The translations under genes were made by a program, and so were the position numbers. A DNA stretch of 64,000 bases, from NCBI GenBank assembly GCA_002441305.1, contig DJVT01000009.1, positions 12,839 through 76,838 on the forward strand, read 5' to 3'. This document shows positions 1 to 64,000 of this stretch, one piece after another (the first letter of the stretch is position 1; the number at the start of each line of letters is the position of its first letter). Source of the DNA: Candidatus Omnitrophica bacterium UBA6249. GTDB taxonomy: Bacteria; Omnitrophota; Gorgyraeia; Gygaellales; Profunditerraquicolaceae. The notes below the pieces were generated by a model, which saw only the letters and a program-made list of their open reading frames with translations, was not told where the DNA came from and did no database searches.

Positions 1-2
1 GT

Positions 3-725
3 ACCGCTTCCGAGGCCTCAGGCGAGACCTGGAATAATATCGAAAAAAGCAAGCATTACATCATTTATTATCAGGACGCGCCGGCTAAATATATCAGGCG
101 CCTGGTAAGGGAAGCGGAACGCTGTTATAGGGATATTACCGGATACCTGGGGTTTGTCAGGTTCGATTTCTGGGTGTGGGATAACCGCTGTAAGATATTC
201 CTTTATCCCGACGCCGAGACTTACCGTTCTTCCACAGGCGCCCTGTCATGGTCGAGAGGCCATGTGCGCATATCCACCAAAGAGATCAGCACGTATATCG
301 GGCAGGAGATGTTTTTTGACACCATACTGCCGCATGAAATCGGGCATATCGTCTTCCGTGAATTCATAGGGTTCAACAGGCAGCTGCCCCTTTGGCTTGA
401 CGAGGGAGTAGCCTGTATGCAGGAGAAGGAAAGCAGGGATCGCCTGATTACGGCAAAGTGCCTGGTAGAGCTGAACTTGTATACGCATTTGGATGACCTC
501 TCCAGGATCAGCGATTCCAGCGTGATTATACCGTTTATTTTTTATAATGAATCCGCCAGTCTGGTGGATTTTCTTCTCAGGAGGTTCGGGAGGAATAAGT
601 TCGTTGATTTTTGCAGATCATTGCGCGACCAGCCGGATTGGGAGCAGTCTTTAAAGGGCGTATACAGGCTGAAGAATTTGGAAGAGCTGGAAAGGCTTTG
701 GGTCGCGGATTTGACCGAGAATTAG
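3..725 (+). CDS. Peptidase MA-like zinc metalloprotease, 5' end cut by window edge
   Basis: Frame is open from nt 3, with no stop before the listed Met at 174. HExxH motif in LPHEIGHIVF. C-terminal part resembles peptidase_MA_2-type proteins. Family call by eye only. Confidence 0.5.
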   Translation, partial: TASEASGETWNNIEKSKHYIIYYQDAPAKYIRRLVREAERCYRDITGYLGFVRFDFWVWDNRCKIFLYPDAETYRSSTGALSWSRGHVRISTKEISTYIGQEMFFDTILPHEIGHIVFREFIGFNRQLPLWLDEGVACMQEKESRDRLITAKCLVELNLYTHLDDLSRISDSSVIIPFIFYNESASLVDFLLRRFGRNKFVDFCRSLRDQPDWEQSLKGVYRLKNLEELERLWVADLTEN

Positions 726-748
726 ATTAGAATGGAGGAAATTTTTTT

Positions 749-1660
749 ATGAGGAACGATGTAAAGACGCGCGAATTCAACATTCTGGTAATCGAGGACG
801 ATGACAGAACATACAATACCATAAAGCAGGCTTTGATAAGCCCAGAGTATAAACTGCACAGAGTAACCAGCGGGGAAGAGGCGCTCAGGCTGGCCAAAGA
901 AGGGTATTTCGTCGCGATCATCACCGAGGTGCAGATCGGGGATATGAACGGGATAGAGCTTGTCCGCCGCCTGAGAAAGCTGGATCAGCGCATAAATATA
1001 ATCGGGCTTACCGTGTACGCTTTCGTCAATCTTGCGGTAGAGGCGATGAAGGAAGGGGTATATTCCTACCTGTTAAAACCTCTAAACACGGAGGAGCTGA
1101 ATTTGGTGGTGAGGCGTTCCATAGAGAACACTTTTCTTCTTATCCAGGCCGGGCAGAGGAAATATTACCAGGATATCGCCACTATGGACGGGCTTACCGG
1201 GGTATATAACCACCGCCATTTCCATGAGATGCTTGATTGGAATATCTCGCACTTGAACCGTTCCCCCCAGGCCTTCTCCCTGTTTATTATAGATATCGAT
1301 GATTTCAAGAAATATAACGATACCAAAGGGCATGTCGAAGGGGATAAGATATTGCATAATTTTGCCCAGCTTCTTGTCGCCTCTACCCGGGACAACGATA
1401 CGGTTTTCAGGTACGGGGGCGAGGAGTTTGCGGTAATCCTTTCCCAGACCGACCAGTGGGCGGCCCAAAAGGTGGCCGAGAGGCTGCTTGTCATAGTAAG
1501 GAGCAGGATGCCGGTAACCATGAGTATGGGGTTGGCCAGTTTCCCGATGAACGCGCAGGTAAAAAGCGACCTGGTTACCCGCGCCGACAAAGCGCTTTAC
1601 CGGGCGAAGGCGAGCGGCAAAAACAGGCTATGCACTTATGACGCGGGTTTAGACAAATGA
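749..1660 (+). CDS. Response-regulator receiver + GGDEF diguanylate cyclase
   Basis: N-terminal CheY-like receiver (VIEDDD, LLKP). C-terminal GGDEF domain with intact GGEEF and an RxxD I-site (RDND, 5 residues, GGEEF). Glu aligns where the phospho-acceptor Asp is expected (IITEVQIGDMNG). Confidence 0.85.
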   Translation: MRNDVKTREFNILVIEDDDRTYNTIKQALISPEYKLHRVTSGEEALRLAKEGYFVAIITEVQIGDMNGIELVRRLRKLDQRINIIGLTVYAFVNLAVEAMKEGVYSYLLKPLNTEELNLVVRRSIENTFLLIQAGQRKYYQDIATMDGLTGVYNHRHFHEMLDWNISHLNRSPQAFSLFIIDIDDFKKYNDTKGHVEGDKILHNFAQLLVASTRDNDTVFRYGGEEFAVILSQTDQWAAQKVAERLLVIVRSRMPVTMSMGLASFPMNAQVKSDLVTRADKALYRAKASGKNRLCTYDAGLDK

Positions 1661-1869
1661 AAAACTTTACCATTATTCTGATAATGCTGATCAGTACCCT
1701 GGGGCCTTCGGCGGTAATTGCGGCGGTGGGTTTTTCCGGGGTGAAGGCTATCGGCAGGAACCCTTCGGCTTCTCCGAAGATCCTGATTTCGATGATCCTG
1801 GCGTTTGTTTTCGCCGAGGCGATAGCGGTGATCGGGCTTTTGGTGGTTTACAACTTATTCGGGCAGTAA
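1657..1869 (+). CDS. atpE: F-type ATPase subunit c
   Basis: 70-aa two-helix hairpin with polar loop GRNPSA and a helix-2 carboxylate (FAEAIAV). Start overlaps the upstream stop (ATGA). Confidence 0.8.
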   Translation: MKNFTIILIMLISTLGPSAVIAAVGFSGVKAIGRNPSASPKILISMILAFVFAEAIAVIGLLVVYNLFGQ

Positions 1870-1942
1870 CCGGTTTGCGTTTCGGCAGGGATTGCCCCCG
1901 GGCGCGGTATCGGTTGGAAAGTTCGAAAACAGAGGAGCGGAC

Positions 1943-2701
1943 ATGCTGGTATGGCAGATAATCCTTATACAAATCGCTACTTTTACCCTGATCGTATTGT
2001 TTTTACGCTGGTTGCTTTATAGCCAGATCAGCCACGCGCTGGATAGGCTGCAAAGGCTCAACCAGCAGAATATGGAAAAAGAAAAGGCTTTGAAAGAGGA
2101 GTTCGAAAGAGCCAGGAAGCAGACGGAGATAGAGATACAGCGCGGCAAGGTCGAGGCCGAGAACATAAAAGAACAGGCCAAGGAAGACGCTGAAAAGACC
2201 AGGAGAAACCTGTTGGAATCCTCGAAAGACGAGGCAAAGAGGATCGTCAACGAAGGGGTAAGGGACAGCCAGAGGAAGTACAATGACCTGCTCCTTGAGA
2301 TGCAGGATAAGGCAGTTTACCTGGCGGTGGATATAGTAAAATACATTTTTACCGAAAGGATCCGTAAGAGCCTGCATTCCCAGGTTATCGAAGAATTGAT
2401 CGAGGATGTGGCCAGGCTGGACAAAGAGAAGATCAGGGCGCAGGGGGATAAAGCGGAGATTGTCTGCGCTTACAGCCTGGATGAAGGACAGAAGGAGCGC
2501 TTGCGCCAGGCGCTATCCAATAAGCTTGAGCGCAATATCGTGCTGGAAGAGACGCTCGACCCAGATGTGGTGGGAGGATTGATCATAAGATTGAGCGGAT
2601 TCGTGGTCATCGACGGCAGCATCAGGAATAAATTCAAGAGGATACTCCCGATGATGAAAGATAAGGCCAGGGCGGGGGTCGAACAGGCCGGGAAGGCTTA
2701 A
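1943..2701 (+). CDS. atpF: F-type ATPase subunit b fused to a delta (OSCP)-like C-terminal domain
   Basis: N-terminal TM helix plus a long charged coiled coil (b-like). The last ~65 aa align with the delta/OSCP C-terminus (VVGGLIIRLSGFVVIDGSIRNKFKRI). ATG 1943 is preceded by AGAGGAG. The ORF is open from 1892, but that extension looks non-coding. Confidence 0.7.
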   Translation: MLVWQIILIQIATFTLIVLFLRWLLYSQISHALDRLQRLNQQNMEKEKALKEEFERARKQTEIEIQRGKVEAENIKEQAKEDAEKTRRNLLESSKDEAKRIVNEGVRDSQRKYNDLLLEMQDKAVYLAVDIVKYIFTERIRKSLHSQVIEELIEDVARLDKEKIRAQGDKAEIVCAYSLDEGQKERLRQALSNKLERNIVLEETLDPDVVGGLIIRLSGFVVIDGSIRNKFKRILPMMKDKARAGVEQAGKA

Positions 2702-4201
2702 ATGCAGGAAATCAATTTAACCCCGTTAGAAATAAAAGACGTGGGGACGGTCAGGGAGATTAAGGGCGGGGTCATCAAGATAGACGGCCTTACGTCCTGC
2801 GTAAACGGTCAGTTGATCGAACTGGCCCCTGACCTGATGGGCATGGTCATCGGTTTCACCAAGAAGGATGTGCTTGTATTGGTTCTTGGCGATGAGAACA
2901 AGGTCCATATAGGGGATACCGTGTATGGCGAAGAAGGCGTTTTCGAGATCCCCGTAGGCAGTAATTTTCTCGGCAGGGTAGTCAATACCTTCGGCCAGCC
3001 GCTTGACGGCAAGGGGAAGATTGAGGGGGTAGACACTTATCCTATATTCAGGAGCGCTCCCGGAGTATTGGACAGGACTCCTATCGTCGAACCTTTTCTT
3101 ACCGGCACAAAGATAATCGATACCTGCATACCTTTGGGCAAGGGGCAGAGGGAGTTAATCCTGGGAGACCGGGTTACCGGCAAGACCACCCTGGTGATAG
3201 ACGCGATCATAAACCAGAAAGGGAAGGATGTAATCTGTATTTACTGCTGGATAGGCGGCAGCCAATCGGCCTTCCTGAAGATCATGGAGCAGCTTAAAGC
3301 CAGCGGCGCCCTGGAATGGACTATCGTGGTTACCGCTTCCGCTTCCGCGTCTCCGGCTGAACAATACCTTGTGCCTTACGCCGCCTGCGCGCTGGGCGAG
3401 TATTTCATGGACCACGGGCGCGACGTATTCTGCGCTTTCGATAACCTGAGTCGCCACGCCTGGATTTACCGCGAGATATCCCTGCTTCTGGAAAGGAGCC
3501 CGGGAAGAGAAGCTTACCCCGGGGATATATTCTATATCCATTCCCAGCTTATGGAAAGGGCAGGCAAGCTCAACGAAGAAAAGGGCAGCGGTTCGATGAC
3601 CTTCCTGCCGATCGTGGAAACCCAGGAAGGGGATATCACCGGCCTGGTGCAGTCCAACCTTGTCTCCATAACCGACGGGCAGATATACCTGAGTTCATCA
3701 CTTTTTAACGAAGGTTTCCGTCCGGCCATAGACCTGGGCCTTTCCGTCTCCCGTATCGGCAGCAAGGTGCAGTGCGATGCCATAAAAAAGGTGAGCCGTT
3801 CTTTGAAACGGGAGTTTGCCCAGTTCAAGGAATTGGCCGCGCTTACTACCATCAGGACCAAGCTTTCCCCGGAAATCGAACTCAGGCTTAAAAAGGGCCA
3901 GACCTTGAAGGACTTCCTGATCCAGGATAAGTCTAAACCGCTTTGCGTAGAGGAGATGATCGTGCTTTTCTATGCTTTCAGCAAGGAGCTTCCGCAGATA
4001 CTCGAGGAGTCGCAAAGGAGCAATTTCAAAAACAATATATACCCTTACCTGCTCAAGCATCATTCGGATATAATCGAGGAGTTGACCATCCAAAAGCTCC
4101 TTACCGGTGGGATAGAAAGAGGGCTGGACAAGGCCTTTGAGGATTTCTTCTCTGATTCCGAGGAAGAGAGCCAGGTTGTCCAAGAGCAGGAGGCGCAATG
4201 A
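2702..4201 (+). CDS. atpA: F1 ATPase alpha subunit (divergent)
   Basis: P-loop GDRVTGKTT. Conserved blocks SLLLERSPGREAYPGDIFYIHSQLMERA and PIVETQEGDITGLVQSNLVSITDGQIYL. Confidence 0.85.
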   Translation: MQEINLTPLEIKDVGTVREIKGGVIKIDGLTSCVNGQLIELAPDLMGMVIGFTKKDVLVLVLGDENKVHIGDTVYGEEGVFEIPVGSNFLGRVVNTFGQPLDGKGKIEGVDTYPIFRSAPGVLDRTPIVEPFLTGTKIIDTCIPLGKGQRELILGDRVTGKTTLVIDAIINQKGKDVICIYCWIGGSQSAFLKIMEQLKASGALEWTIVVTASASASPAEQYLVPYAACALGEYFMDHGRDVFCAFDNLSRHAWIYREISLLLERSPGREAYPGDIFYIHSQLMERAGKLNEEKGSGSMTFLPIVETQEGDITGLVQSNLVSITDGQIYLSSSLFNEGFRPAIDLGLSVSRIGSKVQCDAIKKVSRSLKREFAQFKELAALTTIRTKLSPEIELRLKKGQTLKDFLIQDKSKPLCVEEMIVLFYAFSKELPQILEESQRSNFKNNIYPYLLKHHSDIIEELTIQKLLTGGIERGLDKAFEDFFSDSEEESQVVQEQEAQ

Positions 4202-5094
4202 TCCCATTGACCATATTGCGCAAGGATCTCGCCTTTAACAAGGTAATGGAGAGCATTATCGATGTTTTGAAAGGCGTGGCCGCAACCGAGTATTTTCATC
4301 TCCAGAGCAAGAGAAAGAGTTTCGATGAGTTTGAGGCTTACCTGAGGGACATCTTTGCAATGGTGGATATAAATAATTTCCAGCATCCTTTTCTGGGCGG
4401 GGTCTCGGGAGGCAATAATATTATCCTGATTACCTCCGACAGCGGGTTTCTCGGCGAACTCAACATGTCGGTGGTAAATTACGGCCTGGCGCAGTACAGG
4501 AGCGGGGATACGCTTACGGTCGTGGGCAACGAAGGGGCGCGGTATATAAGCGAGAATGAAGCCAAGTATAAGAGTTTCCCGGGGATTGACGACGATATTT
4601 CTTATGACCTGGTGTTAAAACTCAGGGAGCATATAATCAAGGAGTTTACGAGTAAGAAGTTAAGCAATACCGTGATCATTTATCCGCATTTCGTTTCTTT
4701 CTCGGTGCAGAAAATAGAGCAATTCCAGCTTTTTCCCTGCCGTTTCTTGTTTCCCCAGGCCGCGCTGTCCGAAGGCTCCCATGGTAGGAAACCGGGCCTC
4801 TGGGAGATAGACCCTGAAGACAAGGTCGTGCTGGATTCTCCGCTTAAAGTGACTGTGGAGTACCTGGTGAGAATATGGATCGGACAGCTCCTGCATCTCA
4901 TATTCTGGGAGAGCAAACTTTCGGAGTGGGCGGCCAGGGTCATGCACCTGGAGCGGAGTACCAATGAGATCAAGGACCAGCAGAAGAAGCTGAGGCTTCA
5001 GTATTTCAGGACCATGCACGAGAGAAGCGACAAAAGCACCAGGGAAATCTTTGTGAGCAGGATGGCCTTGATCAAGACCGGGGCTATAGTGTAG
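4198..5094 (+). CDS. atpG: F1 ATPase gamma subunit (divergent)
   Basis: 298 aa in the gamma position between alpha and beta. Helical N- and C-termini, with a C-terminal LRLQYFRTMHERSDKSTREIF block resembling the gamma C-helix. ATGA overlap with atpA. Confidence 0.65.
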   Translation: MIPLTILRKDLAFNKVMESIIDVLKGVAATEYFHLQSKRKSFDEFEAYLRDIFAMVDINNFQHPFLGGVSGGNNIILITSDSGFLGELNMSVVNYGLAQYRSGDTLTVVGNEGARYISENEAKYKSFPGIDDDISYDLVLKLREHIIKEFTSKKLSNTVIIYPHFVSFSVQKIEQFQLFPCRFLFPQAALSEGSHGRKPGLWEIDPEDKVVLDSPLKVTVEYLVRIWIGQLLHLIFWESKLSEWAARVMHLERSTNEIKDQQKKLRLQYFRTMHERSDKSTREIFVSRMALIKTGAIV

Positions 5095-5115
5095 TTTTAT
5101 AAAAAGGGGGCAGGG

Positions 5116-6528
5116 ATGCAGCAGATGGGGAAAGTGGTTTCGGTACAAGGGCCAATCGTGGACGTGGAGTTTCCTCCCGATGTGTTGTTCCCCGCCGTTT
5201 ACGATATTATCGAGACCACTACTTTTGACGGGCAGAGGATAGTGCTCGAGGTAGTCGAGTATTTGAGCAAGGCGGAAACGGATAAGAATAATACCATGAG
5301 ATGCATCAGCCTTACTCCGAATTTCGGCCTGCGCAGGAACGCCAAGGCGGTCGCCACCGGTTCGACCATCTGTGTGCCGGTAGGTGAAAAGACCTGTTCC
5401 CGGATCCTTAATGTACTGGGAGAACCGCTGGATAAGGGCGGGCCCGTGGATGTGACGCCGGATATGACCCGGCCTACCCACCGTAACCATACTATTCCTA
5501 CCGTAGATACGAGCGAAGGCAAAGAGAAGAAATTCGAGGTGATGCAGACAGGGATCAAAATGTTCGATCTGCTTTTCCCCCTGATCAAAGGGTCGCGGAA
5601 CGGGATCCTGGGAGGCGCGGCCTGCGGCAAGAGCGTTATCATACTTGAGCTTATGCACAATATCATCAAGATGCAGAAAGGCTACTGCGTGTTTACCGGA
5701 GCGGGAGAGAGGACCAGGGAGGGTAATGAGCTTTATTACGAGATGGAGAAGCAGGGCATCCTGAACAGGGCGGCGCTTGTTTTCGGGCAGATGAACGAGT
5801 CTCCCGGGGCGAGGTTCGAGATCGTGCACACCGGCCTGACGCTGGCGGAGAATTTCGCCGAGGGCGGGGATGACGTGCTTCTATTCGTGGACAATGTTTA
5901 CAGATTCGCCCAGGCGGGTACCGAGCTTTCCACTCTTTTGGGCAGGATCCCCTCGGAGACCGGTTACCAGCCGACGCTTCCCTCGGAGATGGCCGAGTTC
6001 CAGGAACGCATACGTTCCCAGGGGCAGTCATCGATTACCGCTATGGAGGCCGTATATGTGCCTTCCGACGACCTTACCGACCCGGCGGTAGTCTGTATCT
6101 TCAGTTATCTGGATTCTATCGTTATTTTGTCCCGCCGCTACGTACAGTTGGGGCTTTTCCCCGCTATCGACGCCTTGACTTCTTCATGTTCATTCCTTGA
6201 TCCGATGATTATCGGTAAGAGGCATTTCAAGACAGCCCAGGATGTCTTGAGAATACTCAACCGTTACGAGGAACTCAGGAGGATAGTAGCTATCGTGGGG
6301 GTGGAGGAACTTTCCGGAGGGGACAGGATTATATTCGAACGCGCGCAGAAACTGCAGAATTTCCTTACCCAGCCGTTTTTCTGCGCGGAGGCTTACACCG
6401 GGAAAAAGGGGGAGTATGTTTCCTTGGACGCTACGCTGGAAGGCTGCGAAAGGATAGTCAGCGGACAGGTGGATAAAGTCCCTGCGGAAAAATTTTATAT
6501 GATCGGGGCCCTGCTGGAGAATCCTTAA
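5116..6528 (+). CDS. atpD: F1 ATPase beta subunit (divergent P-loop)
   Basis: GGAACGKS P-loop, [11 protein letters not shown] catalytic block, Walker B DVLLFVDN, and [13 protein letters not shown]. The DELSEED region reads EELSGGD. Confidence 0.85.
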
Positions 6529-6590
6529 AAGGCCGTCTGCCCAGGGCTTTGGGCCTAAAATCCCGGCGGTGAAAACAGGAGAAGGAAAAG

Positions 6591-8306
6591 ATGATTAAAA
6601 TCGGACAGATACTGATGGATAAGGGACTGGTTACTCCTGAACAGATGGAGATCGTTATCCAGGAGCAGGAGAGGACCGGCGAGCCGCTGGATACCATCCT
6701 GGTGAAAAAGAATTTCCTGAGCGAGGAGAGCTTCCTGAAAGTGCTCTCGGAACAGTTCAATATCCCGTTCATCAGGCTGAAGGAGACTTCTATCGACCCC
6801 CAGGCGGTAAAGAAGGTGCCGGCGAAGTTCGCCTGGTATTACAAGGTGATGCCGGTAAAATTCTCGGATAACAAACTGGTGATCGCATCCTCGGATCCCT
6901 TGCGCTCTCTGGATGATTTGAGGATATTCCTGGGGTATGATTTAAGCCCCGCCCTGGCCTCGGAGGCTGAAATCATGGAGGTGATCAAGGAGAACTACGG
7001 GGTTGGCGCAGAGACGGTGGAAGGGATAATCGCCAAGGCCCCCAAGGAGACCCCGGCGGCAAAGGAGTCCGGGGGCAAGATCGAGGACATAGAGAAGATG
7101 GCCGAGGATGCCTCGGTAGTCAAGCTGGTCAACCAGATAATCCTCGAGGCTTACGAAAAGAGGGCGACCGATATACATATCGAGCCGTTCCGGGGGAAGA
7201 TGAACATAAGATACCGTATCGACGGCGTGCTTTATAACGCTAACGTCCCGGCGGACATCGAGCGTTTCTTTTTGGCTATTGTCTCGCGTATAAAGATTAT
7301 GTCCCGGCTCAATATCGTTGAGCGCCGCCTCCCGCAGGACGGGCGCGCGGTTATAAAAATAGGCAGCGAAGAGCTGGACCTGAGGATTTCGATTATCCCC
7401 ACGCGTTACGGCGAAGGAATGGTAATAAGGATCCTGCCTATGAGTATGCTTTTCAGCCTGGAGCGCCTGGGTCTGGCGCCGGAGGACCTGGAGACCCTGG
7501 CGAAATTGATCAAGAAGCCGCACGGGATCATCCTGGTCACCGGGCCTACCGGCAGCGGAAAGAGTACTACGCTGTACGGATGCCTGAACGAGATAAAAAG
7601 CAGCCGGAACAAGATCATTACTATCGAGGACCCTATAGAATATGAGCTGGAGGGGATTACCCAGATACAGGTCATCCCGGAGATAGGTTTTACTTTTGCC
7701 CAGGGGTTAAGGAGCATATTGAGGCATGACCCGGATATCATGATGGTGGGCGAAATCAGGGATTTCGAGACAGCCGAGCTGGCCATCAGAAGCGCCTTGA
7801 CCGGGCATTTGGTTTTTTCTACCTTGCACACCAATGATGCCGCCGGAGCGGTCGCCAGGCTTTTGAATATCGGCATAGAGCCTTACCTGGTTGCCTCTTC
7901 CGTGGAGGCGTTTATCGCCCAGAGACTGGTGCGGCTTATCTGCCCCCAGTGTAAGCAGATAGACGAGAATGTCCCCGAGAATATAAGGACGATAATAAAA
8001 CAGGATATCGAGAGCAGCAAGTTCGGACGGGAGCATATAAAAGTTTCCGACTTCAAGATTTACAAGGGCCGCGGGTGCAAGGAATGCAATTTTACCGGGT
8101 ACAAAGGCAGGACGGCTATCCATGAGATCCTGGTTGCGGATAAGGGGATAAGGGATTTGATGCTGCGCAAGGCTTCTACTGATGAGCTGCGCGAGAAGGC
8201 GGTAGATGAAGGGATGAAGACCCTGCGCATCTGCGGGTGGAAAAAGATGATCGACGGCCTGACTACGCCCGAGGAGATCCTCAGGGTGACCCAGTCGGAG
8301 GAATAA
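6591..8306 (+). CDS. gspE: Type II secretion / type IV pilus assembly ATPase (GspE/PilB family) with N-terminal T2SSE_N (MshEN-like) domain
   Basis: Walker A GPTGSGKST, Asp/His boxes, and a tetracysteine region (CPQC...CKEC). The N-terminal ~110 aa resemble the T2SSE_N fold. Confidence 0.85.
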   Translation: MIKIGQILMDKGLVTPEQMEIVIQEQERTGEPLDTILVKKNFLSEESFLKVLSEQFNIPFIRLKETSIDPQAVKKVPAKFAWYYKVMPVKFSDNKLVIASSDPLRSLDDLRIFLGYDLSPALASEAEIMEVIKENYGVGAETVEGIIAKAPKETPAAKESGGKIEDIEKMAEDASVVKLVNQIILEAYEKRATDIHIEPFRGKMNIRYRIDGVLYNANVPADIERFFLAIVSRIKIMSRLNIVERRLPQDGRAVIKIGSEELDLRISIIPTRYGEGMVIRILPMSMLFSLERLGLAPEDLETLAKLIKKPHGIILVTGPTGSGKSTTLYGCLNEIKSSRNKIITIEDPIEYELEGITQIQVIPEIGFTFAQGLRSILRHDPDIMMVGEIRDFETAELAIRSALTGHLVFSTLHTNDAAGAVARLLNIGIEPYLVASSVEAFIAQRLVRLICPQCKQIDENVPENIRTIIKQDIESSKFGREHIKVSDFKIYKGRGCKECNFTGYKGRTAIHEILVADKGIRDLMLRKASTDELREKAVDEGMKTLRICGWKKMIDGLTTPEEILRVTQSEE

Positions 8307-8309
8307 AGA

Positions 8310-8549
8310 TTGTTCAAGACCTCGGTGCTCGATATCAAAACCGCTTCCGTCGTCTTCCAGGGGCTGGTTTCTTCGGTGACCCTTCCCGGAGAAGAGGGGG
8401 AGCTTTCCCTCCTGGACTTTCATGAACCGATCATTATCTGCCTGAAGGAAGGCGCGGTGAAGATAGATGACAATTCTCCTATGCCCATAAAGAGCGGCAT
8501 CGCGAGCATGAAAAATAATGAGCTGATAATGCTGCTGGAGAAAAAATAA
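8310..8549 (+). CDS. atpC: ATP synthase epsilon-like protein, N-terminal beta-sandwich domain only
   Basis: 79 aa, TTG start. LDIKTASVVFQGLVSSVTLPGEEGELSLLDFHEPIIICLKEGAVKI aligns by eye with E. coli AtpC [47 protein letters not shown]. No C-terminal helical hairpin. Confidence 0.6.
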   Translation: MFKTSVLDIKTASVVFQGLVSSVTLPGEEGELSLLDFHEPIIICLKEGAVKIDDNSPMPIKSGIASMKNNELIMLLEKK

Positions 8550-8550
8550 T

Positions 8551-9783
8551 ATGCCGTTATTCGCCTATAAAGCAAAAAAGGGCCCGCAGGAGATCGTGGA
8601 AGGGGTTGTTGAAGCCGGCTCCAAAGAGATAGCCGTGAGCAAGGTCGAGCAAATGGGTTATGTGCCCATACGTATCGAACCCAGGGGTGCCGGTGGCCAG
8701 AGCCAGCCTGTCAAGGCGCCTGTTTCGAAAGAGCCGGGATGGTTTGACAGGATAGGCTCGCGCGATTTGAACGTATTTACCGAACAGCTGGCTACGCTGG
8801 TAAAATCGAAGGTCCCGCTTTTTGAAGCAATAAACATTTTGTCCTCCCAGACGGAAAATCCAAAACTCAGGAATATAGTCGTATCTATAGCCGGGGACCT
8901 GAAAGACGGGAGGACTTTTTCGGAGGCTTTAAGCAGGTACCCGCATGTTTTTCCGCTCCTTTACGTGAATATGGTGCGTTCCGGGGAATCGGGGGGCGTG
9001 CTTGATGCGACGCTTACCAGGCTCGCCAAATTCAGAGAGGAGCAGGAGGAGATAAAGGCGAACATCACCTCAGCCCTGGCTTATCCCATATTTATAATTG
9101 TGGTAGGGATCCTGGTAGTGATAGTCCTGCTCACTTACGGCATTCCCCGTCTTGTCACGATGTTCAGCGAGACTAAACAAGTTCTGCCTCTTCCTACGCG
9201 GATACTTATCTCCATAAGCGACGGGATCAGGCATTATTGGTATCTTGGCATACTGCTCCTGTTTTTTATTTTTTCGGCGTTTAGGCAGAAGCAGCTCGCT
9301 GAAAAGAAAAAGGCCTTCCTCGACAGGATCAAATTGAGACTGCCTCTCCTGGGCGCCTTTAACAAAAAGGCTATGCTCGCGGAGTTCACGCGTACTTTTG
9401 CCTTGCTGCTGGAAAACGGAGTCCCCGTGCTGGAGGCTCTCCAGATAACCATCCCTACGATCAATAACGAGGTATTCCGGGTTGAGCTGGAGAAGGTGCA
9501 TGGCGATCTGCTTGTGGGCACGCCTCTTTCCCAGGGGATGAAAAAGTCAGACTGGTTCCCTCCGTTCCTTACCGACATGATAGCCGTAGGGGAAAGGGGA
9601 GGGAATCTGCAGGAGGTCCTGCTGGAAGTAGCGGTATTCTATGAACGCGAGGTAAAGAAGATAAATAAAATCTTGACCTCGTTGCTTGAACCGGCGATAA
9701 TCTTGGTTATGGGGATTGTGGTAGGGTTCATCGTGATGGCGATGCTCCTGCCCGTATTCGAGATAAATATGGGTATCAGATAA
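8551..9783 (+). CDS. gspF: Type II secretion / T4P platform protein (GspF/PilC family)
   Basis: 410 aa with a duplicated T2SSF-type cytoplasmic domain and three TM segments. Sits immediately downstream of the ATPase. Confidence 0.85.
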   Translation: MPLFAYKAKKGPQEIVEGVVEAGSKEIAVSKVEQMGYVPIRIEPRGAGGQSQPVKAPVSKEPGWFDRIGSRDLNVFTEQLATLVKSKVPLFEAINILSSQTENPKLRNIVVSIAGDLKDGRTFSEALSRYPHVFPLLYVNMVRSGESGGVLDATLTRLAKFREEQEEIKANITSALAYPIFIIVVGILVVIVLLTYGIPRLVTMFSETKQVLPLPTRILISISDGIRHYWYLGILLLFFIFSAFRQKQLAEKKKAFLDRIKLRLPLLGAFNKKAMLAEFTRTFALLLENGVPVLEALQITIPTINNEVFRVELEKVHGDLLVGTPLSQGMKKSDWFPPFLTDMIAVGERGGNLQEVLLEVAVFYEREVKKINKILTSLLEPAIILVMGIVVGFIVMAMLLPVFEINMGIR

Positions 9784-9803
9784 CTGCAGAACAAGGGGGA
9801 AAA

Positions 9804-10220
9804 ATGAGAGAGAAAAAAGGTTTTACCCTTATAGAACTTATGCTTGTTGTGGTCATTATTGGAGTCTTGGGGGCGATGGTCTTGCCGCGGCTTGCCGGGC
9901 GCTCCGACCAGGCTAAAACGGCGGTAGCTAAGTCCGATATAAACGCAAATATCGCCACTGCCCTTGACCTTTATGAGCTGGATAACGGGCGGTATCCCAC
10001 TACCGAACAGGGTTTGAGCGCGTTATCGACCAAGCCGGGTGACCTGTCCGAGGGGGCAAACTGGAATGGGCCCTATCTTAAGAAGGAGCCGCTTGACCCA
10101 TGGGGCAAGGCTTATCAGTATAAAAATCCGGCTACCCATGAAGGAGAGGATTACGATTTATATTCCATGGGAGCCGACGGCATAGAGAGCGATGATGATA
10201 TCGGAAATTGGGAAAAATAG
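9804..10220 (+). CDS. gspG: Major pseudopilin GspG
   Basis: Prepilin signal KKGFTLIELMLVVVIIGVL with Glu+5. GspG-type C-terminal block DPWGKAYQYK. Confidence 0.85.
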   Translation: MREKKGFTLIELMLVVVIIGVLGAMVLPRLAGRSDQAKTAVAKSDINANIATALDLYELDNGRYPTTEQGLSALSTKPGDLSEGANWNGPYLKKEPLDPWGKAYQYKNPATHEGEDYDLYSMGADGIESDDDIGNWEK

Positions 10221-10593
10221 AGCTTTTACTTTGATAGAGATAATGGTTGCCGTGGCCATCCTGTCGATGGGGTTGATTTTTGTGCTCCAGGGGCTTACCA
10301 AGTGCCTCGGGGTATTGAATACGGCGCGCTGCAGCCTTGAGGCAGGGCTTCTCGCAGAGGAGAAGATGGCGGAAGCGGAGATATCTTTCAGGAACGAAAA
10401 GAATGCCGCATTTACGGGTTTAAGCGGGCAGTCGGAAGCGGGAAACGTAGAATTCAGCTGGCAGGTAGGATTAGAGAGCGATGCGGAATACGACAACCTT
10501 TATCTGGTGCGCGATACAGTCCGCTGGAGAGAGGGGAAAAGAAGCGGGATAACCCCTTTGGTCACTTATTTTATGTCCGTAAATGTCAAGTAA
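10192..10593 (+). CDS. Minor pseudopilin (GspI/GspH-like)
   Basis: N-terminal KNRAFTLIEIMVAVAIL prepilin-type signal (Ala at -1). ~130 aa. Exact start uncertain. Confidence 0.5.
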   Translation: MMISEIGKNRAFTLIEIMVAVAILSMGLIFVLQGLTKCLGVLNTARCSLEAGLLAEEKMAEAEISFRNEKNAAFTGLSGQSEAGNVEFSWQVGLESDAEYDNLYLVRDTVRWREGKRSGITPLVTYFMSVNVK

Positions 10594-11200
10594 ACGCAGG
10601 CGCGGCATGAAGGGCAAGGGTTTTACCCTGCTTGAACTTATTATCAGCGGAGCGATAATCGTCCTGGTGTCGGTTACCGTATATTCCGTCTTCTCCGGTG
10701 GTATCGCGGTCTGGAAAAAGGCCTATCTTGCCCGGAATCAGGGGCACAAGTTGAGGCTGGCCATCGATAAGATGAGTGTGGAGGTAAGGAATTCTTTCCG
10801 GTTTTCTTCCATACCTTTCGAAGGCACAGAAGACTCTGTTTCTTTTCCTTCTGTCTGCGAAGGGAACGTAAGCAGGGTAAGCTATTTTCTGAATGAAGAT
10901 AAGGTTTTTTGCCGCGCGGTGGAGAGTTATGCGCAGGTTTTTAAAAAGGATGAGCAGGGGAGCGTCTATGCCATTTTGTCCCCGGTGGCGGAGTTGAAGT
11001 TCAGCTATTGTTATCTTGATAACGCCAGCGGGGAATACAAATGGAAGGACGACTGGGTCAGGGATGAACAGGATACCCTGCCCCGGGCGTTGAGGGTAGA
11101 GTTGTTTTTCGGAGAGAAAGCCGGGGAAGAAGCCGATCTTGTCAAGACTATCTTTATCCCCATCGGCACGGGGGGACAGAAGAAGGAGCTTGTGCAATAA
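10583..11200 (+). CDS. Minor pseudopilin (GspJ-like)
   Basis: KGKGFTLLELIISGAIIV prepilin-type signal. ~200 aa, in the position between the I-like and K genes. An alternative ATG lies a few codons downstream. Confidence 0.45.
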   Translation: MSSKRRRGMKGKGFTLLELIISGAIIVLVSVTVYSVFSGGIAVWKKAYLARNQGHKLRLAIDKMSVEVRNSFRFSSIPFEGTEDSVSFPSVCEGNVSRVSYFLNEDKVFCRAVESYAQVFKKDEQGSVYAILSPVAELKFSYCYLDNASGEYKWKDDWVRDEQDTLPRALRVELFFGEKAGEEADLVKTIFIPIGTGGQKKELVQ

Positions 11201-12237
11201 TGCTTCTTACCGGGAAAACAAAGGCTTATTCTACCCGCGCAAGCATACTGATTATCGTATTGTGGATCCTGGCTTTTTTGACCATGCTTGTGGTGAATCT
11301 GGGCTTTATGGTCAGGTCGCAGCTGCAGTTTGCCAGGCACCTCCAGGACAGGATGAAGATGTATTATCTTGCGCGGGCCGGCATAGAAAGGGCGATTGTC
11401 GAATTGTACGAGGATGAAAGCCCGAGCTGCGATACGCTCAACGAGACCTGGGCGAATAATGGCGAGTTCTTCGATAGTTTCCAGTTGGGCGGGGGGTTCT
11501 TTACCGTCAGTTATCCCTCCGGGGGCAAAGACCAGGAGGACGAAGACGCTTTCGTGCTTTACGGGGCGATGGATGAAAGCGCAAGGATAGATATAAACAG
11601 CGCGCAGGAGGATATAATAGTTAATTTGCTTGAGCGCGTGGGCGGGATGGATAAGGAGGACGCCATAGATACGGCGCGCTGTATCGCAGATTGGCGCGAT
11701 AAAGATGTCGCGCTTTCCGTGGGAGGGGCGGAGAACGATTATTACCAGGGGCTTTCTTCGCCCTATGAGTGCAAAAACGGCAAATTCCAGGTGGCCGAAG
11801 AGTTGCTTTTGGTTAAAGGGATGAGCGAAGAGGTTTTTTCCAGGATCAAGGATGTGATTACAGTGTATGATACCGAAAAAGTCAATATCAATACCGCCGG
11901 GTTTAAATGCCTGTATGCCCTGGGGCTGGAAAGCGGGCTCTGCGAGGATATAATCGAATACAGGAACGGGGGAGACGGAGTCCCGGGCACGGAGGATGAC
12001 CCGGTTTTTAATTCGCCTTCGGAATTGATGAATATTGGTTCTTTATTCACGGAAGAAGCGGCACAGATAAACACCTTGGTCTCGCGGAATATACTTACGG
12101 TGAGGTCAGATACCTTCAGGATTATCTCTTTGGGCCAGATGAAGGATGACAGCGCCACGCGTTCCAGGCAGATCGTCTGCGTGCTCAAGCGCCAGAATAC
12201 CAAGGATCCTAAAATATTATATTGGCATGAAAATTGA
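11200..12237 (+). CDS. gspK: Minor pseudopilin GspK-like
   Basis: N-terminal hydrophobic helix ASILIIVLWILAFL without Glu+5, ~345 aa, a DESARIDINSA block and helix-hairpin-helix-like repeats typical of GspK. Confidence 0.65.
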   Translation: MLLTGKTKAYSTRASILIIVLWILAFLTMLVVNLGFMVRSQLQFARHLQDRMKMYYLARAGIERAIVELYEDESPSCDTLNETWANNGEFFDSFQLGGGFFTVSYPSGGKDQEDEDAFVLYGAMDESARIDINSAQEDIIVNLLERVGGMDKEDAIDTARCIADWRDKDVALSVGGAENDYYQGLSSPYECKNGKFQVAEELLLVKGMSEEVFSRIKDVITVYDTEKVNINTAGFKCLYALGLESGLCEDIIEYRNGGDGVPGTEDDPVFNSPSELMNIGSLFTEEAAQINTLVSRNILTVRSDTFRIISLGQMKDDSATRSRQIVCVLKRQNTKDPKILYWHEN

Positions 12238-13729
12238 CCTGAACAACATATTTCAAAAACAAGAAAAAATCGTCACCGTCCTTCAGATGGACAATAACTG
12301 GCTGAGGCTTATCCAGGTAAAACAGATCAAGAAGGATAAAAAGGTCTGCATGATCAAGGCGCTGGGGATTTCCTCTTTGCCTGATGAGGAGATCTCGCGC
12401 AGGGTCACCGGGCTGGCCGCAGAGCTCAAGATAAACTCCCGTTACCTGGTCCTTTCCGTGCCCAGGCACCTTACCACTACCAGGAATCTGGATCTCCCTT
12501 CTGCCAATCCCTCGGAGATAAAAGATATGATCGAGCTCCAGATCGGCAAGCAGACTCCATATGCCAGCGACGAGGTAATCAAGGATTACCAGATTCTGGG
12601 AAGCAACGCGGACGGTTATAGCAGCGTGCTCCTGGTTATTGTGCATAAGGATATAGTCTCCAGGTATTTCAAGATCCTGGAGAACGCCGGGCTCAAGGTG
12701 CAAAAGGTAAGTTTCAGCTCGGAGGGGCTGCTCAACTGGAAAAACCTGGTCTGCCGGGACAAGGTGCCCTCGGACAAGGTGCAGATCCTCATAGACGTGG
12801 ATTGCGATACCAGCGATTTCGAGGTCGTGCTTAATGAAAAACTGGTTTTCGGCAGGAGCATATCCCTGGGGATTTCGCAGTTCCCCGGGCAGATCGAACA
12901 ATGGCAGAAGAAGTTTATCGAGGAGATAGGGCATTCCATATACGCCTACCAGAACGAGATTACGGGCAAGGAGGTGGCCAAGATAATCATCAGCCGCCCC
13001 CGCCTTCTCGCGGACAGCCTGGATAAAGAAACGCTGGAGAAAGAGCTTGGCGCTCCCGTGGAGATAATGGACCAGTTTAAGGGCATCCCCCTGACCGAAG
13101 AGGGGCTGGTTTCTTACAATAACCTGGTAAGGACCGACCTGTCTTACGCCGGGTTGATCGGGCTCGGGCTTCCCGCCGGGGAGCACAAGATCGACCTTAT
13201 CCCCCAGGAGCACCAGATCGGCAGGGCGGTTAAGGAGAAGGGGAAAGACCTGTATCTTATGGGCATACTGCTTGTCTTCATACTGGTTGCCGTATCCGGC
13301 GTATTCCTCGGCAGGATGTATAACAAGGAAAGGTACCTTGGGCAATTGAAGCGCCGCCTGGCGGATATACAGTCCAAGACCAAGGAATTGAACGGGATGA
13401 TCCGCGGCATAGAAGCGATAAAAGAAAGGGTTTATACGCGGGGCAGCGCGTTGAACCTGATTTATGAGGTCCATAAGGCGCTTCTTCCGGAGATGCACTT
13501 GACCTCGATAAGTTTCGAAGGCAAAGAAGAGATGACCTTAAGAGGCCAATCCAACGAGATGTCCGAGGTGTTCAGTTTTGTCAGCAAGCTGGAGGAGTCC
13601 GGGTATTTCCAGAATGTCAAGTCCAAGTACGCCACAAAGCGCAAGGTAGGGGATAAAGAGGTAACCGAATTCGAGATATCCTGTCCCCTGGAGAATAAAT
13701 ACAAGATAAAGGACAAGTACGAACTTTAG
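12227..13729 (+). CDS. GspL-like assembly protein (PilM-type actin-like domain + TM + PilN-like periplasmic part)
   Basis: The in-frame ATG at 12227 overlaps the gspK stop. N-terminal PilM-like ATPase fold, then a single TM (LYLMGILLVFILVAVSGVFL), then a C-terminal alpha/beta region. The ORF is open from 12146, but that part overlaps gspK. Confidence 0.55.
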   Translation: MKIDLNNIFQKQEKIVTVLQMDNNWLRLIQVKQIKKDKKVCMIKALGISSLPDEEISRRVTGLAAELKINSRYLVLSVPRHLTTTRNLDLPSANPSEIKDMIELQIGKQTPYASDEVIKDYQILGSNADGYSSVLLVIVHKDIVSRYFKILENAGLKVQKVSFSSEGLLNWKNLVCRDKVPSDKVQILIDVDCDTSDFEVVLNEKLVFGRSISLGISQFPGQIEQWQKKFIEEIGHSIYAYQNEITGKEVAKIIISRPRLLADSLDKETLEKELGAPVEIMDQFKGIPLTEEGLVSYNNLVRTDLSYAGLIGLGLPAGEHKIDLIPQEHQIGRAVKEKGKDLYLMGILLVFILVAVSGVFLGRMYNKERYLGQLKRRLADIQSKTKELNGMIRGIEAIKERVYTRGSALNLIYEVHKALLPEMHLTSISFEGKEEMTLRGQSNEMSEVFSFVSKLEESGYFQNVKSKYATKRKVGDKEVTEFEISCPLENKYKIKDKYEL

Positions 13730-13735
13730 AAAAAT

Positions 13736-14269
13736 ATGGATTTTTTGTCACGTTTGTCAAAAAAAGAAAAGCGCCTGTTCTACATAACGGTGGCAGTGGT
13801 CGCCCTGGTTTTGTTCGACAGGGTAGTATTCAGGCCGGTGATGGAGAAACTCGACGACCTCAACGAGAAGATTTCTATCGAGGAGAAGAAGCTCGAGAAG
13901 TCCATGCTCATAATTGCCCAGGATGCAACGATAAGCGAGGAGTATAAGAAGTTCGCCCAAAGCATAAAGCAGGAGCAGTCCGATGAAGAGGCGATAGCCG
14001 GGCTGCTCAGCAGCATCGAAAAGATGGGCAAGAGCGTCGCCGTTTTCATACAGGATATAAAGCCTAACGCGGTGGATAAATCGGAATTCTACAAGAAATA
14101 TTCCGTCAAGATTGAGGCGGAGACAAAAATTAGCAACCTGGCTGATTTTATCTATCAGCTGGAGAATTCCCCGCAGCTGCTCAGGGTTTCCGATTTCCGC
14201 CTTACCCCGCAGAAAAAGGAAGGTCTCCTTAAGGTCAATATGACGGTTACCGAAATCCTGATAAATTAA
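13736..14269 (+). CDS. GspM/PilO-like bitopic membrane protein
   Basis: 177 aa with one N-terminal TM and a coiled coil. The call rests on its position after the L-like gene; no strong motif. Confidence 0.35.
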   Translation: MDFLSRLSKKEKRLFYITVAVVALVLFDRVVFRPVMEKLDDLNEKISIEEKKLEKSMLIIAQDATISEEYKKFAQSIKQEQSDEEAIAGLLSSIEKMGKSVAVFIQDIKPNAVDKSEFYKKYSVKIEAETKISNLADFIYQLENSPQLLRVSDFRLTPQKKEGLLKVNMTVTEILIN

Positions 14270-14313
14270 GATCCCATGCCCGCCGTTTTTCTTCCCGTTT
14301 CAGGATTAAACGA

Positions 14314-15447
14314 GTGATGAAAGTAGCTATTCAGTTCGAAAGAAAACCTCTTCTTTTTTCCGATCCGGATTTTATAATTTCCTGCACTGGACCTTCTTCG
14401 CTGGATAGTTGTTTTGAGGAGATGGAGAGGGCTGTTTCGGCGGGGTATTTTCTTGCCGGATTCTTCTCTTATGAAGCGGGGTATTCTTTCGAGGATAAAC
14501 TGCGCCGCAACAGGCAGGGGCATGATTTTCCCCTGCTTTGTTTCGGGGCTTACAAAAATGCTCAGAGGAGGAGCCTTGCTGCGCCTCCGGGCCGGGGTTC
14601 TATCCCGGAGAATATCCGGCTTAATATCAGTTATGGCCAGTATGCCTCGAATATCGATACCATCCGGGGATATATAGCCAGGGGCGAGGTTTATCAAATT
14701 ACCTATTGCATAAAGCTCCTTTTCGAATTTGCAGGAGATTCGCTCTCCCTTTATAAGAGGCTGCTGGCTGCTCAGCCGGTGCCTTACCCGTCATATATCC
14801 GCGCCGGCGGGTTCGATATCCTTTCCCTTTCCCCGGAGTTATTCATCAAGAAGTCCGGGGGGCATGTGACGACCAAGCCGATGAAGGGCACCTGGCCCAG
14901 GGGCAAAGGGGCCTTGCCCGGAATGATTTCTTCCCTGCGCCTGAAGCATGACCCGAAGAACCGGGCGGAGAATGTGATGATCGCCGACCTCTTGAGGAAT
15001 GATTTGGGCAGGTTTGGTTCGCTTGTCAGGGCCCCCGCGCTTTTTGAGGTAGCCAGGTATAACACCCTCTGCCAGATGACCTCTACGGTTAAGGCAAGAG
15101 TAGACAGGGATATGGAATTTCGCAGGTTCTTTACCGCGCTTTTTCCTTCAGGCTCGGTAACCGGGGCACCAAAAATCCGCGCTATGGAGATTATCAGGGA
15201 ATTGGAAAAAGAGGAGCGCAGGATATATACCGGCGCTATAGGCTATATTACTCCGCAGAGGGATATGTTTTTCAATATACCCATACGCACGCTTCTCATA
15301 AAGGACGGGCGGGGAGAGATGGGAATTGGCGGGGGCATCGTCTGGGATTCTACTGCCGAAGGGGAATGGGAAGAGGGGCTGCTCAAGGCGCGCTTTCTTA
15401 CCGATTTAGCTAAAACCCCCGGAGCATGTAAAAATGATTGGCTTTAG
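14314..15447 (+). CDS. pabB: Aminodeoxychorismate/anthranilate synthase component I family (PabB-like)
   Basis: Chorismate-binding blocks PELFIK, TKPMKGTWPRG, DPKNRAENVMIADLLRNDLGR and FPSGSVTGAPKIRAMEII. Confidence 0.75.
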   Translation: MMKVAIQFERKPLLFSDPDFIISCTGPSSLDSCFEEMERAVSAGYFLAGFFSYEAGYSFEDKLRRNRQGHDFPLLCFGAYKNAQRRSLAAPPGRGSIPENIRLNISYGQYASNIDTIRGYIARGEVYQITYCIKLLFEFAGDSLSLYKRLLAAQPVPYPSYIRAGGFDILSLSPELFIKKSGGHVTTKPMKGTWPRGKGALPGMISSLRLKHDPKNRAENVMIADLLRNDLGRFGSLVRAPALFEVARYNTLCQMTSTVKARVDRDMEFRRFFTALFPSGSVTGAPKIRAMEIIRELEKEERRIYTGAIGYITPQRDMFFNIPIRTLLIKDGRGEMGIGGGIVWDSTAEGEWEEGLLKARFLTDLAKTPGACKNDWL

Positions 15448-15477
15448 AGGGAAATAAGAAGTATAATAATCGGGAAA

Positions 15478-16653
15478 GTGAAAAATATGAATAAAGACAA
15501 TATTGCTCAAAACAATCAGACTTTTTACGGATTGGGTATCGCTCCCAAGATACTGGATATTCTGGAGCGCATAAAATTCAAGACACCTACTCCTATACAG
15601 TTTAAAGCTATCCCGCTGGCCATATCCGGCAAGGATATCGTTGGAATAGCGCAGACTGGTACCGGGAAAACGCATTCGTTCCTTATTCCGATGGTTCAGC
15701 GCCTGGTGCAGAAGGAGGGGGTGGGCCTGGTGCTTGCGCCTACAAGGGAGCTGGCTATCCAGATACACGAAGCCTGCCAGCCGTTAGCCTGCGCTTTCGG
15801 CATGAAAACAGCCTGCCTTATCGGGGGAGCCCCTATGGAACCGCAGGTGCATGCTTTGCGTAAAGATCCCCGCATGGTAATTGCCACTCCGGGCAGGCTG
15901 ATCGACCATATGTCGCAGTGGAATTTCATTCCGGATAATGTGGTAATGCTTGTGCTCGATGAGGCGGACCGTATGCTCGATATGGGGTTTGCCCCGCAGA
16001 TAGACAAGATACTGCGTTTTCTCCCCCGGGACAGGCAAACTATGCTTTTTTCGGCGACTATGCCCAAGGAAATCATGAATATCGCCTCGCGCCATATGAA
16101 GCTTCCTTTAAGCGTGGAGATAGCCCCGTCGGGTACCACCGCGGAAAAGGTGACGCAGGAATTGTTCATCTTAAAGAAGGAAGCCAAACCGCGCTTGCTT
16201 AAACAGCTGCTTTCGCAGTACCACGGTTCGGTGCTCCTTTTTTCGCGCACCAAGTATAACGCCAGGAAGATTGTCAGGTCTATACGCGAGATGGGGCATT
16301 CCGTTTCCGAGATCCATTCGAACCGTTCTCTCGTCCAGCGTAAAGATGCCCTCGAAGGTTTCCGGTCGGGTAAATACAGGATCCTGGTCGCTACGGACAT
16401 AGCCTCGCGCGGCATAGACGTAACCGGGATAGAATTGGTGCTCAACTACGACCTTCCGGAAGACGCGGATAATTATGTGCACCGTATAGGCAGGACAGCC
16501 CGAGCGGGCCATAAAGGACATGCTATCTCTTTCGCCACTCCCGATCAGGAAAGGGATGTGCGGGAAATAGAAAAACTCATTAAGGCCAACCTTCCGGTTT
16601 CCAAACATTCCGATATCACATTAGACAAATTCTCTAAAAAACGGCAGAGATAA
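15478..16653 (+). CDS. DEAD-box ATP-dependent RNA helicase
   Basis: Q motif, AQTGTGKT, DEAD, SAT and HRIGRTARAG. The last codons overlap a solo repeat arm. Confidence 0.9.
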   Translation: MKNMNKDNIAQNNQTFYGLGIAPKILDILERIKFKTPTPIQFKAIPLAISGKDIVGIAQTGTGKTHSFLIPMVQRLVQKEGVGLVLAPTRELAIQIHEACQPLACAFGMKTACLIGGAPMEPQVHALRKDPRMVIATPGRLIDHMSQWNFIPDNVVMLVLDEADRMLDMGFAPQIDKILRFLPRDRQTMLFSATMPKEIMNIASRHMKLPLSVEIAPSGTTAEKVTQELFILKKEAKPRLLKQLLSQYHGSVLLFSRTKYNARKIVRSIREMGHSVSEIHSNRSLVQRKDALEGFRSGKYRILVATDIASRGIDVTGIELVLNYDLPEDADNYVHRIGRTARAGHKGHAISFATPDQERDVREIEKLIKANLPVSKHSDITLDKFSKKRQR

Positions 16654-16700
16654 TTCTTTTCTAACCCTCTGAATATGAATACCTTGGATAAACTGTCTAC
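16647..16700 (+). repeat. Solo right arm of the two-box repeat (contains the MFS start codon)
   Basis: Inner GAGATAATTCTTTTCTAAC at 16647..16665, a 17-nt linker, then outer-like CTTGGATAAACTGTCTAC ending at 16700. No matching left arm is seen upstream. Confidence 0.6.
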
Positions 16701-17916
16701 AAATAAGCGGGCGGCGTTCCAGTTGATTTTTCTTTTCGGGCTGGTCAGCCTCTTCGGGGATATGGTTTATGAAGGGGCGCGCAGCGTAAACGGGCCGTAC
16801 CTGAAAATACTCGGGGCCAACGCCGCGGCGGTAGGGGTGGCGGCAGGGATCGCCGAATTCCTCGGTTATGCCATCCGTCTTTTCTCGGGCTATTTCGCCG
16901 ACAGGACAAAGGCTTACTGGTTTTTTACTTTTCTCGGTTACGGGCTCTTGGTCAGCGTGCCTTTGCTTGCCTTGGCCGGCATCTGGCAGGTGGCTGTGGT
17001 TTTTATTATCGTTGAGAGGATGGGGAAGGCCATGCGCAGCCCGGCCAAGGATACCATACTTTCCCAGGCTACGAAACAGGTAGGGACGGGATTCGGATTT
17101 GCCATAGCCGAAGTGCTTGATCAGATAGGGGCGATTGCCGGGCCGTTGGTTTTCAGCCTGCTTTTTCTCGCTATCGGTTCGGGAAGCGGAGCGCTGCGGG
17201 ATTACCAGCATGGTTATTCTTTGCTCTGGATCCCTCTTTTTCTGGTGATTGCCTGTGTTTTTCTTGCCTACCGGCGCCTCCCGGACCCGGAGTCACTGGA
17301 GGCCTCTTCGGAAAGAAAAGGCCTGGCTACCGATAAGCTGGGCAGGGTTTTCTGGATATACACTTTTTTTACCTTTGTAACTACTCTTGGTTTCGCCAAT
17401 TTTGCCCTGGTAGGGTATCATCTTAAAGCCAGGCATATATTGAGCGATGCGCAGATACCGCTTTTTTACGCGCTGGCTATGGGGGTGGATGCCGTTGCGG
17501 CCTTAATTATCGGCAAGGCCTATGATATATTCAAGATAAGGCACAATAACGAAAAAGCCGGTTTAGTCACTTTGCTGGTTATTCCCGTGTTTTCCCTGGT
17601 TATCCCGGTCCTGGTGTTTTCCTCGGGTCTTATTACAGTGTTGTGCGGGGTGGTCGTTTGGGGAGTGGTCATGGGCGCCCATGAGACAATCATGAAATCC
17701 GCTATCGCTGACTTGACCCCTCTGAAGAAACGGGGGACCGGTTACGGGATATTCAATACCGCTTATGGCCTGGCTATCTTTGCCGGGAGCGCCGTTTGCG
17801 GCCTGCTCTATGAACATTCCATATTGTCGGTGATTATCCTCAGCGTGCTTGTCGAACTGGCGGCTTTGCCGGTATTCTTGATTTTGAGAAAAGAGGCTTT
17901 GACAGATACAGCCTGA
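16675..17916 (+). CDS. MFS transporter
   Basis: 413 aa with ~12 predicted TM helices. The first ~9 codons (MNTLDKLST) lie inside a repeat arm. Confidence 0.7.
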   Translation: MNTLDKLSTNKRAAFQLIFLFGLVSLFGDMVYEGARSVNGPYLKILGANAAAVGVAAGIAEFLGYAIRLFSGYFADRTKAYWFFTFLGYGLLVSVPLLALAGIWQVAVVFIIVERMGKAMRSPAKDTILSQATKQVGTGFGFAIAEVLDQIGAIAGPLVFSLLFLAIGSGSGALRDYQHGYSLLWIPLFLVIACVFLAYRRLPDPESLEASSERKGLATDKLGRVFWIYTFFTFVTTLGFANFALVGYHLKARHILSDAQIPLFYALAMGVDAVAALIIGKAYDIFKIRHNNEKAGLVTLLVIPVFSLVIPVLVFSSGLITVLCGVVVWGVVMGAHETIMKSAIADLTPLKKRGTGYGIFNTAYGLAIFAGSAVCGLLYEHSILSVIILSVLVELAALPVFLILRKEALTDTA

Positions 17917-17954
17917 TATGTTAAATTATTTGAATTAATACACCATCGGAGAGC

Positions 17955-18365
17955 ATGCCTTTAATCAGATTCGGGGTTTCTATAGAAAAAGACCTATTAG
18001 CCAAATTCGACCGCTTGCTGAAGCAAAGGAAATATACCAGCCGGTCGGAGGCCTTTCGTGACCTTATCCGCAATGAGCTGATCTGTGAGCAGTGGTCGGG
18101 GAACCAGGCGGTCGCGGGGGCGGTTACCCTGCTTTATAACCATCATAAGCGGGAGCTGGTGAACAGGCTCATGGATATCCAGCATAACTTCGGCGATATC
18201 ATAATCTCTTCCCAGCACGTACACCTGGACCATGATAATTGCTTAGAGGTAATTACGGTAAAGGGTTCCCCCCGGCAGGCGCAGAAACTTGCGCATACCC
18301 TGAAATCGGTAAAAGGAGTAAAGCATGGCACTCTGAGCATGTCGGCCACGGGGAAAGGCGTGTAA
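17955..18365 (+). CDS. nikR: Nickel-responsive regulator NikR
   Basis: N-terminal ribbon-helix-helix (RFGVSIEKDLLAKFD) plus a C-terminal ACT-like metal-binding domain with His-rich HHKRE...H...H. Confidence 0.75.
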   Translation: MPLIRFGVSIEKDLLAKFDRLLKQRKYTSRSEAFRDLIRNELICEQWSGNQAVAGAVTLLYNHHKRELVNRLMDIQHNFGDIIISSQHVHLDHDNCLEVITVKGSPRQAQKLAHTLKSVKGVKHGTLSMSATGKGV

Positions 18366-18462
18366 TTTATTTTTTTCTCCACCGGTAACACGAAATAATT
18401 ATTAATAACACTATTTCCCGGCGCATGATGTTTTCCGGCCGGGCGCGCAAACAGGAGGAAGG

Positions 18463-19146
18463 ATGCATATTCCAGACGGATACTTAGGCCCGGAGACCTG
18501 TGGTTTTTTCTATCTCGTCATGTTTCCCTTATGGACTGCCGCTTCGCGTATCGTTAAGAAGACGCTTAGCGCCAGGAAGATCCCTTTTTTGGCGGTGGGG
18601 GCGGCATTCAGTTTCGTGATCATGATGCTTAATGTGCCTATACCCGGGGGGACTACCGGGCATGCCGTGGGAGGGGCGCTCGTAGCCATACTGGTCGGCC
18701 CCTGGGCGGCATGTATCGCCATCAGCGTAGCCCTGGTTATCCAGGCCCTGCTGTTTGGGGACGGAGGGATTACCGCGATAGGGGCTAATTGTTTTATCAT
18801 GGCCTTTCTACTTCCTTTTTCCGGTTATTATATTTACAGGCTGATAAGCGGGAAATCCGCATTAACCTCTGCAAGGAGGGTGTTTGCCGCCGGTATAGCC
18901 GGTTACGCGGCGATAAATATCGCCGCTGCGACAGCGGGGTTTGTTTTCGGCATCCAGCCCCTATTGCACAAATCCGCAAGCGGCCTGGCGCTTTACTGCC
19001 CGTATGGGCTGAATGTAGCCTTGCCCGTCATGCTGGGAGAGCATCTTCTTGTTTTCGGATGGATAGAGGCTTTGGTGACCGCGGCCGTAGTCGCATACCT
19101 GCAGAAGCATGAACCGGAATTGCTCGCGGAAGGGGGGCAGGCATAA
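18463..19146 (+). CDS. cbiM: ECF transporter substrate-capture component CbiM/NikM
   Basis: Hallmark N-terminus MHIPDGYL; ~7 TM. Confidence 0.85.
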   Translation: MHIPDGYLGPETCGFFYLVMFPLWTAASRIVKKTLSARKIPFLAVGAAFSFVIMMLNVPIPGGTTGHAVGGALVAILVGPWAACIAISVALVIQALLFGDGGITAIGANCFIMAFLLPFSGYYIYRLISGKSALTSARRVFAAGIAGYAAINIAAATAGFVFGIQPLLHKSASGLALYCPYGLNVALPVMLGEHLLVFGWIEALVTAAVVAYLQKHEPELLAEGGQA

Positions 19147-19478
19147 TGAAGACGATTAGCAAGTTTTGGCTCTTGATCGCCGTATTGGTTTTGCTTTCTC
19201 CTTTAGGCCTGTTCCTGCCTGACTATTTCAAGGCGGGTTCCGCCTGGGGGGAATGGGGAACCGAAGAGATGCCCGGCTTAGTCGGATATGTGCCGGCCGG
19301 GCTGGCAAGACTTTCGGCTGCCTGGAACGCCCCTGTGCCGGATTACGCCTTTAGGGGGCAGGAGGGGGCTTCTTTGTTTGTCTTGAGCCTGGAGTATATT
19401 TTTTCCGCGCTGTTGGGTATTGCTGCCTGCGCGGGAGTTGTTTTTATGATGGCGAAATTATTTGGCAGGAAACAATAA
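19146..19478 (+). CDS. CbiN/NikN-like small membrane component (PDGLE-type)
   Basis: 110 aa with N- and C-terminal TM helices. ATGA-type overlap with cbiM. Family call tentative. Confidence 0.45.
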   Translation: MKTISKFWLLIAVLVLLSPLGLFLPDYFKAGSAWGEWGTEEMPGLVGYVPAGLARLSAAWNAPVPDYAFRGQEGASLFVLSLEYIFSALLGIAACAGVVFMMAKLFGRKQ

Positions 19479-19498
19479 CTTTTTAAGGCGGGAGAGAT

Positions 19499-20464
19499 AT
19501 GGATATATTGACCGGCGGGGCAGGGTTTATCGGGAGTTGCTTCCTTGCCAAGCTTAACAGCAAGGGGATAGATGATATTATTGTAGTGGATAACCTCAAG
19601 GAGGGGGCAAATAAAAGCCGCAACCTCCTGGGCAAGCATTTCCGGGATTATATCCCCAAGGAAAAGTTCCTGGCTTACCTGGAATCTAACCGTTTCCCCA
19701 AGCCCGGGCATATCATCCATATGGGAGCCTGCAGTTCCACGATGGTTTCTGACCGGGACTATCTGATGAGCAACAACTATGAATATTCCCGCAGGGTGAG
19801 CAGCTGGGCTTTCGAGCGCGCTGTTCCTTTTATCTATGCCTCCAGCGCGGCAACCTATGGAGATGGCGGGTTCGGCTATGACGACAGCGACGAGAACACC
19901 CTGAAACTCAAACCGCTTAACCTGTACGGCCTCTCCAAGCACATATTTGACCTCTGGCTGCTCAAGAACAGGCGCAGCAGCATGGCGGCCGGCCTGAAAT
20001 TCTTCAATGTCTTCGGCCCGAATGAATACCATAAAGGCGAGATGATGAGCGTTGTCTGCCGCTGTTTCGACCAGCTTAAAAGCGGTCAGCCGATGCGCCT
20101 TTTCAAATCATATCTCCCCGAGTACCCGGACGGGGAGCAGAAGAGGGACTTTGTGTACATAAAGGATGTGACGGAGGTGATGTTTTATTTCTACGAGCAT
20201 CCCGAGGCATGCGGAATCTACAATCTTGGCACGGGCGTGGCGCGCAGCTGGAATGATCTGGCTAAAGCGATGTTTTCCGCCCTGAAGATGAAGCCGAAGA
20301 TAGAATACATAGAAATGCCCGAGAAGATACGCGGCAAATACCAGTATTTTACCCAGGCGGATATGAAAAAACTGCGTTCCTGCGGCTGCCGGCACGAGTT
20401 TATGACCCTGGAACAGGCGGTTAAAGACTATTCTTCCTACCTAAGCTCCAAATCCTATATATAA
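19499..20464 (+). CDS. hldD: ADP-L-glycero-D-manno-heptose 6-epimerase
   Basis: TGGAGFIGS...IIVVDNLKEG N-terminus and YGLSK, resembling E. coli HldD/RfaD along its length. Confidence 0.8.
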   Translation: MDILTGGAGFIGSCFLAKLNSKGIDDIIVVDNLKEGANKSRNLLGKHFRDYIPKEKFLAYLESNRFPKPGHIIHMGACSSTMVSDRDYLMSNNYEYSRRVSSWAFERAVPFIYASSAATYGDGGFGYDDSDENTLKLKPLNLYGLSKHIFDLWLLKNRRSSMAAGLKFFNVFGPNEYHKGEMMSVVCRCFDQLKSGQPMRLFKSYLPEYPDGEQKRDFVYIKDVTEVMFYFYEHPEACGIYNLGTGVARSWNDLAKAMFSALKMKPKIEYIEMPEKIRGKYQYFTQADMKKLRSCGCRHEFMTLEQAVKDYSSYLSSKSYI

Positions 20465-20518
20465 GGTAAAGTTCCCCTGTTTTGCCCCGCGCGCACTGTT
20501 TTTGCCCCATTATGGAGC

Positions 20519-20547
20519 TTGACATAAGGGGGTTTTCTTGTTATAAG
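20519..20547 (+). promoter_or_regulatory. Sigma70-like promoter upstream of gcvT
   Basis: TTGACA (20519..20524), 17-nt spacer, TATAAG (20542..20547), about 60 nt upstream of ATG 20608. Confidence 0.45.
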
Positions 20548-20607
20548 TATAAGTCAACCCTGTAATAAGACACGCATTTTTCATTCTACCGGGATAAAAA
20601 CCAAGAA

Positions 20608-21717
20608 ATGGAAGAAAATTCGGTTCTGCTCAAGACGCCTCTTCTCCGCCAACATGAAAAGCTGGGCGCTAAGATGTCCCCTTTTGGGGGCTGGCTTATG
20701 CCTATCCAGTACAGCGGCATAATTGAGGAGCATAATTGGACGCGCAAGAACGTCGGCCTGTTCGATATCTGCCATATGGGCGAGTTTGCCCTGCGCATGG
20801 ACCCGGAAAAGGGCAATCTCGATACTCTGGTTACTATTTCCCTTAAGCGTATGCCTTTATTCTCCTGCCGTTATGGTTTTATGCTCGATGAGAAGGGGAG
20901 AGTTATCGACGACCTGATTATCTACAGGATAGACCGCGAACATTGGATGATCGTAGTAAATGCCGCCACTACGCAAGGTGATTTTTCTTATCTCCGCAGC
21001 CGGCTTGAAGGCGCCGGTTCCTTTGAGGACATTTCTGCTTCTATGGGTAAACTTGACCTGCAGGGGCCGCTTTCCGCAGAGGTGCTGTCGGTCTTGGCCG
21101 GGCCCGGGATCAGGAAGCTGAAATACTACACTTTCGGATATTTCGACCTGCTGGGTGAGAGGATAATTATCAGCCGTACGGGTTACACCGGGGAACTGGG
21201 GTATGAACTTTATATGCCTGCAAGCAAGGTCGCCCTTTTATGGGACAGACTTCTTGAGGATGACAGGGTAAAGCCTGTAGGCCTGGGCGCCCGCGATACT
21301 CTGCGTCTGGAGATGTGCTATAGTCTTTACGGCCAGGATATCAACAGGAATACCACTCCTGTTGCGGCGGGACTGGGTAATTTTATCGATTGGGACAAGG
21401 AGTTTACGGGCAGGCAGGCGCTCCTGGAGGAGAAGAATTCGGGAAGCGGGATGAGGATGATATACTTTATGGCGCAATCTCGCCGCTGCCCAAGGCATAA
21501 TTACCGGATAAAATACGCAGGCAGGGATGTGGGCGCGGTGACCAGCGGTTCTTTTTCGCCCAGCCTCGGCTGCGGGATCGGCATGGGCTATGCGGATAGG
21601 GAGATTGCCCCGGGGGAGACCGTGGCCCTCGGCGACGGCTCGGTTTCCATAGATGCGGAAGTTACGCTTAAACCTTTTTACAAAGACGGCAGCGCGAAAT
21701 CAGGAGAGGCAAAATGA
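20608..21717 (+). CDS. gcvT: Glycine cleavage system T protein (aminomethyltransferase)
   Basis: KTPL..HEKLGAKM and FDICHMGEF blocks. First gene of the gcvT-H-PA-PB string. Confidence 0.9.
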   Translation: MEENSVLLKTPLLRQHEKLGAKMSPFGGWLMPIQYSGIIEEHNWTRKNVGLFDICHMGEFALRMDPEKGNLDTLVTISLKRMPLFSCRYGFMLDEKGRVIDDLIIYRIDREHWMIVVNAATTQGDFSYLRSRLEGAGSFEDISASMGKLDLQGPLSAEVLSVLAGPGIRKLKYYTFGYFDLLGERIIISRTGYTGELGYELYMPASKVALLWDRLLEDDRVKPVGLGARDTLRLEMCYSLYGQDINRNTTPVAAGLGNFIDWDKEFTGRQALLEEKNSGSGMRMIYFMAQSRRCPRHNYRIKYAGRDVGAVTSGSFSPSLGCGIGMGYADREIAPGETVALGDGSVSIDAEVTLKPFYKDGSAKSGEAK

Positions 21718-22103
21718 ATGTACCGGAAGATCTTTTGTACACCAAGGACCACGAATGGGCCAGGATAGAAGGAGATAATGCGGTTATCGGGATAACCGAT
21801 TTCGCCCAGGATTCACTCGGGGATATTACTTTTATAGACCTTCCCAAGCAGGGGGCAGAATTAAAGCAGTCCGAATGGTGCGCTACCGTTGAGTCGGTAA
21901 AAGCGGCTTCGGATGTATACGCTCCTTTATCCGGCCAGGTGGTTAAGGTAAACAGCGAACTGGCGGAGCACCCGGAACTGGTGAATAAATCGGCCTATGA
22001 TAAAGGATGGTTTGCGGTAATCAAGATTTCCGATATGAGCCAGAAGGGCAAGCTTATGAGCCCGGCCCAGTATAAAGAATATACGGAAGGGTTGTCCAAG
22101 TGA
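21714..22103 (+). CDS. gcvH: Glycine cleavage system H protein
   Basis: 129 aa with lipoyl-lysine motif VESVKAASD. Confidence 0.9.
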   Translation: MNVPEDLLYTKDHEWARIEGDNAVIGITDFAQDSLGDITFIDLPKQGAELKQSEWCATVESVKAASDVYAPLSGQVVKVNSELAEHPELVNKSAYDKGWFAVIKISDMSQKGKLMSPAQYKEYTEGLSK

Positions 22104-23437
22104 ATTATATCCCCCATACGGATTCGGAAAAGGAGCAGATGCTCGATGCCATCGGGGTCAAAAGCGTTGGCGAGTTGTTTGAGCACATCTTGCCGGAATT
22201 GCGCCCCAAGTCCTTTGATCTCCCCGCGGGCAGGTCCGAGTTCGAGGTAATCGAATACCTGAAATCCCTCGGGCGCAAGAACTCTTCGCACCTTACGGAT
22301 TTCATCGGGGGAGGGTTTTACGATCACTATATTCCATCTGCGGTAGATGCCTTAGCGGGGCGTTCCGAGTTTTATACCGCTTATACCCCTTACCAGCCGG
22401 AGTGCTCCCAGGGATGGCTCCAGGCGATATACGAATATCAGACGGTGATTTGCGAGCTGACCGGGCTGGACGTCTCCAACGCTTCGCTTTATGACGGGGG
22501 TACCGCCCTTTACGAGGCGGCGATGATGGCGGTAAGGCTTACCGGAAGGAAGAAGATAATCGTGGACAGCGGGGTGAATCTCATCTACCGCACCATGCTC
22601 TATACTTATACCTCCAATCTTTGCGTGGAATTTGTGGAGACTCCTGTGGTACATGGCCAGAGCTGCAGGGAGGATATATATAAACATCTGGATGATAAGA
22701 CCGCCGCGGTAATCGTGCAAAACCCCAATTTTTTTGGGGCGGTGGATGATTTTTCGGACATAGTCAGGCAGTCGCACAAGTCAGGGGCGCTGGTGATTGC
22801 ATCGGTGTATCCCGTGTCCCTGGGCATGCTCAAGACTCCGGCCGAGATGGGGGTGGATATCGCTACCGGAGAGGGCCAAAGTATGGGTATCCCGCTTTCT
22901 TTCGGAGGGCCTTACCTGGGGTTCATCGCGGTAAAAAAAGAGCATATGCGCCAGCTTCCCGGCAGGATAGCCGGGGCTACAGTGGATAAGGACGGTAAAA
23001 GAGGTTTTGTGCTTACCTTGCAGGCGAGGGAACAGCATATCCGCAGGGAGAGAGCTACTTCGAACATCTGTTCCAATGAGGCTCTTTGCGCCCTGCGCGC
23101 TCTCATTTATTCTTCGCTTCTGGGCAAGGAGGGTTTCCGCCAGCTTGCCTCGATGAATTACCAGAAGGCGGAATTTGCCAAGAAAGTTTTGAGCAAAATA
23201 AAAGGAGTGGAAGTAAAACGCAGTTCTCCCACATTTAACGAATTTACCGTATGCCTTCCCATAAATGCCGATGAGGCTGTCTGCAGGATGATAGATAAAG
23301 GTTTTGCCTGCGGTTTTCCGCTGGGCAGGTTTTATAAAGGATTGGATAATTACCTCCTGGTGGCGGTTACGGAAAAACGCAGCAGGGAGGAAATTATGCG
23401 TTTTGCCAACAGTCTGGAGTCCGTATTATGCGCTTGA
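22100..23437 (+). CDS. gcvPA: Glycine dehydrogenase (decarboxylating) subunit 1
   Basis: N-terminal half of a split P protein. Overlapping junctions with gcvH and gcvPB. Confidence 0.9.
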   Translation: MNYIPHTDSEKEQMLDAIGVKSVGELFEHILPELRPKSFDLPAGRSEFEVIEYLKSLGRKNSSHLTDFIGGGFYDHYIPSAVDALAGRSEFYTAYTPYQPECSQGWLQAIYEYQTVICELTGLDVSNASLYDGGTALYEAAMMAVRLTGRKKIIVDSGVNLIYRTMLYTYTSNLCVEFVETPVVHGQSCREDIYKHLDDKTAAVIVQNPNFFGAVDDFSDIVRQSHKSGALVIASVYPVSLGMLKTPAEMGVDIATGEGQSMGIPLSFGGPYLGFIAVKKEHMRQLPGRIAGATVDKDGKRGFVLTLQAREQHIRRERATSNICSNEALCALRALIYSSLLGKEGFRQLASMNYQKAEFAKKVLSKIKGVEVKRSSPTFNEFTVCLPINADEAVCRMIDKGFACGFPLGRFYKGLDNYLLVAVTEKRSREEIMRFANSLESVLCA

Positions 23438-24888
23438 TTTTCGAAAAGAGTAGTCCCGGGCGCAGGGGGGTCAGTCTGCCTGAATTGGACGTGCCGTTTT
23501 CCGCGGTGCTGGATGAGAAATATTGCCGCAAGGAGCCGGCCTGCCTGCCGGAGGTTTCCGAACTGGACGCGGTGCGCCATTTTTCCAACCTGTCCCGCAT
23601 GAACTTTTCGGTGGATACGAATTTCTATCCTCTGGGCTCTTGTACTATGAAATATAACCCCAAGTTTACCGAGGCGGCGGCCGCGATGGATGAATTCTCC
23701 AGCCTGCATCCTTTGCTTCCCCAGCTCCTGGGGGGAGGCATGCTTGCCCAGGGGGCCCTTGAGGTACTTTATAATACCGAGCATTTACTCTGCGAGATTA
23801 CCGGGATGGATGCTTTTAGTACTCAACCTCTTGCCGGAGCCCACGGTGAGCTGACCGGGGTGATGCTGGTATCCGCTTATCATAAAGATAAGGGGAGAAA
23901 AAGAAAATATGTTATCGTTCCGGATTCTTCGCACGGTACAAATCCGGCAAGCGCCTCTATAGCCGGATACGATGTTGTGGTTGTGCCTACGGGTAAAGAC
24001 GGTTTTATGGACATGGAGCGTTATAAGCAAGTCTTGAGCGAAGATGTCGCCGCGGTAATGCTTACCTGTCCGGATACCCTGGGATTTTTCAATCCCGGGA
24101 TCAAGGAGATTACCGACCTGGCGCATAAGGCCGGGGCGCTCATGTATTACGACGGAGCAAACCTTAACGCCGTACTGGGAAAATGCCGCCCTGCGGACAT
24201 GGGCTTTGACATTATGCATATCAATTTACACAAGACTTTTGCCACTCCTCACGGCGGAGGCGGGCCCGGGTCCGGGCCGGTAGGCGTGCGCGGTGAGCTT
24301 GCCGATTTCCTTCCCATATCCCGGGTTGTCCGCCGGGATGACGGGACTTTTGCCTTGGATTACAGCCGGCGCAAGACGATCGGCTATATCGCGCCTTTCT
24401 ACGGCAATTTCGGGGTTATCCTTAAGGCCTACGCCTATATGCTTGCATTGGGAAAGGATGGGCTTATTCAGGTAAGCGAGAATGCGGTATTGAGCGCGAA
24501 TTATTGTCTCGCGCGGCTGAAAGAACATTATCTCCCGGCTTACGCTAAGGAAAGATGTATGCATGAATGTGTTTTATCCGCATCGGCGCAGCTTGGGAAG
24601 GGAGTGCATGCTTTGGATATCGCCAAATACCTCATTGATAAGGGGTTTCATCCCCCTACGATTTATTTTCCTTTGATCGTGAAAGAGGCGATGATGGTCG
24701 AGCCCACTGAAACCGAAAGCAAGGAGATGCTTGATACATTTATCGAGGCGATGATCGAGGCCTCCAAACTTGCCGGGGCCGATCCGGATGCCTTGCATTC
24801 GGCTCCGGTATCTATGCCGGTCAAGCGGCTTGACGAAACCGCTGCCGCCCGGCAGCCTGACCTGCGCTGGCAGGCGAAATCAAAATAA
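23428..24888 (+). CDS. gcvPB: Glycine dehydrogenase (decarboxylating) subunit 2
   Basis: PLP-lysine block INLHKTFATPHGGGGPG. Confidence 0.9.
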   Translation: MRLIFEKSSPGRRGVSLPELDVPFSAVLDEKYCRKEPACLPEVSELDAVRHFSNLSRMNFSVDTNFYPLGSCTMKYNPKFTEAAAAMDEFSSLHPLLPQLLGGGMLAQGALEVLYNTEHLLCEITGMDAFSTQPLAGAHGELTGVMLVSAYHKDKGRKRKYVIVPDSSHGTNPASASIAGYDVVVVPTGKDGFMDMERYKQVLSEDVAAVMLTCPDTLGFFNPGIKEITDLAHKAGALMYYDGANLNAVLGKCRPADMGFDIMHINLHKTFATPHGGGGPGSGPVGVRGELADFLPISRVVRRDDGTFALDYSRRKTIGYIAPFYGNFGVILKAYAYMLALGKDGLIQVSENAVLSANYCLARLKEHYLPAYAKERCMHECVLSASAQLGKGVHALDIAKYLIDKGFHPPTIYFPLIVKEAMMVEPTETESKEMLDTFIEAMIEASKLAGADPDALHSAPVSMPVKRLDETAAARQPDLRWQAKSK

Positions 24889-24893
24889 GGCTC

Positions 24894-25655
24894 ATGAAGA
24901 ATTTCAGGCTTATCCGTTCTATCCCCCAAAACGCGCAATACAATATGTCCTTCGATGAGAATATGTTTTTCCGTTATGCAGAGGACGGTATCCCGTCATT
25001 CCGCGTGTACGGATGGGACGGGCCGGCTTTTACTTATGGGGCCGGGCAGCATCCTGAAGGGCAGCTTGATCTCGAGAGGTGTTCGCGCGACGGGGTCCGG
25101 GTCGCAAAGAGGATCACCGGCGGTGGCGTGTTGTTCCACCATCGCGAGATTACTTATAGCCTTGTCTGTTCCAAGGAGGATATAGGAGAGGACGAGAGGT
25201 CGCTTGTTTCTTACAGGCAGGTCTGCGCCTTTTTGATAGAATTCTACAAATCTCTCGGTCTGGAGCCGCGTTTTGCGCTTGAGGCCGAAGGCTTCCGTGA
25301 CAAGTCGCTTCCGCACCCTTTGTGCAGCGCATCGCACGAAAAATACGATATTGTCATCGGCAGAAGGAAGATAGGCGGCAATGCGCAGAAGCGCAGGAGA
25401 AGAGTGGTATTTCAGCATGGTTCTATACCTGTAGCAATAGATTGGTCAATTCCTTCCAGGTACGTGTTGGATATGCCGGAGGGAATCTCTTCAGGAGCTA
25501 CTTCCCTGGAGGAGGAATTAAAAAGCGTTCCGGAAAGCCGGGAGCTTGAGCGCCTGCTTATAGATTCCTTTGCTGCAGCTTACGGAGTTGATTTTCTTAA
25601 AGAGGGCGAAGTGGAAGGCGAGAGGAATGTTTGTTTTGTAACTCAAGGAATATGA
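24894..25655 (+). CDS. Lipoate-protein ligase / octanoyltransferase family protein (LplA/LipM-like)
   Basis: BPL_LplA_LipB-type catalytic domain (RITGGGVLFHH..., RKIGGNAQKR). Sits between gcvP and lipA. The last codons lie inside a solo repeat arm. Confidence 0.65.
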   Translation: MKNFRLIRSIPQNAQYNMSFDENMFFRYAEDGIPSFRVYGWDGPAFTYGAGQHPEGQLDLERCSRDGVRVAKRITGGGVLFHHREITYSLVCSKEDIGEDERSLVSYRQVCAFLIEFYKSLGLEPRFALEAEGFRDKSLPHPLCSASHEKYDIVIGRRKIGGNAQKRRRRVVFQHGSIPVAIDWSIPSRYVLDMPEGISSGATSLEEELKSVPESRELERLLIDSFAAAYGVDFLKEGEVEGERNVCFVTQGI

Positions 25656-25677
25656 AGAAGTTGAATAAACTGTCTAC
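25624..25677 (+). repeat. Solo right arm of the two-box repeat (spans the lipoyl-ligase-like/lipA junction)
   Basis: Inner GGAATGTTTGTTTTGTAAC at 25624..25642, a 17-nt linker, then outer-like GTTGAATAAACTGTCTAC ending at 25677. No matching left arm is seen upstream. Confidence 0.6.
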
Positions 25678-26539
25678 AAAACCGGAGTGGTTGAAGAAGA
25701 AGATTTCGCTGGGAGGGTGCGCCCAGGTAAAGGGGATGCTTAAGGATTTGCGCCTGCATACCGTATGCGAAGAAGCGCTTTGCCCGAATATGGGGGAGTG
25801 TTTCGCCAGGCGCCAGGCCTCTTTCCTTATACTCGGGGATATCTGCACGCGTTCGTGCCGTTTCTGCGGCGTAAAGAAAGGCAGCCCTCTTCCCGTAGAC
25901 GGCGGCGAGCCGGAGCGCCTGGCCGAGGCCGTGCGCAGGCTCGGCCTGTCCCATGTGGTTATTACCAGTGTTACGCGCGACGATCTCCCGGACGGAGGCG
26001 CCGGGGTATTCGCCGGGACTGTTTCCTTGCTGCGCGCTGTATCGCCGGGGGTTTGCGTGGAGACGCTTATCCCGGATTTCAATGCGGATGAATGTGCCTT
26101 GCGCGTATTGGCCGCCGCATCCCCGGATATTATCGCCCATAACGTGGAGACCGTGCCCGCCCTTTACCGGAAAGTAAGGCCGAACGGGGCCCTTTACGCC
26201 AGATCTCTCGGTCTGCTGCGTTCCTTAAAAAAGATCGCTCCCCATATACCGCTCAAGTCCGGCTTGATGCTTGGTTTGGGTGAAAACAAGGAAGAGGTTC
26301 TTTCCGTATTCGATGACCTGGTTTCCGCGGGGTGCTCCTTTTTGAGTATCGGGCAATATCTTGCCCCCAGCGGCAGCCATGTTCCTGTGTCCGAATATAT
26401 CCATCCGGACGAGTTCGAGGAGTACGGGAAAGAGGCTATGGCGCGGGGTTTTGTCTATGTAAAAAGCGGACCCTATGTGCGCAGTTCCTACAACGCCTCC
26501 GATTACCGTAAGGCGCTTGAAGCGGCCGGGTGCGTATAA
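25652..26539 (+). CDS. lipA: Lipoyl synthase
   Basis: KPEWLKKK, CEEALCPNMGEC and radical-SAM CTRSCRFC motifs. ATG 25652 overlaps the upstream stop (ATGA). The listed TTG at 25631 is less likely. Confidence 0.9.
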   Translation: MKKLNKLSTKPEWLKKKISLGGCAQVKGMLKDLRLHTVCEEALCPNMGECFARRQASFLILGDICTRSCRFCGVKKGSPLPVDGGEPERLAEAVRRLGLSHVVITSVTRDDLPDGGAGVFAGTVSLLRAVSPGVCVETLIPDFNADECALRVLAAASPDIIAHNVETVPALYRKVRPNGALYARSLGLLRSLKKIAPHIPLKSGLMLGLGENKEEVLSVFDDLVSAGCSFLSIGQYLAPSGSHVPVSEYIHPDEFEEYGKEAMARGFVYVKSGPYVRSSYNASDYRKALEAAGCV

Positions 26540-26555
26540 TTTTAAGGGAGGATAA

Positions 26556-27290
26556 ATGCCTAAGTCTAAATTGAACGTTAAATTACTTGACCTGACGGAT
26601 AACGCCCTTGCGCTCATCTATGCTTCCTGCCGCCAGTGCTATTCGGCGGAGTTCGGAGGGGATATTTTCGAAAAGATAAAAGAGGACCGTAAGAAGCAGG
26701 CCGCTTTCATCGCTAAGATCGTCTCTTCCGGGCATGAAAGCCCGCTGGAGCATGTAAAATTTACTTTTGCCGTAGAAGGGGTTTCGCGCGCCCTGACGCA
26801 CCAGCTTGTGCGCCACAGGATGGCTTCTTATTCCCAGCAGAGCCAGCGTTATGTCAAGGAAAACGACTTCGATTATATTATTCCTCCTTCCATCGAATCC
26901 GATCCTTCTGCCCTGGAGGAGTTCGGCAGGACGATGTCCGCTATCCAGGGGAGTTATACCCGCATACTGGAGATGCTCGCGAAAAAAGGGGTAAGCGGTG
27001 AAGCCGCCAACCAGGACGCGCGTTTTGTGCTTCCCCAGGCCGCGGAAACCAAAATTATCGTGACTATGAATTGCCGCGAGCTTTTGCATTTTTTCAAGTA
27101 CCGCTGCTGCGCGCGCGCCCAATGGGAGATACGTAATCTTGCCCAAAAGATGCTCTCTGTCTGTCAGGAGAACCTCCCGGAGATCTTTTCGGCTGCCGGG
27201 GCCAAATGCGTATACCTGGGGTTTTGCCCGGAAGGGGAGCGTTTTACCTGCGGCAGGTTCCCCGTAAAAGAGGCCAATAAAAAGACGTAA
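26556..27290 (+). CDS. thyX: FAD-dependent thymidylate synthase
   Basis: ThyX motif RHRMASYSQQSQRY. Confidence 0.9.
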   Translation: MPKSKLNVKLLDLTDNALALIYASCRQCYSAEFGGDIFEKIKEDRKKQAAFIAKIVSSGHESPLEHVKFTFAVEGVSRALTHQLVRHRMASYSQQSQRYVKENDFDYIIPPSIESDPSALEEFGRTMSAIQGSYTRILEMLAKKGVSGEAANQDARFVLPQAAETKIIVTMNCRELLHFFKYRCCARAQWEIRNLAQKMLSVCQENLPEIFSAAGAKCVYLGFCPEGERFTCGRFPVKEANKKT

Positions 27291-27292
27291 AG

Positions 27293-28135
27293 ATGGGAGG
27301 CGGCGTTTTTAAAGAAAGATTTGTCGAACATTCGCTCTCTTCTTTTTTGGCATTCCTCAAGGATGCGCTTTTATCGGAAGAGGTATCCCTGCGCAGGGGG
27401 TTTGCGCAGTCCCTGGATCCGAGGATAAAGATACTATCCTTTTCATTTCTGATCGTCGCCGTCCTTTTTTCGAAGAGCATCCCCGTCCTTTTTTGCCTGT
27501 ATTCATTGAGTATCGCCCTGGCCTGCGTCTCCGGCATCGGGCTGTTTTTCTTCCTGAAACGCACCTGGGTGTTCATCCCTTTATTCTCCCTGTTCATCGC
27601 CCTTCCCGTATTGTCGGGGAATTTTTCCCCGGGGGAGAAGCTGTTTGCATTGAATTTGGGCCATGCGGCCATTACGGTTACCAGGGAGGGGGTGTATGTG
27701 TTTGTTTTGTTCATCCTGCGTATCGCCGCGATGGTTTCTTTTGCCGTGCTGCTTAATATAACCACGCGCCATTTTTCCCTGCTTAAGGCCTTGAGGGTCT
27801 TTAAGGTGCCCCAGGCTTTCGTGATGGTCATGGGTATCTGCTACCGTTACATTTATCTTTTTATCGGTATAATAGAAAATGCCCTGCTTTCTGTAAAAAG
27901 CAGGGTGGGGATGGTCCGGAATTATAAAACCGGGCAGAGGGTAGCCGGATGGAATATCGCTTCACTCTGGATCCGTTCATGCCGCCTCAGCGAAGAGGTA
28001 TATGCGGCGATGCTCTCCCGGGGCTATTGCGGCGAACCTGTACTGGAGGAAAGCTTCAGGGTTAAATTAAAGGATTGGATCTGGCTTTTGTTTACGGGGG
28101 GTGTGCTGGCATGCGGGATAAAGTTTTCTCTCTGA
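27293..28135 (+). CDS. cbiQ: ECF transporter transmembrane (T) component CbiQ
   Basis: 280 aa polytopic membrane protein immediately upstream of, and overlapping, the cbiO-type ATPase. Confidence 0.7.
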   Translation: MGGGVFKERFVEHSLSSFLAFLKDALLSEEVSLRRGFAQSLDPRIKILSFSFLIVAVLFSKSIPVLFCLYSLSIALACVSGIGLFFFLKRTWVFIPLFSLFIALPVLSGNFSPGEKLFALNLGHAAITVTREGVYVFVLFILRIAAMVSFAVLLNITTRHFSLLKALRVFKVPQAFVMVMGICYRYIYLFIGIIENALLSVKSRVGMVRNYKTGQRVAGWNIASLWIRSCRLSEEVYAAMLSRGYCGEPVLEESFRVKLKDWIWLLFTGGVLACGIKFSL

Positions 28136-28950
28136 AAGAGGTATATTTTTCTTATCTGGGCAGGTTTCCCGCCCTCTGCGGGATAGATGCGGAGATCTTG
28201 TCCGGCCAGAAGGTTGCCGTAGTCGGGGCGAACGGAAGCGGCAAGTCCACTTTCTTGAGCCTGCTCGACGGGCTTATCTTTGCCGATAAAGGCGAGGTCA
28301 GGTTCTTGGGCAGGGAGCTGAACGGCAGGGCATTCTCCGACGATAATTTCCTGCGCGATTTCCGGCGCAAGGTAGGGTTTGTTTTTCAGAACCCCGAAGT
28401 GCAGCTTTTCTGCCCGACCATAAAAGAGGATATTCTGTTCGGGCCGCTGCAGTTGGGTTTGGACAAGGCCAAGACCGAGTCCTGCCTGGAAAGGGTATCG
28501 GAGATGCTGGGCATCGGGGGATTGTTTGAGAGGTCCCCCCACCAGTTGAGCATAGGGGAAAAACGCAAAGCGGCGCTGGCCTCAGTGCTGGTCATGGACC
28601 CGGAGGTACTTATACTTGATGAGCCTACCGCGGGGCTCGACCCGTCTACTTCGCGCAATATCATCGACCTTCTCCTTGATGAGAGCTCCGCGGGCAAGAC
28701 AGTAGTGATCTCCACCCATGATCTGCACGTGGTGGAAGAAGTGGCTGAAGAAGTATATGTGCTCGGGCAGGACAGGAGGGTTGCCTCCTGCGGCAAGATG
28801 CGGGATATCCTTTCCGATGCCGCCCTGCTTGCCGCAAATAACTTGACGCATATCCACAGCCACAGGCACGGGGCCTTGTCGCATACGCATTCTCATTTAC
28901 ATTGTGAACAGAAAGGCTGCCGGGATGGCGGCCTAAACAAGAAAGGGTGA
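28111..28950 (+). CDS. cbiO: ECF/ABC transporter ATPase CbiO
   Basis: Walker A GANGSGKST, signature LSIGEKRK, Walker B VLILDEPT. ATG 28111 is preferred over the listed 28075. Confidence 0.85.
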   Translation: MRDKVFSLKEVYFSYLGRFPALCGIDAEILSGQKVAVVGANGSGKSTFLSLLDGLIFADKGEVRFLGRELNGRAFSDDNFLRDFRRKVGFVFQNPEVQLFCPTIKEDILFGPLQLGLDKAKTESCLERVSEMLGIGGLFERSPHQLSIGEKRKAALASVLVMDPEVLILDEPTAGLDPSTSRNIIDLLLDESSAGKTVVISTHDLHVVEEVAEEVYVLGQDRRVASCGKMRDILSDAALLAANNLTHIHSHRHGALSHTHSHLHCEQKGCRDGGLNKKG

Positions 28951-29276
28951 ATATGGCCAGGAGGAATGTTTTTTTTCTGAGTTTGAAGGGGTCGAAGAGA
29001 TTTACTCGTTTATACGCCGGAGCGGACAGGGATAAAGGGCTGCGCAGCGGGTTTGTCTGCCTGAAACCGAAGGAAAGCGTGGGAGAGCATGATACCGGCA
29101 GTAAAGAGGAGGCGCTTATCGTCATAAAAGGCAGTGCCGTCGTGCACTGCGGGAGGAAGAGCTTCAAGGTCTCCAAGGGCAGTTTCGTATATATCCCCCC
29201 GGCAACCAGGCATGACATAGAGAATGCCGGAAGGAAGGTCCTGCAGTATGTTTATGTCACCGCCCCCGCCGTATGA
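28947..29276 (+). CDS. Cupin-domain protein
   Basis: 109 aa small beta-barrel pattern (GEHDTGSKEEALIVIKG...YIPPATRHDIEN). Confidence 0.5.
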   Translation: MNMARRNVFFLSLKGSKRFTRLYAGADRDKGLRSGFVCLKPKESVGEHDTGSKEEALIVIKGSAVVHCGRKSFKVSKGSFVYIPPATRHDIENAGRKVLQYVYVTAPAV

Positions 29277-29395
29277 CCGGGATTATTTTAATTGCTAAAA
29301 GCGTATCCGGTTTGTATAATGGTTGAAATGCCTGCCTTGCGCAGGCTTAATTGTCGGTAGGGGTATTTGCCGGGAGGATTGGTTGGAGCGTGCTG

Positions 29396-30937
29396 ATGTT
29401 TAAAGGTCGAAGAAGGCGTATTACTTGTATCGATTTCGGCGGTTCATTCGTGAAGACCGCCTGCGTGGAGGTGGAAAAGGAAGCCTACCGGCTGCTCTCT
29501 TATGATATAGAAGAGTTCGATACGAGCTCTTCCGGGGAGCAGGAGATAGGTGCTTTCATTCTACGGTCTTTGAAGAAGTGTCCGGGGTTTGGCAGGAATA
29601 CCTTTATCAGTATCTCCGGCCCTGAAGGTTTTTTCGTCAAAAAGATGCTTCTTGCGCACGCTTCCAAAGACAGGATGATCAGTTTGGCAAAGCGCCGGAT
29701 CAAGGCGGAGATCCCTTTTGATTGCGAGGACATCCTGGCGGACCTGCAGATTATCCGCGAGTCACCCGCAGGCGGAAGGTCCAGAAAAGCCGAGGCCTAC
29801 TGTTTATTCGTCAAAAAGGATACGGTAGATAAGTATGTTTCTGCCTGCAGGGAATGCGGGCTTGTCCCCAGGAAGGTTTCCACCAGTATATTCAATTATT
29901 GCGGGATACTGGGGTCGCTTTTTTCTCTGCCGGAAACCAGCGCAGTTCTCGATATAGGCAATACCCATTCTTACCTTTCCATATACCGGGGGAGCAGGCT
30001 GAGTTTTGCCAAGAGCCTGGATTTTTCGGTTTCCCGGCTTTGCGGTTCGCTATGCGGTACCGTGAATACGGAAAACGGGGATGTGGAGATAGATTTTGAA
30101 AAGGCTGAACGCCTGGTGCGTTCGGAAGGATTGTTTTTAGGCGGAGAAGAAAAGGAGCTTGCCGAAGGGGTAAAAACCGGGCAACTTGCCAAGCTTATGC
30201 TTCCTTTGCTTGAAAAGGTTTCCCGGGAGGTATGGGAGCTGCTTTCCTCTTTTGCCTCAGAGCCGGGGTCATCGATGCCGGAGACCCTGTATATTACGGG
30301 GGGAGGGGCAGGTTTAAAGAACGCCGGGCAGTATTTCAACAGCAAGATAAACATAAAGGTAGAGAAGCTTCCTCTTCCCGGGACTCTCGATATCAGGGAA
30401 GTGGACGCGGAGAAGTTTTTTTTGGACGCAAGCCGGCTTTCCAGCGCGATCGGGCTTGCCATGCGTTACCCGGGAATAAACCTGATATCCATGGAGCTCA
30501 GGAAAGGGATGTTCAGGTCTCTTCGCCTGTGGCTGGTACGCATCTTTCTGATTTCAGCGCTGGCTGTTTCCATGTTTTTTTGGATCAGGAGGAATACTCT
30601 TATCGACGAACAGAATGGGCGGGCCGGCGCAGGACAGCGCGCGGTTGCGGATGGGGAGGTTTCTCCTGAGCTCTCCCGCACCGGAGCGTTGCTTGAGATG
30701 GTCGGTTCGGTAATCCCGGCGGGAGTGGCGCTTGATAAGTTCGAATTTGACCGCGCCCGCTGCCTTATGCGTATCGGAGGCACGGTTTCACCGGGCGGGG
30801 ACAGGGGGAGGGAAACCCTTGCTGGCTTTATCGGGGAATTGGAGAATATGGAGCCTGTTTTGCAAGCCAAACTTTCTTCTTTCAGGAGGAAGGGCCGGGG
30901 GAGCAAGTTTGAGATAGAGTGTTCCCTGAGAGAATAA
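29396..30937 (+). CDS. PilM-like actin-fold protein fused to TM + PilN-like region (second GspL-like paralog)
   Basis: ITCIDFGGSFVKTA, VLDIGNTHSYLSIY and LYITGGGAGLKN phosphate-binding-like blocks. TM segment LWLVRIFLISALAVSMFFWI. Start taken at the ATG 45 nt into the listed ORF. Confidence 0.55.
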   Translation: MFKGRRRRITCIDFGGSFVKTACVEVEKEAYRLLSYDIEEFDTSSSGEQEIGAFILRSLKKCPGFGRNTFISISGPEGFFVKKMLLAHASKDRMISLAKRRIKAEIPFDCEDILADLQIIRESPAGGRSRKAEAYCLFVKKDTVDKYVSACRECGLVPRKVSTSIFNYCGILGSLFSLPETSAVLDIGNTHSYLSIYRGSRLSFAKSLDFSVSRLCGSLCGTVNTENGDVEIDFEKAERLVRSEGLFLGGEEKELAEGVKTGQLAKLMLPLLEKVSREVWELLSSFASEPGSSMPETLYITGGGAGLKNAGQYFNSKINIKVEKLPLPGTLDIREVDAEKFFLDASRLSSAIGLAMRYPGINLISMELRKGMFRSLRLWLVRIFLISALAVSMFFWIRRNTLIDEQNGRAGAGQRAVADGEVSPELSRTGALLEMVGSVIPAGVALDKFEFDRARCLMRIGGTVSPGGDRGRETLAGFIGELENMEPVLQAKLSSFRRKGRGSKFEIECSLRE

Positions 30938-30953
30938 ACAGGAAGGAGAAGCT

Positions 30954-31361
30954 ATGAGTAAAAAAGGCCTTGCTTGGGTTGAGATAATCATCATGTTTGC
31001 CGTGGTAATTTTGTTGTCGGCGACCCTGATTCCGCACCTGGCGGATTTTTCGAATAATTCGGAAACGGCCAAGTCCGTATTGCGCAAGCTCTCTACCGCC
31101 GCGGAAAATTATGCCGTTTCCCATAAAGGGACCTATCCTTCCGATGTAGTAGAGCTTTCCGGCTTCATGCCGTTGGCAGGCAATTACTGCGCCAATGCTT
31201 CCGGGACCTCTACTATCGTGGGCGAATACAGCTATTCATGCATATTGACTCCCGGAGGGTACTCTTTCTCCGCGGGTATCGATTCCGGAGAGGACGAGCG
31301 GGAGGGGCTATGTACCGTTACTACCGGGGGGATATTCACTCCATTTCCATCTTCGCGCTGA
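30954..31361 (+). CDS. Atypical type IV pilin/pseudopilin-like protein
   Basis: N-terminus MSKKG/LAWVEIIIMFAVVILL has Gly then Glu at +5, but Leu at +1. The AENYAVSHKGTYPSDVVEL block resembles GspG-type pilins. Confidence 0.4.
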   Translation: MSKKGLAWVEIIIMFAVVILLSATLIPHLADFSNNSETAKSVLRKLSTAAENYAVSHKGTYPSDVVELSGFMPLAGNYCANASGTSTIVGEYSYSCILTPGGYSFSAGIDSGEDEREGLCTVTTGGIFTPFPSSR

Positions 31362-31529
31362 AGCGCCGGTACTGTCCGTATTCAGCGCAGAAGGCCTTCC
31401 ACCTAATTGTTTCTGGGGCAAAGAGTTAATAAAAAACCCTGCGCAATACTCCAAGGAAAAATTGGTTGCTAAAAAACCCCTTTATGCTAAAATTAAGAGA
31501 TAAGTTTTATCTTTAGAGAGGGAAGGAAT

Positions 31530-31943
31530 ATGCTCGGAAAAAAAGCGCGGAGTTTCGTGACTATAATGATCATTGTGGGTTTAAGCGCCCTGCTGCTGCG
31601 TACTGCAATCCAGAAGCTGATCGTTTATAACGTAGAACGCAATCAGTCGATAGCCCAGGTGAACCTCAAGCTTTTTTATACCGCCCTGGAGAATTACGCC
31701 AAGGACAATAAAGGGGTTTACCCGGACAACATCAGCCAGCTTACCAAAGGCAGCCCGGTTTATCTGGAGAGGGATTATCTGGCGGTATCTTCGGTGAGAG
31801 GGTATGAGTATGAATGCCGGCGCATGGATGCGGCTGGATACAACTGTTCGGCCGAGCCGGTTAATTGCAACCTTACGGGCCAGAAGATTTATACCATGTC
31901 CACCGGAGGGTTGATCATCACCGAGGATTGCGATAAAAAATAA
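31530..31943 (+). CDS. Pilin-like protein with degenerate signal
   Basis: Hydrophobic N-terminal helix FVTIMIIVGLSALLL without Gly-1 or Glu+5. Shares the LENYAKDNKGVYPDNISQL block with the preceding gene. Confidence 0.3.
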   Translation: MLGKKARSFVTIMIIVGLSALLLRTAIQKLIVYNVERNQSIAQVNLKLFYTALENYAKDNKGVYPDNISQLTKGSPVYLERDYLAVSSVRGYEYECRRMDAAGYNCSAEPVNCNLTGQKIYTMSTGGLIITEDCDKK

Positions 31944-31946
31944 CAG

Positions 31947-32261
31947 GTGGTTTTTGTGTACAGGGTTAATTTTATATTTTCCAAGAAAGGGCTGATGCGT
32001 TATATTTCGCATTTGGACCTTATGCGTCTGCTTACGCGCGCGATGCGCAGGGCCGATCTTCCGCTTAAAATGACGGAAGGTTTCAGCCCTCATCCCAAGC
32101 TCAGCCTGAAAAGGGCTTTGAAACTGGGGGTGGAGAGCGAGGGGGAGGAAGCTTCCATACTTTTGAGGTTCCCGGTAGAGCCGGGAGATTTCAGGGGCAG
32201 ATTGCAGAAACAACTACCGGAAGGGATAGAGATAAAAGATGTCCAAGGAAATTTTAATTAA
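31947..32261 (+). CDS. Short DUF2344-like (radical-SAM-linked, TIGR03936-type) protein
   Basis: RYISHLDLMRLLTRAMRRADLP...GFSPHPK block typical of this family, which commonly neighbours rne/rng. Only 104 aa here. Confidence 0.45.
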   Translation: MVFVYRVNFIFSKKGLMRYISHLDLMRLLTRAMRRADLPLKMTEGFSPHPKLSLKRALKLGVESEGEEASILLRFPVEPGDFRGRLQKQLPEGIEIKDVQGNFN

Positions 32262-33681
32262 TGCCGATTCTCAGGAAAAGCGTGTAGCCATAGTGCAGGA
32301 CGGCCAGCTGCTCGAGTTCCATATCGAGCGCCCGCAGGACCGCACCATCGTGGGCAACATTTATAAAGGCAGGATCGAGGCGGTAATGCCGTCTATCGGC
32401 GCCGCCTTCGTGGATATCGGCCTGGAAAAGAACGGTTTTCTTTATTTGTCGGAGATCGATTCGGCATATGAGTCGGTAGATTCCGAAAGGCAGACGCCTA
32501 TAAAAGAGGTCAAGAAAGGCCAGGAGGTGCTTGTTCAGGTAGTGAAGGAATCCTTCGGCACGAAGGGGCCGCGCCTTTCTACGCAGATCGGGCTTGCCGG
32601 CAGGTACCTGGTGATTATGCCCCTGGATAAACAGGGGGGGATTTCGCGCCGTATCGAAGACGACAAGGAGAGGCACCGCCTGCGCGATATCTTCAAGGGC
32701 CTGAAGTTTCCCGACCAGGTTGGTTTTATCGTGCGCACAGCCGCGAGCGGCCGTTCGGCGCAGGAGCTGACGCGCGACGCGCAGTTCCTTTATAAGCTGT
32801 GGAAACGCCTGGAAAAGACCGCCCAGGGGAAGAAAGCCCCGGCGCTTGTCTATGAAGAGTATGACCTTGCCCTGCGCGCCATCCGCGATTCGTTTACCGA
32901 AGACGTAAACAAGCTGATTGTCGATTCCAAGGCGGAGTTCTACCGCATCAGGCATTTTATGCGCACCTTCCTGAATTATCTATGCAGGAGGGTGGAGTTT
33001 TATAAAGGCGATGACCTGTTCGGGGCAAAGGATGTGGAGAAGCAGGTTAACCGTATTTTCGAAAGCCACGTATACATGAAGTCCAAGGCTTACCTGATTA
33101 TCGAGCCTACGGAAGGCCTGGTGGTCATAGACGTGAACAGCGGAGGATTCAAGAAAAAGGTCAACCAGGAGGATATGGCCTTCAAGGTCAATTCCGAAGC
33201 TGCGGTAGAGATAGCGCGCCAGCTGGTGCTGCGCGACCTGGGCGGCATCGTCGTAATCGATTTTATCGACATGGAGAAAGAGGGGCACCGGAGGGAGCTT
33301 TTGAACATATTGAAGAAGGCATTATCCCATGACCGGGCCAAGTATGATTTAGAGGGTATCTCCAAATTCGGGATTGTAGAGATGACCCGTGAACGCATCC
33401 ACAAGACAGTGCAGATGCTTTCTTACCACCCCTGCCCGTACTGCAAAGGAAAAGGCAAACTGCGCTCGCCCCAGACTTTGGGGATTTTCGCTTTGAAGGA
33501 ATTGAAGCGGTATCTCAAAGGCAAAACCCTGAAGCAGGCCTCGGTTACCCTGGCCCCTCCGGTAATCGACGAAATATTGAAAGACAAGGAGGCCTTGCGC
33601 GCGATCGAGCGCAAATACAGGGTTAAAATCAATCTGATTTCAAATCCGACCGCGCACCTGGAAGACATAAAAATATCCTGA
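32239..33681 (+). CDS. rng: Ribonuclease G/E family endoribonuclease
   Basis: N-terminal S1 domain (GNIYKGRIEAVMPSIGAAFVDIG), a DNase-I-like catalytic core (VVIDVNSG...) and a Zn-link CPYC. Confidence 0.85.
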   Translation: MSKEILINADSQEKRVAIVQDGQLLEFHIERPQDRTIVGNIYKGRIEAVMPSIGAAFVDIGLEKNGFLYLSEIDSAYESVDSERQTPIKEVKKGQEVLVQVVKESFGTKGPRLSTQIGLAGRYLVIMPLDKQGGISRRIEDDKERHRLRDIFKGLKFPDQVGFIVRTAASGRSAQELTRDAQFLYKLWKRLEKTAQGKKAPALVYEEYDLALRAIRDSFTEDVNKLIVDSKAEFYRIRHFMRTFLNYLCRRVEFYKGDDLFGAKDVEKQVNRIFESHVYMKSKAYLIIEPTEGLVVIDVNSGGFKKKVNQEDMAFKVNSEAAVEIARQLVLRDLGGIVVIDFIDMEKEGHRRELLNILKKALSHDRAKYDLEGISKFGIVEMTRERIHKTVQMLSYHPCPYCKGKGKLRSPQTLGIFALKELKRYLKGKTLKQASVTLAPPVIDEILKDKEALRAIERKYRVKINLISNPTAHLEDIKIS

Positions 33682-33708
33682 TATTAACGGGTTGCGTCAT
33701 TTTTAGCC

Positions 33709-33737
33709 TTGACCCGTTATTACGGCTGGTATATAAT
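33709..33737 (+). promoter_or_regulatory. Sigma70-like promoter upstream of rplU
   Basis: TTGACC (33709..33714), 17-nt spacer, TATAAT (33732..33737). GAGGAGG RBS precedes ATG 33783. Confidence 0.55.
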
Positions 33738-33782
33738 ATCCGTTTAAAACATTCGTATTAATTACCCTGAGGAGGAAGACAA

Positions 33783-34103
33783 ATGTATGCGATAGTTGAA
33801 GTTGGAGCAAAACAGTACAGTGTAAAAAAAGACGATATTCTTGCGGTAAACAAGCAGTACATCAAGGACGGGGAAAGCATAGTCCTGGATAAAGTAATGC
33901 TGGTTTCCGACGAGAAGACCGTAGAAGTGGGCCAGCCTTATGTCAAAGGCGCAAAAGTGGAGGCGGTTGTTTTAAAGCAGACCAAAGGCGAAAAGACCAC
34001 TGCCTATAAATACCGCCGGAGAAAAGGCAGTTCCGACTGGAAAAAGGGGCATCGCCCCCAGCTTACCGAGCTTAAGATAAAGTCTATCGCGCTCGGCCTA
34101 TAG
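33783..34103 (+). CDS. rplU: 50S ribosomal protein L21
   Basis: MYAIVEVGAKQYSVKKDD N-terminus; 106 aa. Confidence 0.9.
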   Translation: MYAIVEVGAKQYSVKKDDILAVNKQYIKDGESIVLDKVMLVSDEKTVEVGQPYVKGAKVEAVVLKQTKGEKTTAYKYRRRKGSSDWKKGHRPQLTELKIKSIALGL

Positions 34104-34107
34104 GAAA

Positions 34108-35061
34108 GTGTTTGTTGACAGCGTTAAAGTTGATATCCGGGCAGGAAACGGGGGAAATGGATGTAAAAGCCTTTACCACGACAGGTATGAGCGGAAAGGC
34201 AGGCCTGACGGAGGGGATGGAGGAAAAGGCGCGGATATTGTCTTTTGCGTCGACCATAACCTTCTTACTCTCCTGGATTTTCAGCATCACCGGCATTTTT
34301 TCGGGGCCCACGGCGGCCACGGAGGGAGCAACCGCAAGAAGGGGCGCTCTGCGGAAGATGTAATCGTGCGCGTCCCGGCCGGGACAATTATCAAAGACGC
34401 TTCAAGCGGGGCCATACTGCGTGATTTAAGCCAGGACGGGCAGAGCGTGGTTGTGGCTAAGGGCGGCAAGGGAGGATTGGGGAACTGGCATCGCATGGAT
34501 GCTGCTCCGGGAGAACCCGGGGAAGAGAGGACCGTCCTGCTTGATTTGAAACTGATTGCCGATGTGGGCGTGGTGGGTTTTCCCAACGCGGGAAAATCCA
34601 CTCTTGTTTCGGCGGTATCCCACGCCAGGCCGAAAGTCGCCGCTTATCCTTTTACGACAACCGCTCCGGTATTGGGAGTAGCCGATTCGCGCAAGGGGAA
34701 ATTCGTGATTGCCGATGTCCCGGGCCTGATTGCCGGCGCCTGGGAAGGGCGCGGGCTGGGCGATAAATTCCTGAAGCACATAGAGCGCACCAGGGTGCTC
34801 ATACACCTTTTGGATATGGCGGGTTTCGAAGGCAGGGATCCGGTCGACGATTATAAGAAAATAAACCTGGAGCTGAAGAATTACGGAAACGGGGTAAACA
34901 AAAAACCGCAGGTTATTTGCGCCAACAAGATGGATATCGGCGATGCGGCAAAGAACCTGAAGAGATTTAAGAGCCTGGTGCGTAAACCGGTTTATCCGAT
35001 ATCGGCCCTGGAGGGAAAAGGGCTGGAGGAATTGGTGGATGCAGTCGCAAAAAAGCTGTAA
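34108..35061 (+). CDS. obg: GTPase Obg (short form)
   Basis: Glycine-rich Obg fold (GGDGGKGADIVF), G1 GFPNAGKST, G3 DVPGLI, G4 NKMD. GTG start. Confidence 0.9.
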   Translation: MFVDSVKVDIRAGNGGNGCKSLYHDRYERKGRPDGGDGGKGADIVFCVDHNLLTLLDFQHHRHFFGAHGGHGGSNRKKGRSAEDVIVRVPAGTIIKDASSGAILRDLSQDGQSVVVAKGGKGGLGNWHRMDAAPGEPGEERTVLLDLKLIADVGVVGFPNAGKSTLVSAVSHARPKVAAYPFTTTAPVLGVADSRKGKFVIADVPGLIAGAWEGRGLGDKFLKHIERTRVLIHLLDMAGFEGRDPVDDYKKINLELKNYGNGVNKKPQVICANKMDIGDAAKNLKRFKSLVRKPVYPISALEGKGLEELVDAVAKKL

Positions 35062-36103
35062 GAGGATTGTAGTCAAGATCGGCTCGAGCCTGTTTTCCGG
35101 GCAGAAACAGAAGCCGGATATGTCCCTGCTGGATTCGATCGCCGGCCAGATATCCGCCTTGGTCAGGCAGGGCAGGGAGGTGCTGTTGGTTTCCTCCGGA
35201 GCGGTCGCCCTGGGGATGTCCACTTTAAAACTGTCCAGCCGGCCTAAGGAGTTGCGTTACCTGCAGGCTGCGGCAGCCGCCGGCCAGCATGAGCTCATGC
35301 GCGTTTATCACCGTGAGTTCAGTAAATACGGGCTGGATTGCGCTCAATTGCTCCTGACCTGGGATGATTTTTCCGGGAGGAGTCGTTATCTGAACGCAAA
35401 GAATACTTTGAACACCCTGCTTTCTTTAAAGTGCGTTCCCGTGATAAACGAGAACGATACCGTATCTACCGAGGAGATAAAATTCGGGGATAACGATAAA
35501 CTTTCCGCGCTGGTTGCGATACTGGCAGGTGCGGAGTTGTTGATTATTCTTTCTGATGTGGACGGGCTTCTCGATAAAGAGAAGAAGGTTATCCGCCTGG
35601 TGGACAAGATTACCGGGCAGGTCAAGTCGCTCGCTTCCCCGGCCAGCAAGAAGACTTGCGTGGGGGGGATGGCTGCCAAGATCGAGGCGGCGCGCATCGC
35701 GGTGGATTCCGGTATTCCATGCGTGATCGCCAACGGGCATGCCGGGGATGTAATAACCAGGCTTGCCGCCGACCATTTCGACTGCGGTACGCTTTTTTCG
35801 CCCGGCAGGAATATGCTCGATGAGAAAAGGCGCTGGATGGCTTTCGGGACCAGGCCCAAAGGCAGGATAATCGTGGACGACGGGGCGAAGAAGGCATTGT
35901 GCGCCAAAAAGAGCCTGCTTGCCGTGGGGGTAGTTTCCTGCGAAGGAAATTTTTATTCCGGGGATGTAGTCAGCATATGCGATAAGGGAAGCCTCGAGAT
36001 CGGGCGGGGGAAGGCCGGGATTGCTTCCAGGGAGCTCGATAAAATAAAAGGCGAGCGTTTTTCCAGGGAAGTCGTTCATTGCGATAATCTGGTGATTTTG
36101 TAA
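35039..36103 (+). CDS. proB: Glutamate 5-kinase with PUA domain
   Basis: RIVVKIGSSLF N-terminus, amino-acid kinase fold, C-terminal PUA-like region. Confidence 0.9.
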   Translation: MQSQKSCKRIVVKIGSSLFSGQKQKPDMSLLDSIAGQISALVRQGREVLLVSSGAVALGMSTLKLSSRPKELRYLQAAAAAGQHELMRVYHREFSKYGLDCAQLLLTWDDFSGRSRYLNAKNTLNTLLSLKCVPVINENDTVSTEEIKFGDNDKLSALVAILAGAELLIILSDVDGLLDKEKKVIRLVDKITGQVKSLASPASKKTCVGGMAAKIEAARIAVDSGIPCVIANGHAGDVITRLAADHFDCGTLFSPGRNMLDEKRRWMAFGTRPKGRIIVDDGAKKALCAKKSLLAVGVVSCEGNFYSGDVVSICDKGSLEIGRGKAGIASRELDKIKGERFSREVVHCDNLVIL

Positions 36104-36104
36104 G

Positions 36105-37370
36105 GTGGCTGCGATGAAGAACGGCATAAAACAAGAGATGCAGGATATAGCCAGGGGCGCTTTAGAGGCGTCCAGGGTGCTGGCGGGAGTATCCTCCGGG
36201 CGGAAAAACGCGGCGCTCAAAGATATGGCGCGCGCTCTCCTTGCGGATAAGCCATCTATCTTGAAGGCAAACAGGAAGGATCTTGCCGGCTGTTCCGCCA
36301 AAGGCAAGGCTTTTACCGACAGGTTGACTCTTAACGCGGACAGGATAAAGCAGATGGCCGGCGGACTGCTCGATGTTGCGAAGTTAGACGACCCGGTGGG
36401 AGAGGTTATGCGCAATTGGGAGACTCCCGGAGGACTGCGCATAAACAAGGTGCGTACGCCGATCGGGGTTATTGCCATAATTTATGAGTCGCGTCCGAAC
36501 GTTACCGCGGATTGCGCCGGCTTGTGCCTTAAGTCCGGCAACAGCGTGATTTTGCGCGGGGGCAGCGAGTCGTTGAATTCCAATATCGCCATATACAAGG
36601 TTTTGGTCTCGGTGTTGAAAAAGCATTCCCTGCCTTGCGCCTGCATCAGCTTGGTCCAGACGCGCGACCATAAGGCGGTGGATGCGCTGCTCAAGCTGGA
36701 TAAATATATCGATGTAGTCATACCGCGCGGAGGGGAAAGTTTAATCAGGAAGGTGGTTTCCTCTTCCCGTATTCCGGTAATCAAACACTATAAAGGCATC
36801 TGCCATGTTTATGTGGATGCCTGGGCGGATTTGAATATGGCCGAGAAGGTGTGTTTTAACGCCAAGGTGCAGAGGCCGGGGGTATGCAATGCGATGGAAT
36901 GCATGCTGGTGCACCGCGATGTTGCGGCAAGATTCCTTCCCGGAATGCTTAAGAAATTCCGCGAGGCGGGAGTTGAAATCCGCGGCTGTGATTTCACAAG
37001 GAAAATAGCCGGTTGGGCAAAGCGTGCTAGCGAGAAGGATTTCCGCAGCGAATACCTGGACCTGATTCTTTCGGTCAAGGTGGTGGGGGATATAGAGGAG
37101 GCGGTTGCGCATATCAATAATTACGGTTCGCACCATTCGGACAGCATAATTACTGATGAGCCGGAGGAGGCCGAGAAGTTCCTGAGAAGGGTGGATTCGG
37201 CCTGCGTTTACCATAACGCTTCGACCCGTTTTACCGACGGCAACCAGTTCGGGATGGGCGCGGAGATCGGTATCTCCACGGATAAATTGCACGCCCGCGG
37301 CCCGATGGCCCTTGAGGAGCTGACTACGTATAAATACGTGGTGTTCGGCAGCGGCCAGGTGCGTAATTGA
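36105..37370 (+). CDS. proA: Gamma-glutamyl phosphate reductase
   Basis: ALDH-fold protein with the PGVCNAMECMLVH catalytic-Cys block, adjacent to proB. Confidence 0.9.
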   Translation: MAAMKNGIKQEMQDIARGALEASRVLAGVSSGRKNAALKDMARALLADKPSILKANRKDLAGCSAKGKAFTDRLTLNADRIKQMAGGLLDVAKLDDPVGEVMRNWETPGGLRINKVRTPIGVIAIIYESRPNVTADCAGLCLKSGNSVILRGGSESLNSNIAIYKVLVSVLKKHSLPCACISLVQTRDHKAVDALLKLDKYIDVVIPRGGESLIRKVVSSSRIPVIKHYKGICHVYVDAWADLNMAEKVCFNAKVQRPGVCNAMECMLVHRDVAARFLPGMLKKFREAGVEIRGCDFTRKIAGWAKRASEKDFRSEYLDLILSVKVVGDIEEAVAHINNYGSHHSDSIITDEPEEAEKFLRRVDSACVYHNASTRFTDGNQFGMGAEIGISTDKLHARGPMALEELTTYKYVVFGSGQVRN

Positions 37371-37375
37371 CAAAG

Positions 37376-37954
37376 ATGAAAATAGGCGTTATCGGCGGGA
37401 CGTTTAACCCCGTACATATAGGCCATCTGATACTTGCGGAAGAGGCAAGGGAAAAACTGGGGCTGGATAAGGTAATCCTTATCCCCACGGCTATGCCTCC
37501 GCATAAAGATGCCTCCGGGATCGCTCCCGCGGAAGACCGGCTTAAAATGCTTAAGCTGTCCGTAAAGGGGAATAAATTCTTCTCCGTTTCGGATATGGAG
37601 ATCAGGCGCCGGGGTCGTTCTTATACAATCGACACGCTGAGGGAGTTGAAACGCAGGTTTGCCCGCGATGAGATATATTTTATTATCGGGTCGGATCTGT
37701 TAAAGTACCTGAATGAGTGGAAAGACCTGGGGCAGATACTTGAGATGGTCAAGTTCGTCGCTGCGACGCGCCCGGGGTACCCTCTTGAGCAGATACCGGA
37801 TTGCATAGATACTATACCTATCCGAGCGGTGGATATTTCGGGTTTTGAGGTAAGAGAGTGTGTGCTTAAGGGCAGGTCGTTCCGTTACCTGGTACCCGAA
37901 GCAGTTTTTAACTACATAACCAAAAACAAACTGTACAGTAGACAGTTTACGTAA
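37376..37954 (+). CDS. nadD: Nicotinate-nucleotide adenylyltransferase
   Basis: GGTFNPVHIGH motif. ATG 37376 is preferred over the listed TTG 37367. The last 5 codons and the stop lie in the repeat outer box. Confidence 0.85.
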   Translation: MKIGVIGGTFNPVHIGHLILAEEAREKLGLDKVILIPTAMPPHKDASGIAPAEDRLKMLKLSVKGNKFFSVSDMEIRRRGRSYTIDTLRELKRRFARDEIYFIIGSDLLKYLNEWKDLGQILEMVKFVAATRPGYPLEQIPDCIDTIPIRAVDISGFEVRECVLKGRSFRYLVPEAVFNYITKNKLYSRQFT

Positions 37955-38060
37955 CTCTTTGATAATAATATTGTTACAAAACAAATATTCCCGGAACCTA
38001 CAAGGGGGTGTATTTCTTTTGTAACTATTGTATTTACATAATGTTATATAAACTGTCTAC
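37938..38060. repeat. Repeat unit A: empty two-box inverted-repeat element (123 bp palindrome-like)
   Basis: L arm: outer GTAGACAGTTTACGTAAC at 37938..37955, inner GTTACAAAACAAATATTCC at 37973..37991. A ~14-nt spacer follows. R arm: inner GGTGTATTTCTTTTGTAAC at 38007..38025, outer TTACATAA[TGTTATATAA]ACTGTCTAC at 38034..38060. Confidence 0.85.
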
Positions 38061-38069
38061 AATAATAGG

Positions 38070-38720
38070 ATGAAGATAAAAGTAGCGCCGTCAATACTGT
38101 CAGCTGATTTTGCCAATCTTGCCGCGGAGCTTAAGAAGATCGAGAAGGCGGGGGCGGATCTGGTGCATGTGGATATTATGGACGGCCACTTCGTGCCGAA
38201 TATAACCATAGGCCCGGTGGTGGTAAAATATATCCGCAAGGCGACAAGCCTTCCGCTGGATGTCCACTTGATGATCGAGAACCCGGCAAAATATATAGAC
38301 GCCTTTGTTTCTGCCGGAGCGGACATGATCACTGTGCACGTAGAGACGCTTACGCTTCGCACGCTGGCAGCGATAGCGGATGGCTTGAAGAAGAGAAAGG
38401 TTAAACTTGGCATCTCTTTGAATCCTCCGACGCCGTTCAGCAAAATTAAAAAGGCCCTGCCTTATGTAGATTTTGTCCTGGTAATGTCGGTGAATCCGGG
38501 TTTCGGCGGGCAGGCATTTATTCCGTCTGCTTTGGACAAGATAAGGCAGCTGCGCGTCGTCTTTAAGAAGGATATCGCCGTGGACGGCGGGATAAACAGC
38601 ATTACCGGTAAACTGGTCAGGGAGGCGGGGGCGAATGTCCTGGCCGCCGGTTCTTATATTTTCGGTGCCACAGACACTAAAAAAGCAATCAACAGTTTAA
38701 GAGAAGGAGAGCTTCGATGA
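38070..38720 (+). CDS. rpe: Ribulose-phosphate 3-epimerase
   Basis: APSILSADF, HVDIMDGHFVPN and MSVNPGFGGQ blocks. Confidence 0.9.
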   Translation: MKIKVAPSILSADFANLAAELKKIEKAGADLVHVDIMDGHFVPNITIGPVVVKYIRKATSLPLDVHLMIENPAKYIDAFVSAGADMITVHVETLTLRTLAAIADGLKKRKVKLGISLNPPTPFSKIKKALPYVDFVLVMSVNPGFGGQAFIPSALDKIRQLRVVFKKDIAVDGGINSITGKLVREAGANVLAAGSYIFGATDTKKAINSLREGELR

Positions 38721-40108
38721 GCAATGCAACTGCGCAAATCAAATTCGGGACCGATGGATGGAGGGCGATCATCGCCGATACCTATACCCTGGAGAACGTG
38801 AAGATATTGAGCCAGGCGGTGGCGGATTACCTGGGCAGCGGTAAAAAAGTGGCAGTGGGTTATGATACGCGTTTTATGTCCGCCAAATTCGCCGAGGCCG
38901 CCGGGGCAGTGTTGAAGAATAACGGCATGGAGGTGGTTCTTTCCGACAGGCCGACCCCTACGCCGGCATTGAGCTTTATCGTCAAATCCCGCAAGCTTGA
39001 CCTGGGGATTATGATTACCGCTTCGCATAACCCGGCCGAATATAACGGTTTCAAGATCAAGAATGCCGCAGGAGGCGGGGCGAGCCAGGAGCTGACCAGG
39101 CAGGTCGAGGCTTTATTATGCAAGAATCCGGTTAAGGATGCCGCTCTTGCCGAGCCTCTTGTTACGACGGATATTACCAAGGATTACATAAAATTCATCC
39201 GCGGTTATGTTGACCTTAAAAAAATCAAGAATAAGAAATTTAAAGTGCTGGTCGATTCCATGTACGGTTCGGGCGACAGCTTTATCGCCCAGGTGCTCAA
39301 AGGCACGAGCATTAAGCTGGAGTTTATGCGTAATACTATCAATCCCTCTTTTGGCGGGGGCAGGCCGGAGCCGATAGAGGAGAACTTGAAAGAGCTTAAG
39401 GAGCGCGTAAAAAAGGAGAAATTTGACCTGGGTATTGCCCTGGACGGGGATGCGGACAGGATTGCCGCGGTAGCCCCCGGAGGCGTGTTTATCCATCCGC
39501 AGAAAATACTGGGCTTGCTTGCCCTGCATTTGAACCAGGACCGTCACTGGAGCGGCGGGCTGGTCAAGACCATCTGCGGTACGACGATGATGGACAATAT
39601 CGCAAAATTCCTGGGGATCAAGCTTTACGAGACCCCGGTAGGGTTTAAATACATATCCAATCTTATGGAGACCGAGGATATCGTCGCCGGAGGTGAAGAG
39701 GCGGGCGGTATGGGCGTAAAAGGCTATATACCCGAGCGTGACGGGACTATGGCCGGGCTCCTGCTTATCGAGATGATGGTTTACCGCAACAAGAATATAC
39801 TCAAGATCCTGAATGAGACCGAGGAGAAATTCGGCAAATATTATTATGTGCGCCAGGATTTCCATCTGGCAAAAAGAGTGGAGCCGAAGAAAGAGAATCT
39901 TCCCGCCGAGCTCTTGGGCAAGAAGGTTGTCGACGTCAAAGATTACGACGGCGTGAAGCTGATCTGCGAGGATGAAAGCTGGCTGATGTTCCGCGGTTCC
40001 GGCACCGAGCCGATTATGCGTACCTACGCGGAGGCAAAAAGCCTGGCCCGGGCCAGGAAACTGCTCGCCGTGGGTAAAGAAATAATCCTTAAGGATGTAC
40101 AGATTTAG
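38717..40108 (+). CDS. Phosphoglucomutase/phosphomannomutase family protein
   Basis: Phosphoserine loop TASHNPAEYNGFK and Mg site LDGDADR. Confidence 0.85.
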   Translation: MSNATAQIKFGTDGWRAIIADTYTLENVKILSQAVADYLGSGKKVAVGYDTRFMSAKFAEAAGAVLKNNGMEVVLSDRPTPTPALSFIVKSRKLDLGIMITASHNPAEYNGFKIKNAAGGGASQELTRQVEALLCKNPVKDAALAEPLVTTDITKDYIKFIRGYVDLKKIKNKKFKVLVDSMYGSGDSFIAQVLKGTSIKLEFMRNTINPSFGGGRPEPIEENLKELKERVKKEKFDLGIALDGDADRIAAVAPGGVFIHPQKILGLLALHLNQDRHWSGGLVKTICGTTMMDNIAKFLGIKLYETPVGFKYISNLMETEDIVAGGEEAGGMGVKGYIPERDGTMAGLLLIEMMVYRNKNILKILNETEEKFGKYYYVRQDFHLAKRVEPKKENLPAELLGKKVVDVKDYDGVKLICEDESWLMFRGSGTEPIMRTYAEAKSLARARKLLAVGKEIILKDVQI

Positions 40109-40682
40109 CAGATTTATAATTCTGGTAATACTGAAGATTTTTTTCAGGTTCAAAGTGGAAGGCAGGGAGAACATCCCCGAAAGAGGAGGTTTTATTCTTG
40201 TCTCCAATCATATAAGCTATCTTGATCCGCCCGCCGTAGGTTCGGCCTGCCGGCGGCCGGTGCATTTTATAGCCAGGGATAACCTGTTCGATATCCCGTT
40301 GTTGAAATTCTGGCTTAAGGCGGTGGGGGTAATCCCGCTTAAAAGGGATTCCGCGGATACGTCCGCGATAAAGAAAGGATTGAAGGTTTTGCGTAACGGC
40401 GAGGGGCTTGCATTGTTTCCTGAGGGTACACGCAGGAGTAAAGAGGATAGATACTTGAATCCCGAGCCGGGAGCTGGTTTTTTGGCGGCAAAGGGAGGCG
40501 TGCCGGTAATCCCGGCATTTGTCTCCGGAACGGATGAAGCTTTGCCGCGCCATGCGCATTCGCTGCGTTTGACCAAGATACACGTGCGCCTGGGAAAAGA
40601 AATTCTTATAGAAAGGGGGAAGCCTTATCAGGAAATCTCCGACTTGATAATGGCTAAGATAAAAGAATTATCGAATAACTGA
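40095..40682 (+). CDS. plsC: 1-acyl-sn-glycerol-3-phosphate acyltransferase
   Basis: HX4D motif NHISYLD and FPEGTRR. Confidence 0.85.
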   Translation: MYRFSRFIILVILKIFFRFKVEGRENIPERGGFILVSNHISYLDPPAVGSACRRPVHFIARDNLFDIPLLKFWLKAVGVIPLKRDSADTSAIKKGLKVLRNGEGLALFPEGTRRSKEDRYLNPEPGAGFLAAKGGVPVIPAFVSGTDEALPRHAHSLRLTKIHVRLGKEILIERGKPYQEISDLIMAKIKELSNN

Positions 40683-40737
40683 TACGAAAAACGCATAGAA
40701 TAAAAAATAAAAATAAAAAGAAAGGAAGTATCTGAAA

Positions 40738-42282
40738 ATGTCAAGTACTACGAGAGAAGAATTGGAGCAGTTGTATAACCAGAGCATCAAAGAAATGAAA
40801 GAGGGCCAGGTGGTCACGGGTAAGATCGTGGGCATCAAGAATAAAGAGGTCCTGGTGGATGTCGGTTTTAAATCCGAAGGGATAGTCCCGATCACGGAGT
40901 TCAATACCGCTGACCTTGAGATGGGCAGAGAGATGGAGTTCCTCCTGGAGAATATGGAGAATGACGCCGGGGTAATGACCCTTTCCCGCGAGAAGGCGAT
41001 GCGTATGCAGGGCTGGGACAAGATCGTAAAGATCTCCAACGAAGGTTCCCTGGTGGAAGGCAAACCGGTCAAGAAGGTAAAGGGCGGTTTTCTCGTGGAT
41101 ATCATGGGTATCGAAGGCTTCCTGCCCAGTTCCTTGTCCGCTTTCCGCAATATACCCGATAAGGATATCCTGTATAAGGTATTCAAGTTCAAGATCGTCA
41201 AGGTAAACAACCTGCGCCGCAGCATCATCGTCAGCCGCCGTGAAGCGGTACAGGCGGACAGGGACTTGGCCAAGAGCAAGATCTGGAGCGAGCTTAAGAT
41301 CGGCAACATCTATCCCGGCACGGTCAAGGCGATTACCGATTTCGGAGCCTTCATCGACCTGGGCGGGGTGGACGGGCTTTTGCATATCACCGATATGTCC
41401 TGGTCCAAGATCAGCCATCCGAGCGAGATCGTGGCTATCGGGGACAAGATCGAGATCATGGTCCTGAATATGGACCAGGCCTCGGGCAAGGTATCCTTAG
41501 GCCTCAAGCAGAGGCAGGCGGATCCCTGGCAGGATATCGAGAACAAGTTCAGCGTCGGCGCCAAGGTTAAGGGCAAGGTGGTCAATATCCTTCCTTACGG
41601 TATCTTCGTGGAGCTGGAGAAGGGGATCGAGGGATTGGTGCATGTCTCGGAGATCTCCTGGACCAAGCGCGTGAACAATCCCGGAGAGATGTTCGCCGTA
41701 GGCGATATACTGGAGACCCAGATACTCAGCGTGGAGAAGGATTCGCGCAGGATATCCTTGAGCCTTAAACAGCTCGAGCAGAATCCGTGGACCGAGGCGG
41801 AAGCCAAGTACCCGGTGGGTTCCACTGTATCGGGCAAAGTGCGCGGTTTTACGGATTACGGCGCATTCGTGGAGCTGGATTCCAACCTGGAAGGGATGAT
41901 CCATGTTTCCGACCTTTCCTGGACCAAAAGGATCGGGCATCCGCAGGATGTATTGAAAAAAGGCCAGAAGGTGGACGTTTATGTACTTTCGGTCGATGCC
42001 TCAAGCCGCAGGATCGCCCTGGGGTTAAAACAGCTGCAGGAGAATCCCTGGCCGAAGATCGCCGAGAAGTATCCTCTGGATACGGTGTTGGAAGCCGAGG
42101 TATCCAGCATTACGGAGTTCGGGGTATTCGCGAATATCGACAGCGAGCTGGAAGGGTTGATTTATTCTAGCGAGATAGATAAAGAAGCGGTTGCCAACCT
42201 GAAACCGGGTGATAAGGTAAACGTCAAGATAATCAAGGTCGACGTGGAGCAGGCAAAAATCGGCCTGACTGCGCGCCTTTAA
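40738..42282 (+). CDS. rpsA: 30S ribosomal protein S1
   Basis: 514 aa made of six tandem S1 (OB) repeats. Confidence 0.9.
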   Translation: MSSTTREELEQLYNQSIKEMKEGQVVTGKIVGIKNKEVLVDVGFKSEGIVPITEFNTADLEMGREMEFLLENMENDAGVMTLSREKAMRMQGWDKIVKISNEGSLVEGKPVKKVKGGFLVDIMGIEGFLPSSLSAFRNIPDKDILYKVFKFKIVKVNNLRRSIIVSRREAVQADRDLAKSKIWSELKIGNIYPGTVKAITDFGAFIDLGGVDGLLHITDMSWSKISHPSEIVAIGDKIEIMVLNMDQASGKVSLGLKQRQADPWQDIENKFSVGAKVKGKVVNILPYGIFVELEKGIEGLVHVSEISWTKRVNNPGEMFAVGDILETQILSVEKDSRRISLSLKQLEQNPWTEAEAKYPVGSTVSGKVRGFTDYGAFVELDSNLEGMIHVSDLSWTKRIGHPQDVLKKGQKVDVYVLSVDASSRRIALGLKQLQENPWPKIAEKYPLDTVLEAEVSSITEFGVFANIDSELEGLIYSSEIDKEAVANLKPGDKVNVKIIKVDVEQAKIGLTARL

Positions 42283-42296
42283 AGTTAGAATGACTG

Positions 42297-42337
42297 CTGC
42301 CGCGGGCCGGGAATGTCCCGGTTCCGGCGGCAGTTTA
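42297..42337 (+). terminator. Possible intrinsic terminator after rpsA
   Basis: Nested GC-rich hairpin: CTGCCGC (42297..42303) pairs with GCGGCAG (42327..42333), and an inner CCGGGA/TCCCGG stem lies inside. It is followed by only a short TTTA run. Confidence 0.4.
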
Positions 42338-42343
42338 TAAAAG

Positions 42344-43510
42344 ATGAAAAACGTCGAAGAACAGCTTAAGCTTATCAGGCGCGGGGTAGTAGAGGTAATC
42401 TCCGGGGATGAATTGCGCAAGAAGCTTGAGTGGAGCGTTAAGTCCGGGCGCCCGTTGAAGGTAAAAGCGGGATTCGACCCTACCGCTCCTGACCTGCACC
42501 TGGGGCATACCGTGCTTCTGAGGAAGCTGCGCCAGTTTCAGGATCTGGGGCATGAGGTATATTTCCTGATCGGCGATTTTACCGGCCGTATAGGGGATCC
42601 CACAGGGCGTTCGGAGATCAGGAAACAGCTTACCAGGCAGGAGGTAGCCAAGAATGCCAGGACTTATAAGAAACAGGTTTCCAAGATCCTGGACGTAAAG
42701 AAGCTGAAGATAGTCTTTAACAGCAGGTGGTTTGAGCGCATGCAGGTAGCCGATATGCTCAAACTTACTACGCTTGCCTCGGTTTCCCAGATGCTTGCCC
42801 GGGAGGATTTCAAAAAGCGTTATTCCCAGGGCGAGAATATCTCCATCCTCGAGTTCATTTATCCTCTTATGCAAGGCTATGATTCGGTTATGCTCAAGGC
42901 AGATATCGAGCTCGGCGGGACGGACCAGATATTCAACCTTTTGGTAGGGCGCGACCTGCAAAAGGATTTTAACCAGCACCAGCAGGTGGTCCTGACCATG
43001 CCCCTCCTGGAAGGCACCGACGGCGTGCAGAAGATGAGCAAGTCGTACGGGAACTATATCGGCATAAACGAGACCGCAAAAGAAATGTTCGGCAAGGTGA
43101 TGTCGGTCTCCGATGAGCTGATGCTCAAGTACTACGAGCTGCTTACCGACGAGGACATGGATGCGGTAAAGAAGATGCATCCCAGGGAGGCCAAGGTAAA
43201 ACTGGCCAAGATTATCATTACGCAGTACCATTCGGCGCAGGCGGCAGAAAAAGAGGCGGCGGAGTTTACTCGCGTATTCTCCCAAAAGGAAGTGCCGCAG
43301 GATATGCCGGTTTTTAAGGCCAGCGGCAAAAAGAGCGTATTGGCTATCCTCCTGGAGAGCAAGCTTGTCGCCAGCGGCAACGAGGCGCGCCGCCTGATCA
43401 AGCAGGGCGCGGTAAGCTTCAACAACGTAAAAATAGACAAAGATGACTTTATCCCCGGCGAGCCGGGTATCCTCAAGGCCGGTTCCCGCCGCTTCCTCAA
43501 AATCCTGTAG
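42344..43510 (+). CDS. tyrS: Tyrosyl-tRNA synthetase
   Basis: HIGH-type [13 protein letters not shown], and a C-terminal S4-like domain. The TAG stop is the TAG of the repeat head GTAG. Confidence 0.9.
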
Positions 43511-43622
43511 ACAGTTTACGTAACTCCATATCCTTCACTTAGATCCAAAAGAAATATTCCCATACTTAAAAATAATTCCGTTAGACTCATCTTCCTTTTT
43601 CGTCAATTGCGGTAAAAGGAGG

Positions 43623-44315
43623 ATGACCATGCCGTCACATGCGCGCAGGCACCAGTTGCAGCAATCGTTGGTATATCATGCATTCAGCAGAAGCAGCGGG
43701 CGCAGGGAGATTTTTCATAACTCCCGGGACTTCGCATACTTCAAGAAATTAATCAAGGATTATACAGATAAATTTGGGATCAGTGTGTATCATTGGGTGA
43801 TCATGCCGAATCATTACCATCTTGTTCTTGAGCTTGATGTTCCTGAATCGATCTCCGGTTTTATGGCAGGATTGCACCGGGCGTATAGCCATTATTACTG
43901 CAGGAGATACGATACGGTGGGATTCTTGTGGCAGGGGAGATTCAAATTACAGCCGGTGCAGAAAGAGGCGTATTTGAAGAATTGCGGCAGGTATGTGGAA
44001 AGGAATCCGGTGCGTTCCGGGTTCGTTAAAGAGGCCTGTGAATATAACTATGGCAGCGCGCGATTCTATTGTTTGGGAGAAGAGGACGGGATAACAAAAA
44101 TGAGCCCTTATTTCGATGAATTCGGGAATAATATCAGGGCCAGGCAGGTGGCCTATAAAGAGTTCTTAAGCGTCCTTGACCGGGGGGATGAAGATCGTTT
44201 TTCCGGTGCGGGTATTATTTGCGGCGATAAGGTTTTTATCGGGAAACTGGTAAAAATGAACGGGCATTATTTTCCGAGAAGGAGCGGAAGAAGAAGGCTT
44301 TCTGGAGAGAGTTAA
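43623..44315 (+). CDS. REP-associated tyrosine transposase (RAYT; IS200-like Y1/HUH transposase family)
   Basis: HUH motif in MPNHYHLVL, WQGRF block, and the catalytic-Tyr context RYVERNPVR. AAAGGAGG RBS precedes the start. Confidence 0.8.
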   Translation: MTMPSHARRHQLQQSLVYHAFSRSSGRREIFHNSRDFAYFKKLIKDYTDKFGISVYHWVIMPNHYHLVLELDVPESISGFMAGLHRAYSHYYCRRYDTVGFLWQGRFKLQPVQKEAYLKNCGRYVERNPVRSGFVKEACEYNYGSARFYCLGEEDGITKMSPYFDEFGNNIRARQVAYKEFLSVLDRGDEDRFSGAGIICGDKVFIGKLVKMNGHYFPRRSGRRRLSGES

Positions 44316-44356
44316 TTTATCTTTATTTCCCCTCCGTTTGGATATATAATCAAAAC

Positions 44357-44626
44357 ATGTTCTGGACTTTTATCGGGGCGCTCGCCGCTACCTTAACCAT
44401 GTTTTCATTTATTCCCCAAATAGCCAAATCCATGCGGACAAGGTCTGTTAAAGATGTGAGCCCGGTTACTTTGTTCCAGCTTTCTACGGGAGTATTTCTC
44501 TGGATGGTGTATGGCTTTGCGCGCAAGGACCCTATAATAATCGGGGCTAACCTGATTACCTTCGCCAGCCTTACGGTGCTCATTTTCCTATACTTTAAAT
44601 ATAAAAGGATAAAAGTTTCTTCATAG
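44357..44626 (+). CDS. SemiSWEET / PQ-loop small membrane transporter
   Basis: 89 aa with three TM helices and a PQ motif (FIPQIAKS). Confidence 0.7.
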   Translation: MFWTFIGALAATLTMFSFIPQIAKSMRTRSVKDVSPVTLFQLSTGVFLWMVYGFARKDPIIIGANLITFASLTVLIFLYFKYKRIKVSS

Positions 44627-44700
44627 CCGGAGTATTTCTTTTACAACTTTATATAAATCAACGGATTACATAAACTGTCTACGGAGCTGCGGAGCAGGGG

Positions 44701-45564
44701 ATGAAGGGGATAATTTTAGCGGGGGGAAGGGCTACAAGATTATATCCGATCACCAAGAGTGTCTGTAAGCAGATGCTTCCTGTTTACGACAAGCCGATGA
44801 TATACTATCCTTTGTCGGTGTTGATGCTCGCCGGGATAAAGGACATCCTGCTTATCTCTTCCTCCAAAGAGCTCCCCAGGTTCAAGGACCTGCTGGGAAG
44901 CGGAAAAGACCTGGGCATCAGGATCTCTTATGCGGAGCAAAAAAAGCCGGAAGGGATCGCCCAGAGCCTGATTATAGCCGAGGATTTTATCGGCAGGGAC
45001 AGTATCTGTCTTATCCTGGGGGATAACATCTTCTACGGCTACAACCTGGTCAAACTTCTTCAGAACCACGCCAAATTGAAAAAGGGTGCGGTTGTCTTCG
45101 GCTACTGCGTGAAAGACCCCGCCCGCTACGGGGTATTCAAGTTCGACAAAAAAGGGCAAGTTGCCTCGATAGAAGAAAAACCCGCCCACCCCAAGTCCAG
45201 CTGGGCTGTTTCAGGGCTGTATTTTTACGACAACGATGCGCCTAAAATCGCCAAAAGGATAAAACCGTCCGCAAGGGGGGAGCTTGAAATTACCTCGGTA
45301 AATAATGAATATATAAAAAGAGGGGGGCTGAAGGCTGAGTTCCTCGGCCGGGGGCACGCCTGGCTCGATACAGGGACTTATGAATCCCTCATCGATGCCT
45401 CCGTGTTCATCAAGACCATCGAGGAGCGGCAAGGGCTGAAGATCGGGTGCATAGAAGAAGTCGCTTACCGGATGAAATATATAAACAAAGGCCAGCTTAT
45501 CAGGCTTGCAAAGAGGATGCCCGCTGCCTACGGGAACTATTTAAGGAACCTGTCCCGAGAGTGA
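44701..45564 (+). CDS. rfbA: Glucose-1-phosphate thymidylyltransferase
   Basis: GIILAGGRATRLYPIT N-terminus and RmlA-type blocks throughout. Confidence 0.9.
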   Translation: MKGIILAGGRATRLYPITKSVCKQMLPVYDKPMIYYPLSVLMLAGIKDILLISSSKELPRFKDLLGSGKDLGIRISYAEQKKPEGIAQSLIIAEDFIGRDSICLILGDNIFYGYNLVKLLQNHAKLKKGAVVFGYCVKDPARYGVFKFDKKGQVASIEEKPAHPKSSWAVSGLYFYDNDAPKIAKRIKPSARGELEITSVNNEYIKRGGLKAEFLGRGHAWLDTGTYESLIDASVFIKTIEERQGLKIGCIEEVAYRMKYINKGQLIRLAKRMPAAYGNYLRNLSRE

Positions 45565-46406
45565 GAAAAAACATACTTGTTTTAGGAAAAGGTTTTATCG
45601 GAGAAAGGATAGGCAGGGAGCTTGGCTGCCGGGTCTCCGGCGCAGTGATAAATTCTTTTAGCGATGCGGATAGGCTGCTCGGCCGCTACAGGCCTGAGAT
45701 AGTGATTAACTGCATCGGCTCCAGCGGAAGGCGCAATGTCGATGACTGCGAGGAGGATAAAGAGGCGACTTTGCTTGCCAACAGCTTTATTCCGTTGATG
45801 CTTGCCGAGGCCTGCCTGCGCCGGGGGATCAAGCTCGTGCATATCAGTACCGGCTGCATCTTCAATTTCGATTACAGAAAAGATAAGCCTATCAAAGAAG
45901 GGGAAAGGAATTATTTTCTCAAGCTGTTCTACAGCCGCAGCAAGATTTATTCCGAGGCCGCTCTCGAGGCCCTTTCTGCAAAAGCGGGCATACTTATCCT
46001 CAGGATCAGGATACCCTTGCTCGATGAAAGCCACCCCAGGAATATTCTGGACAAGCTTGTTAAATACGAAAAGATTGTCGATGTCCCAAACTCGGTGACC
46101 TATCTGCCTGATTTTATCAGGGCGTTAAAACATTTGATTGGGGTTGGCGCAGTAGGGGTGTATAATGTAGTGAATAAAGGCGGCCTGCGTTATTCCGAGC
46201 TGATGAAGGTTTACCGGAAGTATCTGCCCGGGCCGGATTTTAAGTTTGTCTCTGTGCGCAAACTTCCTTTAACCAGGACAAACCTGCTTTTGTCTGTCGC
46301 CAAGCTTGAGAGAACGGGTTTTAAGGTCAGAGATATCCATTCCGTTCTTGACGAATGCCTCAAGCATTATGTAGACAGTTTACGTAACCCTGTTAAACAT
46401 AAGTAA
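45561..46406 (+). CDS. RmlD-like NAD(P)-dependent sugar-nucleotide reductase (divergent dTDP-4-dehydrorhamnose reductase-like)
   Basis: Rossmann LVLGKGFIG and YxxxK as YSRSK. GTG 45561 overlaps the rfbA stop (GTGA). The listed ORF start 45447 overlaps rfbA. The last 11 codons run through repeat arm C. Confidence 0.5.
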   Translation: MRKNILVLGKGFIGERIGRELGCRVSGAVINSFSDADRLLGRYRPEIVINCIGSSGRRNVDDCEEDKEATLLANSFIPLMLAEACLRRGIKLVHISTGCIFNFDYRKDKPIKEGERNYFLKLFYSRSKIYSEAALEALSAKAGILILRIRIPLLDESHPRNILDKLVKYEKIVDVPNSVTYLPDFIRALKHLIGVGAVGVYNVVNKGGLRYSELMKVYRKYLPGPDFKFVSVRKLPLTRTNLLLSVAKLERTGFKVRDIHSVLDECLKHYVDSLRNPVKHK

Positions 46407-47483
46407 TTACAAAAGAAATATTATGGGGAAGAAAAGACACAGCAGCGTTTTAGTTACCGGCGGGGCCGGATTTATCGGCAGCGCCTTTGTCCGGCTTCTG
46501 GCGGAGCAGGGAGTTCCCGTTGCCGTCTTGGACAAGCTTACTTATTCGGGGGATCTGAAGCGCCTTGAAGGTACAGGCGGCAGGTTCAGGTTTTACAAAA
46601 CCGATATCTGTAATAAGAGGGCAGCAGGTGCGGTCTTTGCCAGCGAAAGGCCAGACACAGTGGTGCATTTTGCCGCAGAGAGCCATGTTGACCGCAGTAT
46701 CAAGGACGCTGCGCCATTTATCGAGACCAATATCAAGGGCACTCAGGTGCTTCTCGATGTAAGCCGTAAATACAGCGTAAACAGGTTTGTGTTTATTTCC
46801 AGCGATGAGGTCTATGGAGAGATTGCCGACGGTAAGTTTAAAGAGGACTTTCCCCTTAAACCGAACAGCCCTTATGCCGCATCCAAGGCTGCGGCGGATC
46901 TCCTGGTGCAGGCTTATATCAGGACGAATAAATTTCCCGCGATAATCGTAAGGCCGTCAAATACCTATGGCCCATGGCAATACCCGGAAAAGCTGATCCC
47001 GCTTGCCATACTCAGGATACTCGGGAAGGAAAAAGTTCCGGTTTACGGGAAAGGCAAGAATATACGCGAATGGCTGTATATCGACGATTGCGTGCGCGGT
47101 ATCGCGGAAATTATGGACAAAGGCAGGCTCGGGCAGATCTATAATCTGGGCGGTTCATGCGAAAGCAGGAATATAGATACGGTCAAACTTCTCTTGAGGC
47201 TGCTCGGGGAAAAGGCGGACAGGTTCAAATTTGTGAAAGACCGGCCGGGCCATGATATAAGATACAGCTTAAACTCCGGGAAGGCGGCGAAAGAACTCGG
47301 CTGGAGGCCTAAGGTAAAACTTGCCGAAGGGCTTAAATCGACCGTAGCCTGGTCGCTCGGCCACAGGGATTGGCTGAAGAGTAAGCTGGCGGACGTAAAC
47401 AAACTGTACGGTAAATAGTGCTGCGATAGGGAATGTTTCTTTTGTAACTTTATAATATCAAGCTGGTTACATAAACTGTCTAC
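46371..47483. repeat. Repeat unit C: rfbB bracketed by the two-box inverted arms
   Basis: L outer GTAGACAGTTTACGTAAC at 46371..46388; L inner TTACAAAAGAAATATT at 46407..46422, abutting ATG 46423. R inner GGAATGTTTCTTTTGTAAC at 47430..47448; R outer GTTACATAAACTGTCTAC at 47466..47483. Confidence 0.75.
46423..47418 (+). CDS. rfbB: dTDP-glucose 4,6-dehydratase
   Basis: TGGAGFIGS, HFAAESHVDRS, SSDEVYG and YAASKAAAD. Confidence 0.9.
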   Translation: MGKKRHSSVLVTGGAGFIGSAFVRLLAEQGVPVAVLDKLTYSGDLKRLEGTGGRFRFYKTDICNKRAAGAVFASERPDTVVHFAAESHVDRSIKDAAPFIETNIKGTQVLLDVSRKYSVNRFVFISSDEVYGEIADGKFKEDFPLKPNSPYAASKAAADLLVQAYIRTNKFPAIIVRPSNTYGPWQYPEKLIPLAILRILGKEKVPVYGKGKNIREWLYIDDCVRGIAEIMDKGRLGQIYNLGGSCESRNIDTVKLLLRLLGEKADRFKFVKDRPGHDIRYSLNSGKAAKELGWRPKVKLAEGLKSTVAWSLGHRDWLKSKLADVNKLYGK

Positions 47484-47487
47484 AAAA

Positions 47488-48552
47488 ATGGCAACGGTTA
47501 TTGTTACAGGTTCATGCGGGTTAATCGGTTCTGAGACGGTAAGCTTCTTTGCCGACAAGGGCTTCGATATCGTCGGTATCGATAACAATATGCGCAGGAA
47601 TTTCTTCGGCTCCGACGGTTCGGTGCTCTGGAACCGGAAACGCCTGCAGAAGCTGCATAAGAATTACCGCCATTATTCCGTGGATATCCGGGATTCCGGT
47701 AAAATAAATTCTTTGTTCAAGAAATACTCCAAAGACATAGCCCTGATCGTGCATGCGGCTGCCCAGCCTTCGCATGACTGGGCGGCAAGGGATCCTGAGG
47801 TTGACTTCGGGGTGAATGCCCAGGGGACGCTGGTCATGCTTGAGGCCGCGCGTAAGTTTTCTCCGTGGGCAGTATTTATCTTTACTTCTACGAACAAGGT
47901 CTACGGCGATACGCCGAACCGCCTGCCGCTGGTTGAGAAAGAGAAGCGTTTTGAGATTGCCGACAGCCATCAGTATTCCAAAGGCATAGATGAATCCATG
48001 AGCATAGATAACTGCCTGCATTCCGTGTTTGGCGCTTCCAAGGTTGCCGCCGATATCATGGTGCAGGAGTACGGCAAATATTTCCATCTGCGCACAGGCG
48101 TATTCCGCGGGGGCTGCCTTACCGGCCCGGCGCACTCCGGGGCGGAGCTGCACGGTTTTCTGTCCTACCTGGTGAAATGCTGCGTGACCGGACGCAAATA
48201 CAAAATCTACGGTTACAAAGGAAAGCAGGTCAGGGACAATATCCATTCTTACGACCTGGTGAATGCCTTTTACCATTATTTCCAGAATCCACGCTGCGGA
48301 GAGGTTTACAATATGGGCGGCGGCAGGTTTGCCAATGTTTCCATCCTTGAGGCCATCGAGTTGTGCGAGAAATTAAGCGGCAGCAGGCTGTCTTATGACT
48401 ATGTAGACACCAACCGTATCGGAGACCATATCTGGTGGGTAAGCGACGTCTCCAAATTCAAGTCGCACTATCCTTCCTGGCAGTATGCCTTCAATATTGA
48501 ATCCACTCTTTCCCAAATCATAGACAGTGTACGTAACTCCATAAAATACTAA
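47488..48552 (+). CDS. NAD-dependent epimerase/dehydratase (CDP-paratose 2-epimerase-like)
   Basis: Rossmann TGSCGLIGS and [12 protein letters not shown]. The expected YxxxK reads FGASK. The last 10 codons run through repeat arm D. Confidence 0.65.
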
Positions 48553-49204
48553 TAGTTACAAAACAATTATTCCATGATGCTGCGTTAGATTATTCCTCTT
48601 TCTGCGTCTATTGACGTTAGAAAGGAGAGAATATGAGTAAAAGAATAGCTTCTGTGGAGGTTGTGGCGGGTAAGATTATATTACTAAGAGGGAAAAGGGT
48701 AATGTTGGATTCTGACTTAGCGGAGCTATATGGGGTAAAAACATTTAACTTTAACAAAGCCGTTAAACGCAATATAAGGCGTTTCCCGGAAGATTTTATG
48801 TTTCAACTTACCACGGAGGAATATAGGAACTTGATATTCCAAAATGGAAGGTCAAGATGGGGCGGCAGGCGATATGCTCCTTATGTTTTTACTGAGCAAG
48901 GCGTAGCCATGTTATCCAGCGTGCTCAAATCGAAGCGGGCTATTGAAGTTAACATAGCAATAATGCGTGCTTTCGTGAAGTTACGGGAGTTATTATTGAC
49001 ACATAAAGAATTAGCAAAAAAGATTGAGGAGTTAGAGCGTAAGTACCAACTGCATGAAACGGACATTCAGACAATATTTGAGGTAATTAAAAAACTTCTT
49101 GAGCCTCCGCAGAAACCTCCTAAACCGCGATTCGATATAAATTAATGATACGAATAGATTTTTTATAATTTCATAGGAATGATAAGGTTACGTAAACTGT
49201 CTAC
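48520..49204. repeat. Repeat unit D: ORF6N-domain gene bracketed by the two-box inverted arms
   Basis: L outer ATAGACAGTGTACGTAAC at 48520..48537; L inner GTTACAAAACAATTATTCC at 48555..48573. R inner (degenerate) GAATAGATTTTTTATAAT at 49152..49169; R outer GTTACGTAAACTGTCTAC at 49187..49204. Confidence 0.75.
48633..49145 (+). CDS. ORF6N-domain (KilA-N-related DNA-binding) protein
   Basis: [18 protein letters not shown]...[21 protein letters not shown]...[18 protein letters not shown] is the typical ORF6N pattern. C-terminal coiled coil. Confidence 0.7.
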
Positions 49205-49211
49205 ATAAATA

Positions 49212-49240
49212 TTGACAGGGAGAGGGGATGAAAGTAAGAT
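49212..49240 (+). promoter_or_regulatory. Possible sigma70-like promoter for the 49272 gene
   Basis: TTGACA (49212..49217), 17-nt spacer, TAAGAT (49235..49240), just after the R outer box of unit D. Confidence 0.35.
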
Positions 49241-49271
49241 AAATAAATAAACTTTAGCTAAGGGCAGATAG

Positions 49272-50315
49272 ATGAGATATAGAAACATACTGATTACCGG
49301 AGGGGCCGGGTTCGCGGGGAGCAACCTGGCTGTGTATTTTAAAGAGAGGTATCCTAAAACAGAAGTCTTTTCCCTGGATAACCTTGTCCGAAGGGGCAGT
49401 GAATTCAACCTTCCCAGGCTAAAGAAGGCCGGGGTTAAGTTTATCCGGGGAGACGTCAGGCGGCCAAAAGACCTTGATTTTATACCCGGTATCGACCTGG
49501 TGATAGAATGCTCTGCCGAGCCCTCGGTTTTGGCAGGATATGAAAAGCCCGCTTATATTATCGATACCAACTTGAACGGTACGGTAAACTGCCTTGAGTT
49601 TTGCCGCAGACGCAAAGCGGATATTATCTTTATCTCCACCAGCAGGGTATACCCTTACGACAGGATAAACGCGATCGGGCGCAGAGAGAAGGCAACCCGG
49701 TTTGAATGGAAGGATTTTTCCGGAGTTGGAACGGGTTTTCCGCTCACCGGCCTGCGCACATTGTATGGGGCGACCAAGCTTTCCTCGGAACTTATCCTCC
49801 AGGAGTATGCGGCGGCATACGGGTTTAAATCGGTAGTCAACCGTTGCGGGGTGCTGGCCGGGCCGTGGCAGTTCGGCAAAGTTGATCAGGGGGTATTTAC
49901 ATACTGGATGCTGGCGCACTATTTCAAAAGGCCGCTTAAATATATCGGCTTTGGCGGCGAGGGCAAGCAGGTGCGCGACCTCCTGCACGTAGATGACCTG
50001 TGCAGCCTGGTGGATATGCAGGCGGGTATCCTGGATAAAATAAACGGCAATACGTATAATGTCGGCGGGGCGGGCGAGGTGAACCTTTCTCTCCTTGAGG
50101 CCACCGGATTATGCCGCAAGATCACCGGCAACAAGATCAAAATCGGCAGCGATAAACGCAACCGCCCGGGAGATATCGCAATCTACATTACGGATAATCG
50201 TGAAGTTACCCGGCAGCTAAAGTGGAAGCCTCGCAAGCAGCCTGTTGCGATCCTGAAAGATATCTTCGGCTGGATCAGGAGGCATGAGCCGATGCTGAAG
50301 AAGCTGATAATGTAG
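49272..50315 (+). CDS. NAD-dependent epimerase/dehydratase (CDP-paratose/tyvelose 2-epimerase-like)
   Basis: ITGGAGFAGSNL, YGATK and SLDNLVRRGS blocks. The TAG stop is the TAG of the repeat head GTAG. Confidence 0.65.
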   Translation: MRYRNILITGGAGFAGSNLAVYFKERYPKTEVFSLDNLVRRGSEFNLPRLKKAGVKFIRGDVRRPKDLDFIPGIDLVIECSAEPSVLAGYEKPAYIIDTNLNGTVNCLEFCRRRKADIIFISTSRVYPYDRINAIGRREKATRFEWKDFSGVGTGFPLTGLRTLYGATKLSSELILQEYAAAYGFKSVVNRCGVLAGPWQFGKVDQGVFTYWMLAHYFKRPLKYIGFGGEGKQVRDLLHVDDLCSLVDMQAGILDKINGNTYNVGGAGEVNLSLLEATGLCRKITGNKIKIGSDKRNRPGDIAIYITDNREVTRQLKWKPRKQPVAILKDIFGWIRRHEPMLKKLIM

Positions 50316-50638
50316 ACAGTTTATGTAACTCTATGATAATATAGCAGTTACAAGATAAATATTACCGGTTTAAACACAGCAGGAGGCTATCGGGGAGGGC
50401 GCATGAGCGACGAAGGCGGGTTCCTGGTGAAGTTTGACAACAAAAAATCGCTTCGTTGTTACAAGATTGAATTCGATTACGATGAATACCGGTATGTGAT
50501 TAACGGCAAGGAAAAACACAAGCTTCCCCCGCGTGTAAAAGAGATCAATATCAAGGTCGAAGGTTAGCTGCCGGCGTATCAGGAGGAGTAATTCTTTTGT
50601 AACCTATGAGGCCTTAGATAGTTACGTAAACTGTCTAC
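50312..50638. repeat. Repeat unit E: 54-codon ORF bracketed by the two-box inverted arms
   Basis: L outer GTAGACAGTTTATGTAAC at 50312..50329; L inner GTTACAAGATAAATATTACC at 50347..50366. R inner GGAGTAATTCTTTTGTAAC at 50585..50603; R outer GTTACGTAAACTGTCTAC at 50621..50638. Confidence 0.75.
50403..50567 (+). CDS. Small hypothetical protein (54 aa) inside repeat unit E
   Basis: Translated by hand: MSDEGGFLVKFDNKKSLRCYKIEFDYDEYRYVINGKEKHKLPPRVKEINIKVEG. AGGAGG/GGGAGGG lie upstream. It is not in the ORF track and I recognise no homology. Confidence 0.3.
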   Translation: MSDEGGFLVKFDNKKSLRCYKIEFDYDEYRYVINGKEKHKLPPRVKEINIKVEG

Positions 50639-50653
50639 AGCATACACAAAGAT

Positions 50654-52291
50654 ATGAAGATTGCGATTTTACAACTTAACTTTACCGTCGGCGACATTAC
50701 CGGCAACGCTGAGAAGATTATTTCAGCCGTGAAGGATGCGGCTTCCTCTGGCGTAGACTTGTTTATCACCTCCGAGCTTGCCCTGACAGGCTATCCGCCG
50801 AGAGACCTGCTTTTAAATAAGTCTTTTATCGAAAAGACCTGGCAGGCGGCTTCAGTCCTGGCCAAGAGTCTGTCAGGTTATCCGCCGCTTCTTCTTGGCG
50901 TGCCCGAGGCGAATACTTCAGGAGGAGGCAAGCCTCTCTATAATTCCGCAGCACTCTTAAAAGACGGAGCGGTATCCCGGGTCTTCAGGAAAACCCTTTT
51001 GCCCACTTACGACGTATTCGACGAATACCGCTATTTTGAGCCGGCCGAACCTTCAGCCGCCCTTGAATTAAGCGGGCTCAAGATCGGCGTTACTATTTGC
51101 GAAGACATTTGGAACGACAGGGATTGTTCGCCCCTGCATCTTTATAAGCTCGACCCGCTCGAAAAACTTTTCTCTTCCGGCATAGACTGTATCGTCAACA
51201 TATCTGCTTCTCCGTTTTTCCTGGGCAAACAGAAGATCAGGGAGGAGATGCTGGGTAAAATCGCCGCCAAATACAAGATTCCCCTGGTTTACGTAAACCA
51301 GTGCGGAGGCAACGATGATTTGGTGTTTGACGGCAGGAGCTGCGTTTTTTCCGCCGATGGCAAATTGGCCAGCCGGGCAAAGCCGTTTAGCGAAGATACC
51401 CTTATCGTAGATGTGCCGGGCTCATCCGGGCGCAGAGAGCCGTATATTGAACTTCCGGAGGAGGAAATCTGGGAGGCGCTGGTTTCCGGGACAAGGGATT
51501 ATGCCGCAAAGTGCGGTTTTAAGAAAGTCCTGCTGGGCCTTTCCGGGGGCATAGACTCCGCGCTTACCGCCGCAATCGCCGCGGAGGCGTTAGGCAAAGA
51601 GAATGTATTTGGCGTCCTTCTTCCTTCTCCTTATTCCAGTAAAGGGAGTATCGATGATGCGCTCGCCCTGGCCAGGGGGTTGGGGATTAAGGAACTCAAG
51701 GTCCCGATTAAAGGCGTGATGTCCGCTTTTGCCAAAGCCTTGCGCCCTGCCTTCAGAGGCTGCAGGAAGGATACCACCGAGGAGAATATCCAGTCCCGCA
51801 TAAGAGGCAACATACTTATGGCGCTCTCCAACAAGTACGGAGCGCTCCTTTTGACTACCGGCAATAAATCCGAGCTTGCCGTCGGCTACTGCACTATTTA
51901 CGGGGATATGTCCGGCGGCCTTGCGGTCATCGCCGACGTGAGTAAAACTATGGTCTACCGTATCGCCAATTGGCTGAACCAAAAAAAAGGCGGCATCATA
52001 CCGCAGAATTCCATCGACAAGCCGCCGTCTGCCGAACTGCGCCCCAACCAGACAGACCAGGACAGCCTTCCGCCGTATGAAATCCTTGATAAGATCCTTT
52101 ATAACTACATAGAGCTGCATAAAAGCGCCGAGGAAATAACAGAAATGGGCTTTGACAAAGAAACTGTGGTAAAGGTTTTATCTCTGGTCAAGAAAGCCGA
52201 ATTCAAACGCAAGCAGGCCGCACCCGGCATCAAGATTACCGATTGCGCCTTTGGCACAGGTTGGCGCATGCCTATTGCGGCAAAGAAGTAA
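50654..52291 (+). CDS. nadE: Glutamine-dependent NAD+ synthetase
   Basis: N-terminal CN-hydrolase domain (GVTICEDIW) plus a C-terminal NAD synthetase with the PP-loop SGGIDS. Confidence 0.9.
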   Translation: MKIAILQLNFTVGDITGNAEKIISAVKDAASSGVDLFITSELALTGYPPRDLLLNKSFIEKTWQAASVLAKSLSGYPPLLLGVPEANTSGGGKPLYNSAALLKDGAVSRVFRKTLLPTYDVFDEYRYFEPAEPSAALELSGLKIGVTICEDIWNDRDCSPLHLYKLDPLEKLFSSGIDCIVNISASPFFLGKQKIREEMLGKIAAKYKIPLVYVNQCGGNDDLVFDGRSCVFSADGKLASRAKPFSEDTLIVDVPGSSGRREPYIELPEEEIWEALVSGTRDYAAKCGFKKVLLGLSGGIDSALTAAIAAEALGKENVFGVLLPSPYSSKGSIDDALALARGLGIKELKVPIKGVMSAFAKALRPAFRGCRKDTTEENIQSRIRGNILMALSNKYGALLLTTGNKSELAVGYCTIYGDMSGGLAVIADVSKTMVYRIANWLNQKKGGIIPQNSIDKPPSAELRPNQTDQDSLPPYEILDKILYNYIELHKSAEEITEMGFDKETVVKVLSLVKKAEFKRKQAAPGIKITDCAFGTGWRMPIAAKK

Positions 52292-52292
52292 A

Positions 52293-53051
52293 ATGAGTCT
52301 ATCTAAGCCAAAAGATACCTTCCGCAGGCGTTTCATCGCCGCAAAGTCCGATTCCCTCGTCATAGAAACTATCCAGACATTTTCCAAAACCAAACGCCAG
52401 AGATTACGCATTGTTACGGTTAAAGGCACCTGGCATGCCAACGAGCATAACGAACTCGTCTTTCAAGCCAAGGCGCGCCGCGGCTCGGCAAAGAAACCCG
52501 ATAAGTACACCTTTAAAGGTACCTGGAGGATCAACAAGAACCAGCAGATAGAATATAATTGCGGAGAGGGCCCGGATGTTTTGACCTTCAAAGGCCACTG
52601 GAATATATCCTCCACAAACAAGCTTGTTTATATTCTTGAAGGCAGTTCAACCTCGCGTTTTGAATTCAAGGTTCAGCTTGAATCCCCTTCGCTTTATCCC
52701 AAAAAAGGCCAGATCCGTTACCGTATCGGAATCGGCACGCGCAAGAGCCGCTTAAGCGGAGGCCAGTTGATTATTCTCTATGGCCAGTGGAAGCTCGGCC
52801 GCAACTTAACCCTTTCATTTCAAATGGATTACGGGCAGGGCAGGGTAAAGGCTATAGAGTTCGGAGCCTCGGTTAGTTTTGGGCACAACAAGGTTATTTT
52901 TAGCCTGGAAAACGAGTTCGGCAAACCTTTGGGGATAACCCTTACTATGACGCACAGATTCCTTGAGCATTTTGATGTGGAGGCGTTTATCAGACTTAAA
53001 TCCCGCCGGAGCGAGCAGGCAATAGAAGGCGGAGTAAAAATACCATTCTAA
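52293..53051 (+). CDS. Hypothetical beta-rich repeat protein
   Basis: Four copies of a (F/V/L)(K/Y)G(T/H/Q)W..N/G...L.(F/Y) strand motif. Basic, with no signal peptide; ends ...GGVKIPF. ATG 52293 is preferred over 52251, which overlaps nadE. Confidence 0.4.
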   Translation: MSLSKPKDTFRRRFIAAKSDSLVIETIQTFSKTKRQRLRIVTVKGTWHANEHNELVFQAKARRGSAKKPDKYTFKGTWRINKNQQIEYNCGEGPDVLTFKGHWNISSTNKLVYILEGSSTSRFEFKVQLESPSLYPKKGQIRYRIGIGTRKSRLSGGQLIILYGQWKLGRNLTLSFQMDYGQGRVKAIEFGASVSFGHNKVIFSLENEFGKPLGITLTMTHRFLEHFDVEAFIRLKSRRSEQAIEGGVKIPF

Positions 53052-53082
53052 CCAGAAATTTCTTTATTTTCCTTCGTATAGT

Positions 53083-53163
53083 GGTATAATATTACCCATT
53101 GTTCTTAATATGGTATTTCTTTTCTAACCACTTAGTTTTGTTTAAGTTACATACTTTATTTAC
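53083..53163 (+). repeat. Degenerate copy of the two-box repeat at the start of the glycan island
   Basis: Inner-like TGGTATTTCTTTTCTAAC at 53111..53128, a 17-nt linker, then GTTACATACTTTATTTAC at 53146..53163 (first 8 and last 3 nt match the outer box). A possible left-inner remnant GGTATAATATTACC lies at 53083..53096. Confidence 0.3.
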
Positions 53164-53184
53164 TGGACTAAATTTGGGGGATAG

Positions 53185-54144
53185 ATGAAGAAAGCGTTGG
53201 TTACCGGGGCGGGTGGGTTTATTGGCAGTCATCTGGTCAAGAGGCTGAAAAAAGAAGGTTTTTGGGTGCGGGGGGTTGACCTGAAATATCCGGAATTCAG
53301 CAAGACCGGTGCGGATGACTTTGTGATCGGCGATTTGCGCCAGCAGCAGGTGGTGCGCAAGGTGGTCGACCAGCCTTTCGATGAAGTATACCAGCTTGCC
53401 GCGGATATGGGAGGGGCCGGCTACATTTTTACCGGTGAACACGACGCGGACGTAATGCATAACTCTGCTACCATTAACCTTAATATGGCCGAGCAGTGCC
53501 GCTTGGCCAAAGTCAAAAATATTTTCTACTCCTCTTCAGCCTGCATATATCCCGCCTACAATCAGGAGGATCCCGATAACCCCAAATGTTCCGAAAATTC
53601 CGCATATCCTGCTGCTCCTGACAGCGAATACGGCTGGGAAAAACTGTTCAGTGAAAGACTTTATCTTTCTTATAGCCGTAATTACGGTATGAATGTGCAT
53701 ATCACGCGTTTTCATAACATATTCGGCCCGGAAGGTACCTGGCGGGGCGGCAAGGAGAAAGCACCCGCGGCGATCTGCCGTAAGGTTGCTGAGGCAAAAG
53801 ACGGGGGTCAGATCGAGATCTGGGGGGACGGCCTGCAGACCCGTTCCTTTCTTTATATCGACGAATGCCTGGAAGGCGTCTTAAGGCTGATGCGTTCGGA
53901 TTTTTCCGGCCCGGTCAACATAGGCTCGGAGGAAATGGTCACTATCAATCAACTTGTTGAAATTGTGTCTAAAGTGGCAGGCAAAAAAATAACGATTAAA
54001 CATATCGAAGGACCACTTGGGGTAAGGGGCAGGAATTCCGATAATCGGCTTATCCGCCAGAAGCTCGGCTGGGCGCCTTCGGCAAGGCTGGAGGATGGGC
54101 TTAAGATTACTTACAACTGGATAAAATCCCAGTTGTCTGAATGA
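53185..54144 (+). CDS. NAD-dependent epimerase (GDP-mannose 3,5-epimerase-like)
   Basis: TGAGGFIGSHL, ADMGGAGYIF, SSSACIYP and YGWEK, as in the GME family. Confidence 0.7.
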   Translation: MKKALVTGAGGFIGSHLVKRLKKEGFWVRGVDLKYPEFSKTGADDFVIGDLRQQQVVRKVVDQPFDEVYQLAADMGGAGYIFTGEHDADVMHNSATINLNMAEQCRLAKVKNIFYSSSACIYPAYNQEDPDNPKCSENSAYPAAPDSEYGWEKLFSERLYLSYSRNYGMNVHITRFHNIFGPEGTWRGGKEKAPAAICRKVAEAKDGGQIEIWGDGLQTRSFLYIDECLEGVLRLMRSDFSGPVNIGSEEMVTINQLVEIVSKVAGKKITIKHIEGPLGVRGRNSDNRLIRQKLGWAPSARLEDGLKITYNWIKSQLSE

Positions 54145-54157
54145 TTTTTTGTTCGAT

Positions 54158-55291
54158 ATGGATAAAATTGATATTGTAATTATAGGGGCTGGGGTGGTTG
54201 GCCTTGCGATAGCGGAAAAGCTATCTTCCGTTAAGAAGAGCATCCTCATTCTTGAGAAGAATAAATCGTTCGGGCAGGAAACCAGCTCTCGTAACAGCGA
54301 AGTTGTCCATGGAGGGATGTATTATCCGCAAGATAGCTTAAAAGCTTCTCTTTGTGTCGAAGGGAGGCATTTATTATACGAGTTCTGCGAGAAAAACAAG
54401 ATTGCCTATAAAAAAATAGGCAAGCTTATTGTTGCCGTTGATGAAAGCGAACTAACGGCATTGGAGAGCATATTTAAGCAGGGAAGGAAGAACGGTGTAG
54501 AAGGGCTTAAATTTCTCACGGAAGAAGAAATAAGAAGGTTTGAGCCGCAAGTAAGAGGCTTAACCGCGATTTATTCCCGGGAGACAGGTATAGTCGACTC
54601 GCATCATCTGATGGATTGCCTTTTGGCGCTTGCCAGGAATAACGGGGTTTCAATAGTTTATGACGCGGAAGTCTTATCTGTCCGTAGGGATAAAGACGGT
54701 TATATTTTATCCGTTAAAAATAATGGGGAGGATGTTGCAATAGAGTCTTTAGCGGTAATAAATTGCGCGGGCCTTGATTCGGATAGCGTTGCCGCTTTGG
54801 CGGGTATTGATGCTGTTAAAGAAGGTTATGCCCTGCATTATTGCAAAGGGCAGTATTTCCGTGTTGCTCTGGGTAAGTCGCAATCTGTAAAACGCCTTGT
54901 TTATCCAGTCCCAAGGCCGAAAGGCGGTGGGCTGGGGGTGCATGTTACTCCTGACTTAAACGGCAGTTTGCGCCTTGGTCCCGATGATTTTTATCTTAGC
55001 AATAGGTTAAAGGATTATTCTGTTGATGAGGGCAAAAGACCGGATTTTTATGCCTCGGTATCCAGATTTATCCCCTCGTTGAAAGAAGATTATCTATCTC
55101 CGGATATATCAGGGATAAGGCCTAAATTACAAACGGAGAACGGAGGGTTCCGCGATTTCGTTATCCATAACGAGTCAGATAAAGGATTGCCGGGTTTTGT
55201 AAACCTGATAGGTATCGAATCTCCTGGATTGACCGCTTCGCTTGCGATAGCGCGAATGGTTAAAGATATTGTATTGAAGGATCTGCAATGA
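54158..55291 (+). CDS. FAD-dependent oxidoreductase (L-2-hydroxyglutarate oxidase/DAO family-like)
   Basis: Dinucleotide-binding IVIIGAGVVGLA and the SSRNSEVVHGGMYY block. A TTG at 54149 is an alternative start. Confidence 0.6.
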   Translation: MDKIDIVIIGAGVVGLAIAEKLSSVKKSILILEKNKSFGQETSSRNSEVVHGGMYYPQDSLKASLCVEGRHLLYEFCEKNKIAYKKIGKLIVAVDESELTALESIFKQGRKNGVEGLKFLTEEEIRRFEPQVRGLTAIYSRETGIVDSHHLMDCLLALARNNGVSIVYDAEVLSVRRDKDGYILSVKNNGEDVAIESLAVINCAGLDSDSVAALAGIDAVKEGYALHYCKGQYFRVALGKSQSVKRLVYPVPRPKGGGLGVHVTPDLNGSLRLGPDDFYLSNRLKDYSVDEGKRPDFYASVSRFIPSLKEDYLSPDISGIRPKLQTENGGFRDFVIHNESDKGLPGFVNLIGIESPGLTASLAIARMVKDIVLKDLQ

Positions 55292-56487
55292 AGAATCTTT
55301 GCATCGTCGAACCTGATTTAAATTCATATATGGGGCATATGTTTAATTATTGTCGCAGTATTTATTCGGCCGCCCGCAGGGATAATATTAATGTCAGGGT
55401 CTTTGGAAGCAAGGAATATAAGATTGAAACAACGGTAGGAATGCCCGTAGAAGGCATATTTGATTCATTCCTTGCCGGTAAAATGCTTCCTTCCAGAATT
55501 AAAGGTTATTTCTTGAGGCCTTTTCAATGTAATCGCTCTTTTTACAATGGAATGGTTTCTCCAAAAACGGGTTTCCTCAATCAGGACTGGGTGGTTTTTG
55601 TATGTTCCGCCACGACACATAATTTATTAGGGTTATATTTTTGGCTCAAGAGATATGAGCGCGAAAAAGCTCCCACCCTTGTCCTGTTCATGCGTTTTAG
55701 CTGTTCAAGAAACGGGCGGCCGGGTATTTCGCTTATTTTATTGGCGCTCTGGAAATTCCTGTTGATACCTGTAGTAAAGAAACTTTCCCGTAAGTATCAA
55801 ATCCGCCTTGTGACCGACAGCCAGAAATTAGCCGGGGAATACAGGAGCTTTACCGGATTGCCGGTAAGCGTATTGCCGATTCCGCATACGAGTTATTTAA
55901 AAACGGGCAGGGCTTGCCATGGGGATAAAATTGTATTTTTGAATCCCGGAGGGGCAAGAAGTGATAAAGGCTTTAGCCTGCTGGCAAGCGCTATAAGACT
56001 GTTGCATCAGAGGAATCAGCTCACAGGTATAGATTTTTTACTGCATTGTTATAGTTTCAAGAATGATAAAGGTTCTTTGCGTTCGATAGCGTTGCTGAAA
56101 AGCCTGGGTTTACCTAATGTGAAATTGATCGAACATACCGTGGACGAGATGGTTTACCAGAAGATGATCGGGAATTCAGATATTATAGTCCTGCCTTATC
56201 TGAAGTGGAGGTATTCCTCCAGCACTTCGGGTATCCTTGCCGAGGCATTGGCCCTGGGTAAGCCGGTAGTCGCAACCGATGGCACATGGATGAGCGATCA
56301 GTTGAAAGATTCAGGAGCCGGTGTTTGTTTCAAGGATAATAACGTTGAGGATCTGGCTCGGGCTATGCTTGAGGCAAAAAATATCTATCCGCAGTTGGCG
56401 AAACAGGCTGAAGACTTTAGAAGCAAGTGGGCCGCTTTTCATAACCCGGATAATTTTATCCGTGAATTGGCTAATACGGCAAATTAG
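55288..56487 (+). CDS. GT-B fold glycosyltransferase-like protein
   Basis: C-terminal block SGILAEALALGKPVVATDGTW resembles the GT1/GT4 donor-binding region. The N-terminal half is unrecognised. Confidence 0.5.
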   Translation: MKNLCIVEPDLNSYMGHMFNYCRSIYSAARRDNINVRVFGSKEYKIETTVGMPVEGIFDSFLAGKMLPSRIKGYFLRPFQCNRSFYNGMVSPKTGFLNQDWVVFVCSATTHNLLGLYFWLKRYEREKAPTLVLFMRFSCSRNGRPGISLILLALWKFLLIPVVKKLSRKYQIRLVTDSQKLAGEYRSFTGLPVSVLPIPHTSYLKTGRACHGDKIVFLNPGGARSDKGFSLLASAIRLLHQRNQLTGIDFLLHCYSFKNDKGSLRSIALLKSLGLPNVKLIEHTVDEMVYQKMIGNSDIIVLPYLKWRYSSSTSGILAEALALGKPVVATDGTWMSDQLKDSGAGVCFKDNNVEDLARAMLEAKNIYPQLAKQAEDFRSKWAAFHNPDNFIRELANTAN

Positions 56488-56496
56488 AAGGAAGAT

Positions 56497-57489
56497 ATGA
56501 TTATTTCAAAGACACCGGTAAGGATAAGTTTTTTTGGCGGCGGGACTGATTACCGGGAATATTTTGAAAGAGAAGGTGGCGCGGTAATCGGCACGGCTAT
56601 CGATAAGCATACTTATATCAGCGTCAACAGATTAAGCGACTTTTTCGAATACAAGATACGCGTGGGTTATTCCAAAGCCGAGCTTGTCAACGATGTCAGC
56701 CAGATAAAACATCCCAGCGTGCGTGAAACCCTGAAATTCAAGAAAATCAACGGCAATTTGGATATCCACATATTCTCCGATCTTCCCGCCCGGACCGGCC
56801 TGGGATCTTCTTCGTCGTTTACGGTAGGTTTTTTAAACGCCTTGTATGCCCTGGAAGGGAAGACGGTATCTTCAAAACAGCTTGCCGAAGAAGCGACTTA
56901 TATCGAACAGGAATTGATAAAAGAAAACGTGGGATGCCAGGACCAGATACACGCGGCTTACGGAGGGTTGAACAAAATTGAATTCGATAAATTCGGGGTA
57001 TCGGTAAAACCGGTGGTAATAACAAAAGAGAAATACGATTATCTGAACGAATCATTGATGATTTTCTACACCGGTCTGACCCGTTATGCGAGCGAAATAG
57101 CCAGAGAGCAAACCGAGAATACCAAATCCTGTAATCTGGATTCATACCTTAAAAGAATGCGCCAGATGGTTTATGATGCGGAAAAGGTCATTTCCGACGA
57201 GGATCCTCCTGGTATGGTAAGGCGCCTGGGGGAATTGCTTGATGAGGGATGGGATCTTAAAAAATGCCTTTCAAGCAAGATAACAAATAAGGCTATCGAT
57301 GATAACTATCGTTTCGCTAAGGAAGCCGGCGCTTGCGGAGGGAAATTAGCCGGGGCGGGAGGGGGAGGTTTTATGTTTTTGCTTGTGCCTAAGGACAGGC
57401 AGCCTGCCGTGAGGAAAGCTCTGAACCTGATGGAAGTAAGCTTTAAGTTTGAGAAAGAAGGTTCGAAAATAATCTATTTTACAGGTTAG
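56497..57489 (+). CDS. GHMP sugar kinase (D-glycero-D-manno-heptose 7-phosphate kinase HddA-like)
   Basis: TPVRISFFGGGTDY N-terminus and the GHMP motif PARTGLGSSSS. Confidence 0.7.
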   Translation: MIISKTPVRISFFGGGTDYREYFEREGGAVIGTAIDKHTYISVNRLSDFFEYKIRVGYSKAELVNDVSQIKHPSVRETLKFKKINGNLDIHIFSDLPARTGLGSSSSFTVGFLNALYALEGKTVSSKQLAEEATYIEQELIKENVGCQDQIHAAYGGLNKIEFDKFGVSVKPVVITKEKYDYLNESLMIFYTGLTRYASEIAREQTENTKSCNLDSYLKRMRQMVYDAEKVISDEDPPGMVRRLGELLDEGWDLKKCLSSKITNKAIDDNYRFAKEAGACGGKLAGAGGGGFMFLLVPKDRQPAVRKALNLMEVSFKFEKEGSKIIYFTG

Positions 57490-57496
57490 CTTCTCC

Positions 57497-58207
57497 ATGC
57501 ATAAAATAGACGCGATCATTTTAGCCGGCGGCAAAGGAAAAAGATTGAGGAAACTTGTTAAAAATGTCCCGAAGCCGATGGCGCAGGTCCATGGCAAGCC
57601 GTTCTTGGATATTTTGTTTTCGCAGCTGGATGAATGCGGATTGATTGATGGTGTCGCATTGGCGTTAGGGTATAAGGCCAGTAAAATAATTGATAAATAT
57701 AAGAGTGTTTTCCCTTACAGGTTTTCTTTAGATTTTTGTGTTGAGAAGAAGCTGCTTGGCACCGGAGGAGCGGTTAAGAATGCCATCGGGCATACCAAAA
57801 GCAACCCGGTTCTGGTCATGAACGGGGATTCTTATACCGATATTGATTTGAAGGATTTTATAAGATTCCACAAAAAACATAAAGCAAAATTGACTATCGC
57901 GTTGTTCCGAAAGAACGGTTCCGGCAGGTATGGGAGTATCCAGGTTGATGCACGAGGGAAAATTGTTTCTTTCCAAGAGAAAATTAAAACAAACAAGAAT
58001 GCCTTAATAAACGCGGGCCTGTATCTTATGGACAGGGGTATTTTCGATAATGTTAGAAATGGCAAGATCTTATCTCTTGAAAAAGACCTGATGCCGTCAT
58101 TCGTAACCAGGTTTAAGAATAGTGTTTTCGGGTATTTGGCTAAGGGGAGATTTATTGATATTGGGACTCCTCGTAGTTATGTTTCGGCAGATAAATATTT
58201 AAGATAA
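57497..58207 (+). CDS. Sugar-1-phosphate nucleotidyltransferase (HddC-like)
   Basis: AIILAGGKGKRLRKL...PKPM signature. Adjacent to the GHMP kinase. Confidence 0.75.
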   Translation: MHKIDAIILAGGKGKRLRKLVKNVPKPMAQVHGKPFLDILFSQLDECGLIDGVALALGYKASKIIDKYKSVFPYRFSLDFCVEKKLLGTGGAVKNAIGHTKSNPVLVMNGDSYTDIDLKDFIRFHKKHKAKLTIALFRKNGSGRYGSIQVDARGKIVSFQEKIKTNKNALINAGLYLMDRGIFDNVRNGKILSLEKDLMPSFVTRFKNSVFGYLAKGRFIDIGTPRSYVSADKYLR

Positions 58208-59689
<1,482 letters not shown>

Positions 59690-59705
<16 letters not shown>

Positions 59706-60199
59706 ATATTAAGGAGTGTGAAGATCGAAGGGGAAAAATAAAAATACTTGATGTGGATGTTGTAAAAGTAGTCAAGAAACCTTGGGGGTGGGAGAAATGG
59801 ATTGCTGATGGCTATCCGGAGTTTCCTTATGCTCTAAAAGAAATCTTTATAAAGGCCCCATATAGATCTAGTGTACAATTCCATAGGAATAAGCAAGAAA
59901 CAAATTATATACAAAAAGGAAAGGGATTACTATATTATTCTCGCATGACTATTGATGTAAATAAATTTGTTAAGGGGGGGTATACCCAGCCGGAGATTAA
60001 TCGTTTTGTATCGGATTTAGCTAGTGAAGAATTGTCTCCAGGGAAAATATTCCATATCTATCCCGGTTTTATCCATAGAGTAGAAGCATTAGAAGATCTT
60101 CTAATGATAGAGACTTCTTCTATAGAGCTAGATGATGTTTTTCGTTTACAAGATGATACCGGTAGGGAACATGGTAGAATTATGGGTGAACATAAATGA
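59690..60199 (+). CDS. Cupin-domain protein (sugar isomerase/epimerase-like)
   Basis: WGWEKW...SVQFHRNKQETNYIQKG...HRVEA cupin pattern. Confidence 0.5.
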
Positions 60200-61779
60200 A
60201 ATATAAAGTTTGTATTAAAGCTGCTGGTAGGGGGAGTCGTTTAAGTTACGCTAAGGATTTTAATAAGTCTCTTCTACCTGTTGGGGGAAAAGCCGTAATA
60301 TCTAGACTTATAGAAAAATTCCCCGTAGATGTCGAAATAATTATTCCAGTAGGTTATAATGCAAATTATGTAAAAGATTTTTTAGACATTGCTCACCCTG
60401 AACGTAAAATAACTTTTGTCAATGTTGATAAATATGATGGTTTAGGCAGTGGTCCCGGATATTCCTTGCTTTGTTGTAAAAAACATTTGCAGTGTCCTTT
60501 CATTTTTTTAGCATGTGATACCATTGTTCTGGAAGATATACCAAAGCCGGACTATGATTGGATAGGTGTTTCTAATATCGCAGACTCGAAAAACTATTTG
60601 GTTGCCGGGGTTAAGAATGGTGTAGTGCTAGAATTTTTCGATAAGATGCAAAATAGTATTCTAGAAAAAAAATGTTCGAATTATGACAGTTTCCTAAATA
60701 ATGCTTTTATCGGTTTAGCCGCCATAAAGAATTACGATGACTTTTGGAATGGCCTAGAAGCGAATAATTCTTTAGTGTGTGGAGAACTTCAAGTCGCGAA
60801 TGGTTTGGCAGCATTAATAAAAAATGGCTTAAAGACTATTAATTTTTCCTGGTTTGATACTGGTACTGACCCTGGATATGAACGTACAAGAGAGTATTTT
60901 AAAAATAACGCAATATTACCTAAATCCGGAGAATTCACTTATTTTGAGGGTGGAAAAGTCATTAAATTCTTTACTAATGCTGAAAAGGTTCTAGGTCGTT
61001 TAGAAAAAGCAGGATTTTTGAAGAAATCGATTCCGGAAATTACAGACCGAAAGAATAACTTTTATGCATATCGTTATAAAAATGGAAGTATGCTGTCAGA
61101 TACATGGAATGATAGCGATTTTAAGGAATTTCTAGAATTTTGTAAAGATACGATTTGGGTTAAACAAAGGCTTACAAAAAAACAAGAAAAAGAATTTAAA
61201 AGAGCTTGTTGGAAGTTTTACTTTGAAAAAACATTAGAAAGAATTAACTTGTTTTATAGGAATACCAGCATTAGTGATTTAAAAGAGGATATTAATGGGG
61301 TTTCCGTTCCGAAGTTGAGCTCAATATTCAAAAAAATAGACTGGGAGTATCTTTGTGCTGGCATACCAGTTCTTTTTCACGGAGATCCGCAGCCGGAAAA
61401 TATTATAATTAGCGAGGGTAAATTTTATTTACTTGACTGGAGAGAAGATTTTGGGGGTATGCGGGCATGCGGTGATATTTATTATGATTTAGCAAAAATC
61501 TACCACGCTTTAATTATTTCAGGGGAAATTATAAGGAATAATCAATTTAAGGTTACGGTTAAAGATGGCCAAGTCCAACTGTTTTTTTTGTTAAAGAGCA
61601 ACCTTCTCAAATTTAAACATATATTAGAGGATTTTATAAAGAACGAAAGATTAGATTTGAATAAAGTCAGATTACATTCTGCATTGATATATCTTAATAT
61701 TTGTGCACTTCACCACAATCCATATAATTTATTACTTTATTATTTTGGGAAAAAGTTATTGAAGGAGGTCGTTGATTAA
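60196..61779 (+). CDS. Fusion: N-terminal sugar-phosphate nucleotidyltransferase + C-terminal APH/choline-kinase-fold kinase
   Basis: N-terminus KAAGRGSRLS...NKSLLPV (NTP_transferase). C-terminus LFHGDPQPENIII...LLDWRED (Brenner/APH catalytic loop and DxD-like). Confidence 0.65.
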   Translation: MKYKVCIKAAGRGSRLSYAKDFNKSLLPVGGKAVISRLIEKFPVDVEIIIPVGYNANYVKDFLDIAHPERKITFVNVDKYDGLGSGPGYSLLCCKKHLQCPFIFLACDTIVLEDIPKPDYDWIGVSNIADSKNYLVAGVKNGVVLEFFDKMQNSILEKKCSNYDSFLNNAFIGLAAIKNYDDFWNGLEANNSLVCGELQVANGLAALIKNGLKTINFSWFDTGTDPGYERTREYFKNNAILPKSGEFTYFEGGKVIKFFTNAEKVLGRLEKAGFLKKSIPEITDRKNNFYAYRYKNGSMLSDTWNDSDFKEFLEFCKDTIWVKQRLTKKQEKEFKRACWKFYFEKTLERINLFYRNTSISDLKEDINGVSVPKLSSIFKKIDWEYLCAGIPVLFHGDPQPENIIISEGKFYLLDWREDFGGMRACGDIYYDLAKIYHALIISGEIIRNNQFKVTVKDGQVQLFFLLKSNLLKFKHILEDFIKNERLDLNKVRLHSALIYLNICALHHNPYNLLLYYFGKKLLKEVVD

Positions 61780-62436
61780 ATGAAAAATAATACGATTGAT
61801 TTAATTAACCTTTATCTTCAGGAAAAAGTGTCTATCGCTCAATCATTCCCCATTAATGGAGTCGTTAAGCTTATTGAGGCAATTTGGTGTACTTATGAGC
61901 ACGATGCGACAGTATACGTTTTTGCAAACGGAGGTCCTGCTGGCATAGCGGATGGTTTTGCTACAGATTTAAAGATCCACCCATTCGTTTCCGATGACAA
62001 AAAGATAACGAGCAAGATTAGAAGAATAAAAGTAAATTGCTTAAATGAATCACCATCTGTTTTAACCGCGATTTCAAATGATTTAGGTTTTTCGTATATT
62101 TTTGTAGAGCAACTTAAGAATTATTTAAGGAGCAAGAAAGAAAATAAATTTGATCTAATGGTTGGGTTTTCGGGGAGTGGAAATTCCGAAAACGTTATTC
62201 AGGCATTCCTTTATGCTAAGAAATTTATGGTAACTACTTGTTGCATATCGGGGAGAGGGGGCGGGAAAGCTAAGGATGTTGTAGACATTCCTATTGTCAT
62301 CCCGGGTTCTTCCGGTTTTCCTGGACAGAGGTATGGAAATGATAATAACTTTCATATAGAAGATTTTCAAACTTCAATAACGCATATGGTTACTGGTATC
62401 TTTAAAGATAAGGTTAATAAAAAATATGGAAGATAG
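61780..62436 (+). CDS. SIS-domain sugar-phosphate isomerase (GmhA-like)
   Basis: VYVFANGGPAGIADGFATDL and GFSGSGNSENV blocks, as in phosphoheptose isomerase. Confidence 0.65.
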   Translation: MKNNTIDLINLYLQEKVSIAQSFPINGVVKLIEAIWCTYEHDATVYVFANGGPAGIADGFATDLKIHPFVSDDKKITSKIRRIKVNCLNESPSVLTAISNDLGFSYIFVEQLKNYLRSKKENKFDLMVGFSGSGNSENVIQAFLYAKKFMVTTCCISGRGGGKAKDVVDIPIVIPGSSGFPGQRYGNDNNFHIEDFQTSITHMVTGIFKDKVNKKYGR

Positions 62437-63232
62437 AATATCTTATCTGAAGGAAAAAGCAAATAATATTAGAATAAATATTATAGAATCTCTTTATAGG
62501 GCTAAATCTGGACATCCTGGCCCCGCGTTGTCCATAGTAGAAATAGTTACAGTTCTTTATTTCTCTGAAATGAATTTAAACCAAAGGATAAAGGATCGTT
62601 TAGTGTTGTCTAAAGGGCATGGGGTGGCTGCTATATATGGCGCATTAACTGAGTTAGGTTTAATTGATAAGGAAGAATTATATACTCTGAGAAAAATCGG
62701 CAGCCGTTTGCAAGGTCATCCTGATATGACTAAACTTCCTCTTTTGGATGCAGGAACAGGTGCATTGGGGCAAGGCTTATCGATAGCCATCGGATATGCG
62801 TTGGCAGCACGCTTATTAAATTCACCAAGTAGGGTGTATTGTATTATTGGGGATGGCGAAACACAAGAGGGGCAAATTTGGGAAGCTGCGATGTTTGCGC
62901 CGGTACAAAAGTTAGATAGTATAGTCGTTATATTAGATAATAACAAATTGCAAAATGAAGCTTCTGTAGTGAATACCTTATCAATTGAACCCATTGCTGA
63001 CCGCTGGAATTCTTTTGGATGGAAGGTAATAAGTATTGATGGGCATGATATTAGTCAAATAAAGATGGCGTTTGCAGTAGCTCGTGATACTAAAGAAAAA
63101 CCAACAATTATTGTTGCCAATACGGTTAAAGGTAAAGGTATTCCATTTATGGAAAATAATATGGCTTGGCATAGTAAAACTTTAGAAAAAGATGAATATA
63201 CAAGAGCTTTAGAATATCTAAAGAGAGTATAA
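62426..63232 (+). CDS. Transketolase, N-terminal (TPP-binding) subunit
   Basis: SGHPGPALS and GDGETQEGQIWEA motifs; 268 aa split form. Confidence 0.85.
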   Translation: MEDRISYLKEKANNIRINIIESLYRAKSGHPGPALSIVEIVTVLYFSEMNLNQRIKDRLVLSKGHGVAAIYGALTELGLIDKEELYTLRKIGSRLQGHPDMTKLPLLDAGTGALGQGLSIAIGYALAARLLNSPSRVYCIIGDGETQEGQIWEAAMFAPVQKLDSIVVILDNNKLQNEASVVNTLSIEPIADRWNSFGWKVISIDGHDISQIKMAFAVARDTKEKPTIIVANTVKGKGIPFMENNMAWHSKTLEKDEYTRALEYLKRV

Positions 63233-63237
63233 AATAA

Positions 63238-64000
63238 ATGGAAATCAGAGAAGCTTTTGGTCAAGCATTACTTGAGGTAGGCAAAAAACACAAAGATATC
63301 GTTGTTGTTAGTTGTGATTTGAAAGGGGCAACGCGTACAAAATACTTTTTTAAAGCATTCCCCAAGCGCTCATTTGAGGTGGGAATAGCAGAGGCGAATG
63401 GTATAGGGATAAGTGCTGGTTTAGCTTTAGCTGGGTATAGGCCGTTCATCAGTAGTTTTGGTTCTTTTATTACAGGGAAAAACGTAGAAATCAGAACGTC
63501 AATTGCCTACAATAATGCTCCTGTAGTAATAGTAGGTACACATGGGGGGTTAATTGGTCCGGATGGGACTACCCAAGCCGGGATTCAGGATATTACTACC
63601 ATGCGAGCCATGCCTAGTTTCTTGCTTCTTCAACCGGCAAGTCCTATTGAGACAGTGGCGATGGTGAAATATTTGGCAGTTTCAAGGGAAATGGCCTATT
63701 TGCGAATAGCTAGAAATAATGTTCCGGAAATTTATGATAAAGAGTATCGTTTTAACCTTGGTAAGGGGTATGTAATACGCGACGGAAACGATATTACTGT
63801 TATTTCTTCCGGTCCTATGGTGCATAATGCGATAAGTGCTGCGGATATGCTTAGAAATGATGTTGGTGTTAGAGTGATTAACCTGCCTACGCTTAAGCCG
63901 ATAGATAAAGAAATTATTCTATCTTCTGGCGTAAAAACTAAGGCTATTCTTGTTGTAGAAGATCATACTGTAGAAGGGGGACTGGGAAGTATGGTTTGTG
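63238..64000 (+). CDS. Transketolase, C-terminal (pyrimidine-binding) subunit, 3' end cut by window edge
   Basis: Hand translation from ATG 63238: MEIREAFGQALLEVGKKHKDIVVVSCDLKGATRT...FEVGIAEANGIGISAGLALAGYRPF... The frame is open to the window end. It is not in the ORF track because there is no stop. Confidence 0.8.
   Translation, partial: MEIREAFGQALLEVGKKHKDIVVVSCDLKGATRTKYFFKAFPKRSFEVGIAEANGIGISAGLALAGYRPFISSFGSFITGKNVEIRTSIAYNNAPVVIVGTHGGLIGPDGTTQAGIQDITTMRAMPSFLLLQPASPIETVAMVKYLAVSREMAYLRIARNNVPEIYDKEYRFNLGKGYVIRDGNDITVISSGPMVHNAISAADMLRNDVGVRVINLPTLKPIDKEIILSSGVKTKAILVVEDHTVEGGLGSMVC

Follow-up and report, generated by a model that had tools for sequence, protein, structure and literature searches.

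Rotary ATPase genes have been found next to filament-assembly genes before. Genes of a non-respiratory, 'symbiotic' F-type ATPase adjoin type-4a pilus clusters across Omnitrophota; the two are co-located in 56 of 111 Velamenicoccia species, lie no more than 10 kb apart on 57 of 66 contigs and occur together in all Omnitrophota classes, and a role in attachment or motility has been suggested for these loci (Seymour et al., 2023; PMC10066038). A V/A-type ATPase is present in most Omnitrophota; alpha and beta without a recognisable gamma are encoded in many complete genomes (preprint 10.64898/2026.06.07.730766). We show here that F-type rotary ATPase genes and type II secretion/type IV pilus genes form one conserved module on the plus strand of the window (the whole 64-kb stretch of DNA that was analysed), and that this region belongs to the 'symbiotic' F-type ATPase/type IV filament loci of Omnitrophota. 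The sequence-only reading had taken it for an undescribed arrangement, which is wrong for the co-location (Seymour et al., 2023; PMC10066038). Since the pairing is conserved in about 100 loci and was published in 2023, it is real and biologically intriguing, not a new discovery. All genes that had been named from the sequence were recovered on the plus strand, each where it had been placed. Together with the gene at the window edge and the beta/gspE spacer, the region reads:

1..725, plus strand: Peptidase_MA_2 metalloprotease with a HEIGH motif (PF13485, 34.5 bits, cut-off 32.4); 5' end cut by the window edge
749..1660, plus strand: PleD-like REC-GGDEF diguanylate cyclase (PF00990, 1.9e-40; PF00072, 8.5e-21; TIGR00254, 148 bits versus 37)
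1657..1869, plus strand: F-type subunit c, 70 aa, RNP loop and membrane Glu54 (PF00137, 33.6 bits, cut-off 24)
1943..2701, plus strand: b/delta fusion of the peripheral stalk; one TM helix, long b-type helix, delta C-terminal domain (PF00430 and PF00213)
2702..4201, plus strand: F1 alpha, Walker A GDRVTGKT, Arg finger SVSRIG (Pfam; TIGR00962 atpA, 543 bits, cut-off 484)
4198..5094, plus strand: F1 gamma, strongly diverged (PF00231, 97 bits, cut-off 40; TIGR01146, 68 bits, below 194)
5116..6528, plus strand: F1 beta, P-loop GGAACGKS (Pfam; TIGR01039 atpD, 541 bits, cut-off 463)
6529..6590, plus strand: beta/gspE spacer, 62 nt, with a small hairpin that is not terminator-like
6591..8306, plus strand: GspE/PilB-family assembly ATPase (PF00437, 2e-128; PF05157); N-terminal MshEN c-di-GMP-binding motif, residues 3-55
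8310..8549, plus strand: F1 epsilon, 79 aa, N-terminal beta-sandwich only; TTG start, GGAGGA 7 nt upstream
8551..9783, plus strand: GspF/PilC platform protein (PF00482, 1.9e-69; TIGR02120, 370 bits, below 424)
9804..10220, plus strand: major pseudopilin GspG, prepilin motif G|FTLIE (PF08334, 1.2e-33; TIGR01710, 165 bits versus 89)
10192..10593, plus strand: GspI-like minor pseudopilin (PF07963, 2.5e-7; TIGR01707, 26.6 bits, below 44)
10583..11200, plus strand: GspJ-like minor pseudopilin (PF11612, 30.9 bits versus 28; TIGR01711, 39 bits, below 65)
11200..12237, plus strand: GspK-like minor pseudopilin (PF21687, 2.7e-16; NF037980, 87 bits, below 130)
12227..13729, plus strand: PilM-PilN fusion, a GspL-like assembly-platform protein (PF11104, PF05137; TIGR01175 pilM, 1e-20); 500 aa, likewise in the independent assembly L111
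13736..14269, plus strand: PilO/GspM-like protein (PF04350, 42 bits versus 22; NF040576 GspM, 46 bits, below 60)

After the cyclase gene the order is thus c, b/delta, alpha, gamma, beta, gspE, epsilon, gspF and gspG, followed by the GspI/J/K-like, L-like and M-like genes. ATGA overlaps join the stop of the cyclase gene with the start of c, and alpha (to 4201) with gamma (from 4198), while the epsilon ORF lies 3 nt behind gspE and 1 nt ahead of gspF. The spacer between beta and gspE contains, as had been noted, a GCCCA/TGGGC hairpin at 6539-6554 without a T-run, and a scan of these 62 nt found no terminator; in relatives this spacer measures 20-71 nt, and in L021 both genes overlap or abut. The short gaps and overlaps that had been described as a tightly packed string are there, but their weight as evidence is low, because all identified genes across the whole 64 kb lie on the plus strand with short gaps; the real evidence is conservation in relatives. 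The metalloprotease gene at the window edge is complete in L111 and in a second independent assembly, L112, where it encodes a 261-aa protein whose signal peptide is of the lipoprotein type, with the N-terminus MRVKKTIWAGVLLLGFIFSAC. It also lies upstream of the module in the window clade and in L086 and L088-L090. In L111 and L112 a giant gene precedes it, upstream of the window.

Conservation was assessed in about 100 related loci. Of the 56 loci with at least 1.5 kb available downstream of beta, 55 have gspE directly behind the F-type set, and in the remaining one, L086, the next gene in order is gspE too. This linkage is kept across clades with 29-82% gamma identity, although the order of F, L, M, G, I, J and K has been reshuffled; the gamma family comprises 224 clusters at 50% identity (E<=1e-10). 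In simple neighbour-joining distance trees with canonical ATPases and N-ATPases as outgroups, alpha and beta of the system are monophyletic in 200/200 bootstraps. The survey of synteny in relatives, which had been proposed as a check, hence reveals a genuine and conserved arrangement, with the same order in dozens of independent MAGs and metagenomes. No evidence was found for a chimeric assembly of separate atp and gsp contigs, and we reject this explanation, to which we give next to no credence, as refuted by independent assemblies. L111 (Logan) is 100% identical to window positions 1-12701 (12.7 kb), L112 (ENA) is 98.8% identical and collinear, the identical b/delta protein occurs on nine contigs, and GC content stays even from one side of the junctions to the other. 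Co-expression of the rotary ATPase with the filament machine had also been proposed. Joint expression and use of the two would fit the data, their adjacency having been kept across clades with gamma subunits that are only 29-40% identical.

The F-type subunits combine intact catalytic features with reduced domains. No small protein of the module is better conserved than subunit c; among 45 distinct family members GRNPSAxPK is kept, and the membrane Glu is found in 44. The b/delta gene probably starts at 1943, giving 252 aa as in relatives, and among NCBIfam models that of N-ATPase subunit b (TIGR03321) fits it best. Its AF2 model (pLDDT 87.5) has a helix at 2-135 and an alpha/beta domain at 170-251; the latter superimposes in Foldseek on delta C-terminal domains with an rmsd of 1.1-1.9 A at 29-37% identity. 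The delta N-terminal domain is absent. Alpha is short of about 14 N-terminal residues that correspond to the delta-binding helix, query residue 8 aligning with residue 22 of solved chains in the PDB alignments. Alpha and beta both keep their catalytic residues; beta retains GERTREG and has EELSGGD in place of DELSEED.

The 79-aa ORF between gspE and gspF is a true epsilon. In the suggested search, ATP-synt_DE_N (PF02823) scored 39.2 bits (E=6.8e-10; gathering cut-off 27), TIGR01216 matched at E=8.5e-12, and sequence matches in the PDB were epsilon chains only, along their N-terminal domains. The AF2 monomer model reached a pLDDT of 49. It has 23 homologues with 63-99% identity, all of 77-79 aa, and the inhibitory C-terminal domain is absent from every epsilon examined (77-91 aa). 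In at least 21 loci by a strict test, and about 10 more by gene order, epsilon lies upstream of c, with all other clades represented; between gspE and gspF it occurs only in the 24 loci of the window clade, and there its position is fixed. The sequence-only reading had offered two origins for this position. According to the first, gspE entered the junction of atpD and atpC and fused two canonical operons in the window lineage. In the window gspE stands between beta and epsilon, the order that such an insertion would produce in a canonical atp operon, where atpD and atpC are the last genes. We nevertheless judge it very improbable, since in all other clades epsilon comes first and beta is already joined to gspE, and the window clade is nested among these epsilon-first clades, with a sister split in just 1/200 bootstraps. 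Thus, epsilon moved and gspE stayed: the older order is epsilon-c-b/delta-alpha-gamma-beta-gspE, and epsilon took up its place between gspE and gspF later, in the window's clade alone. The second proposal was that epsilon was re-purposed in this clade as an accessory of GspE/GspF, so that its new position, with translational coupling to the ATPase on one side and the platform on the other, would reflect a new binding partner. The minimal flanking gaps, the fixation in 24/24 loci and a within-clade identity of 63-75%, below the 83-89% of aligned beta, could be read in this way, but the last is to be expected, because small proteins generally evolve faster. Furthermore, the locus encodes no other epsilon, and as it has kept gamma, c and beta, its F1 rotor still requires this one. 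As the orthologous epsilon adjoins c in other clades, recruitment by GspE/GspF is unneeded, and we regard it as quite unlikely. The 79-aa gene is the module ATPase's own epsilon, relocated from the operon 5' end in the window-clade ancestor.

Several elements connect the module to c-di-GMP. The active site of the cyclase reads GGEEF and its I-site RxxD, with Glu at the phospho-acceptor position of the receiver, and orthologues keeping GGEEF/RxxD stand at the module head in the window clade and several deep clades. GspE (GspE model 576, below 630; PilB model 558, below 676) passes the NCBIfam model NF053729 c-di-GMP_motif with residues 3-55 (57 bits versus 38), the first MshEN motif residue being Lys, not Arg; binding of c-di-GMP by this N-terminus is predicted from the motif. 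In sister clades one to four MshEN modules are fused to beta (four in L020, 251 bits; one in L094, 76 bits), and L077 encodes a stand-alone 158-aa MshEN protein with beta on one side and gspE on the other.

The gene of the a subunit gave no profile match in 101 system loci, whereas the same profiles detect it in ordinary operons of the same scan (L024, L025, L030), in which a adjoins c. Likewise, no recurrent unassigned polytopic ORF was found within +-4 kb of the system loci. A conserved membrane Glu in c is normally a sign that an ion is bound opposite a stator Arg; hence, given its retention in 44/45, another part of the genome may carry the gene of the a subunit. This possibility bears on an explanation that we consider unlikely, yet worth weighing, in which a housekeeping ATP synthase or ion pump neighbours filament genes, a is encoded elsewhere, H+ or Na+ is translocated and the adjacency reflects streamlining or a common energy need (T2SS/T4P function needs ATP and pmf). 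It is in line with the conserved c Glu and RNP loop, with the co-directional, closely packed window and with alpha and beta scoring as ordinary atpA and atpD by the NCBI equivalog cut-offs, which speaks against a motor. Against it stand the missing a, a gspE linkage that has outlasted deep divergence and internal rearrangement, GspE-type MshEN modules on beta, the loss of the epsilon C-terminal domain, the delta N-terminal domain and the alpha N-terminal helix, and the fact that Omnitrophota usually possess another enzyme, either of V/A-type or a separate 'respiratory' one of F-type.

The explanation that we favour, and hold to be fairly probable, is a dedicated ATP-hydrolysing F-type motor that shares its regulation by c-di-GMP with the filament machine within one conserved module. 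The module encodes a PleD-like cyclase, an F-type ATPase that looks complete except for the a subunit (c, b/delta, alpha, gamma, beta and a truncated epsilon) and a T2SS/T4aP-like inner-membrane assembly set. From the absence of an a gene in the loci, the epsilon, delta and alpha domain losses, the intact catalytic residues, the 83-89% identity of beta among aligned clade members and the V/A-type ATPase of most Omnitrophota, we infer that the F-type complex would run in hydrolysis only, as motor of the filament machine and not as the cell's ATP synthase. It seems plausible that the operon's own cyclase makes c-di-GMP and that MshEN modules read it, on GspE in the window and, in sister clades, also on beta or a stand-alone protein, so that both ATPases would be switched on together. 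Rotation of gamma, epsilon and the c-ring might then be coupled, functionally or physically, to the platform or pseudopilus. In the PDB the module's beta matches canonical F1 beta with 400-463 bits, and beta of the M. mobile G1-ATPase with a lower 316 bits. Mycoplasma provides a precedent for a dedicated F-type motor in the Omnitrophota module, as its F1-like ATPases of types 2 and 3 power gliding and the MIB-MIP system (PMC12994834).

F-type ATPase genes and type IV filament genes run in a single string in the window, and this string is common to about 100 related loci from genomes and metagenomes. With moderate confidence we read it as one conserved module, in which the F-type motor would hydrolyse ATP in the service of the filament machine, the operon's own cyclase would make the c-di-GMP that controls both ATPases, and the epsilon gene wedged between gspE and gspF would encode the ordinary epsilon of that same motor at a lineage-specific site. 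The gene list of the sequence-only reading holds throughout, every gene being present on the + strand within window 749-14269. The observation thus stands, and the system is of biological interest.

Genes of the module in the window (coordinates, strand, product)
749-1660, +, REC-GGDEF, PleD-like, with GGEEF and an RxxD I-site
1657-1869, +, subunit c, ATGA overlap with REC-GGDEF
1943 (likely start)-2701, +, b/delta fusion, 252 aa, matching relatives
2702-4201, +, alpha
4198-5094, +, gamma, ATGA overlap with alpha
5116-6528, +, beta, 62-nt gap to gspE
6591-8306, +, GspE, 3-nt gap to the 79-aa ORF
8310-8549, +, 79-aa ORF (epsilon), TTG start with GGAGGA 7 nt upstream, 1-nt gap to GspF
8551-9783, +, GspF
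9804-10220, +, GspG
between GspG and the PilM-PilN fusion, +, GspI-, J- and K-like pseudopilins
12227-13729, +, PilM-PilN fusion, GspL-like
13736-14269, +, PilO/GspM-like gene

The hairpin noted earlier at 6539-6554, between beta and gspE, is indeed there without a T-run. For that reason, and since the spacer is 20 to 71 nt long or absent in relatives, we set it aside as a regulatory element. A promoter and terminator scan found no terminator-like site in this gap, and its promoter-like matches are uninformative for the phylum Omnitrophota. An Rfam scan of the window returned no family at the gathering threshold, c-di-GMP riboswitches included, and no tRNA genes were found in the 64 kb. All identified genes of the 64-kb window lie on the + strand and GC skew is positive throughout; co-directional tight packing is the norm in this genome and hence not by itself evidence for an operon. 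That the arrangement stems from a chimeric assembly has next to no probability. Two independent assemblies contradict it and rule it out: the Logan assembly L111 is 100% identical to window 1-12701, and the ENA assembly L112 is 98.8% identical and collinear. GC content is flat over the junctions, and the b/delta protein of the window is found on nine contigs.

Several features of the surroundings were recorded alongside. In the window's clade two genes precede the module (window 1-725; L111, 1-8783). The first is a giant gene, of which more than 4,200 aa are seen before it runs off the locus and whose product has one TM helix, at its C-terminal end. The second, between the giant gene and the module, encodes an exported metalloprotease, a 261-aa Peptidase_MA_2 protein (HEIGH) with a lipoprotein-type signal peptide. 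Since the peptidase gene also stands before the module in another clade (L086, L088-L090), its product may be a substrate of the secretion machine or a partner of it. Some 15 kb past the module, window 29351-30937 holds another PilM_2-like gene (528 aa), isolated and surrounded by housekeeping genes. The G+C content drops from about 0.51 to 0.34-0.44 over 54-64 kb. This drop falls in a stretch (window 44701-63232) of genes for sugar nucleotides and glycans, which encode NTP transferases, numerous epimerases/dehydratases, one glycosyltransferase and a GHMP kinase and probably form a surface-polysaccharide island; an IS200-like Y1 transposase gene and an ORF6N-domain gene (43623-44315, 48633-49145) border the start of this region.

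Related loci were collected by a genome scan with beta, which gave 24 loci, 17 of them from the system, and by a metagenome scan with the system-specific gamma, which gave 80; further loci came from context look-ups. The profiles used to annotate all loci were built on proteins of the window and on genuine a subunits. The nearest non-system matches of the beta scan, L024 and L025, supplied the a-subunit profiles and were taken as outgroups. Both L024 (9881-16614) and L025 are genuine N-ATPase operons with the order beta-epsilon-Q-R-a-c-b-alpha-gamma, from MAGs labelled Spirochaetales. Wherever at least 1.5 kb past beta is available, gspE follows beta directly in 55 of 56 loci, and in the remaining one, L086, it is also next in order. 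This beta-gspE linkage persists down to 29% gamma identity, despite shuffling of F, L, M, G, I, J and K. The gamma family comprises 224 clusters at 50% identity (E<=1e-10), and the close homologues all come from Candidatus Omnitrophota MAGs. The module was also seen in MAGs with other labels, namely Planctomycetales (L010, L011, L015), Nitrospiria/Nitrospirota (L020, L021) and Dehalococcoidia (P0076); the near-identical ones among these are almost certainly mislabelled Omnitrophota, and the beta-MshEN clade may lie outside the phylum.

The 79-aa ORF had been called epsilon-like, and the assignment is borne out by a PF02823 score of 39.2 bits against a gathering score of 27. The ORF also matches TIGR01216, and a PDB sequence search returned epsilon chains only, aligned over the N-terminal domain. 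An AlphaFold2 model of this epsilon with 23 close homologues reached a pLDDT of 49 and is unusable; the identification is based on the Pfam, NCBIfam and PDB sequence matches. Epsilon has 77-91 aa in all sequences examined and lacks the inhibitory C-terminal helices. Its place between gspE and gspF is confined to the 24 loci of the window clade, while outside this clade the order is (GGDEF) epsilon-c-b/delta-alpha-gamma-beta-gspE. In a neighbour-joining tree of alpha and beta the system is monophyletic in 200 of 200 bootstrap replicates, and so is the window clade. A split making the window clade sister to all epsilon-first clades appeared in one replicate of 200, from which we conclude that the epsilon-first order is ancestral.

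Two explanations had been put forward for the wedged gene. The first, that gspE was inserted into an atpD-atpC junction, starts from the usual neighbourhood of these two genes and conflicts with the phylogeny, according to which epsilon moved into the E/F junction instead; we consider such an insertion very improbable. The second holds that epsilon was re-purposed as an accessory of GspE and GspF, for which its position speaks. This reading is unnecessary and we regard it as rather improbable, although less so than the insertion.

The catalytic half of the enzyme is intact and conventional in sequence. Alpha scores 543 bits on the atpA model TIGR00962, above 484, and beta 541 bits on the atpD model TIGR01039, above 463. 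Alpha/beta retain Walker A, the Arg finger and the catalytic Glu, GERTREG can be read in the sequence, and beta is 83-89% identical among aligned clade members. The rotor subunits gamma, epsilon and c exceed the Pfam gathering scores (PF00231, PF02823 and PF00137) and fall below the NCBIfam equivalog cut-offs, and are therefore divergent. The enzyme departs from a normal synthase in four respects: subunit a is missing, and epsilon, the stalk and alpha are reduced. The stalk protein has a single TM helix and a single long helix, and of delta it retains the C-terminal domain only, the N-terminal domain of a canonical full delta being absent. Its AF2 model has a pLDDT of 87.5, and Foldseek places the C-terminal domain on those of delta subunits with an rmsd of 1.1-1.9 A at 29-37% identity. 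Alpha is short of about 14 N-terminal residues, those that bind the N-terminal domain of delta. Two genes on other loci, alpha of L010 (2812-4474) and gamma of L023 (4462-5474), are each split into two overlapping ORFs, which could reflect a sequencing-error frameshift or decay of the ATPase gene.

Subunit a (PF00119), which in canonical enzymes forms the ion channel against the c-ring and normally has its gene beside that of c, was absent from the window in a Pfam search of the longest + strand ORFs of at least 150 aa, and a profile search found none in 101 system loci; as a positive control, the a-subunit profiles detect a in the ordinary operons L024, L025 and L030. No other recurrent polytopic ORF was found within +-4 kb of the system loci. 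Subunit c, in turn, is the best-conserved small protein of the module. It retains the RNP loop, and its membrane Glu (Glu54 in the window) is kept in 44 of 45 distinct sequences, L061 having Ala. Among c genes from about 60 loci, c is about 70% identical between clades whose gamma proteins share only 29-40%. This conservation of c speaks against a simple 'a-less rotor'. Among the first three genomes in the KO table of Seymour et al. (2023), one has K02111 and K02112 without K02108, yet KO misses c too, which makes this table uninformative here.

The main rival to our reading is that this is an ordinary ion-translocating enzyme whose a subunit is encoded elsewhere. It is favoured by the conservation of the Glu in the c-ring and by an alpha and a beta of conventional type. 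We think this unlikely, since a never stands beside c in the system loci, domains have been lost, and the linkage to gspE is deeply conserved.

On the filament side, GspG (165 bits, equivalog cut-off 89) is the sole protein to reach its cut-off; for E, F, I, J, K and M the best match is in each case the Gsp model of that name, with a score below threshold. The set comprises GspE, GspF, the major pseudopilin GspG and the minor pseudopilins I/J/K, as in type II secretion systems (T2SS). Neither the locus nor the 64-kb window holds a secretin (GspD/PilQ), GspC/PilP, GspH, a prepilin peptidase (GspO) or PilT, and GspD, GspC and GspO may be located elsewhere. Of a type IVa pilus (T4aP), the window has the PilM-PilN fusion and PilO, it is devoid of PilP, PilQ and PilT, and its major subunit is GspG-type. 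We would describe the genes as a T2SS/T4aP-like inner-membrane set of a type IV filament system. Compared with the canonical Gsp and Pil systems, the likeness lies in GspE, F, G, the I/J/K tip pseudopilins and an L/M-type platform in one gene string, and the difference is that L of the window is a PilM-PilN fusion. T2SS-like loci have been described close to Omnitrophota giant genes, with gspD near giant genes, in an earlier study (West-Roberts et al., 2023).

A link to c-di-GMP emerges from several sides. Residues 3-55 of GspE score 57 bits, above 38, on NF053729, the NCBIfam model of an MshE-related c-di-GMP motif, and the N-terminus of this ATPase contains a sequence (KIGQILMDKGLVTPEQMEIVIQEQ) of the type of the tandem 24-residue RLGxxLLxxGLLxxxxLxxxLxxQ motifs. 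GspE is accordingly annotated here as a predicted MshEN-type c-di-GMP receptor. In several deep clades, the gene immediately before the module is a REC-GGDEF orthologue. At about residues 55-62 of the receiver (window 749-1660), a Glu (IITEVQ) occupies the position of the expected phospho-acceptor Asp. The Glu is shared by the window clade and two neighbouring clades, and Asp is found in the more basal L023, L057/58 and L060; a REC(Glu)-GGDEF protein may be a phosphorylation-independent or constitutively 'on' cyclase.

The MshEN module is not confined to GspE. In a sister clade, beta carries a C-terminal extension built of the same module that begins the adjacent GspE. Beta of L020 has four such modules (NF053729, 251 bits) and L021 has the same four-repeat sequence (L020, 3378-5585; L021, 4083-6314), while beta of L094 has one (76 bits), the same single module as in L099, L107 and L109. 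Another clade encodes a stand-alone MshEN protein of about 150 aa between beta and gspE, which in L077 scores 67 bits on NF053729.

Stand-alone MshEN genes (locus, coordinates)
L073, 4527-4991
L074, 2936-3472
L076, 12288-12737
L077, 12248-12739
L078, 12173-12715

As independent evidence of the Rosetta-stone type, these recurrent fusions point to a regulator or partner common to the F1 ATPase and GspE, and the beta-MshEN fusions also argue against an ordinary ion-translocating enzyme. We found no report of an MshEN module on F1 beta in the literature searched, and nothing relevant there on F-type ATPases with type II secretion or on MshEN with ATP synthase. A bolder and more tentative version of the module reading can be formulated. 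The F1/c-ring rotor, without a and held by the condensed b/delta stalk, might be physically built into the type IV filament machine as a second rotary motor. It might exert torque on the GspF platform or the pseudopilus base, for instance to rotate, retract or load pilins, and thereby replace the missing PilT, with the c-ring Glu facing a filament component. C-di-GMP might gate both motors, its receptor being the MshEN module that GspE carries and that F1 beta carries as well in sister clades.

It is already known that F-type ATPase genes are joined to filament genes in Omnitrophota. Seymour et al. (2023, Nat Microbiol, PMC10066038) describe a 'non-respiratory' or 'symbiotic' F-type ATPase beside type-4a pilus clusters in 56 of 111 Velamenicoccia species, V. 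archaeovorus LiM among them. F-type and pilus genes are at most 10 kb apart on 57 of 66 contigs. The pairing occurs in every class of the phylum and often close to giant ORFs. The locus in the window is of this type: it belongs to the same phylum, its homologues are from Omnitrophota, and F-type alpha/beta and GspE/F-type filament genes lie within 10 kb, with 62 nt between beta and gspE. Since this co-location has been published, the statement in the sequence-only reading that the arrangement is not a described one fails. As far as the available text goes, the published analysis consists of an alpha/beta phylogeny and co-location only, and it contains no subunit composition, epsilon position, c-di-GMP (0 occurrences) or beta-MshEN fusions (PMC10066038). 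In the accessible portions of this paper, of West-Roberts et al. (2023) and of a 2026 preprint (10.64898/2026.06.07.730766), subunit composition, the place of epsilon and c-di-GMP are not discussed. Three points are new as far as we found: which subunits the enzyme has, and that a is not among them; the direction in which epsilon moved; and the link to c-di-GMP, with MshEN modules on F1 beta as part of it.

[quoted passage not shown] The locus described here accounts for the 'incomplete F1Fo' of KO surveys in most Omnitrophota genomes. Its details turn a brief published remark into testable hypotheses, which concern the missing a, the c-ring carboxylate, the epsilon truncation, the dedicated diguanylate cyclase and the beta-fused putative c-di-GMP receptor modules. 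The system is probably also relevant to the way in which Omnitrophota, ultra-small and dependent on hosts, attack other cells or attach to them.

Several known systems invite comparison. The first are the type 2 and type 3 ATPases of Mycoplasma (Beven et al., 2012). Type 2 is the G1-ATPase of the M. mobile gliding motor, and type 3 is the F1-like X0 needed for MIB-MIP (PMC12994834). The likeness is that an extra F1-type alpha3beta3-gamma-epsilon motor serves a surface machine and not bioenergetics, and that a is absent from both. An alpha without the N-terminal delta-binding helix is shared by the window and Mycoplasma type 3 (PMC12994834). However, the seven-gene Mycoplasma cluster encodes a 12-TM protein, a 2-TM protein and a small cytoplasmic protein and has no c and no b/delta (PMC12994834), whereas c and b/delta are present in the window and those membrane and cytoplasmic proteins are not. 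The partner is a type IV filament in the window and gliding legs or MIB-MIP in Mycoplasma. Seymour et al. (2023) place alpha with the Mycoplasma type 2/3 enzymes (PMC10066038), but alpha/beta of the window score far higher on the atpA/atpD models and on ordinary F1 structures than on Mycoplasma models. They reach about 400-486 bits against ordinary F1 structures and 316 bits against the M. mobile G1-ATPase beta, and all scores on the NCBIfam models of MMOB1660/1670 and MSC_0619/0618 stay under the cut-offs (402 below 600, 385 below 850, 317 below 520, 369 below 570). In the neighbour-joining tree, which covers the system together with ordinary and N-type outgroups, the system clade is separate from these outgroups.

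The N-ATPase, with its operon atpDCQRBEFAG (Dibrova et al., 2010; PMC2881411), is likewise a second, divergent F-type enzyme thought not to make ATP, and it also has no separate delta gene and a long b with a delta-like C-terminus. Its b model, TIGR03321, is the best match of the stalk protein, over residues 4-231 of 252 and with 66 bits, below the cut-off of 225, and the structure model agrees with a stalk of this type. The order epsilon...c-b-alpha-gamma resembles a rotated N-ATPase operon. Yet the N-ATPase has subunit a, AtpQ and AtpR and a c usually with two Glu and a Na+ motif (PMC2881411), while the window has no a, Q or R, a c with a single Glu and no ESTxxY motif, and the order (epsilon) c b/delta alpha gamma beta. 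A derivation from the N-ATPase, suggested by the order of the genes and by the b-type stalk, was rejected: the tree shows no special affinity and places the N-ATPase loci L024 and L025 outside the system clade.

The predicted c-di-GMP control has a counterpart in MshE/PilB, type IV filament ATPases that c-di-GMP controls through their MshEN domain, the likeness being a GspE N-terminus that passes the motif model and a diguanylate cyclase in the same operon. FliH-FliI-FliJ (SctL-SctN-SctO) combine an F1-related ATPase with gamma-like and b/delta-like partners in a filament-export machine. This complex is given as an analogy only, as it is a homohexamer with no alpha/beta alternation, c-ring or epsilon, is only distantly related and serves a different secretion system; alpha/beta of the window score 170-210 bits on FliI/SctN models and about 540 on atpA/atpD. 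Should the F-type complex indeed cooperate with the filament apparatus, a surface nanomachine would once more have independently recruited a rotary F1 motor, as in the distantly related flagellar/T3SS export ATPase and the F1-like motors of Mycoplasma, and this would be the first such motor to keep a c-ring.

Follow-up and report, generated by a model that had tools for sequence, protein, structure and literature searches.

The window analysed here is a 64-kb stretch of Omnitrophota DNA in which genes of an F-type ATPase and genes of a type II secretion system (T2SS)- or type IV pilus (T4P)-like machine are interleaved and translationally coupled on the forward strand, in a unit that runs on to position 14269. 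Coordinates in L027, a longer record of the locus, were mapped to the window by subtracting 4885. The window opens within a Peptidase_MA_2 gene, of which it holds the 3' part (1..725; Pfam; HEIGH motif); according to the L027 gene calls, the full gene starts 60 nt to the left of the window and encodes 261 aa with a signal peptide, and a gene for at least 4216 aa lies directly upstream of it in the same genome. A REC-GGDEF diguanylate cyclase follows (749..1660; Pfam), and its stop shares a 4-nt overlap with the start of an F-type c subunit (1657..1869, 70 aa; PF00137). Next are a b-delta fusion protein (1943..2701, 252 aa, with 1943 as the true start; PF00430 and PF00213 by Pfam/NCBIfam), an F1 alpha-like subunit (2702..4201, 499 aa; TIGR00962, 543 bits against a cutoff of 484), a divergent F1 gamma-like subunit that overlaps the alpha gene by 4 nt (4198..5094, 298 aa; PF00231), and an F1 beta-like catalytic subunit (5116..6528, 470 aa; TIGR01039, 541 bits against a cutoff of 463). 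Between beta and epsilon (8310..8549, 79 aa; PF02823 only) sits a GspE/PilB-type assembly ATPase (6591..8306, 571 aa; PF00437 and PF05157), with 3 nt separating GspE from epsilon and 1 nt separating epsilon from the GspF/PilC platform protein (8551..9783; PF00482; TIGR02120, 370 bits). The pseudopilin block (9804..12237; Pfam and L027 gene calls) comprises GspG (9804-10220), an H/I-like protein (10231-10593), a J-like protein (10607-11200) and GspK (11200-12237), and the unit ends with a GspL-like PilM-PilN fusion (12227-13729) and a GspM-like protein (13736-14269) that matches PilO (both Pfam and gene calls). No enrichment of terminators was seen in the cluster.

The secretion part thus consists of GspE, GspF, pseudopilins, a GspL-like and a GspM-like protein in the E-F-G-...-M order. 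Scores for GspE and GspF fell slightly under the equivalog cutoffs, and no GspD secretin, GspC or prepilin peptidase was found in the cluster, in the scanned window ORFs or in related loci. The initial annotation had described positions 1657-8549 as a stripped-down F1Fo gene set; the subunits it named are real, but it overlooked GspE within that span, GspF and the pseudopilins behind it, and the connection with c-di-GMP. Its observation that a diguanylate cyclase stands in front of atpE was correct, as was its claim that the window lacks atpB and atpI. Neither Pfam, run on nearly all large ORFs and yielding no match to ATP-synt_A (PF00119), nor a hydropathy scan produced a candidate for subunit a or AtpI in the 64 kb; the four window ORFs with at least three transmembrane (TM) segments encode an MFS protein, CbiM, a small neighbour of CbiM, and CbiQ. 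In canonical operons, atpB stays beside atpE.

The motifs quoted in the initial annotation, namely the beta P-loop GGAACGKS, a degenerate DELSEED region reading EELSGGD and the alpha P-loop GDRVTGKTT, are exactly as it gave them. The P-loop deviations are mild, and the alignment that it had proposed as a check, against E. coli and Bacillus chains, demonstrated that every catalytic residue is retained: Walker A and B, the catalytic Glu-Arg pair, the adenine-binding Tyr and the alpha Arg finger (SVSRIG). The beta sequence, identical to P0001, contains YVPSDD and a further stretch of 21 residues; it is 48% identical to E. coli beta, about as similar as it is to N-type betas, and both alpha and beta exceed the NCBI equivalog cutoffs for genuine atpA/atpD. 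At the level of sequence, the hydrolytic chemistry is intact. Gamma is far more altered, scoring 68 bits with TIGR01146 against a cutoff of 194 and having only 224 representatives at E<=1e-10 among 1.84 billion.

As had been stated before, there is no separate delta gene, and the b-like protein carries a delta/OSCP C-terminal domain behind one TM helix and a long stalk helix. The N-terminal bundle of delta is absent from this chain, and the same architecture recurs in 72 homologues. Its AF2 model (pLDDT 87.6) matched the mycobacterial b-delta chain and delta/OSCP C-domains in Foldseek. Epsilon is cut down to its N-terminal beta-sandwich, also as first described, and lacks the C-terminal helices throughout the family (75-82 aa), and the N-terminal tail of alpha is shortened to 6-17 residues. 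The predicted proteins of the whole family have therefore lost the delta N-domain, the alpha N-tail and the epsilon C-domain, that is, the auto-inhibitory domain of epsilon and the contact at which the delta/OSCP N-domain of a canonical F1Fo binds the alpha tail. The rotor parts of a canonical F1Fo are all encoded: gamma, epsilon, and a c subunit with its membrane carboxylate. The c subunit keeps a GRNPS loop and the membrane Glu (AFVFAE), both the Glu and the RNP loop being invariant across 22 loci (18 distinct sequences); it has the lowest dN in the cluster and is the best-conserved subunit, with very high conservation of its outer helix. Such features are expected for an ion-translocating ring with a stator partner.

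A c-di-GMP layer runs through the same genes. The cyclase carries GGEEF and an RxxD I-site, and in the clade of the window the phospho-acceptor position of its receiver domain is Glu. Its gene occupies the same position in L001-L011 and lies upstream of epsilon in L019. The GspE N-terminus has an MshEN domain with an MshE-type c-di-GMP-binding motif (NF053729, 57 bits against a cutoff of 38). In one subclade, beta itself bears one, two or four predicted MshE-type c-di-GMP-binding modules (NF053729, 251-253 bits over four stretches), and this fusion was found in many independent member sequences. The layer comprises the operon GGDEF protein, the MshEN receptor on GspE and the MshE-type modules on beta.

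The a-less set is joined to the same T2SS-like set in about 30 loci, independently assembled in several projects; this rules out chance as well as the misassembly that the initial annotation had raised as a possible cause of the missing subunit a. Beta identity in these loci ranges from 52 to 100%, rearrangements are present, and there are at least three deep subclades. Gene order is identical across L001-L013. In L015-L019, L030 and L031, whose betas are 52-59% identical to that of the window, the order is epsilon-c-b/delta-alpha-gamma-beta-GspE with the same T2SS genes differently ordered, and in L025 Peptidase_MA_2 is inserted between b-delta and c. GspE comes right after beta in every locus long enough to show it. 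No related cluster holds a subunit a gene or an ORF with five or six TM segments. Wherever a locus has enough upstream flank, it contains a large homologous ORF and a protein X there, and the single-TM proteins b-delta, protein X, GspL-like and GspM-like are always co-encoded with GspF. Purifying selection is strong, with dN of 0.03-0.25 and saturated dS.

Loci of this type have been reported. In the available text of Seymour et al. (2023, Nat Microbiol; PMC10066038), they are called 'non-respiratory/symbiotic' F-type ATPases beside type-4a pilus (T4aP) genes, with an F-type homologue within 10 kb of T4aP clusters in 57/66 contigs; the 'symbiotic' and 'respiratory' Omnitrophota alpha subunits stand apart in their tree, and Omnitrophota alpha is placed near Mycoplasma F1-like ATPases. 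The window comes from the same phylum, with a Velamenicoccia/Gygaellales-like affiliation judged by taxon labels and identity, and its F-type alpha/beta genes likewise stand within 10 kb of type IV filament genes. L007 (UBA6253), which is their genome 329 (Velamenicoccia; Gygaellales; Profunditerraquicolaceae; Amyimicrobium), has a gene order identical to that of the window and a beta 89% identical to the window beta. As far as the available text goes, that study deals with alpha/beta phylogeny and co-location only, from which nothing essential differs here; it makes no mention of the absence of a with c and b-delta kept, the domain losses, the beta-MshEN fusions, the operon GGDEF protein, or the upstream large ORF, protein X and protease. 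The partner system is called T4aP there, whereas here the genes are T2SS-like in both content and order (E-F-G-H-J-K-L-M). The locus type is already published, though only as a gene-neighbourhood remark, to which the anatomy described here adds detail. In a 2026 preprint covering 176 complete Omnitrophota genomes, V/A-type ATPase subunits were reported for 70-99% of the class to which most of these genomes belong, and most genomes had F-type alpha/beta but no full complex that could be recognised. V/A-type ATPases are common in these lineages. One genome in the Omnitrophota source data has, from the F-type module, the alpha and beta KOs only.

Several other systems resemble parts of the locus. 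Mycoplasma type 2/3 F1-like ATPases (the M. mobile G1-ATPase and MSC_0618/0619) are likewise F1 alpha/beta recruited to a non-bioenergetic role in surface motility or host interaction, but their clusters lack the c ring and the b-delta stalk that the window has. HMMs of the Mycoplasma type (MMOB1660/1670 and MSC_0618/0619) gave 402 against 600, 385 against 850, 317 against 520 and 369 against 570, all far under cutoff, and the solved G1 beta scored 316 bits compared with 400-463 bits for canonical betas. The comparison with N-ATPases (atpDCQRBEFAG) in the initial annotation was accurate, but it is not the relevant one. N-ATPases share the lack of a separate delta gene, and the best b-type HMM match was the N-ATPase b subunit (TIGR03321, 5-238 of 246), which indicates a delta-like C-terminus on b. 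N-ATPases, however, keep subunit a, have AtpQ and AtpR and the order beta-epsilon-Q-R-a-c-b-alpha-gamma, and show no link to secretion genes; TIGR03305 (beta, 476 against 752) and TIGR03324 (alpha, 501 against 750.5) were rejected, and gene order differs. FliI-FliH-FliJ and SctN-SctL-SctO are similar in placing an F1-related ATPase, a gamma-like shaft and a b+delta-like tether (FliH) within a secretion machine, but FliI and SctN are homohexamers without alpha, epsilon or c-ring, whereas the window has separate alpha and beta genes, and type III ATPase models scored 175-208 bits against cutoffs of 380-620. The mycobacterial b-delta, the best structural match of the stalk protein, also joins b and delta in one chain, which has about 440 aa and a complete delta including the N-terminal domain, compared with 252 aa and the delta C-domain only in the window.

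We consider it probable (about 60%) that the locus is an instance of the 'symbiotic/non-respiratory' F-type ATPase type of Omnitrophota, encoding an ATP-hydrolysing, c-di-GMP-controlled F1/c-ring module in a T2SS-like filament machine and not the ATP synthase of the cell. Of the two alternatives first offered, a second, specialised ATPase or a lineage variant with subunit a encoded elsewhere, the specialised ATPase is better supported, on account of the interleaving and coupling of the genes, their deep conservation, the study by Seymour et al. (in its available text) and the 2026 preprint; the original interpretation is borne out to that extent. The complex would be derived from F1Fo by loss of subunit a and combine alpha3beta3 and gamma with a short epsilon, a c-ring and the b-delta stalk. 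Its genes form a single unit with those for the GspE, F, G, H/I, J, K, L-like and M-like proteins of a T2SS-like type IV filament machine. It would neither make ATP nor pump ions; instead, ATP hydrolysis may drive rotation of gamma-epsilon and the c-ring relative to the b-delta stalk, and the complex would act as a mechanical module, gated by c-di-GMP, within the filament/secretion apparatus. A physical coupling of F1/c-ring to GspF/L/M is suggested by gene order and by shared regulation. Likely clients of this apparatus are the products always encoded just upstream, namely the very large membrane-anchored protein, protein X and the Zn-protease, which it may serve in attachment to, or attack on, host cells. 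More tentatively, the a-less F1/c-ring may be a c-di-GMP-gated, ATP-driven rotary motor with a mechanical link either to the platform of the T2SS-like pseudopilus or to the >4000-aa surface protein encoded nearby.

The invariant c Glu and RNP loop, together with alpha and beta scores above the atpA/atpD equivalog cutoffs, count against this explanation. The same data, along with the intact catalytic residues and the 48% identity to E. coli beta that equals the similarity to N-type betas, would suit a real ion-translocating F-type ATP synthase/ATPase of the organism, with a at a distant locus and the placement among secretion genes due to lineage-specific operon shuffling or co-regulation. We regard this as unlikely, since none of the roughly 30 loci, which represent three or more deep subclades, has a beside c, unlike the canonical atpB-atpE adjacency, and since the delta N-domain, alpha N-tail and epsilon C-domain are lost jointly, c-di-GMP receptor modules are fused to beta, and epsilon is squeezed between GspE and GspF. 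The split of 'symbiotic' from 'respiratory' alpha in the tree of Seymour et al. (available text) and the source-data genome with only alpha and beta KOs of the F-type module argue in the same direction.

The invariant Glu and the conserved c outer helix also suggest a conserved intramembrane partner. The c-ring might still exchange ions against a non-homologous stator from the secretion machine or protein X, giving a new coupling of membrane potential to ATP such as a PMF-assisted filament motor, and b-delta, protein X, the single-TM GspL-like and GspM-like proteins, and GspF are always at hand in the same loci. However, no universally conserved Arg or Lys was seen within the TM helices of b-delta or protein X, and such a stator would be without precedent, making this more doubtful still. 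A decaying ATP synthase remnant or an assembly artefact could explain the missing subunit a, delta N-domain and epsilon C-domain, but it is already refuted by the conservation data: no gene is broken in any of the roughly 30 assemblies, made independently in several projects, the dN of every gene is far under the saturated dS, and the catalytic motifs are invariant.

F-type ATPases are a textbook machine in which a c-ring rotor makes sense only together with the ion channel of subunit a. The family to which the module in the T2SS-like filament machine belongs keeps the ring, carboxylate, shaft and stalk, has dropped the channel, and now stands in a secretion/pilus operon apparently under second-messenger control. 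Experiments could start from the domain losses, from the c-di-GMP modules on beta, or from the conserved large protein, protein X and the protease. If the rotary-motor reading is true, a rotary ATPase would have been recruited to mechanical work independently once more, as happened with T3SS FliI and the Mycoplasma G1 motor, and this would be the first case with a c-ring rotor kept but no ion channel. If the complex does serve a type IV filament machine as an ATP-driven rotor, it would show the re-use of rotary ATPases for mechanical tasks, let c-ring function be examined in a system that naturally lacks subunit a, and indicate which machinery ultra-small Omnitrophota use to attach to or attack their host cells.

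The cluster belongs to a block of plus-strand genes that spans window positions 1-14269. First come a Peptidase_MA_2 gene, of which the window holds the 3' portion (1-725; Pfam and gene calls), a REC-GGDEF diguanylate cyclase (749-1660; Pfam), an F-type c subunit (1657-1869; Pfam), a b-delta fusion (1943-2701; Pfam/NCBIfam), alpha (2702-4201; HMM match), gamma (4198-5094; Pfam), and beta (5116-6528; HMM match). These are followed by a GspE/PilB ATPase, whose N-terminus bears an MshE-type c-di-GMP motif (6591-8306), an epsilon of 79 aa (8310-8549), GspF (8551-9783), four pseudopilins (G, H/I-like, J-like, and K; 9804-12237), the GspL equivalent, which is a PilM-PilN fusion (12227-13729), and PilO/GspM (13736-14269). 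Neighboring genes of the cluster either overlap or lie no more than 62 nt apart: the overlap is 4 nt for both GGDEF/c and alpha/gamma, and gaps of 3 nt and 1 nt separate GspE from epsilon and epsilon from GspF, respectively. Terminator-like sites were not enriched within the cluster (15 found versus 17.5 expected), and a search for a c-di-GMP riboswitch or other RNA gave 0 Rfam matches and no tRNA genes. A gene for a chorismate-binding enzyme lies next, 3' of the T2SS-like block.

Subunit a and AtpI had no match in the 64 kb, either in Pfam scans of nearly all open reading frames (ORFs), among which ATP-synt_A had 0 matches, or in a hydropathy scan, in which only an MFS transporter, CbiM, its small neighbor, and CbiQ had three or more hydrophobic segments. 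These scans bear out the initial annotation, which had noticed that no such ORF was present. An a-like gene was also absent from the related clusters examined, where GspF is the sole polytopic protein.

A scan with beta, limited to one genome per species, returned 24 loci. Thirteen of the compared loci (L001-L013), in Omnitrophota metagenome-assembled genomes (MAGs) of which some are labeled Planctomycetales, have the gene order of the window, with beta identities of 84-91%. Five others (L015-L019) have the order epsilon-c-b/delta-alpha-gamma-beta-GspE and then the T2SS-like gene set of the window, reordered, with a beta 57-59% identical to that of the window (52-59% for the family generally); L025 (a 1.99-Mb contig), L030, and L031, reached via identical proteins, show the same pattern. 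Values of dN between the window and its relatives were 0.03-0.25, with saturated dS, and c had the lowest dN of the cluster genes. Pseudogenization or misassembly was rejected on the grounds of this recurrence and of low dN versus saturated dS; decay or artefact is thereby excluded, and the a-less F-type/T2SS-like cluster is a conserved composite unit. Its family is distinct and modest in size, because, of 1.84 billion cluster representatives, a gamma search recovered just 224 at E <= 1e-10. On one short contig (L014:12-3557), a Cache-HAMP-PAS histidine kinase stands in place of alpha and gamma in front of a beta 63% identical to that of the window, and GspE is still downstream. Labels such as Planctomycetales, Nitrospiria/Nitrospirota, and Binatia on MAGs or proteins carrying the locus (L004, L005, L009, L015, and L016; database proteins P0128, P0132, and P0151) are at odds with the Omnitrophota assignment and reflect either mis-binning or mislabeling, or the presence of the system outside Omnitrophota.

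The F1 part appears, from its sequence, to be chemically competent and structurally trimmed. Alpha and beta exceeded the cutoffs of the NCBI atpA (543 against 484) and atpD (541 against 463) models, and both fell under the cutoffs of the N-ATPase, Mycoplasma-type, and FliI/SctN models. Kinship to Mycoplasma-type ATPases, near which Seymour et al. 2023 place the Omnitrophota alpha, appears unlikely from HMM and PDB scores, which favor canonical F1; the L023/L024 beta, considered as a candidate intermediate, was also nearest to canonical F1. The motif strings reported in the initial annotation match the sequence exactly, and alignment with E. coli and Bacillus chains, which it had proposed as a check, found the catalytic residues to be conserved: GERxRE, the Walker B Asp, the adenine Tyr, and the alpha Arg finger are retained, as is the Walker A Lys of beta, where Thr is replaced by Ser across the family (GGA[AG][CL]GKS). 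The DELSEED box of beta is degenerate. As had been noted, epsilon is reduced to its N-terminal part, with a length of 75-82 aa in all members and the C-terminal helices lost throughout the family. The epsilon C-domain is a brake on F1Fo hydrolysis, so its loss would, from established F1Fo regulation, remove that brake. The delta N-terminal domain is likewise lost throughout the family, together with most of the alpha N-terminal tail that normally binds delta (6-17 residues versus about 25). The 252-aa stalk protein, modeled by AF2 with a pLDDT of 87.6, is predicted to fold into one helix over residues 2-135, a second, short helix, and an alpha/beta domain (170-251); structural superposition matches this modeled domain to delta/OSCP C-domains and to the mycobacterial b-delta chain, in agreement with the delta/OSCP C-terminal domain first ascribed to the b-like protein.

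A c-di-GMP layer accompanies the cluster. The GGDEF gene is located upstream of c throughout the clade of the window and upstream of epsilon in L019, and all homologues compared retain GGEEF and the RxxD I-site. At the phospho-acceptor position of its receiver (749-1660), Glu is found throughout the clade of the window (AIITE), and Asp in the L019 homologue. Besides the MshE-type motif present on GspE, the beta C-terminus in the L015/L016 subclade is formed by tandem 53-residue MshE-type c-di-GMP-binding modules (genes L015:3378-5585 and L016:4083-6314), and NF053729 matched a four-module beta in four stretches at 251-253 bits. Among database relatives, whose clusters comprise up to 76 member sequences, beta occurs with no module (461-464 aa), one (531 aa), two (594-616 aa), or four (734-743 aa); proteins P0121-P0137 represent the forms with modules. 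A housekeeping ATP synthase would hardly be expected to have such a predicted second-messenger receptor on its catalytic subunit.

Wherever the upstream flank is long enough, a very large ORF of the same orientation terminates immediately 5' of the cluster: L027:3-4691, to the left of window position 1 in a left-extended copy of the same genome (at least 4216 aa), L025:1-4887 (4674 aa), and L030:1-5549 (at least 4621 aa). Homology between the large ORFs extends across subclades, with 30-35% identity in alignments of 430-700 residues, and Pfam gave nothing informative for the last ~1600 aa. Protein X, a conserved protein of ~265-300 aa without a Pfam match, combines a signal peptide with a periplasmic domain, a coiled coil, and a C-terminal transmembrane (TM) helix ending in WHR or WHK; it has its own gene in L025 (4907-5701), L030 (5546-6367), L031 (5476-6387), and L016, and in the lineage of the window it forms the C-terminal end of the large ORF (the tail of L027:3-4691). 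Protein X was rejected as a divergent subunit a, since besides its signal peptide it has a single TM helix, at the C-terminus, not five to six. Peptidase_MA_2 (HEIGH), cut by the window edge, is 261 aa in full and carries a signal peptide as well as a lipobox-like FSAC; it is found on the left side of the cluster in the clade of the window and in L017, and it appears to be part of the unit because its L025 orthologue lies between b-delta and c. At the end of the T2SS-like block, an SLT lytic transglycosylase is found in one subclade (L030:19474-20190; L031:19365-20126), and a Peptidase_S49 in L025 (19345-20421).

Elsewhere in the window, a second small filament module (29351-31943) consists of a 528-aa PilM-PilN-like fusion and two pilin-like ORFs (30954-31361 and 31530-31943), with no adjoining ATPase or platform gene. 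An IS200-type Y1 transposase (43623-44315) precedes a long sugar-nucleotide/glycosyltransferase island (44700-63232), in which a drop in G+C from ~50% to 34-44% suggests acquired polysaccharide biosynthesis genes.

The locus belongs to a published type, given that the window derives from Omnitrophota, that L007 is UBA6253, genome 329 of Seymour et al. 2023 (PMC10066038; Velamenicoccia, Gygaellales, Profunditerraquicolaceae, Amyimicrobium), and that the available text of that study reports co-location of the F-type genes with type-4a pilus clusters within 10 kb on 57 of 66 contigs and presence in every class of the phylum. Among the entries listed for three example genomes in its source data, the F-type module of one genome is represented solely by the alpha and beta KOs. 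According to a 2026 preprint on 176 complete genomes, F-type alpha/beta occur in 125 and gamma in only 30 under strict thresholds, and 70-99% of the main class have V/A-type subunits. In the available text of these two sources, no mention was found of a missing a alongside retained c and b-delta, of the lost domains, of beta-MshEN fusions, or of the neighborhood of large ORF, protein X, and protease; nor did later literature yield these points, and no later literature on this complex or on beta-MshEN fusions was found.

The membrane Glu of c is invariant and the conservation of c is exceptional, which keeps two alternatives alive. Subunit a may be encoded elsewhere in the genome, which we consider unlikely. 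Still less probable is an unrecognized, non-homologous stator partner within the machine; no universally conserved intramembrane Arg, as a substitute for that of the stator, was found in the TM helices of b-delta or protein X.

The gene-level facts are firm, and the reading that they best support (probability about 0.6) is a non-bioenergetic, ATP-hydrolyzing rotary module that is part of, and co-regulated with, a T2SS-like type IV filament machine. The invariant Glu and the conservation of c are the main fact that this reading leaves unexplained. Catalysis would run in the direction of hydrolysis, the a-less c-ring would rotate, and the rotary module would be mechanically coupled to the filament machine.

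Follow-up and report, generated by a model that had tools for sequence, protein, structure and literature searches.

The window, a 64-kb stretch of Candidatus Omnitrophota DNA, contains 12 copies of a 54-nt unit, or arm, composed of GGAATATTTCTTTTGTAAC, 17 variable nucleotides, and GTTACRTAAACTGTCTAC. Two of these, at 16647-16700 and 25624-25677 (the positions given in an earlier note on this DNA), are solo arms, located at the beginning of an MFS transporter gene and of lipA, respectively. The other ten are clustered within 13 kb next to a gene coding for a RAYT-type transposase. The arms and the genes they adjoin, in window coordinates, are:

15478..16653, plus strand: DEAD-box helicase gene, whose stop codon lies in nt 1-7 of solo arm 1
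16647..16700, plus strand: solo arm 1 (19+17+18 nt), containing the helicase TAA (16651-16653) and the MFS ATG (16675) and TTG (16684)
16675..17916, plus strand: MFS transporter gene, codons 1-9 (MNTLDKLST) from the arm
24894..25655, plus strand: lipoyl(octanoyl) transferase gene (LipB/LplA family), C-terminus arm-encoded
25624..25677, plus strand: solo arm 2, containing the end of the lipB-like gene (its last 10 codons and TGA 25653-25655) as well as the lipA ATG (25652)
25652..26539, plus strand: lipoyl synthase gene lipA, codons 1-9 (MKKLNKLST) from the arm
37938..37991, minus strand: left arm of a doublet, with the TAA stop (37952-37954) of a nadD-like gene inside
38007..38060, plus strand: right arm of the doublet, rpe starting 9 nt further on; orthologous doublets in L007 and L026
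43507..43560, minus strand: arm 5' of the RAYT gene; the tyrS stop is the TAG of GTAGAC
43623..44315, plus strand: RAYT-A, IS200-like Y1 (HUH) transposase gene
44629..44682, plus strand: arm 3' of the RAYT and SemiSWEET pair, rfbA starting 18 nt further on
46371..46424, minus strand: arm between rfbD-like and rfbB-like genes, found with the nhmmer arm profile; the former gene has its stop and 11 C-terminal codons in the arm, whose inner end overlaps the ATG (46423) of the latter
47430..47483, plus strand: arm before an epimerase gene, 4 nt from its start and in frame; orthologous arm in L014
48520..48573, minus strand: arm covering the final codons and stop of the epimerase gene 47488-48552
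49151..49204, plus strand: arm after an ORF6N gene (48633-49145), found with the nhmmer arm profile
50312..50365, minus strand: arm with the stop codon of the epimerase gene 49272-50315 in it (TAG, 50313-50315)
50585..50638, plus strand: arm before nadE, which starts 15 nt further on

The arms were located by repeat search and with an nhmmer profile built from 38 arms. Full-length arms were recovered at 16647-16701 (E 1.3e-7) and 25624-25678 (E 8.6e-11), together with the ten others between 37.9 and 50.6 kb. The 19+17+18 nt geometry, which the solo arms had been said to share with the cluster arms, is kept in all 12 copies. Eleven of them end in ..CTAC (GTAG on the other strand) and one in ATAG; the GTAG end is also present in all Omnitrophota loci examined. 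Five arms are oriented opposite to the solo arms, seven overlap stop codons, and ten lack a start fusion of the MFS/lipA type. The 33-nt pattern GAATATGAA-N4-TTGRATAAACTGTCTACAAA occurs exactly twice in the window (0 expected, 100 shuffles), and the terminal 16-mer has 11 matches at three mismatches or fewer (0.47 expected). The spacers of the two solo arms are identical at 11 of 17 positions, including the 9-mer GAATATGAA. The proposal that they represent one variant of the repeat needs a qualification here: this value is the maximum of the pairwise matrix, but one other pair ties with it, and the two boxes of the lipA arm match those of the canonical arm 47430 (+) at 34 of 37 positions and those of the MFS arm at only 29.

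Across Omnitrophota, arms recur at orthologous sites between genes, form doublets of 125 nt, and extend over stop codons. The exact 18-mer was found at 19 loci in ca. 13 species. Since each species representative has only 1-2 exact 18-mers, the copy number appears to be low, as it is in RAYT groups 1 and 4. The 18-nt terminal box (that of the arm 5' of the RAYT gene) is invariant in seven genomes while adjacent codons change synonymously, and species pairs whose LipA proteins are only 60-75% identical still keep arms at orthologous sites. At some other sites, an arm is present in one relative and absent from another.

The product of RAYT-A, whose start is likely the second ATG (43629), matches Pfam Y1_Tnp with an E-value of 4e-15. 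Its best NCBIfam match is NF047646 (REP_Tyr_transpos), at 66.8 bits, which is below the curated cut-off of 80. The sole PDB match is E. coli TnpA-REP (4ER8), with which both the HUH motif (HYH) and the tyrosine (Y-x-x-x-NPV) align. The gene lies between inverted arms, 43507-43560 (-) and 44629-44682 (+), and the tyrS-arm-RAYT-arm-SemiSWEET-rfbA context is also found in at least six other Omnitrophota genomes (L012, L014, L018, L023, L027, and L028). RAYT is thus a single-locus gene with conserved synteny in these seven genomes, among which it is 65% identical and TyrS about 80%; the named homologs of RAYT-A are all from Omnitrophota. A second RAYT gene, RAYT-B, is absent from the window; in L002, L030, and L124, it is flanked by its own inverted arms. 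The terminal box of the arm appears to track the resident RAYT paralog (var1 with RAYT-A, var2 with RAYT-B). Judged by sequence, the arm is the inverted-repeat partner of a Y1 transposase that is probably of the REP-associated type, with transposition, binding, and cleavage being putative activities.

At the lipB/lipA junction, ATG 25652 is located inside the 17-nt spacer, overlaps the lipB stop codon (ATGA), and opens a frame that runs through K-L-S-T into lipA. Out of 114 LipA orthologs, 77 have 2-3 residues before P-x-W-L, versus 10 in the window protein, whose N-terminal extension relative to most orthologs amounts to eight arm-encoded residues. At the helicase/MFS junction, ATG 16675 is likewise inside the spacer, in a frame that passes through K-L-S-T into the MFS gene; 115 of 120 orthologs start exactly 10 residues before LIFLFGLVSLFGD, while the window protein starts 16 residues before it, the extra six being arm-encoded. 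In both genes, the only in-frame ATG, GTG, or TTG upstream of the conserved residues is within the arm. The ortholog alignment and the lack of any other in-frame start thus bear out the observation of the earlier note that two unrelated genes start within the same repeat arm, and support the view that both must draw their start codon and first codons from it. We infer that translation starts at the arm ATG rather than at the TTG three codons further on; the predicted N-terminal peptides are MKKLNKLSTKPEWLK and (M)NTLDKLSTNKR.

An independent assembly of the same population (L113, 10,191 nt) contains an identical lipA arm, despite SNPs nearby. Its first nucleotide corresponds to window position 16698, inside the MFS arm, and the MFS junction is therefore represented in one assembly only. 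The lipB-lipA and helicase-(RAYT)-MFS-nikR gene orders agree with those of L002, L030, and L124. The search for further open reading frames starting M-x-x-L-[DN]-K-L-S-T, suggested in the earlier note, brought no new cases: a metagenome scan for ATG-N9-RATAAACTGTCTAC gave 92 matches, of which the one true arm came from the same population. In the window, six-frame KLST matches head a long open reading frame just at the two solo arms and at arm 47430, where KLST is in frame, but the gene's own ATG comes after it.

The orthologous sites of relatives were compared. In L029, the arm is 23 nt upstream of an intact native lipA ATG. In the case of the MFS gene, relatives have RAYT-B and its arms between the helicase and MFS genes, and the orthologous arm precedes an intact native MFS ATG by 11 nt in L030 and by 4 nt in L124. 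The loop ATG is already present in the L030 arm, as a non-start, and the loop of the window MFS arm is identical to the L030 loop at 11 of 17 positions, AATATGA included. Loop ATGs are also found in other unfused arms, and in opposite-orientation arms at the 3' ends of genes. The window arm, orthologous to the right arm of RAYT-B, combines a var2-type loop with a var1 (RAYT-A-type) terminal box. Other relatives have a LipA-arm fusion that uses a second reading frame and yields the peptide MVYIDCLQR, and capture of an arm start at lipA is seen in at least five lineages and two reading frames. In L002, the lipA site has an arm of another family (var2, RAYT-B-type), by which the original arm was evidently replaced.

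Several properties expected of other kinds of repeats were looked for. None of ten single arms folded as ssDNA formed a significant hairpin (z -1.9 to +0.8), with just a weak TTTTGTAAC/GTTACATAAA dyad being present, and a classical REP stem-loop was rejected for the single arm. For the doublet at 37938-38060, folding gives one long hairpin (-43.4 kcal/mol, z -5.8), and doublets whose arms are ca. 13 nt apart also occur in L007, L008, L011, L013, L016, L021, L025, and L026. Because the commonest doublet leaves only these ca. 13 nt between the arms, an inverton (invertible promoter) was rejected. No direct repeat that could be a target-site duplication was found around any of five arm pairs, and no DDE transposase is present, which makes an ordinary MITE derived from a DDE-type IS unlikely. 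Integron attC sites and CRISPR were rejected as well, based on the absence of an integrase or cas gene, irregular spacing, the presence of both orientations, and the lack of structure in single arms. A scan of the whole window against Rfam gave no family at gathering score.

A promoter within the arm had also been proposed in the earlier note. Neither solo arm contains a σ70-like site on the forward (+) strand, and the only promoter-like site in them, TAGACA-N16-CATATT, is antisense. Across the 37.5-51 kb cluster, 22 promoter-like sites were counted versus 15.5 ± 4.3 expected, i.e., there is no overall enrichment. No usable Shine-Dalgarno sequence was found in the solo arms. The lipA ATG has AAGGA at 2 nt only; the MFS ATG, 21 nt past the preceding stop codon, has no Shine-Dalgarno before it, an arrangement that offers no explanation of efficient initiation there and counts against the reading favored below.

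The reading that we favor, with a probability of about 0.75, is that the internal ATG of an old RAYT-associated intergenic arm was captured once the genes' own start codons had been lost. It is based on the repeat family, its association with RAYT, synteny, ortholog N-termini, the positions of native starts, and the lack of an alternative in-frame start. A vertically inherited RAYT-type (IS200-like Y1/HUH) system across Candidatus Omnitrophota would supply the arms. In very compact operons, these are kept at fixed sites between genes, either singly, in doublets of ca. 125 nt, or on both sides of the transposase gene and of a few others, and their ends routinely run into adjacent coding sequence. 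From the state seen in relatives, with the arm 4-23 nt before the gene's own ATG, small deletions at both sites would have removed the spacing and the native start, leading to the state seen in the window, where the arm directly adjoins ancestral codon 2 or 3. The ATG that already existed in the arm spacer, in the one frame (..K-L-S-T..) that enters the gene, would then become the start codon, with a gain of six residues in the MFS protein and eight in LipA. Since the new lipA ATG overlaps the lipB stop codon, translational coupling could replace a ribosome-binding site there.

Because the orthologous arms of relatives precede intact native starts, the fusions are best seen as secondary losses, not insertions of a module. 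Deletion, and not fresh insertion, would be the most parsimonious route by which they were made; independent re-insertion of an arm nearer to the gene is a conceivable alternative. In some relatives, LipA is fused in another frame, in which the arm gives another peptide; this argues that the arm peptide is not the selected feature, and the added residues are probably neutral.

The earlier note reads the arm variant as a portable module for initiating translation, perhaps also with promoter function, fused in frame to host genes; it would then be a cassette inserted in front of them. Such a cassette would account for the use of one arm-borne ATG, in one frame, by two unrelated genes, for the presence of GAATATGAA in an otherwise variable spacer, and for the lipA-arm fusions in several other Omnitrophota lineages. 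We consider it improbable. Arms that stand before intact native starts in relatives, loop ATGs in unfused arms and in arms inverted at gene 3' ends, and ten of the 12 window arms without such a fusion are not what a cassette of this kind would leave; the lack of a forward promoter-like site and of a usable Shine-Dalgarno, and the second LipA frame, also speak against it. Moreover, the ATG-bearing variant was found in the metagenome scan only in the same population, and the boxes of the lipA arm resemble canonical arms more than they do the MFS arm. Even less probable is that the extensions are annotation artefacts, with the arm serving as a 5' leader and translation starting downstream, at TTG 16723 in the MFS gene and at TTG 25690 or ATG 25735 in lipA. 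Codons suitable for this are available, gene callers begin some LipA orthologs at an internal MLKDL, and many REPs placed 'inside' the 5' ends of ORFs have been argued to be extragenic in reality (Di Nocera et al. 2013, PMC3733652). Yet the residues between the arm and these codons, NKRAAFQ in the MFS protein (including the KR before TM1) and KPEWLKKKISLGGCAQVKG in the LIAS_N region of LipA, are conserved at the protein level among orthologs that are 60-79% identical, and must therefore be translated; initiation at TTG 16723, moreover, would cost the MFS protein part of TM1 and the basic residues in front of it. A chimeric join caused by the repeat, which would make the fusions unreal, could be suspected from the break of L113 exactly within the MFS arm, but is hardly credible given the identical lipA junction in that assembly despite the SNPs, the gene orders shared with L002, L030, and L124, and similar fusions in unrelated assemblies.

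Two further readings concern what maintains the arms. They could be host cis-elements (protein-binding or RNA-processing) under selection, with RAYT as a domesticated partner and start capture as a by-product. This would agree with the invariant 18-nt box amid synonymous codon change, with orthologous arm sites in species with diverged LipA, with the low copy number and the single syntenic RAYT locus, with the terminal box that appears to follow the RAYT paralog present, and with the description of RAYTs as domesticated, vertically inherited genes (PMC5581495). We regard this reading as unlikely: the conservation could as well reflect homogenization or replacement driven by RAYT, and not a host benefit, no Rfam match or single-arm structure was found, and the arms lie in either orientation, with some sites having an arm in one relative but not in another. 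It is also possible, though doubtful, that the arms are not decaying mobile DNA but sites actively kept in register with the genome's own RAYT paralog, as the invariant box, the var2 replacement in L002, and the window arm with a var2 loop and a var1 box may suggest.

The arm system that takes part in the favored start-capture reading resembles the REP/REPIN-RAYT arrangement (Nunvar 2010; Bertels & Rainey 2011; Bertels 2017, PMC5581495) or the TIRtron/TIRYT arrangement (Di Nocera et al. 2013). As in the former, a single-locus, vertically inherited Y1/HUH transposase gene lies between inverted short repeats that are also dispersed intergenically, repeats start with GTAG, doublets of inverted units fold as a long hairpin, units are kept at orthologous sites, and the repeat co-varies with the RAYT paralog. 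In contrast to the REP unit, which is a 20-40 nt imperfect palindrome present in tens to hundreds of dispersed copies, the arm is 54 nt long, bipartite, and without a stable palindrome, and its copies are apparently few and locally clustered. A literature search gave no report of REPs in Omnitrophota. TIR families are known to border some RAYT-like genes (PMC3733652), and in TIRtron/TIRYT, the RAYT-like gene is also between long TIRs rather than REP hairpins, with moderately abundant TIR families occurring as singles, dimers, and clusters. The likeness is one of arrangement; the arm differs in starting with GTAG and in having a sequence unrelated to the GGGGWSAS motif of several TIRs. Elements of the IS200/IS605 family have a homologous Y1 HUH transposase fold and motifs, but RAYT-A is single-copy and syntenic, and has long inverted repeats at its ends instead of asymmetric subterminal hairpins; the IS200 model NF033573 gives it only 22 bits (cut-off 55), and an IS200/IS605 element is not supported.

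Repeats that overlap genes are known. GTAG repeats often provide TAG stop codons and lie at the N-termini of ORFs, and Rickettsia palindromic elements (RPEs) are inserted within ORFs (PMC3733652 and work cited there), while Coxiella QMITEs overlap just the 3' ends of functional genes (PMC5896051). RPEs and QMITEs are similar to the arms in that repeat DNA joins functional coding sequence and a short peptide is tolerated; the Omnitrophota arm differs in supplying the start codon after loss of the native one, and in doing so repeatedly at lipA, in two frames.

On the favored reading, the junctions offer a clean, comparatively dated case of repeat DNA turning into bacterial coding sequence, in which a gene without a start codon of its own survives on an ATG in an adjacent transposase-associated repeat, at lipA several times independently. 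In practical terms, the arms interrupt assemblies and lead to misplaced start codons in the annotation of Omnitrophota MAGs. A RAYT-type repeat system is also put on record for Omnitrophota, an uncultured phylum with small genomes, in which arms are few, long-lived, and wedged between genes, and this bears on the debate over REPIN/RAYT systems as parasites or as domesticated partners. If the arms were indeed actively maintained, a domesticated HUH transposase would rewrite or maintain a few fixed intergenic sites throughout the phylum by site-specific replacement or conversion, and host genes would borrow start and stop codons from these RAYT-maintained sites again and again.

The two genes of interest, which encode an MFS transporter and LipA, each begin inside a 54-nt repeat unit (arm), at these positions:

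15478-16653, + strand, DEAD-box helicase gene
16647-16700, solo arm at the MFS gene (MFS arm)
16675-17916, + strand, MFS gene
24894-25655, + strand, lipB-like gene
25624-25677, solo arm at lipA (lipA arm)
25652-26539, + strand, lipA

Alignment with orthologs upheld the proposal that both genes take their start and first codons from the arm, since the extra N-terminal residues are exactly the arm-encoded ones. Among MFS orthologs, 115 of 120 start exactly 10 residues ahead of the first transmembrane helix (MNNQKKTAFQ-LIFLFGLVSLFGD), compared with 16 in the window protein (MNTLDKLSTNKRAAFQ-). Only 2-3 residues precede the conserved P-x-W-L-N-K-K in 77 of 114 LipA orthologs, and 10 do so in the window LipA (MKKLNKLSTK-PEWL), which matches an NCBI MAG protein (Candidatus Omnitrophota) at 100% identity. 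The arm alone offers in-frame ATG, GTG or TTG codons upstream of the conserved residues: an ATG at position -26 and a TTG at -17, counted from the arm end. The candidate downstream starts TTG 16723, TTG 25690 and ATG 25735 were rejected, as each would delete residues conserved with orthologs of 60-79% identity; the protein-level conservation of these residues indicates that the region is translated. From the sequence, we infer that the arm ATG itself is the start used. Translational coupling of lipA would be possible, as its arm ATG and the lipB stop overlap (ATGA). No Shine-Dalgarno sequence is visible at the MFS start.

Both solo arms lie where the earlier note placed them, and their shared 33-nt pattern occurs twice in the window and never in 100 shuffles. 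A repeat search of the window grouped them with ten more copies at 37.9-50.6 kb, and the terminal 16-mer ATAAACTGTCTACAAA gave 11 matches at up to three mismatches (0.47 expected). A search with an nhmmer profile of 38 non-identical arms found exactly 12 copies and no others in the window, with the solo arms at 16647-16701 and 25624-25678. The common geometry was confirmed in all 12: box 1 GGAATATTTCTTTTGTAAC (19 nt), a 17-nt AT-rich variable spacer (loop), and box 2 GTTAC(A/G)TAAACTGTCTAC (18 nt). Seven arms are in + and five in - orientation; the long ORFs are all on the + strand. The idea that the solo arms form one special variant held in part. They agree at 11 of 17 spacer positions, including GAATATGAA, with TTGRAT replacing GTTACRT, but another pair in the matrix equals this value, and the lipA arm boxes match a canonical arm better (34/37) than the MFS arm (29/37). 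The outer end of the arm reads GTAGACAG..., a GTAG head, which is typical of REPs (PMC3733652). Single arms fold no better than shuffled sequence and are therefore not classical REP stem-loops; the doublet at 37938-38060 forms a long hairpin (-43.4 kcal/mol, z -5.8).

The history of the helicase/MFS junction can be read from relatives, the closest syntenic one being locus L002 (GCA_030153525.1). In L002 and the more distant genomes of L030 and L124, a second RAYT paralog (RAYT-B) and its own arms lie between the helicase and MFS genes; the window has a solo right arm only. The native MFS ATG (MNNQKK.../MNNKKR...) follows the end of the right arm by 11 nt in L030 and by 4 nt in L124. The loops of L030 (TCATTGAATATGATAAG) and the window (CCTCTGAATATGAATAC) are identical at 11 of 17 positions; thus, the arms are orthologous and the loop ATG is older than its use as a start. 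Three tandem left arms stand ahead of RAYT-B at L030 1440-1660 (GCA_028716965.1), and two of these are 66-nt units with nearly the same sequence.

At the lipB/lipA junction of L029, the arm lies 23 nt upstream of a native lipA ATG ATT AAA CCC (MIKPAW), and arms were confirmed in the DNA of this junction in L003, L004 and L031. In a neighbor-joining tree of 115 LipA orthologs, arm-derived N-termini fall into at least five separate clades (window and L002; P0006 and P0028; P0035; P0103; P0105), with P0059/P0061 as a possible further one. The L124 fusion uses a different reading frame (MVYIDCLQR-PEWL), and ortholog P0031 (MTVYMKPV) a third, followed directly by the native start. We conclude that this junction has held an arm since early in the history of the group, that the lipA start codon moved into the arm repeatedly, and that the peptide itself is not conserved. 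In both window genes the spacer and native ATG are missing, and the last bases of the arm (..CTAC-A) adjoin the second or third ancestral codon. On the simplest reading, a small deletion would have removed the native start at each gene; it would have been viable only because the arm ATG sits in the open K-L-S-T frame.

The earlier note had viewed the arm as a portable translation-initiation, and perhaps promoter, module. This reading was not supported. In relatives, the orthologous arms stand before intact native starts; in the window, most arms are unfused and five point the other way. Of the 12, seven run over the stop of the gene before them: this is the TAG of GTAGAC for tyrS and an epimerase gene, the TAA of CGTAAC for a nadD-like gene, and a stop at some other place in the arm for the rfbD-like, epimerase-1, lipB and helicase genes. 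As to a promoter, each solo arm has one sigma-70-like match only, which is in antisense orientation (TAGACA-N16-CATATT, - strand, 16672-16699 and 25649-25676), its -10-like CATATT being the reverse complement of the start-codon-bearing AATATG. Several - orientation arms (37939, 50313) carry TAGACA-N16-GATAAT directed into downstream genes. A metagenome scan found the ATG-bearing arm variant only in L113, an assembly of the same population. This independent 10,191-nt contig, which corresponds to window positions 16698-26888, has an identical lipA arm. The contig starts within the MFS arm, and its MFS protein is labelled 'partial' by NCBI; arms thus interrupt short-read assemblies and interfere with the annotation of starts.

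Other arms in the window also touch genes. The arm at 46371-46424 is wedged between rfbD-like and rfbB-like genes that overlap by ~26 nt in relatives; it supplies 11 codons and a stop to the former, and its inner end overlaps the ATG of the latter (46423), a third gene whose start touches an arm. At 48520-49204, a - arm and a + arm flank an ORF6N-domain gene (48633-49145); L012 has one - arm only at the matching position and L018 has 84 nt without an arm, so the gene and right arm resemble cargo picked up between arms. Another pair of arms, 50312-50365 (-) and 50585-50638 (+), encloses a 54-codon ORF (50403-50567) without a detected family. At 54000-64000, in the distal part of the sugar-nucleotide/polysaccharide cluster, GC falls from ~0.51 to 0.34-0.44, which would fit a segment acquired horizontally.

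The window also encodes a candidate partner of the arms:

43623-44315, probable RAYT-type transposase ORF (RAYT-A), between arm 43507-43560 (-) and arm 44629-44682 (+)

Pfam places the ORF in the IS200-like transposases (Y1_Tnp, E 4e-15). Among NCBIfam models, REP-associated tyrosine transposase scores highest (66.8 bits, under the curated cut-off of 80), and the IS200 model gives 22 bits. A PDB sequence search matched E. coli TnpA-REP (4ER8) alone; the HUH motif and catalytic-tyrosine region align. Two ATGs lie 6 nt apart (43623/43629); AAGGAGG directly adjoins the first, and the second is the start in relatives and in the public homolog P0241 (228 aa). Named homologs are all from Omnitrophota. 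A distant one (31% identity) lies at L003 10964-11587 (- strand), immediately downstream of and opposite to lipA, on an Omnitrophota contig where lipA is likewise fused to an arm.

Scanning 185,579 species-representative genomes for GTTACRTAAACTGTCTAC yielded 23 loci, 19 in ~13 Omnitrophota MAGs, all with the full 54-nt layout, and four chance matches elsewhere. The commonest form was inverted pairs ~13 nt apart (doublets of ~125 nt). The order tyrS-[arm]-RAYT-[arm]-SemiSWEET-rfbA is kept in L012, L014, L018, L023, L027 and L028, with ~65% identity for RAYT versus ~80% for TyrS. At the tyrS/RAYT junction, the terminal box (18 nt, GTAGACAGTTTACGTAAC; 43507-43524 in the window) does not vary among these six and the window, and the adjoining codons differ synonymously. 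The leader between arm and RAYT start is also well conserved. A second arm type (var2), AGAATTGTTTTGTAAC-N17-GTTAYATAAAGCGTCTT, accompanies RAYT-B in five loci and is absent from the window:

L002: 111, 987, 4737/4853, 10019
L010: 98
L029: 5312/5426
L030: 1453-1604, 2487
L124: 49, 3793, 11914

The L002 lipA arm is var2 in both boxes, and six other genomes have an orthologous arm of the RAYT-A type (var1); the window MFS arm combines a var2-type loop with a var1 terminal box. These two arms hint that arm sequence may be kept matched to the resident RAYT.

The Omnitrophota arm system works like REPIN/RAYT systems. It shares with REPs the GTAG head, RAYT flanking, doublets and a vertical single-locus RAYT, but lacks the palindromic unit, and high copy number seems unlikely. 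TIRtron/TIRYT elements, TIR families around RAYT-like genes (Di Nocera et al. 2013, PMC3733652), fit better than classical REPs and best overall. GTAG repeats were already reported to supply TAG stops and to occur in ORF N-termini, many of the latter being judged extragenic (Di Nocera et al. 2013, PMC3733652), and repeat-encoded peptide segments have precedents in Rickettsia RPEs (PMC3733652) and Coxiella QMITEs (PMC5896051). Our literature search found no paper linking REPs to Omnitrophota. Two aspects are of some interest: start-codon capture that recurs at one gene, in two frames, and a low-copy arm family that is conserved unusually deeply at orthologous sites.
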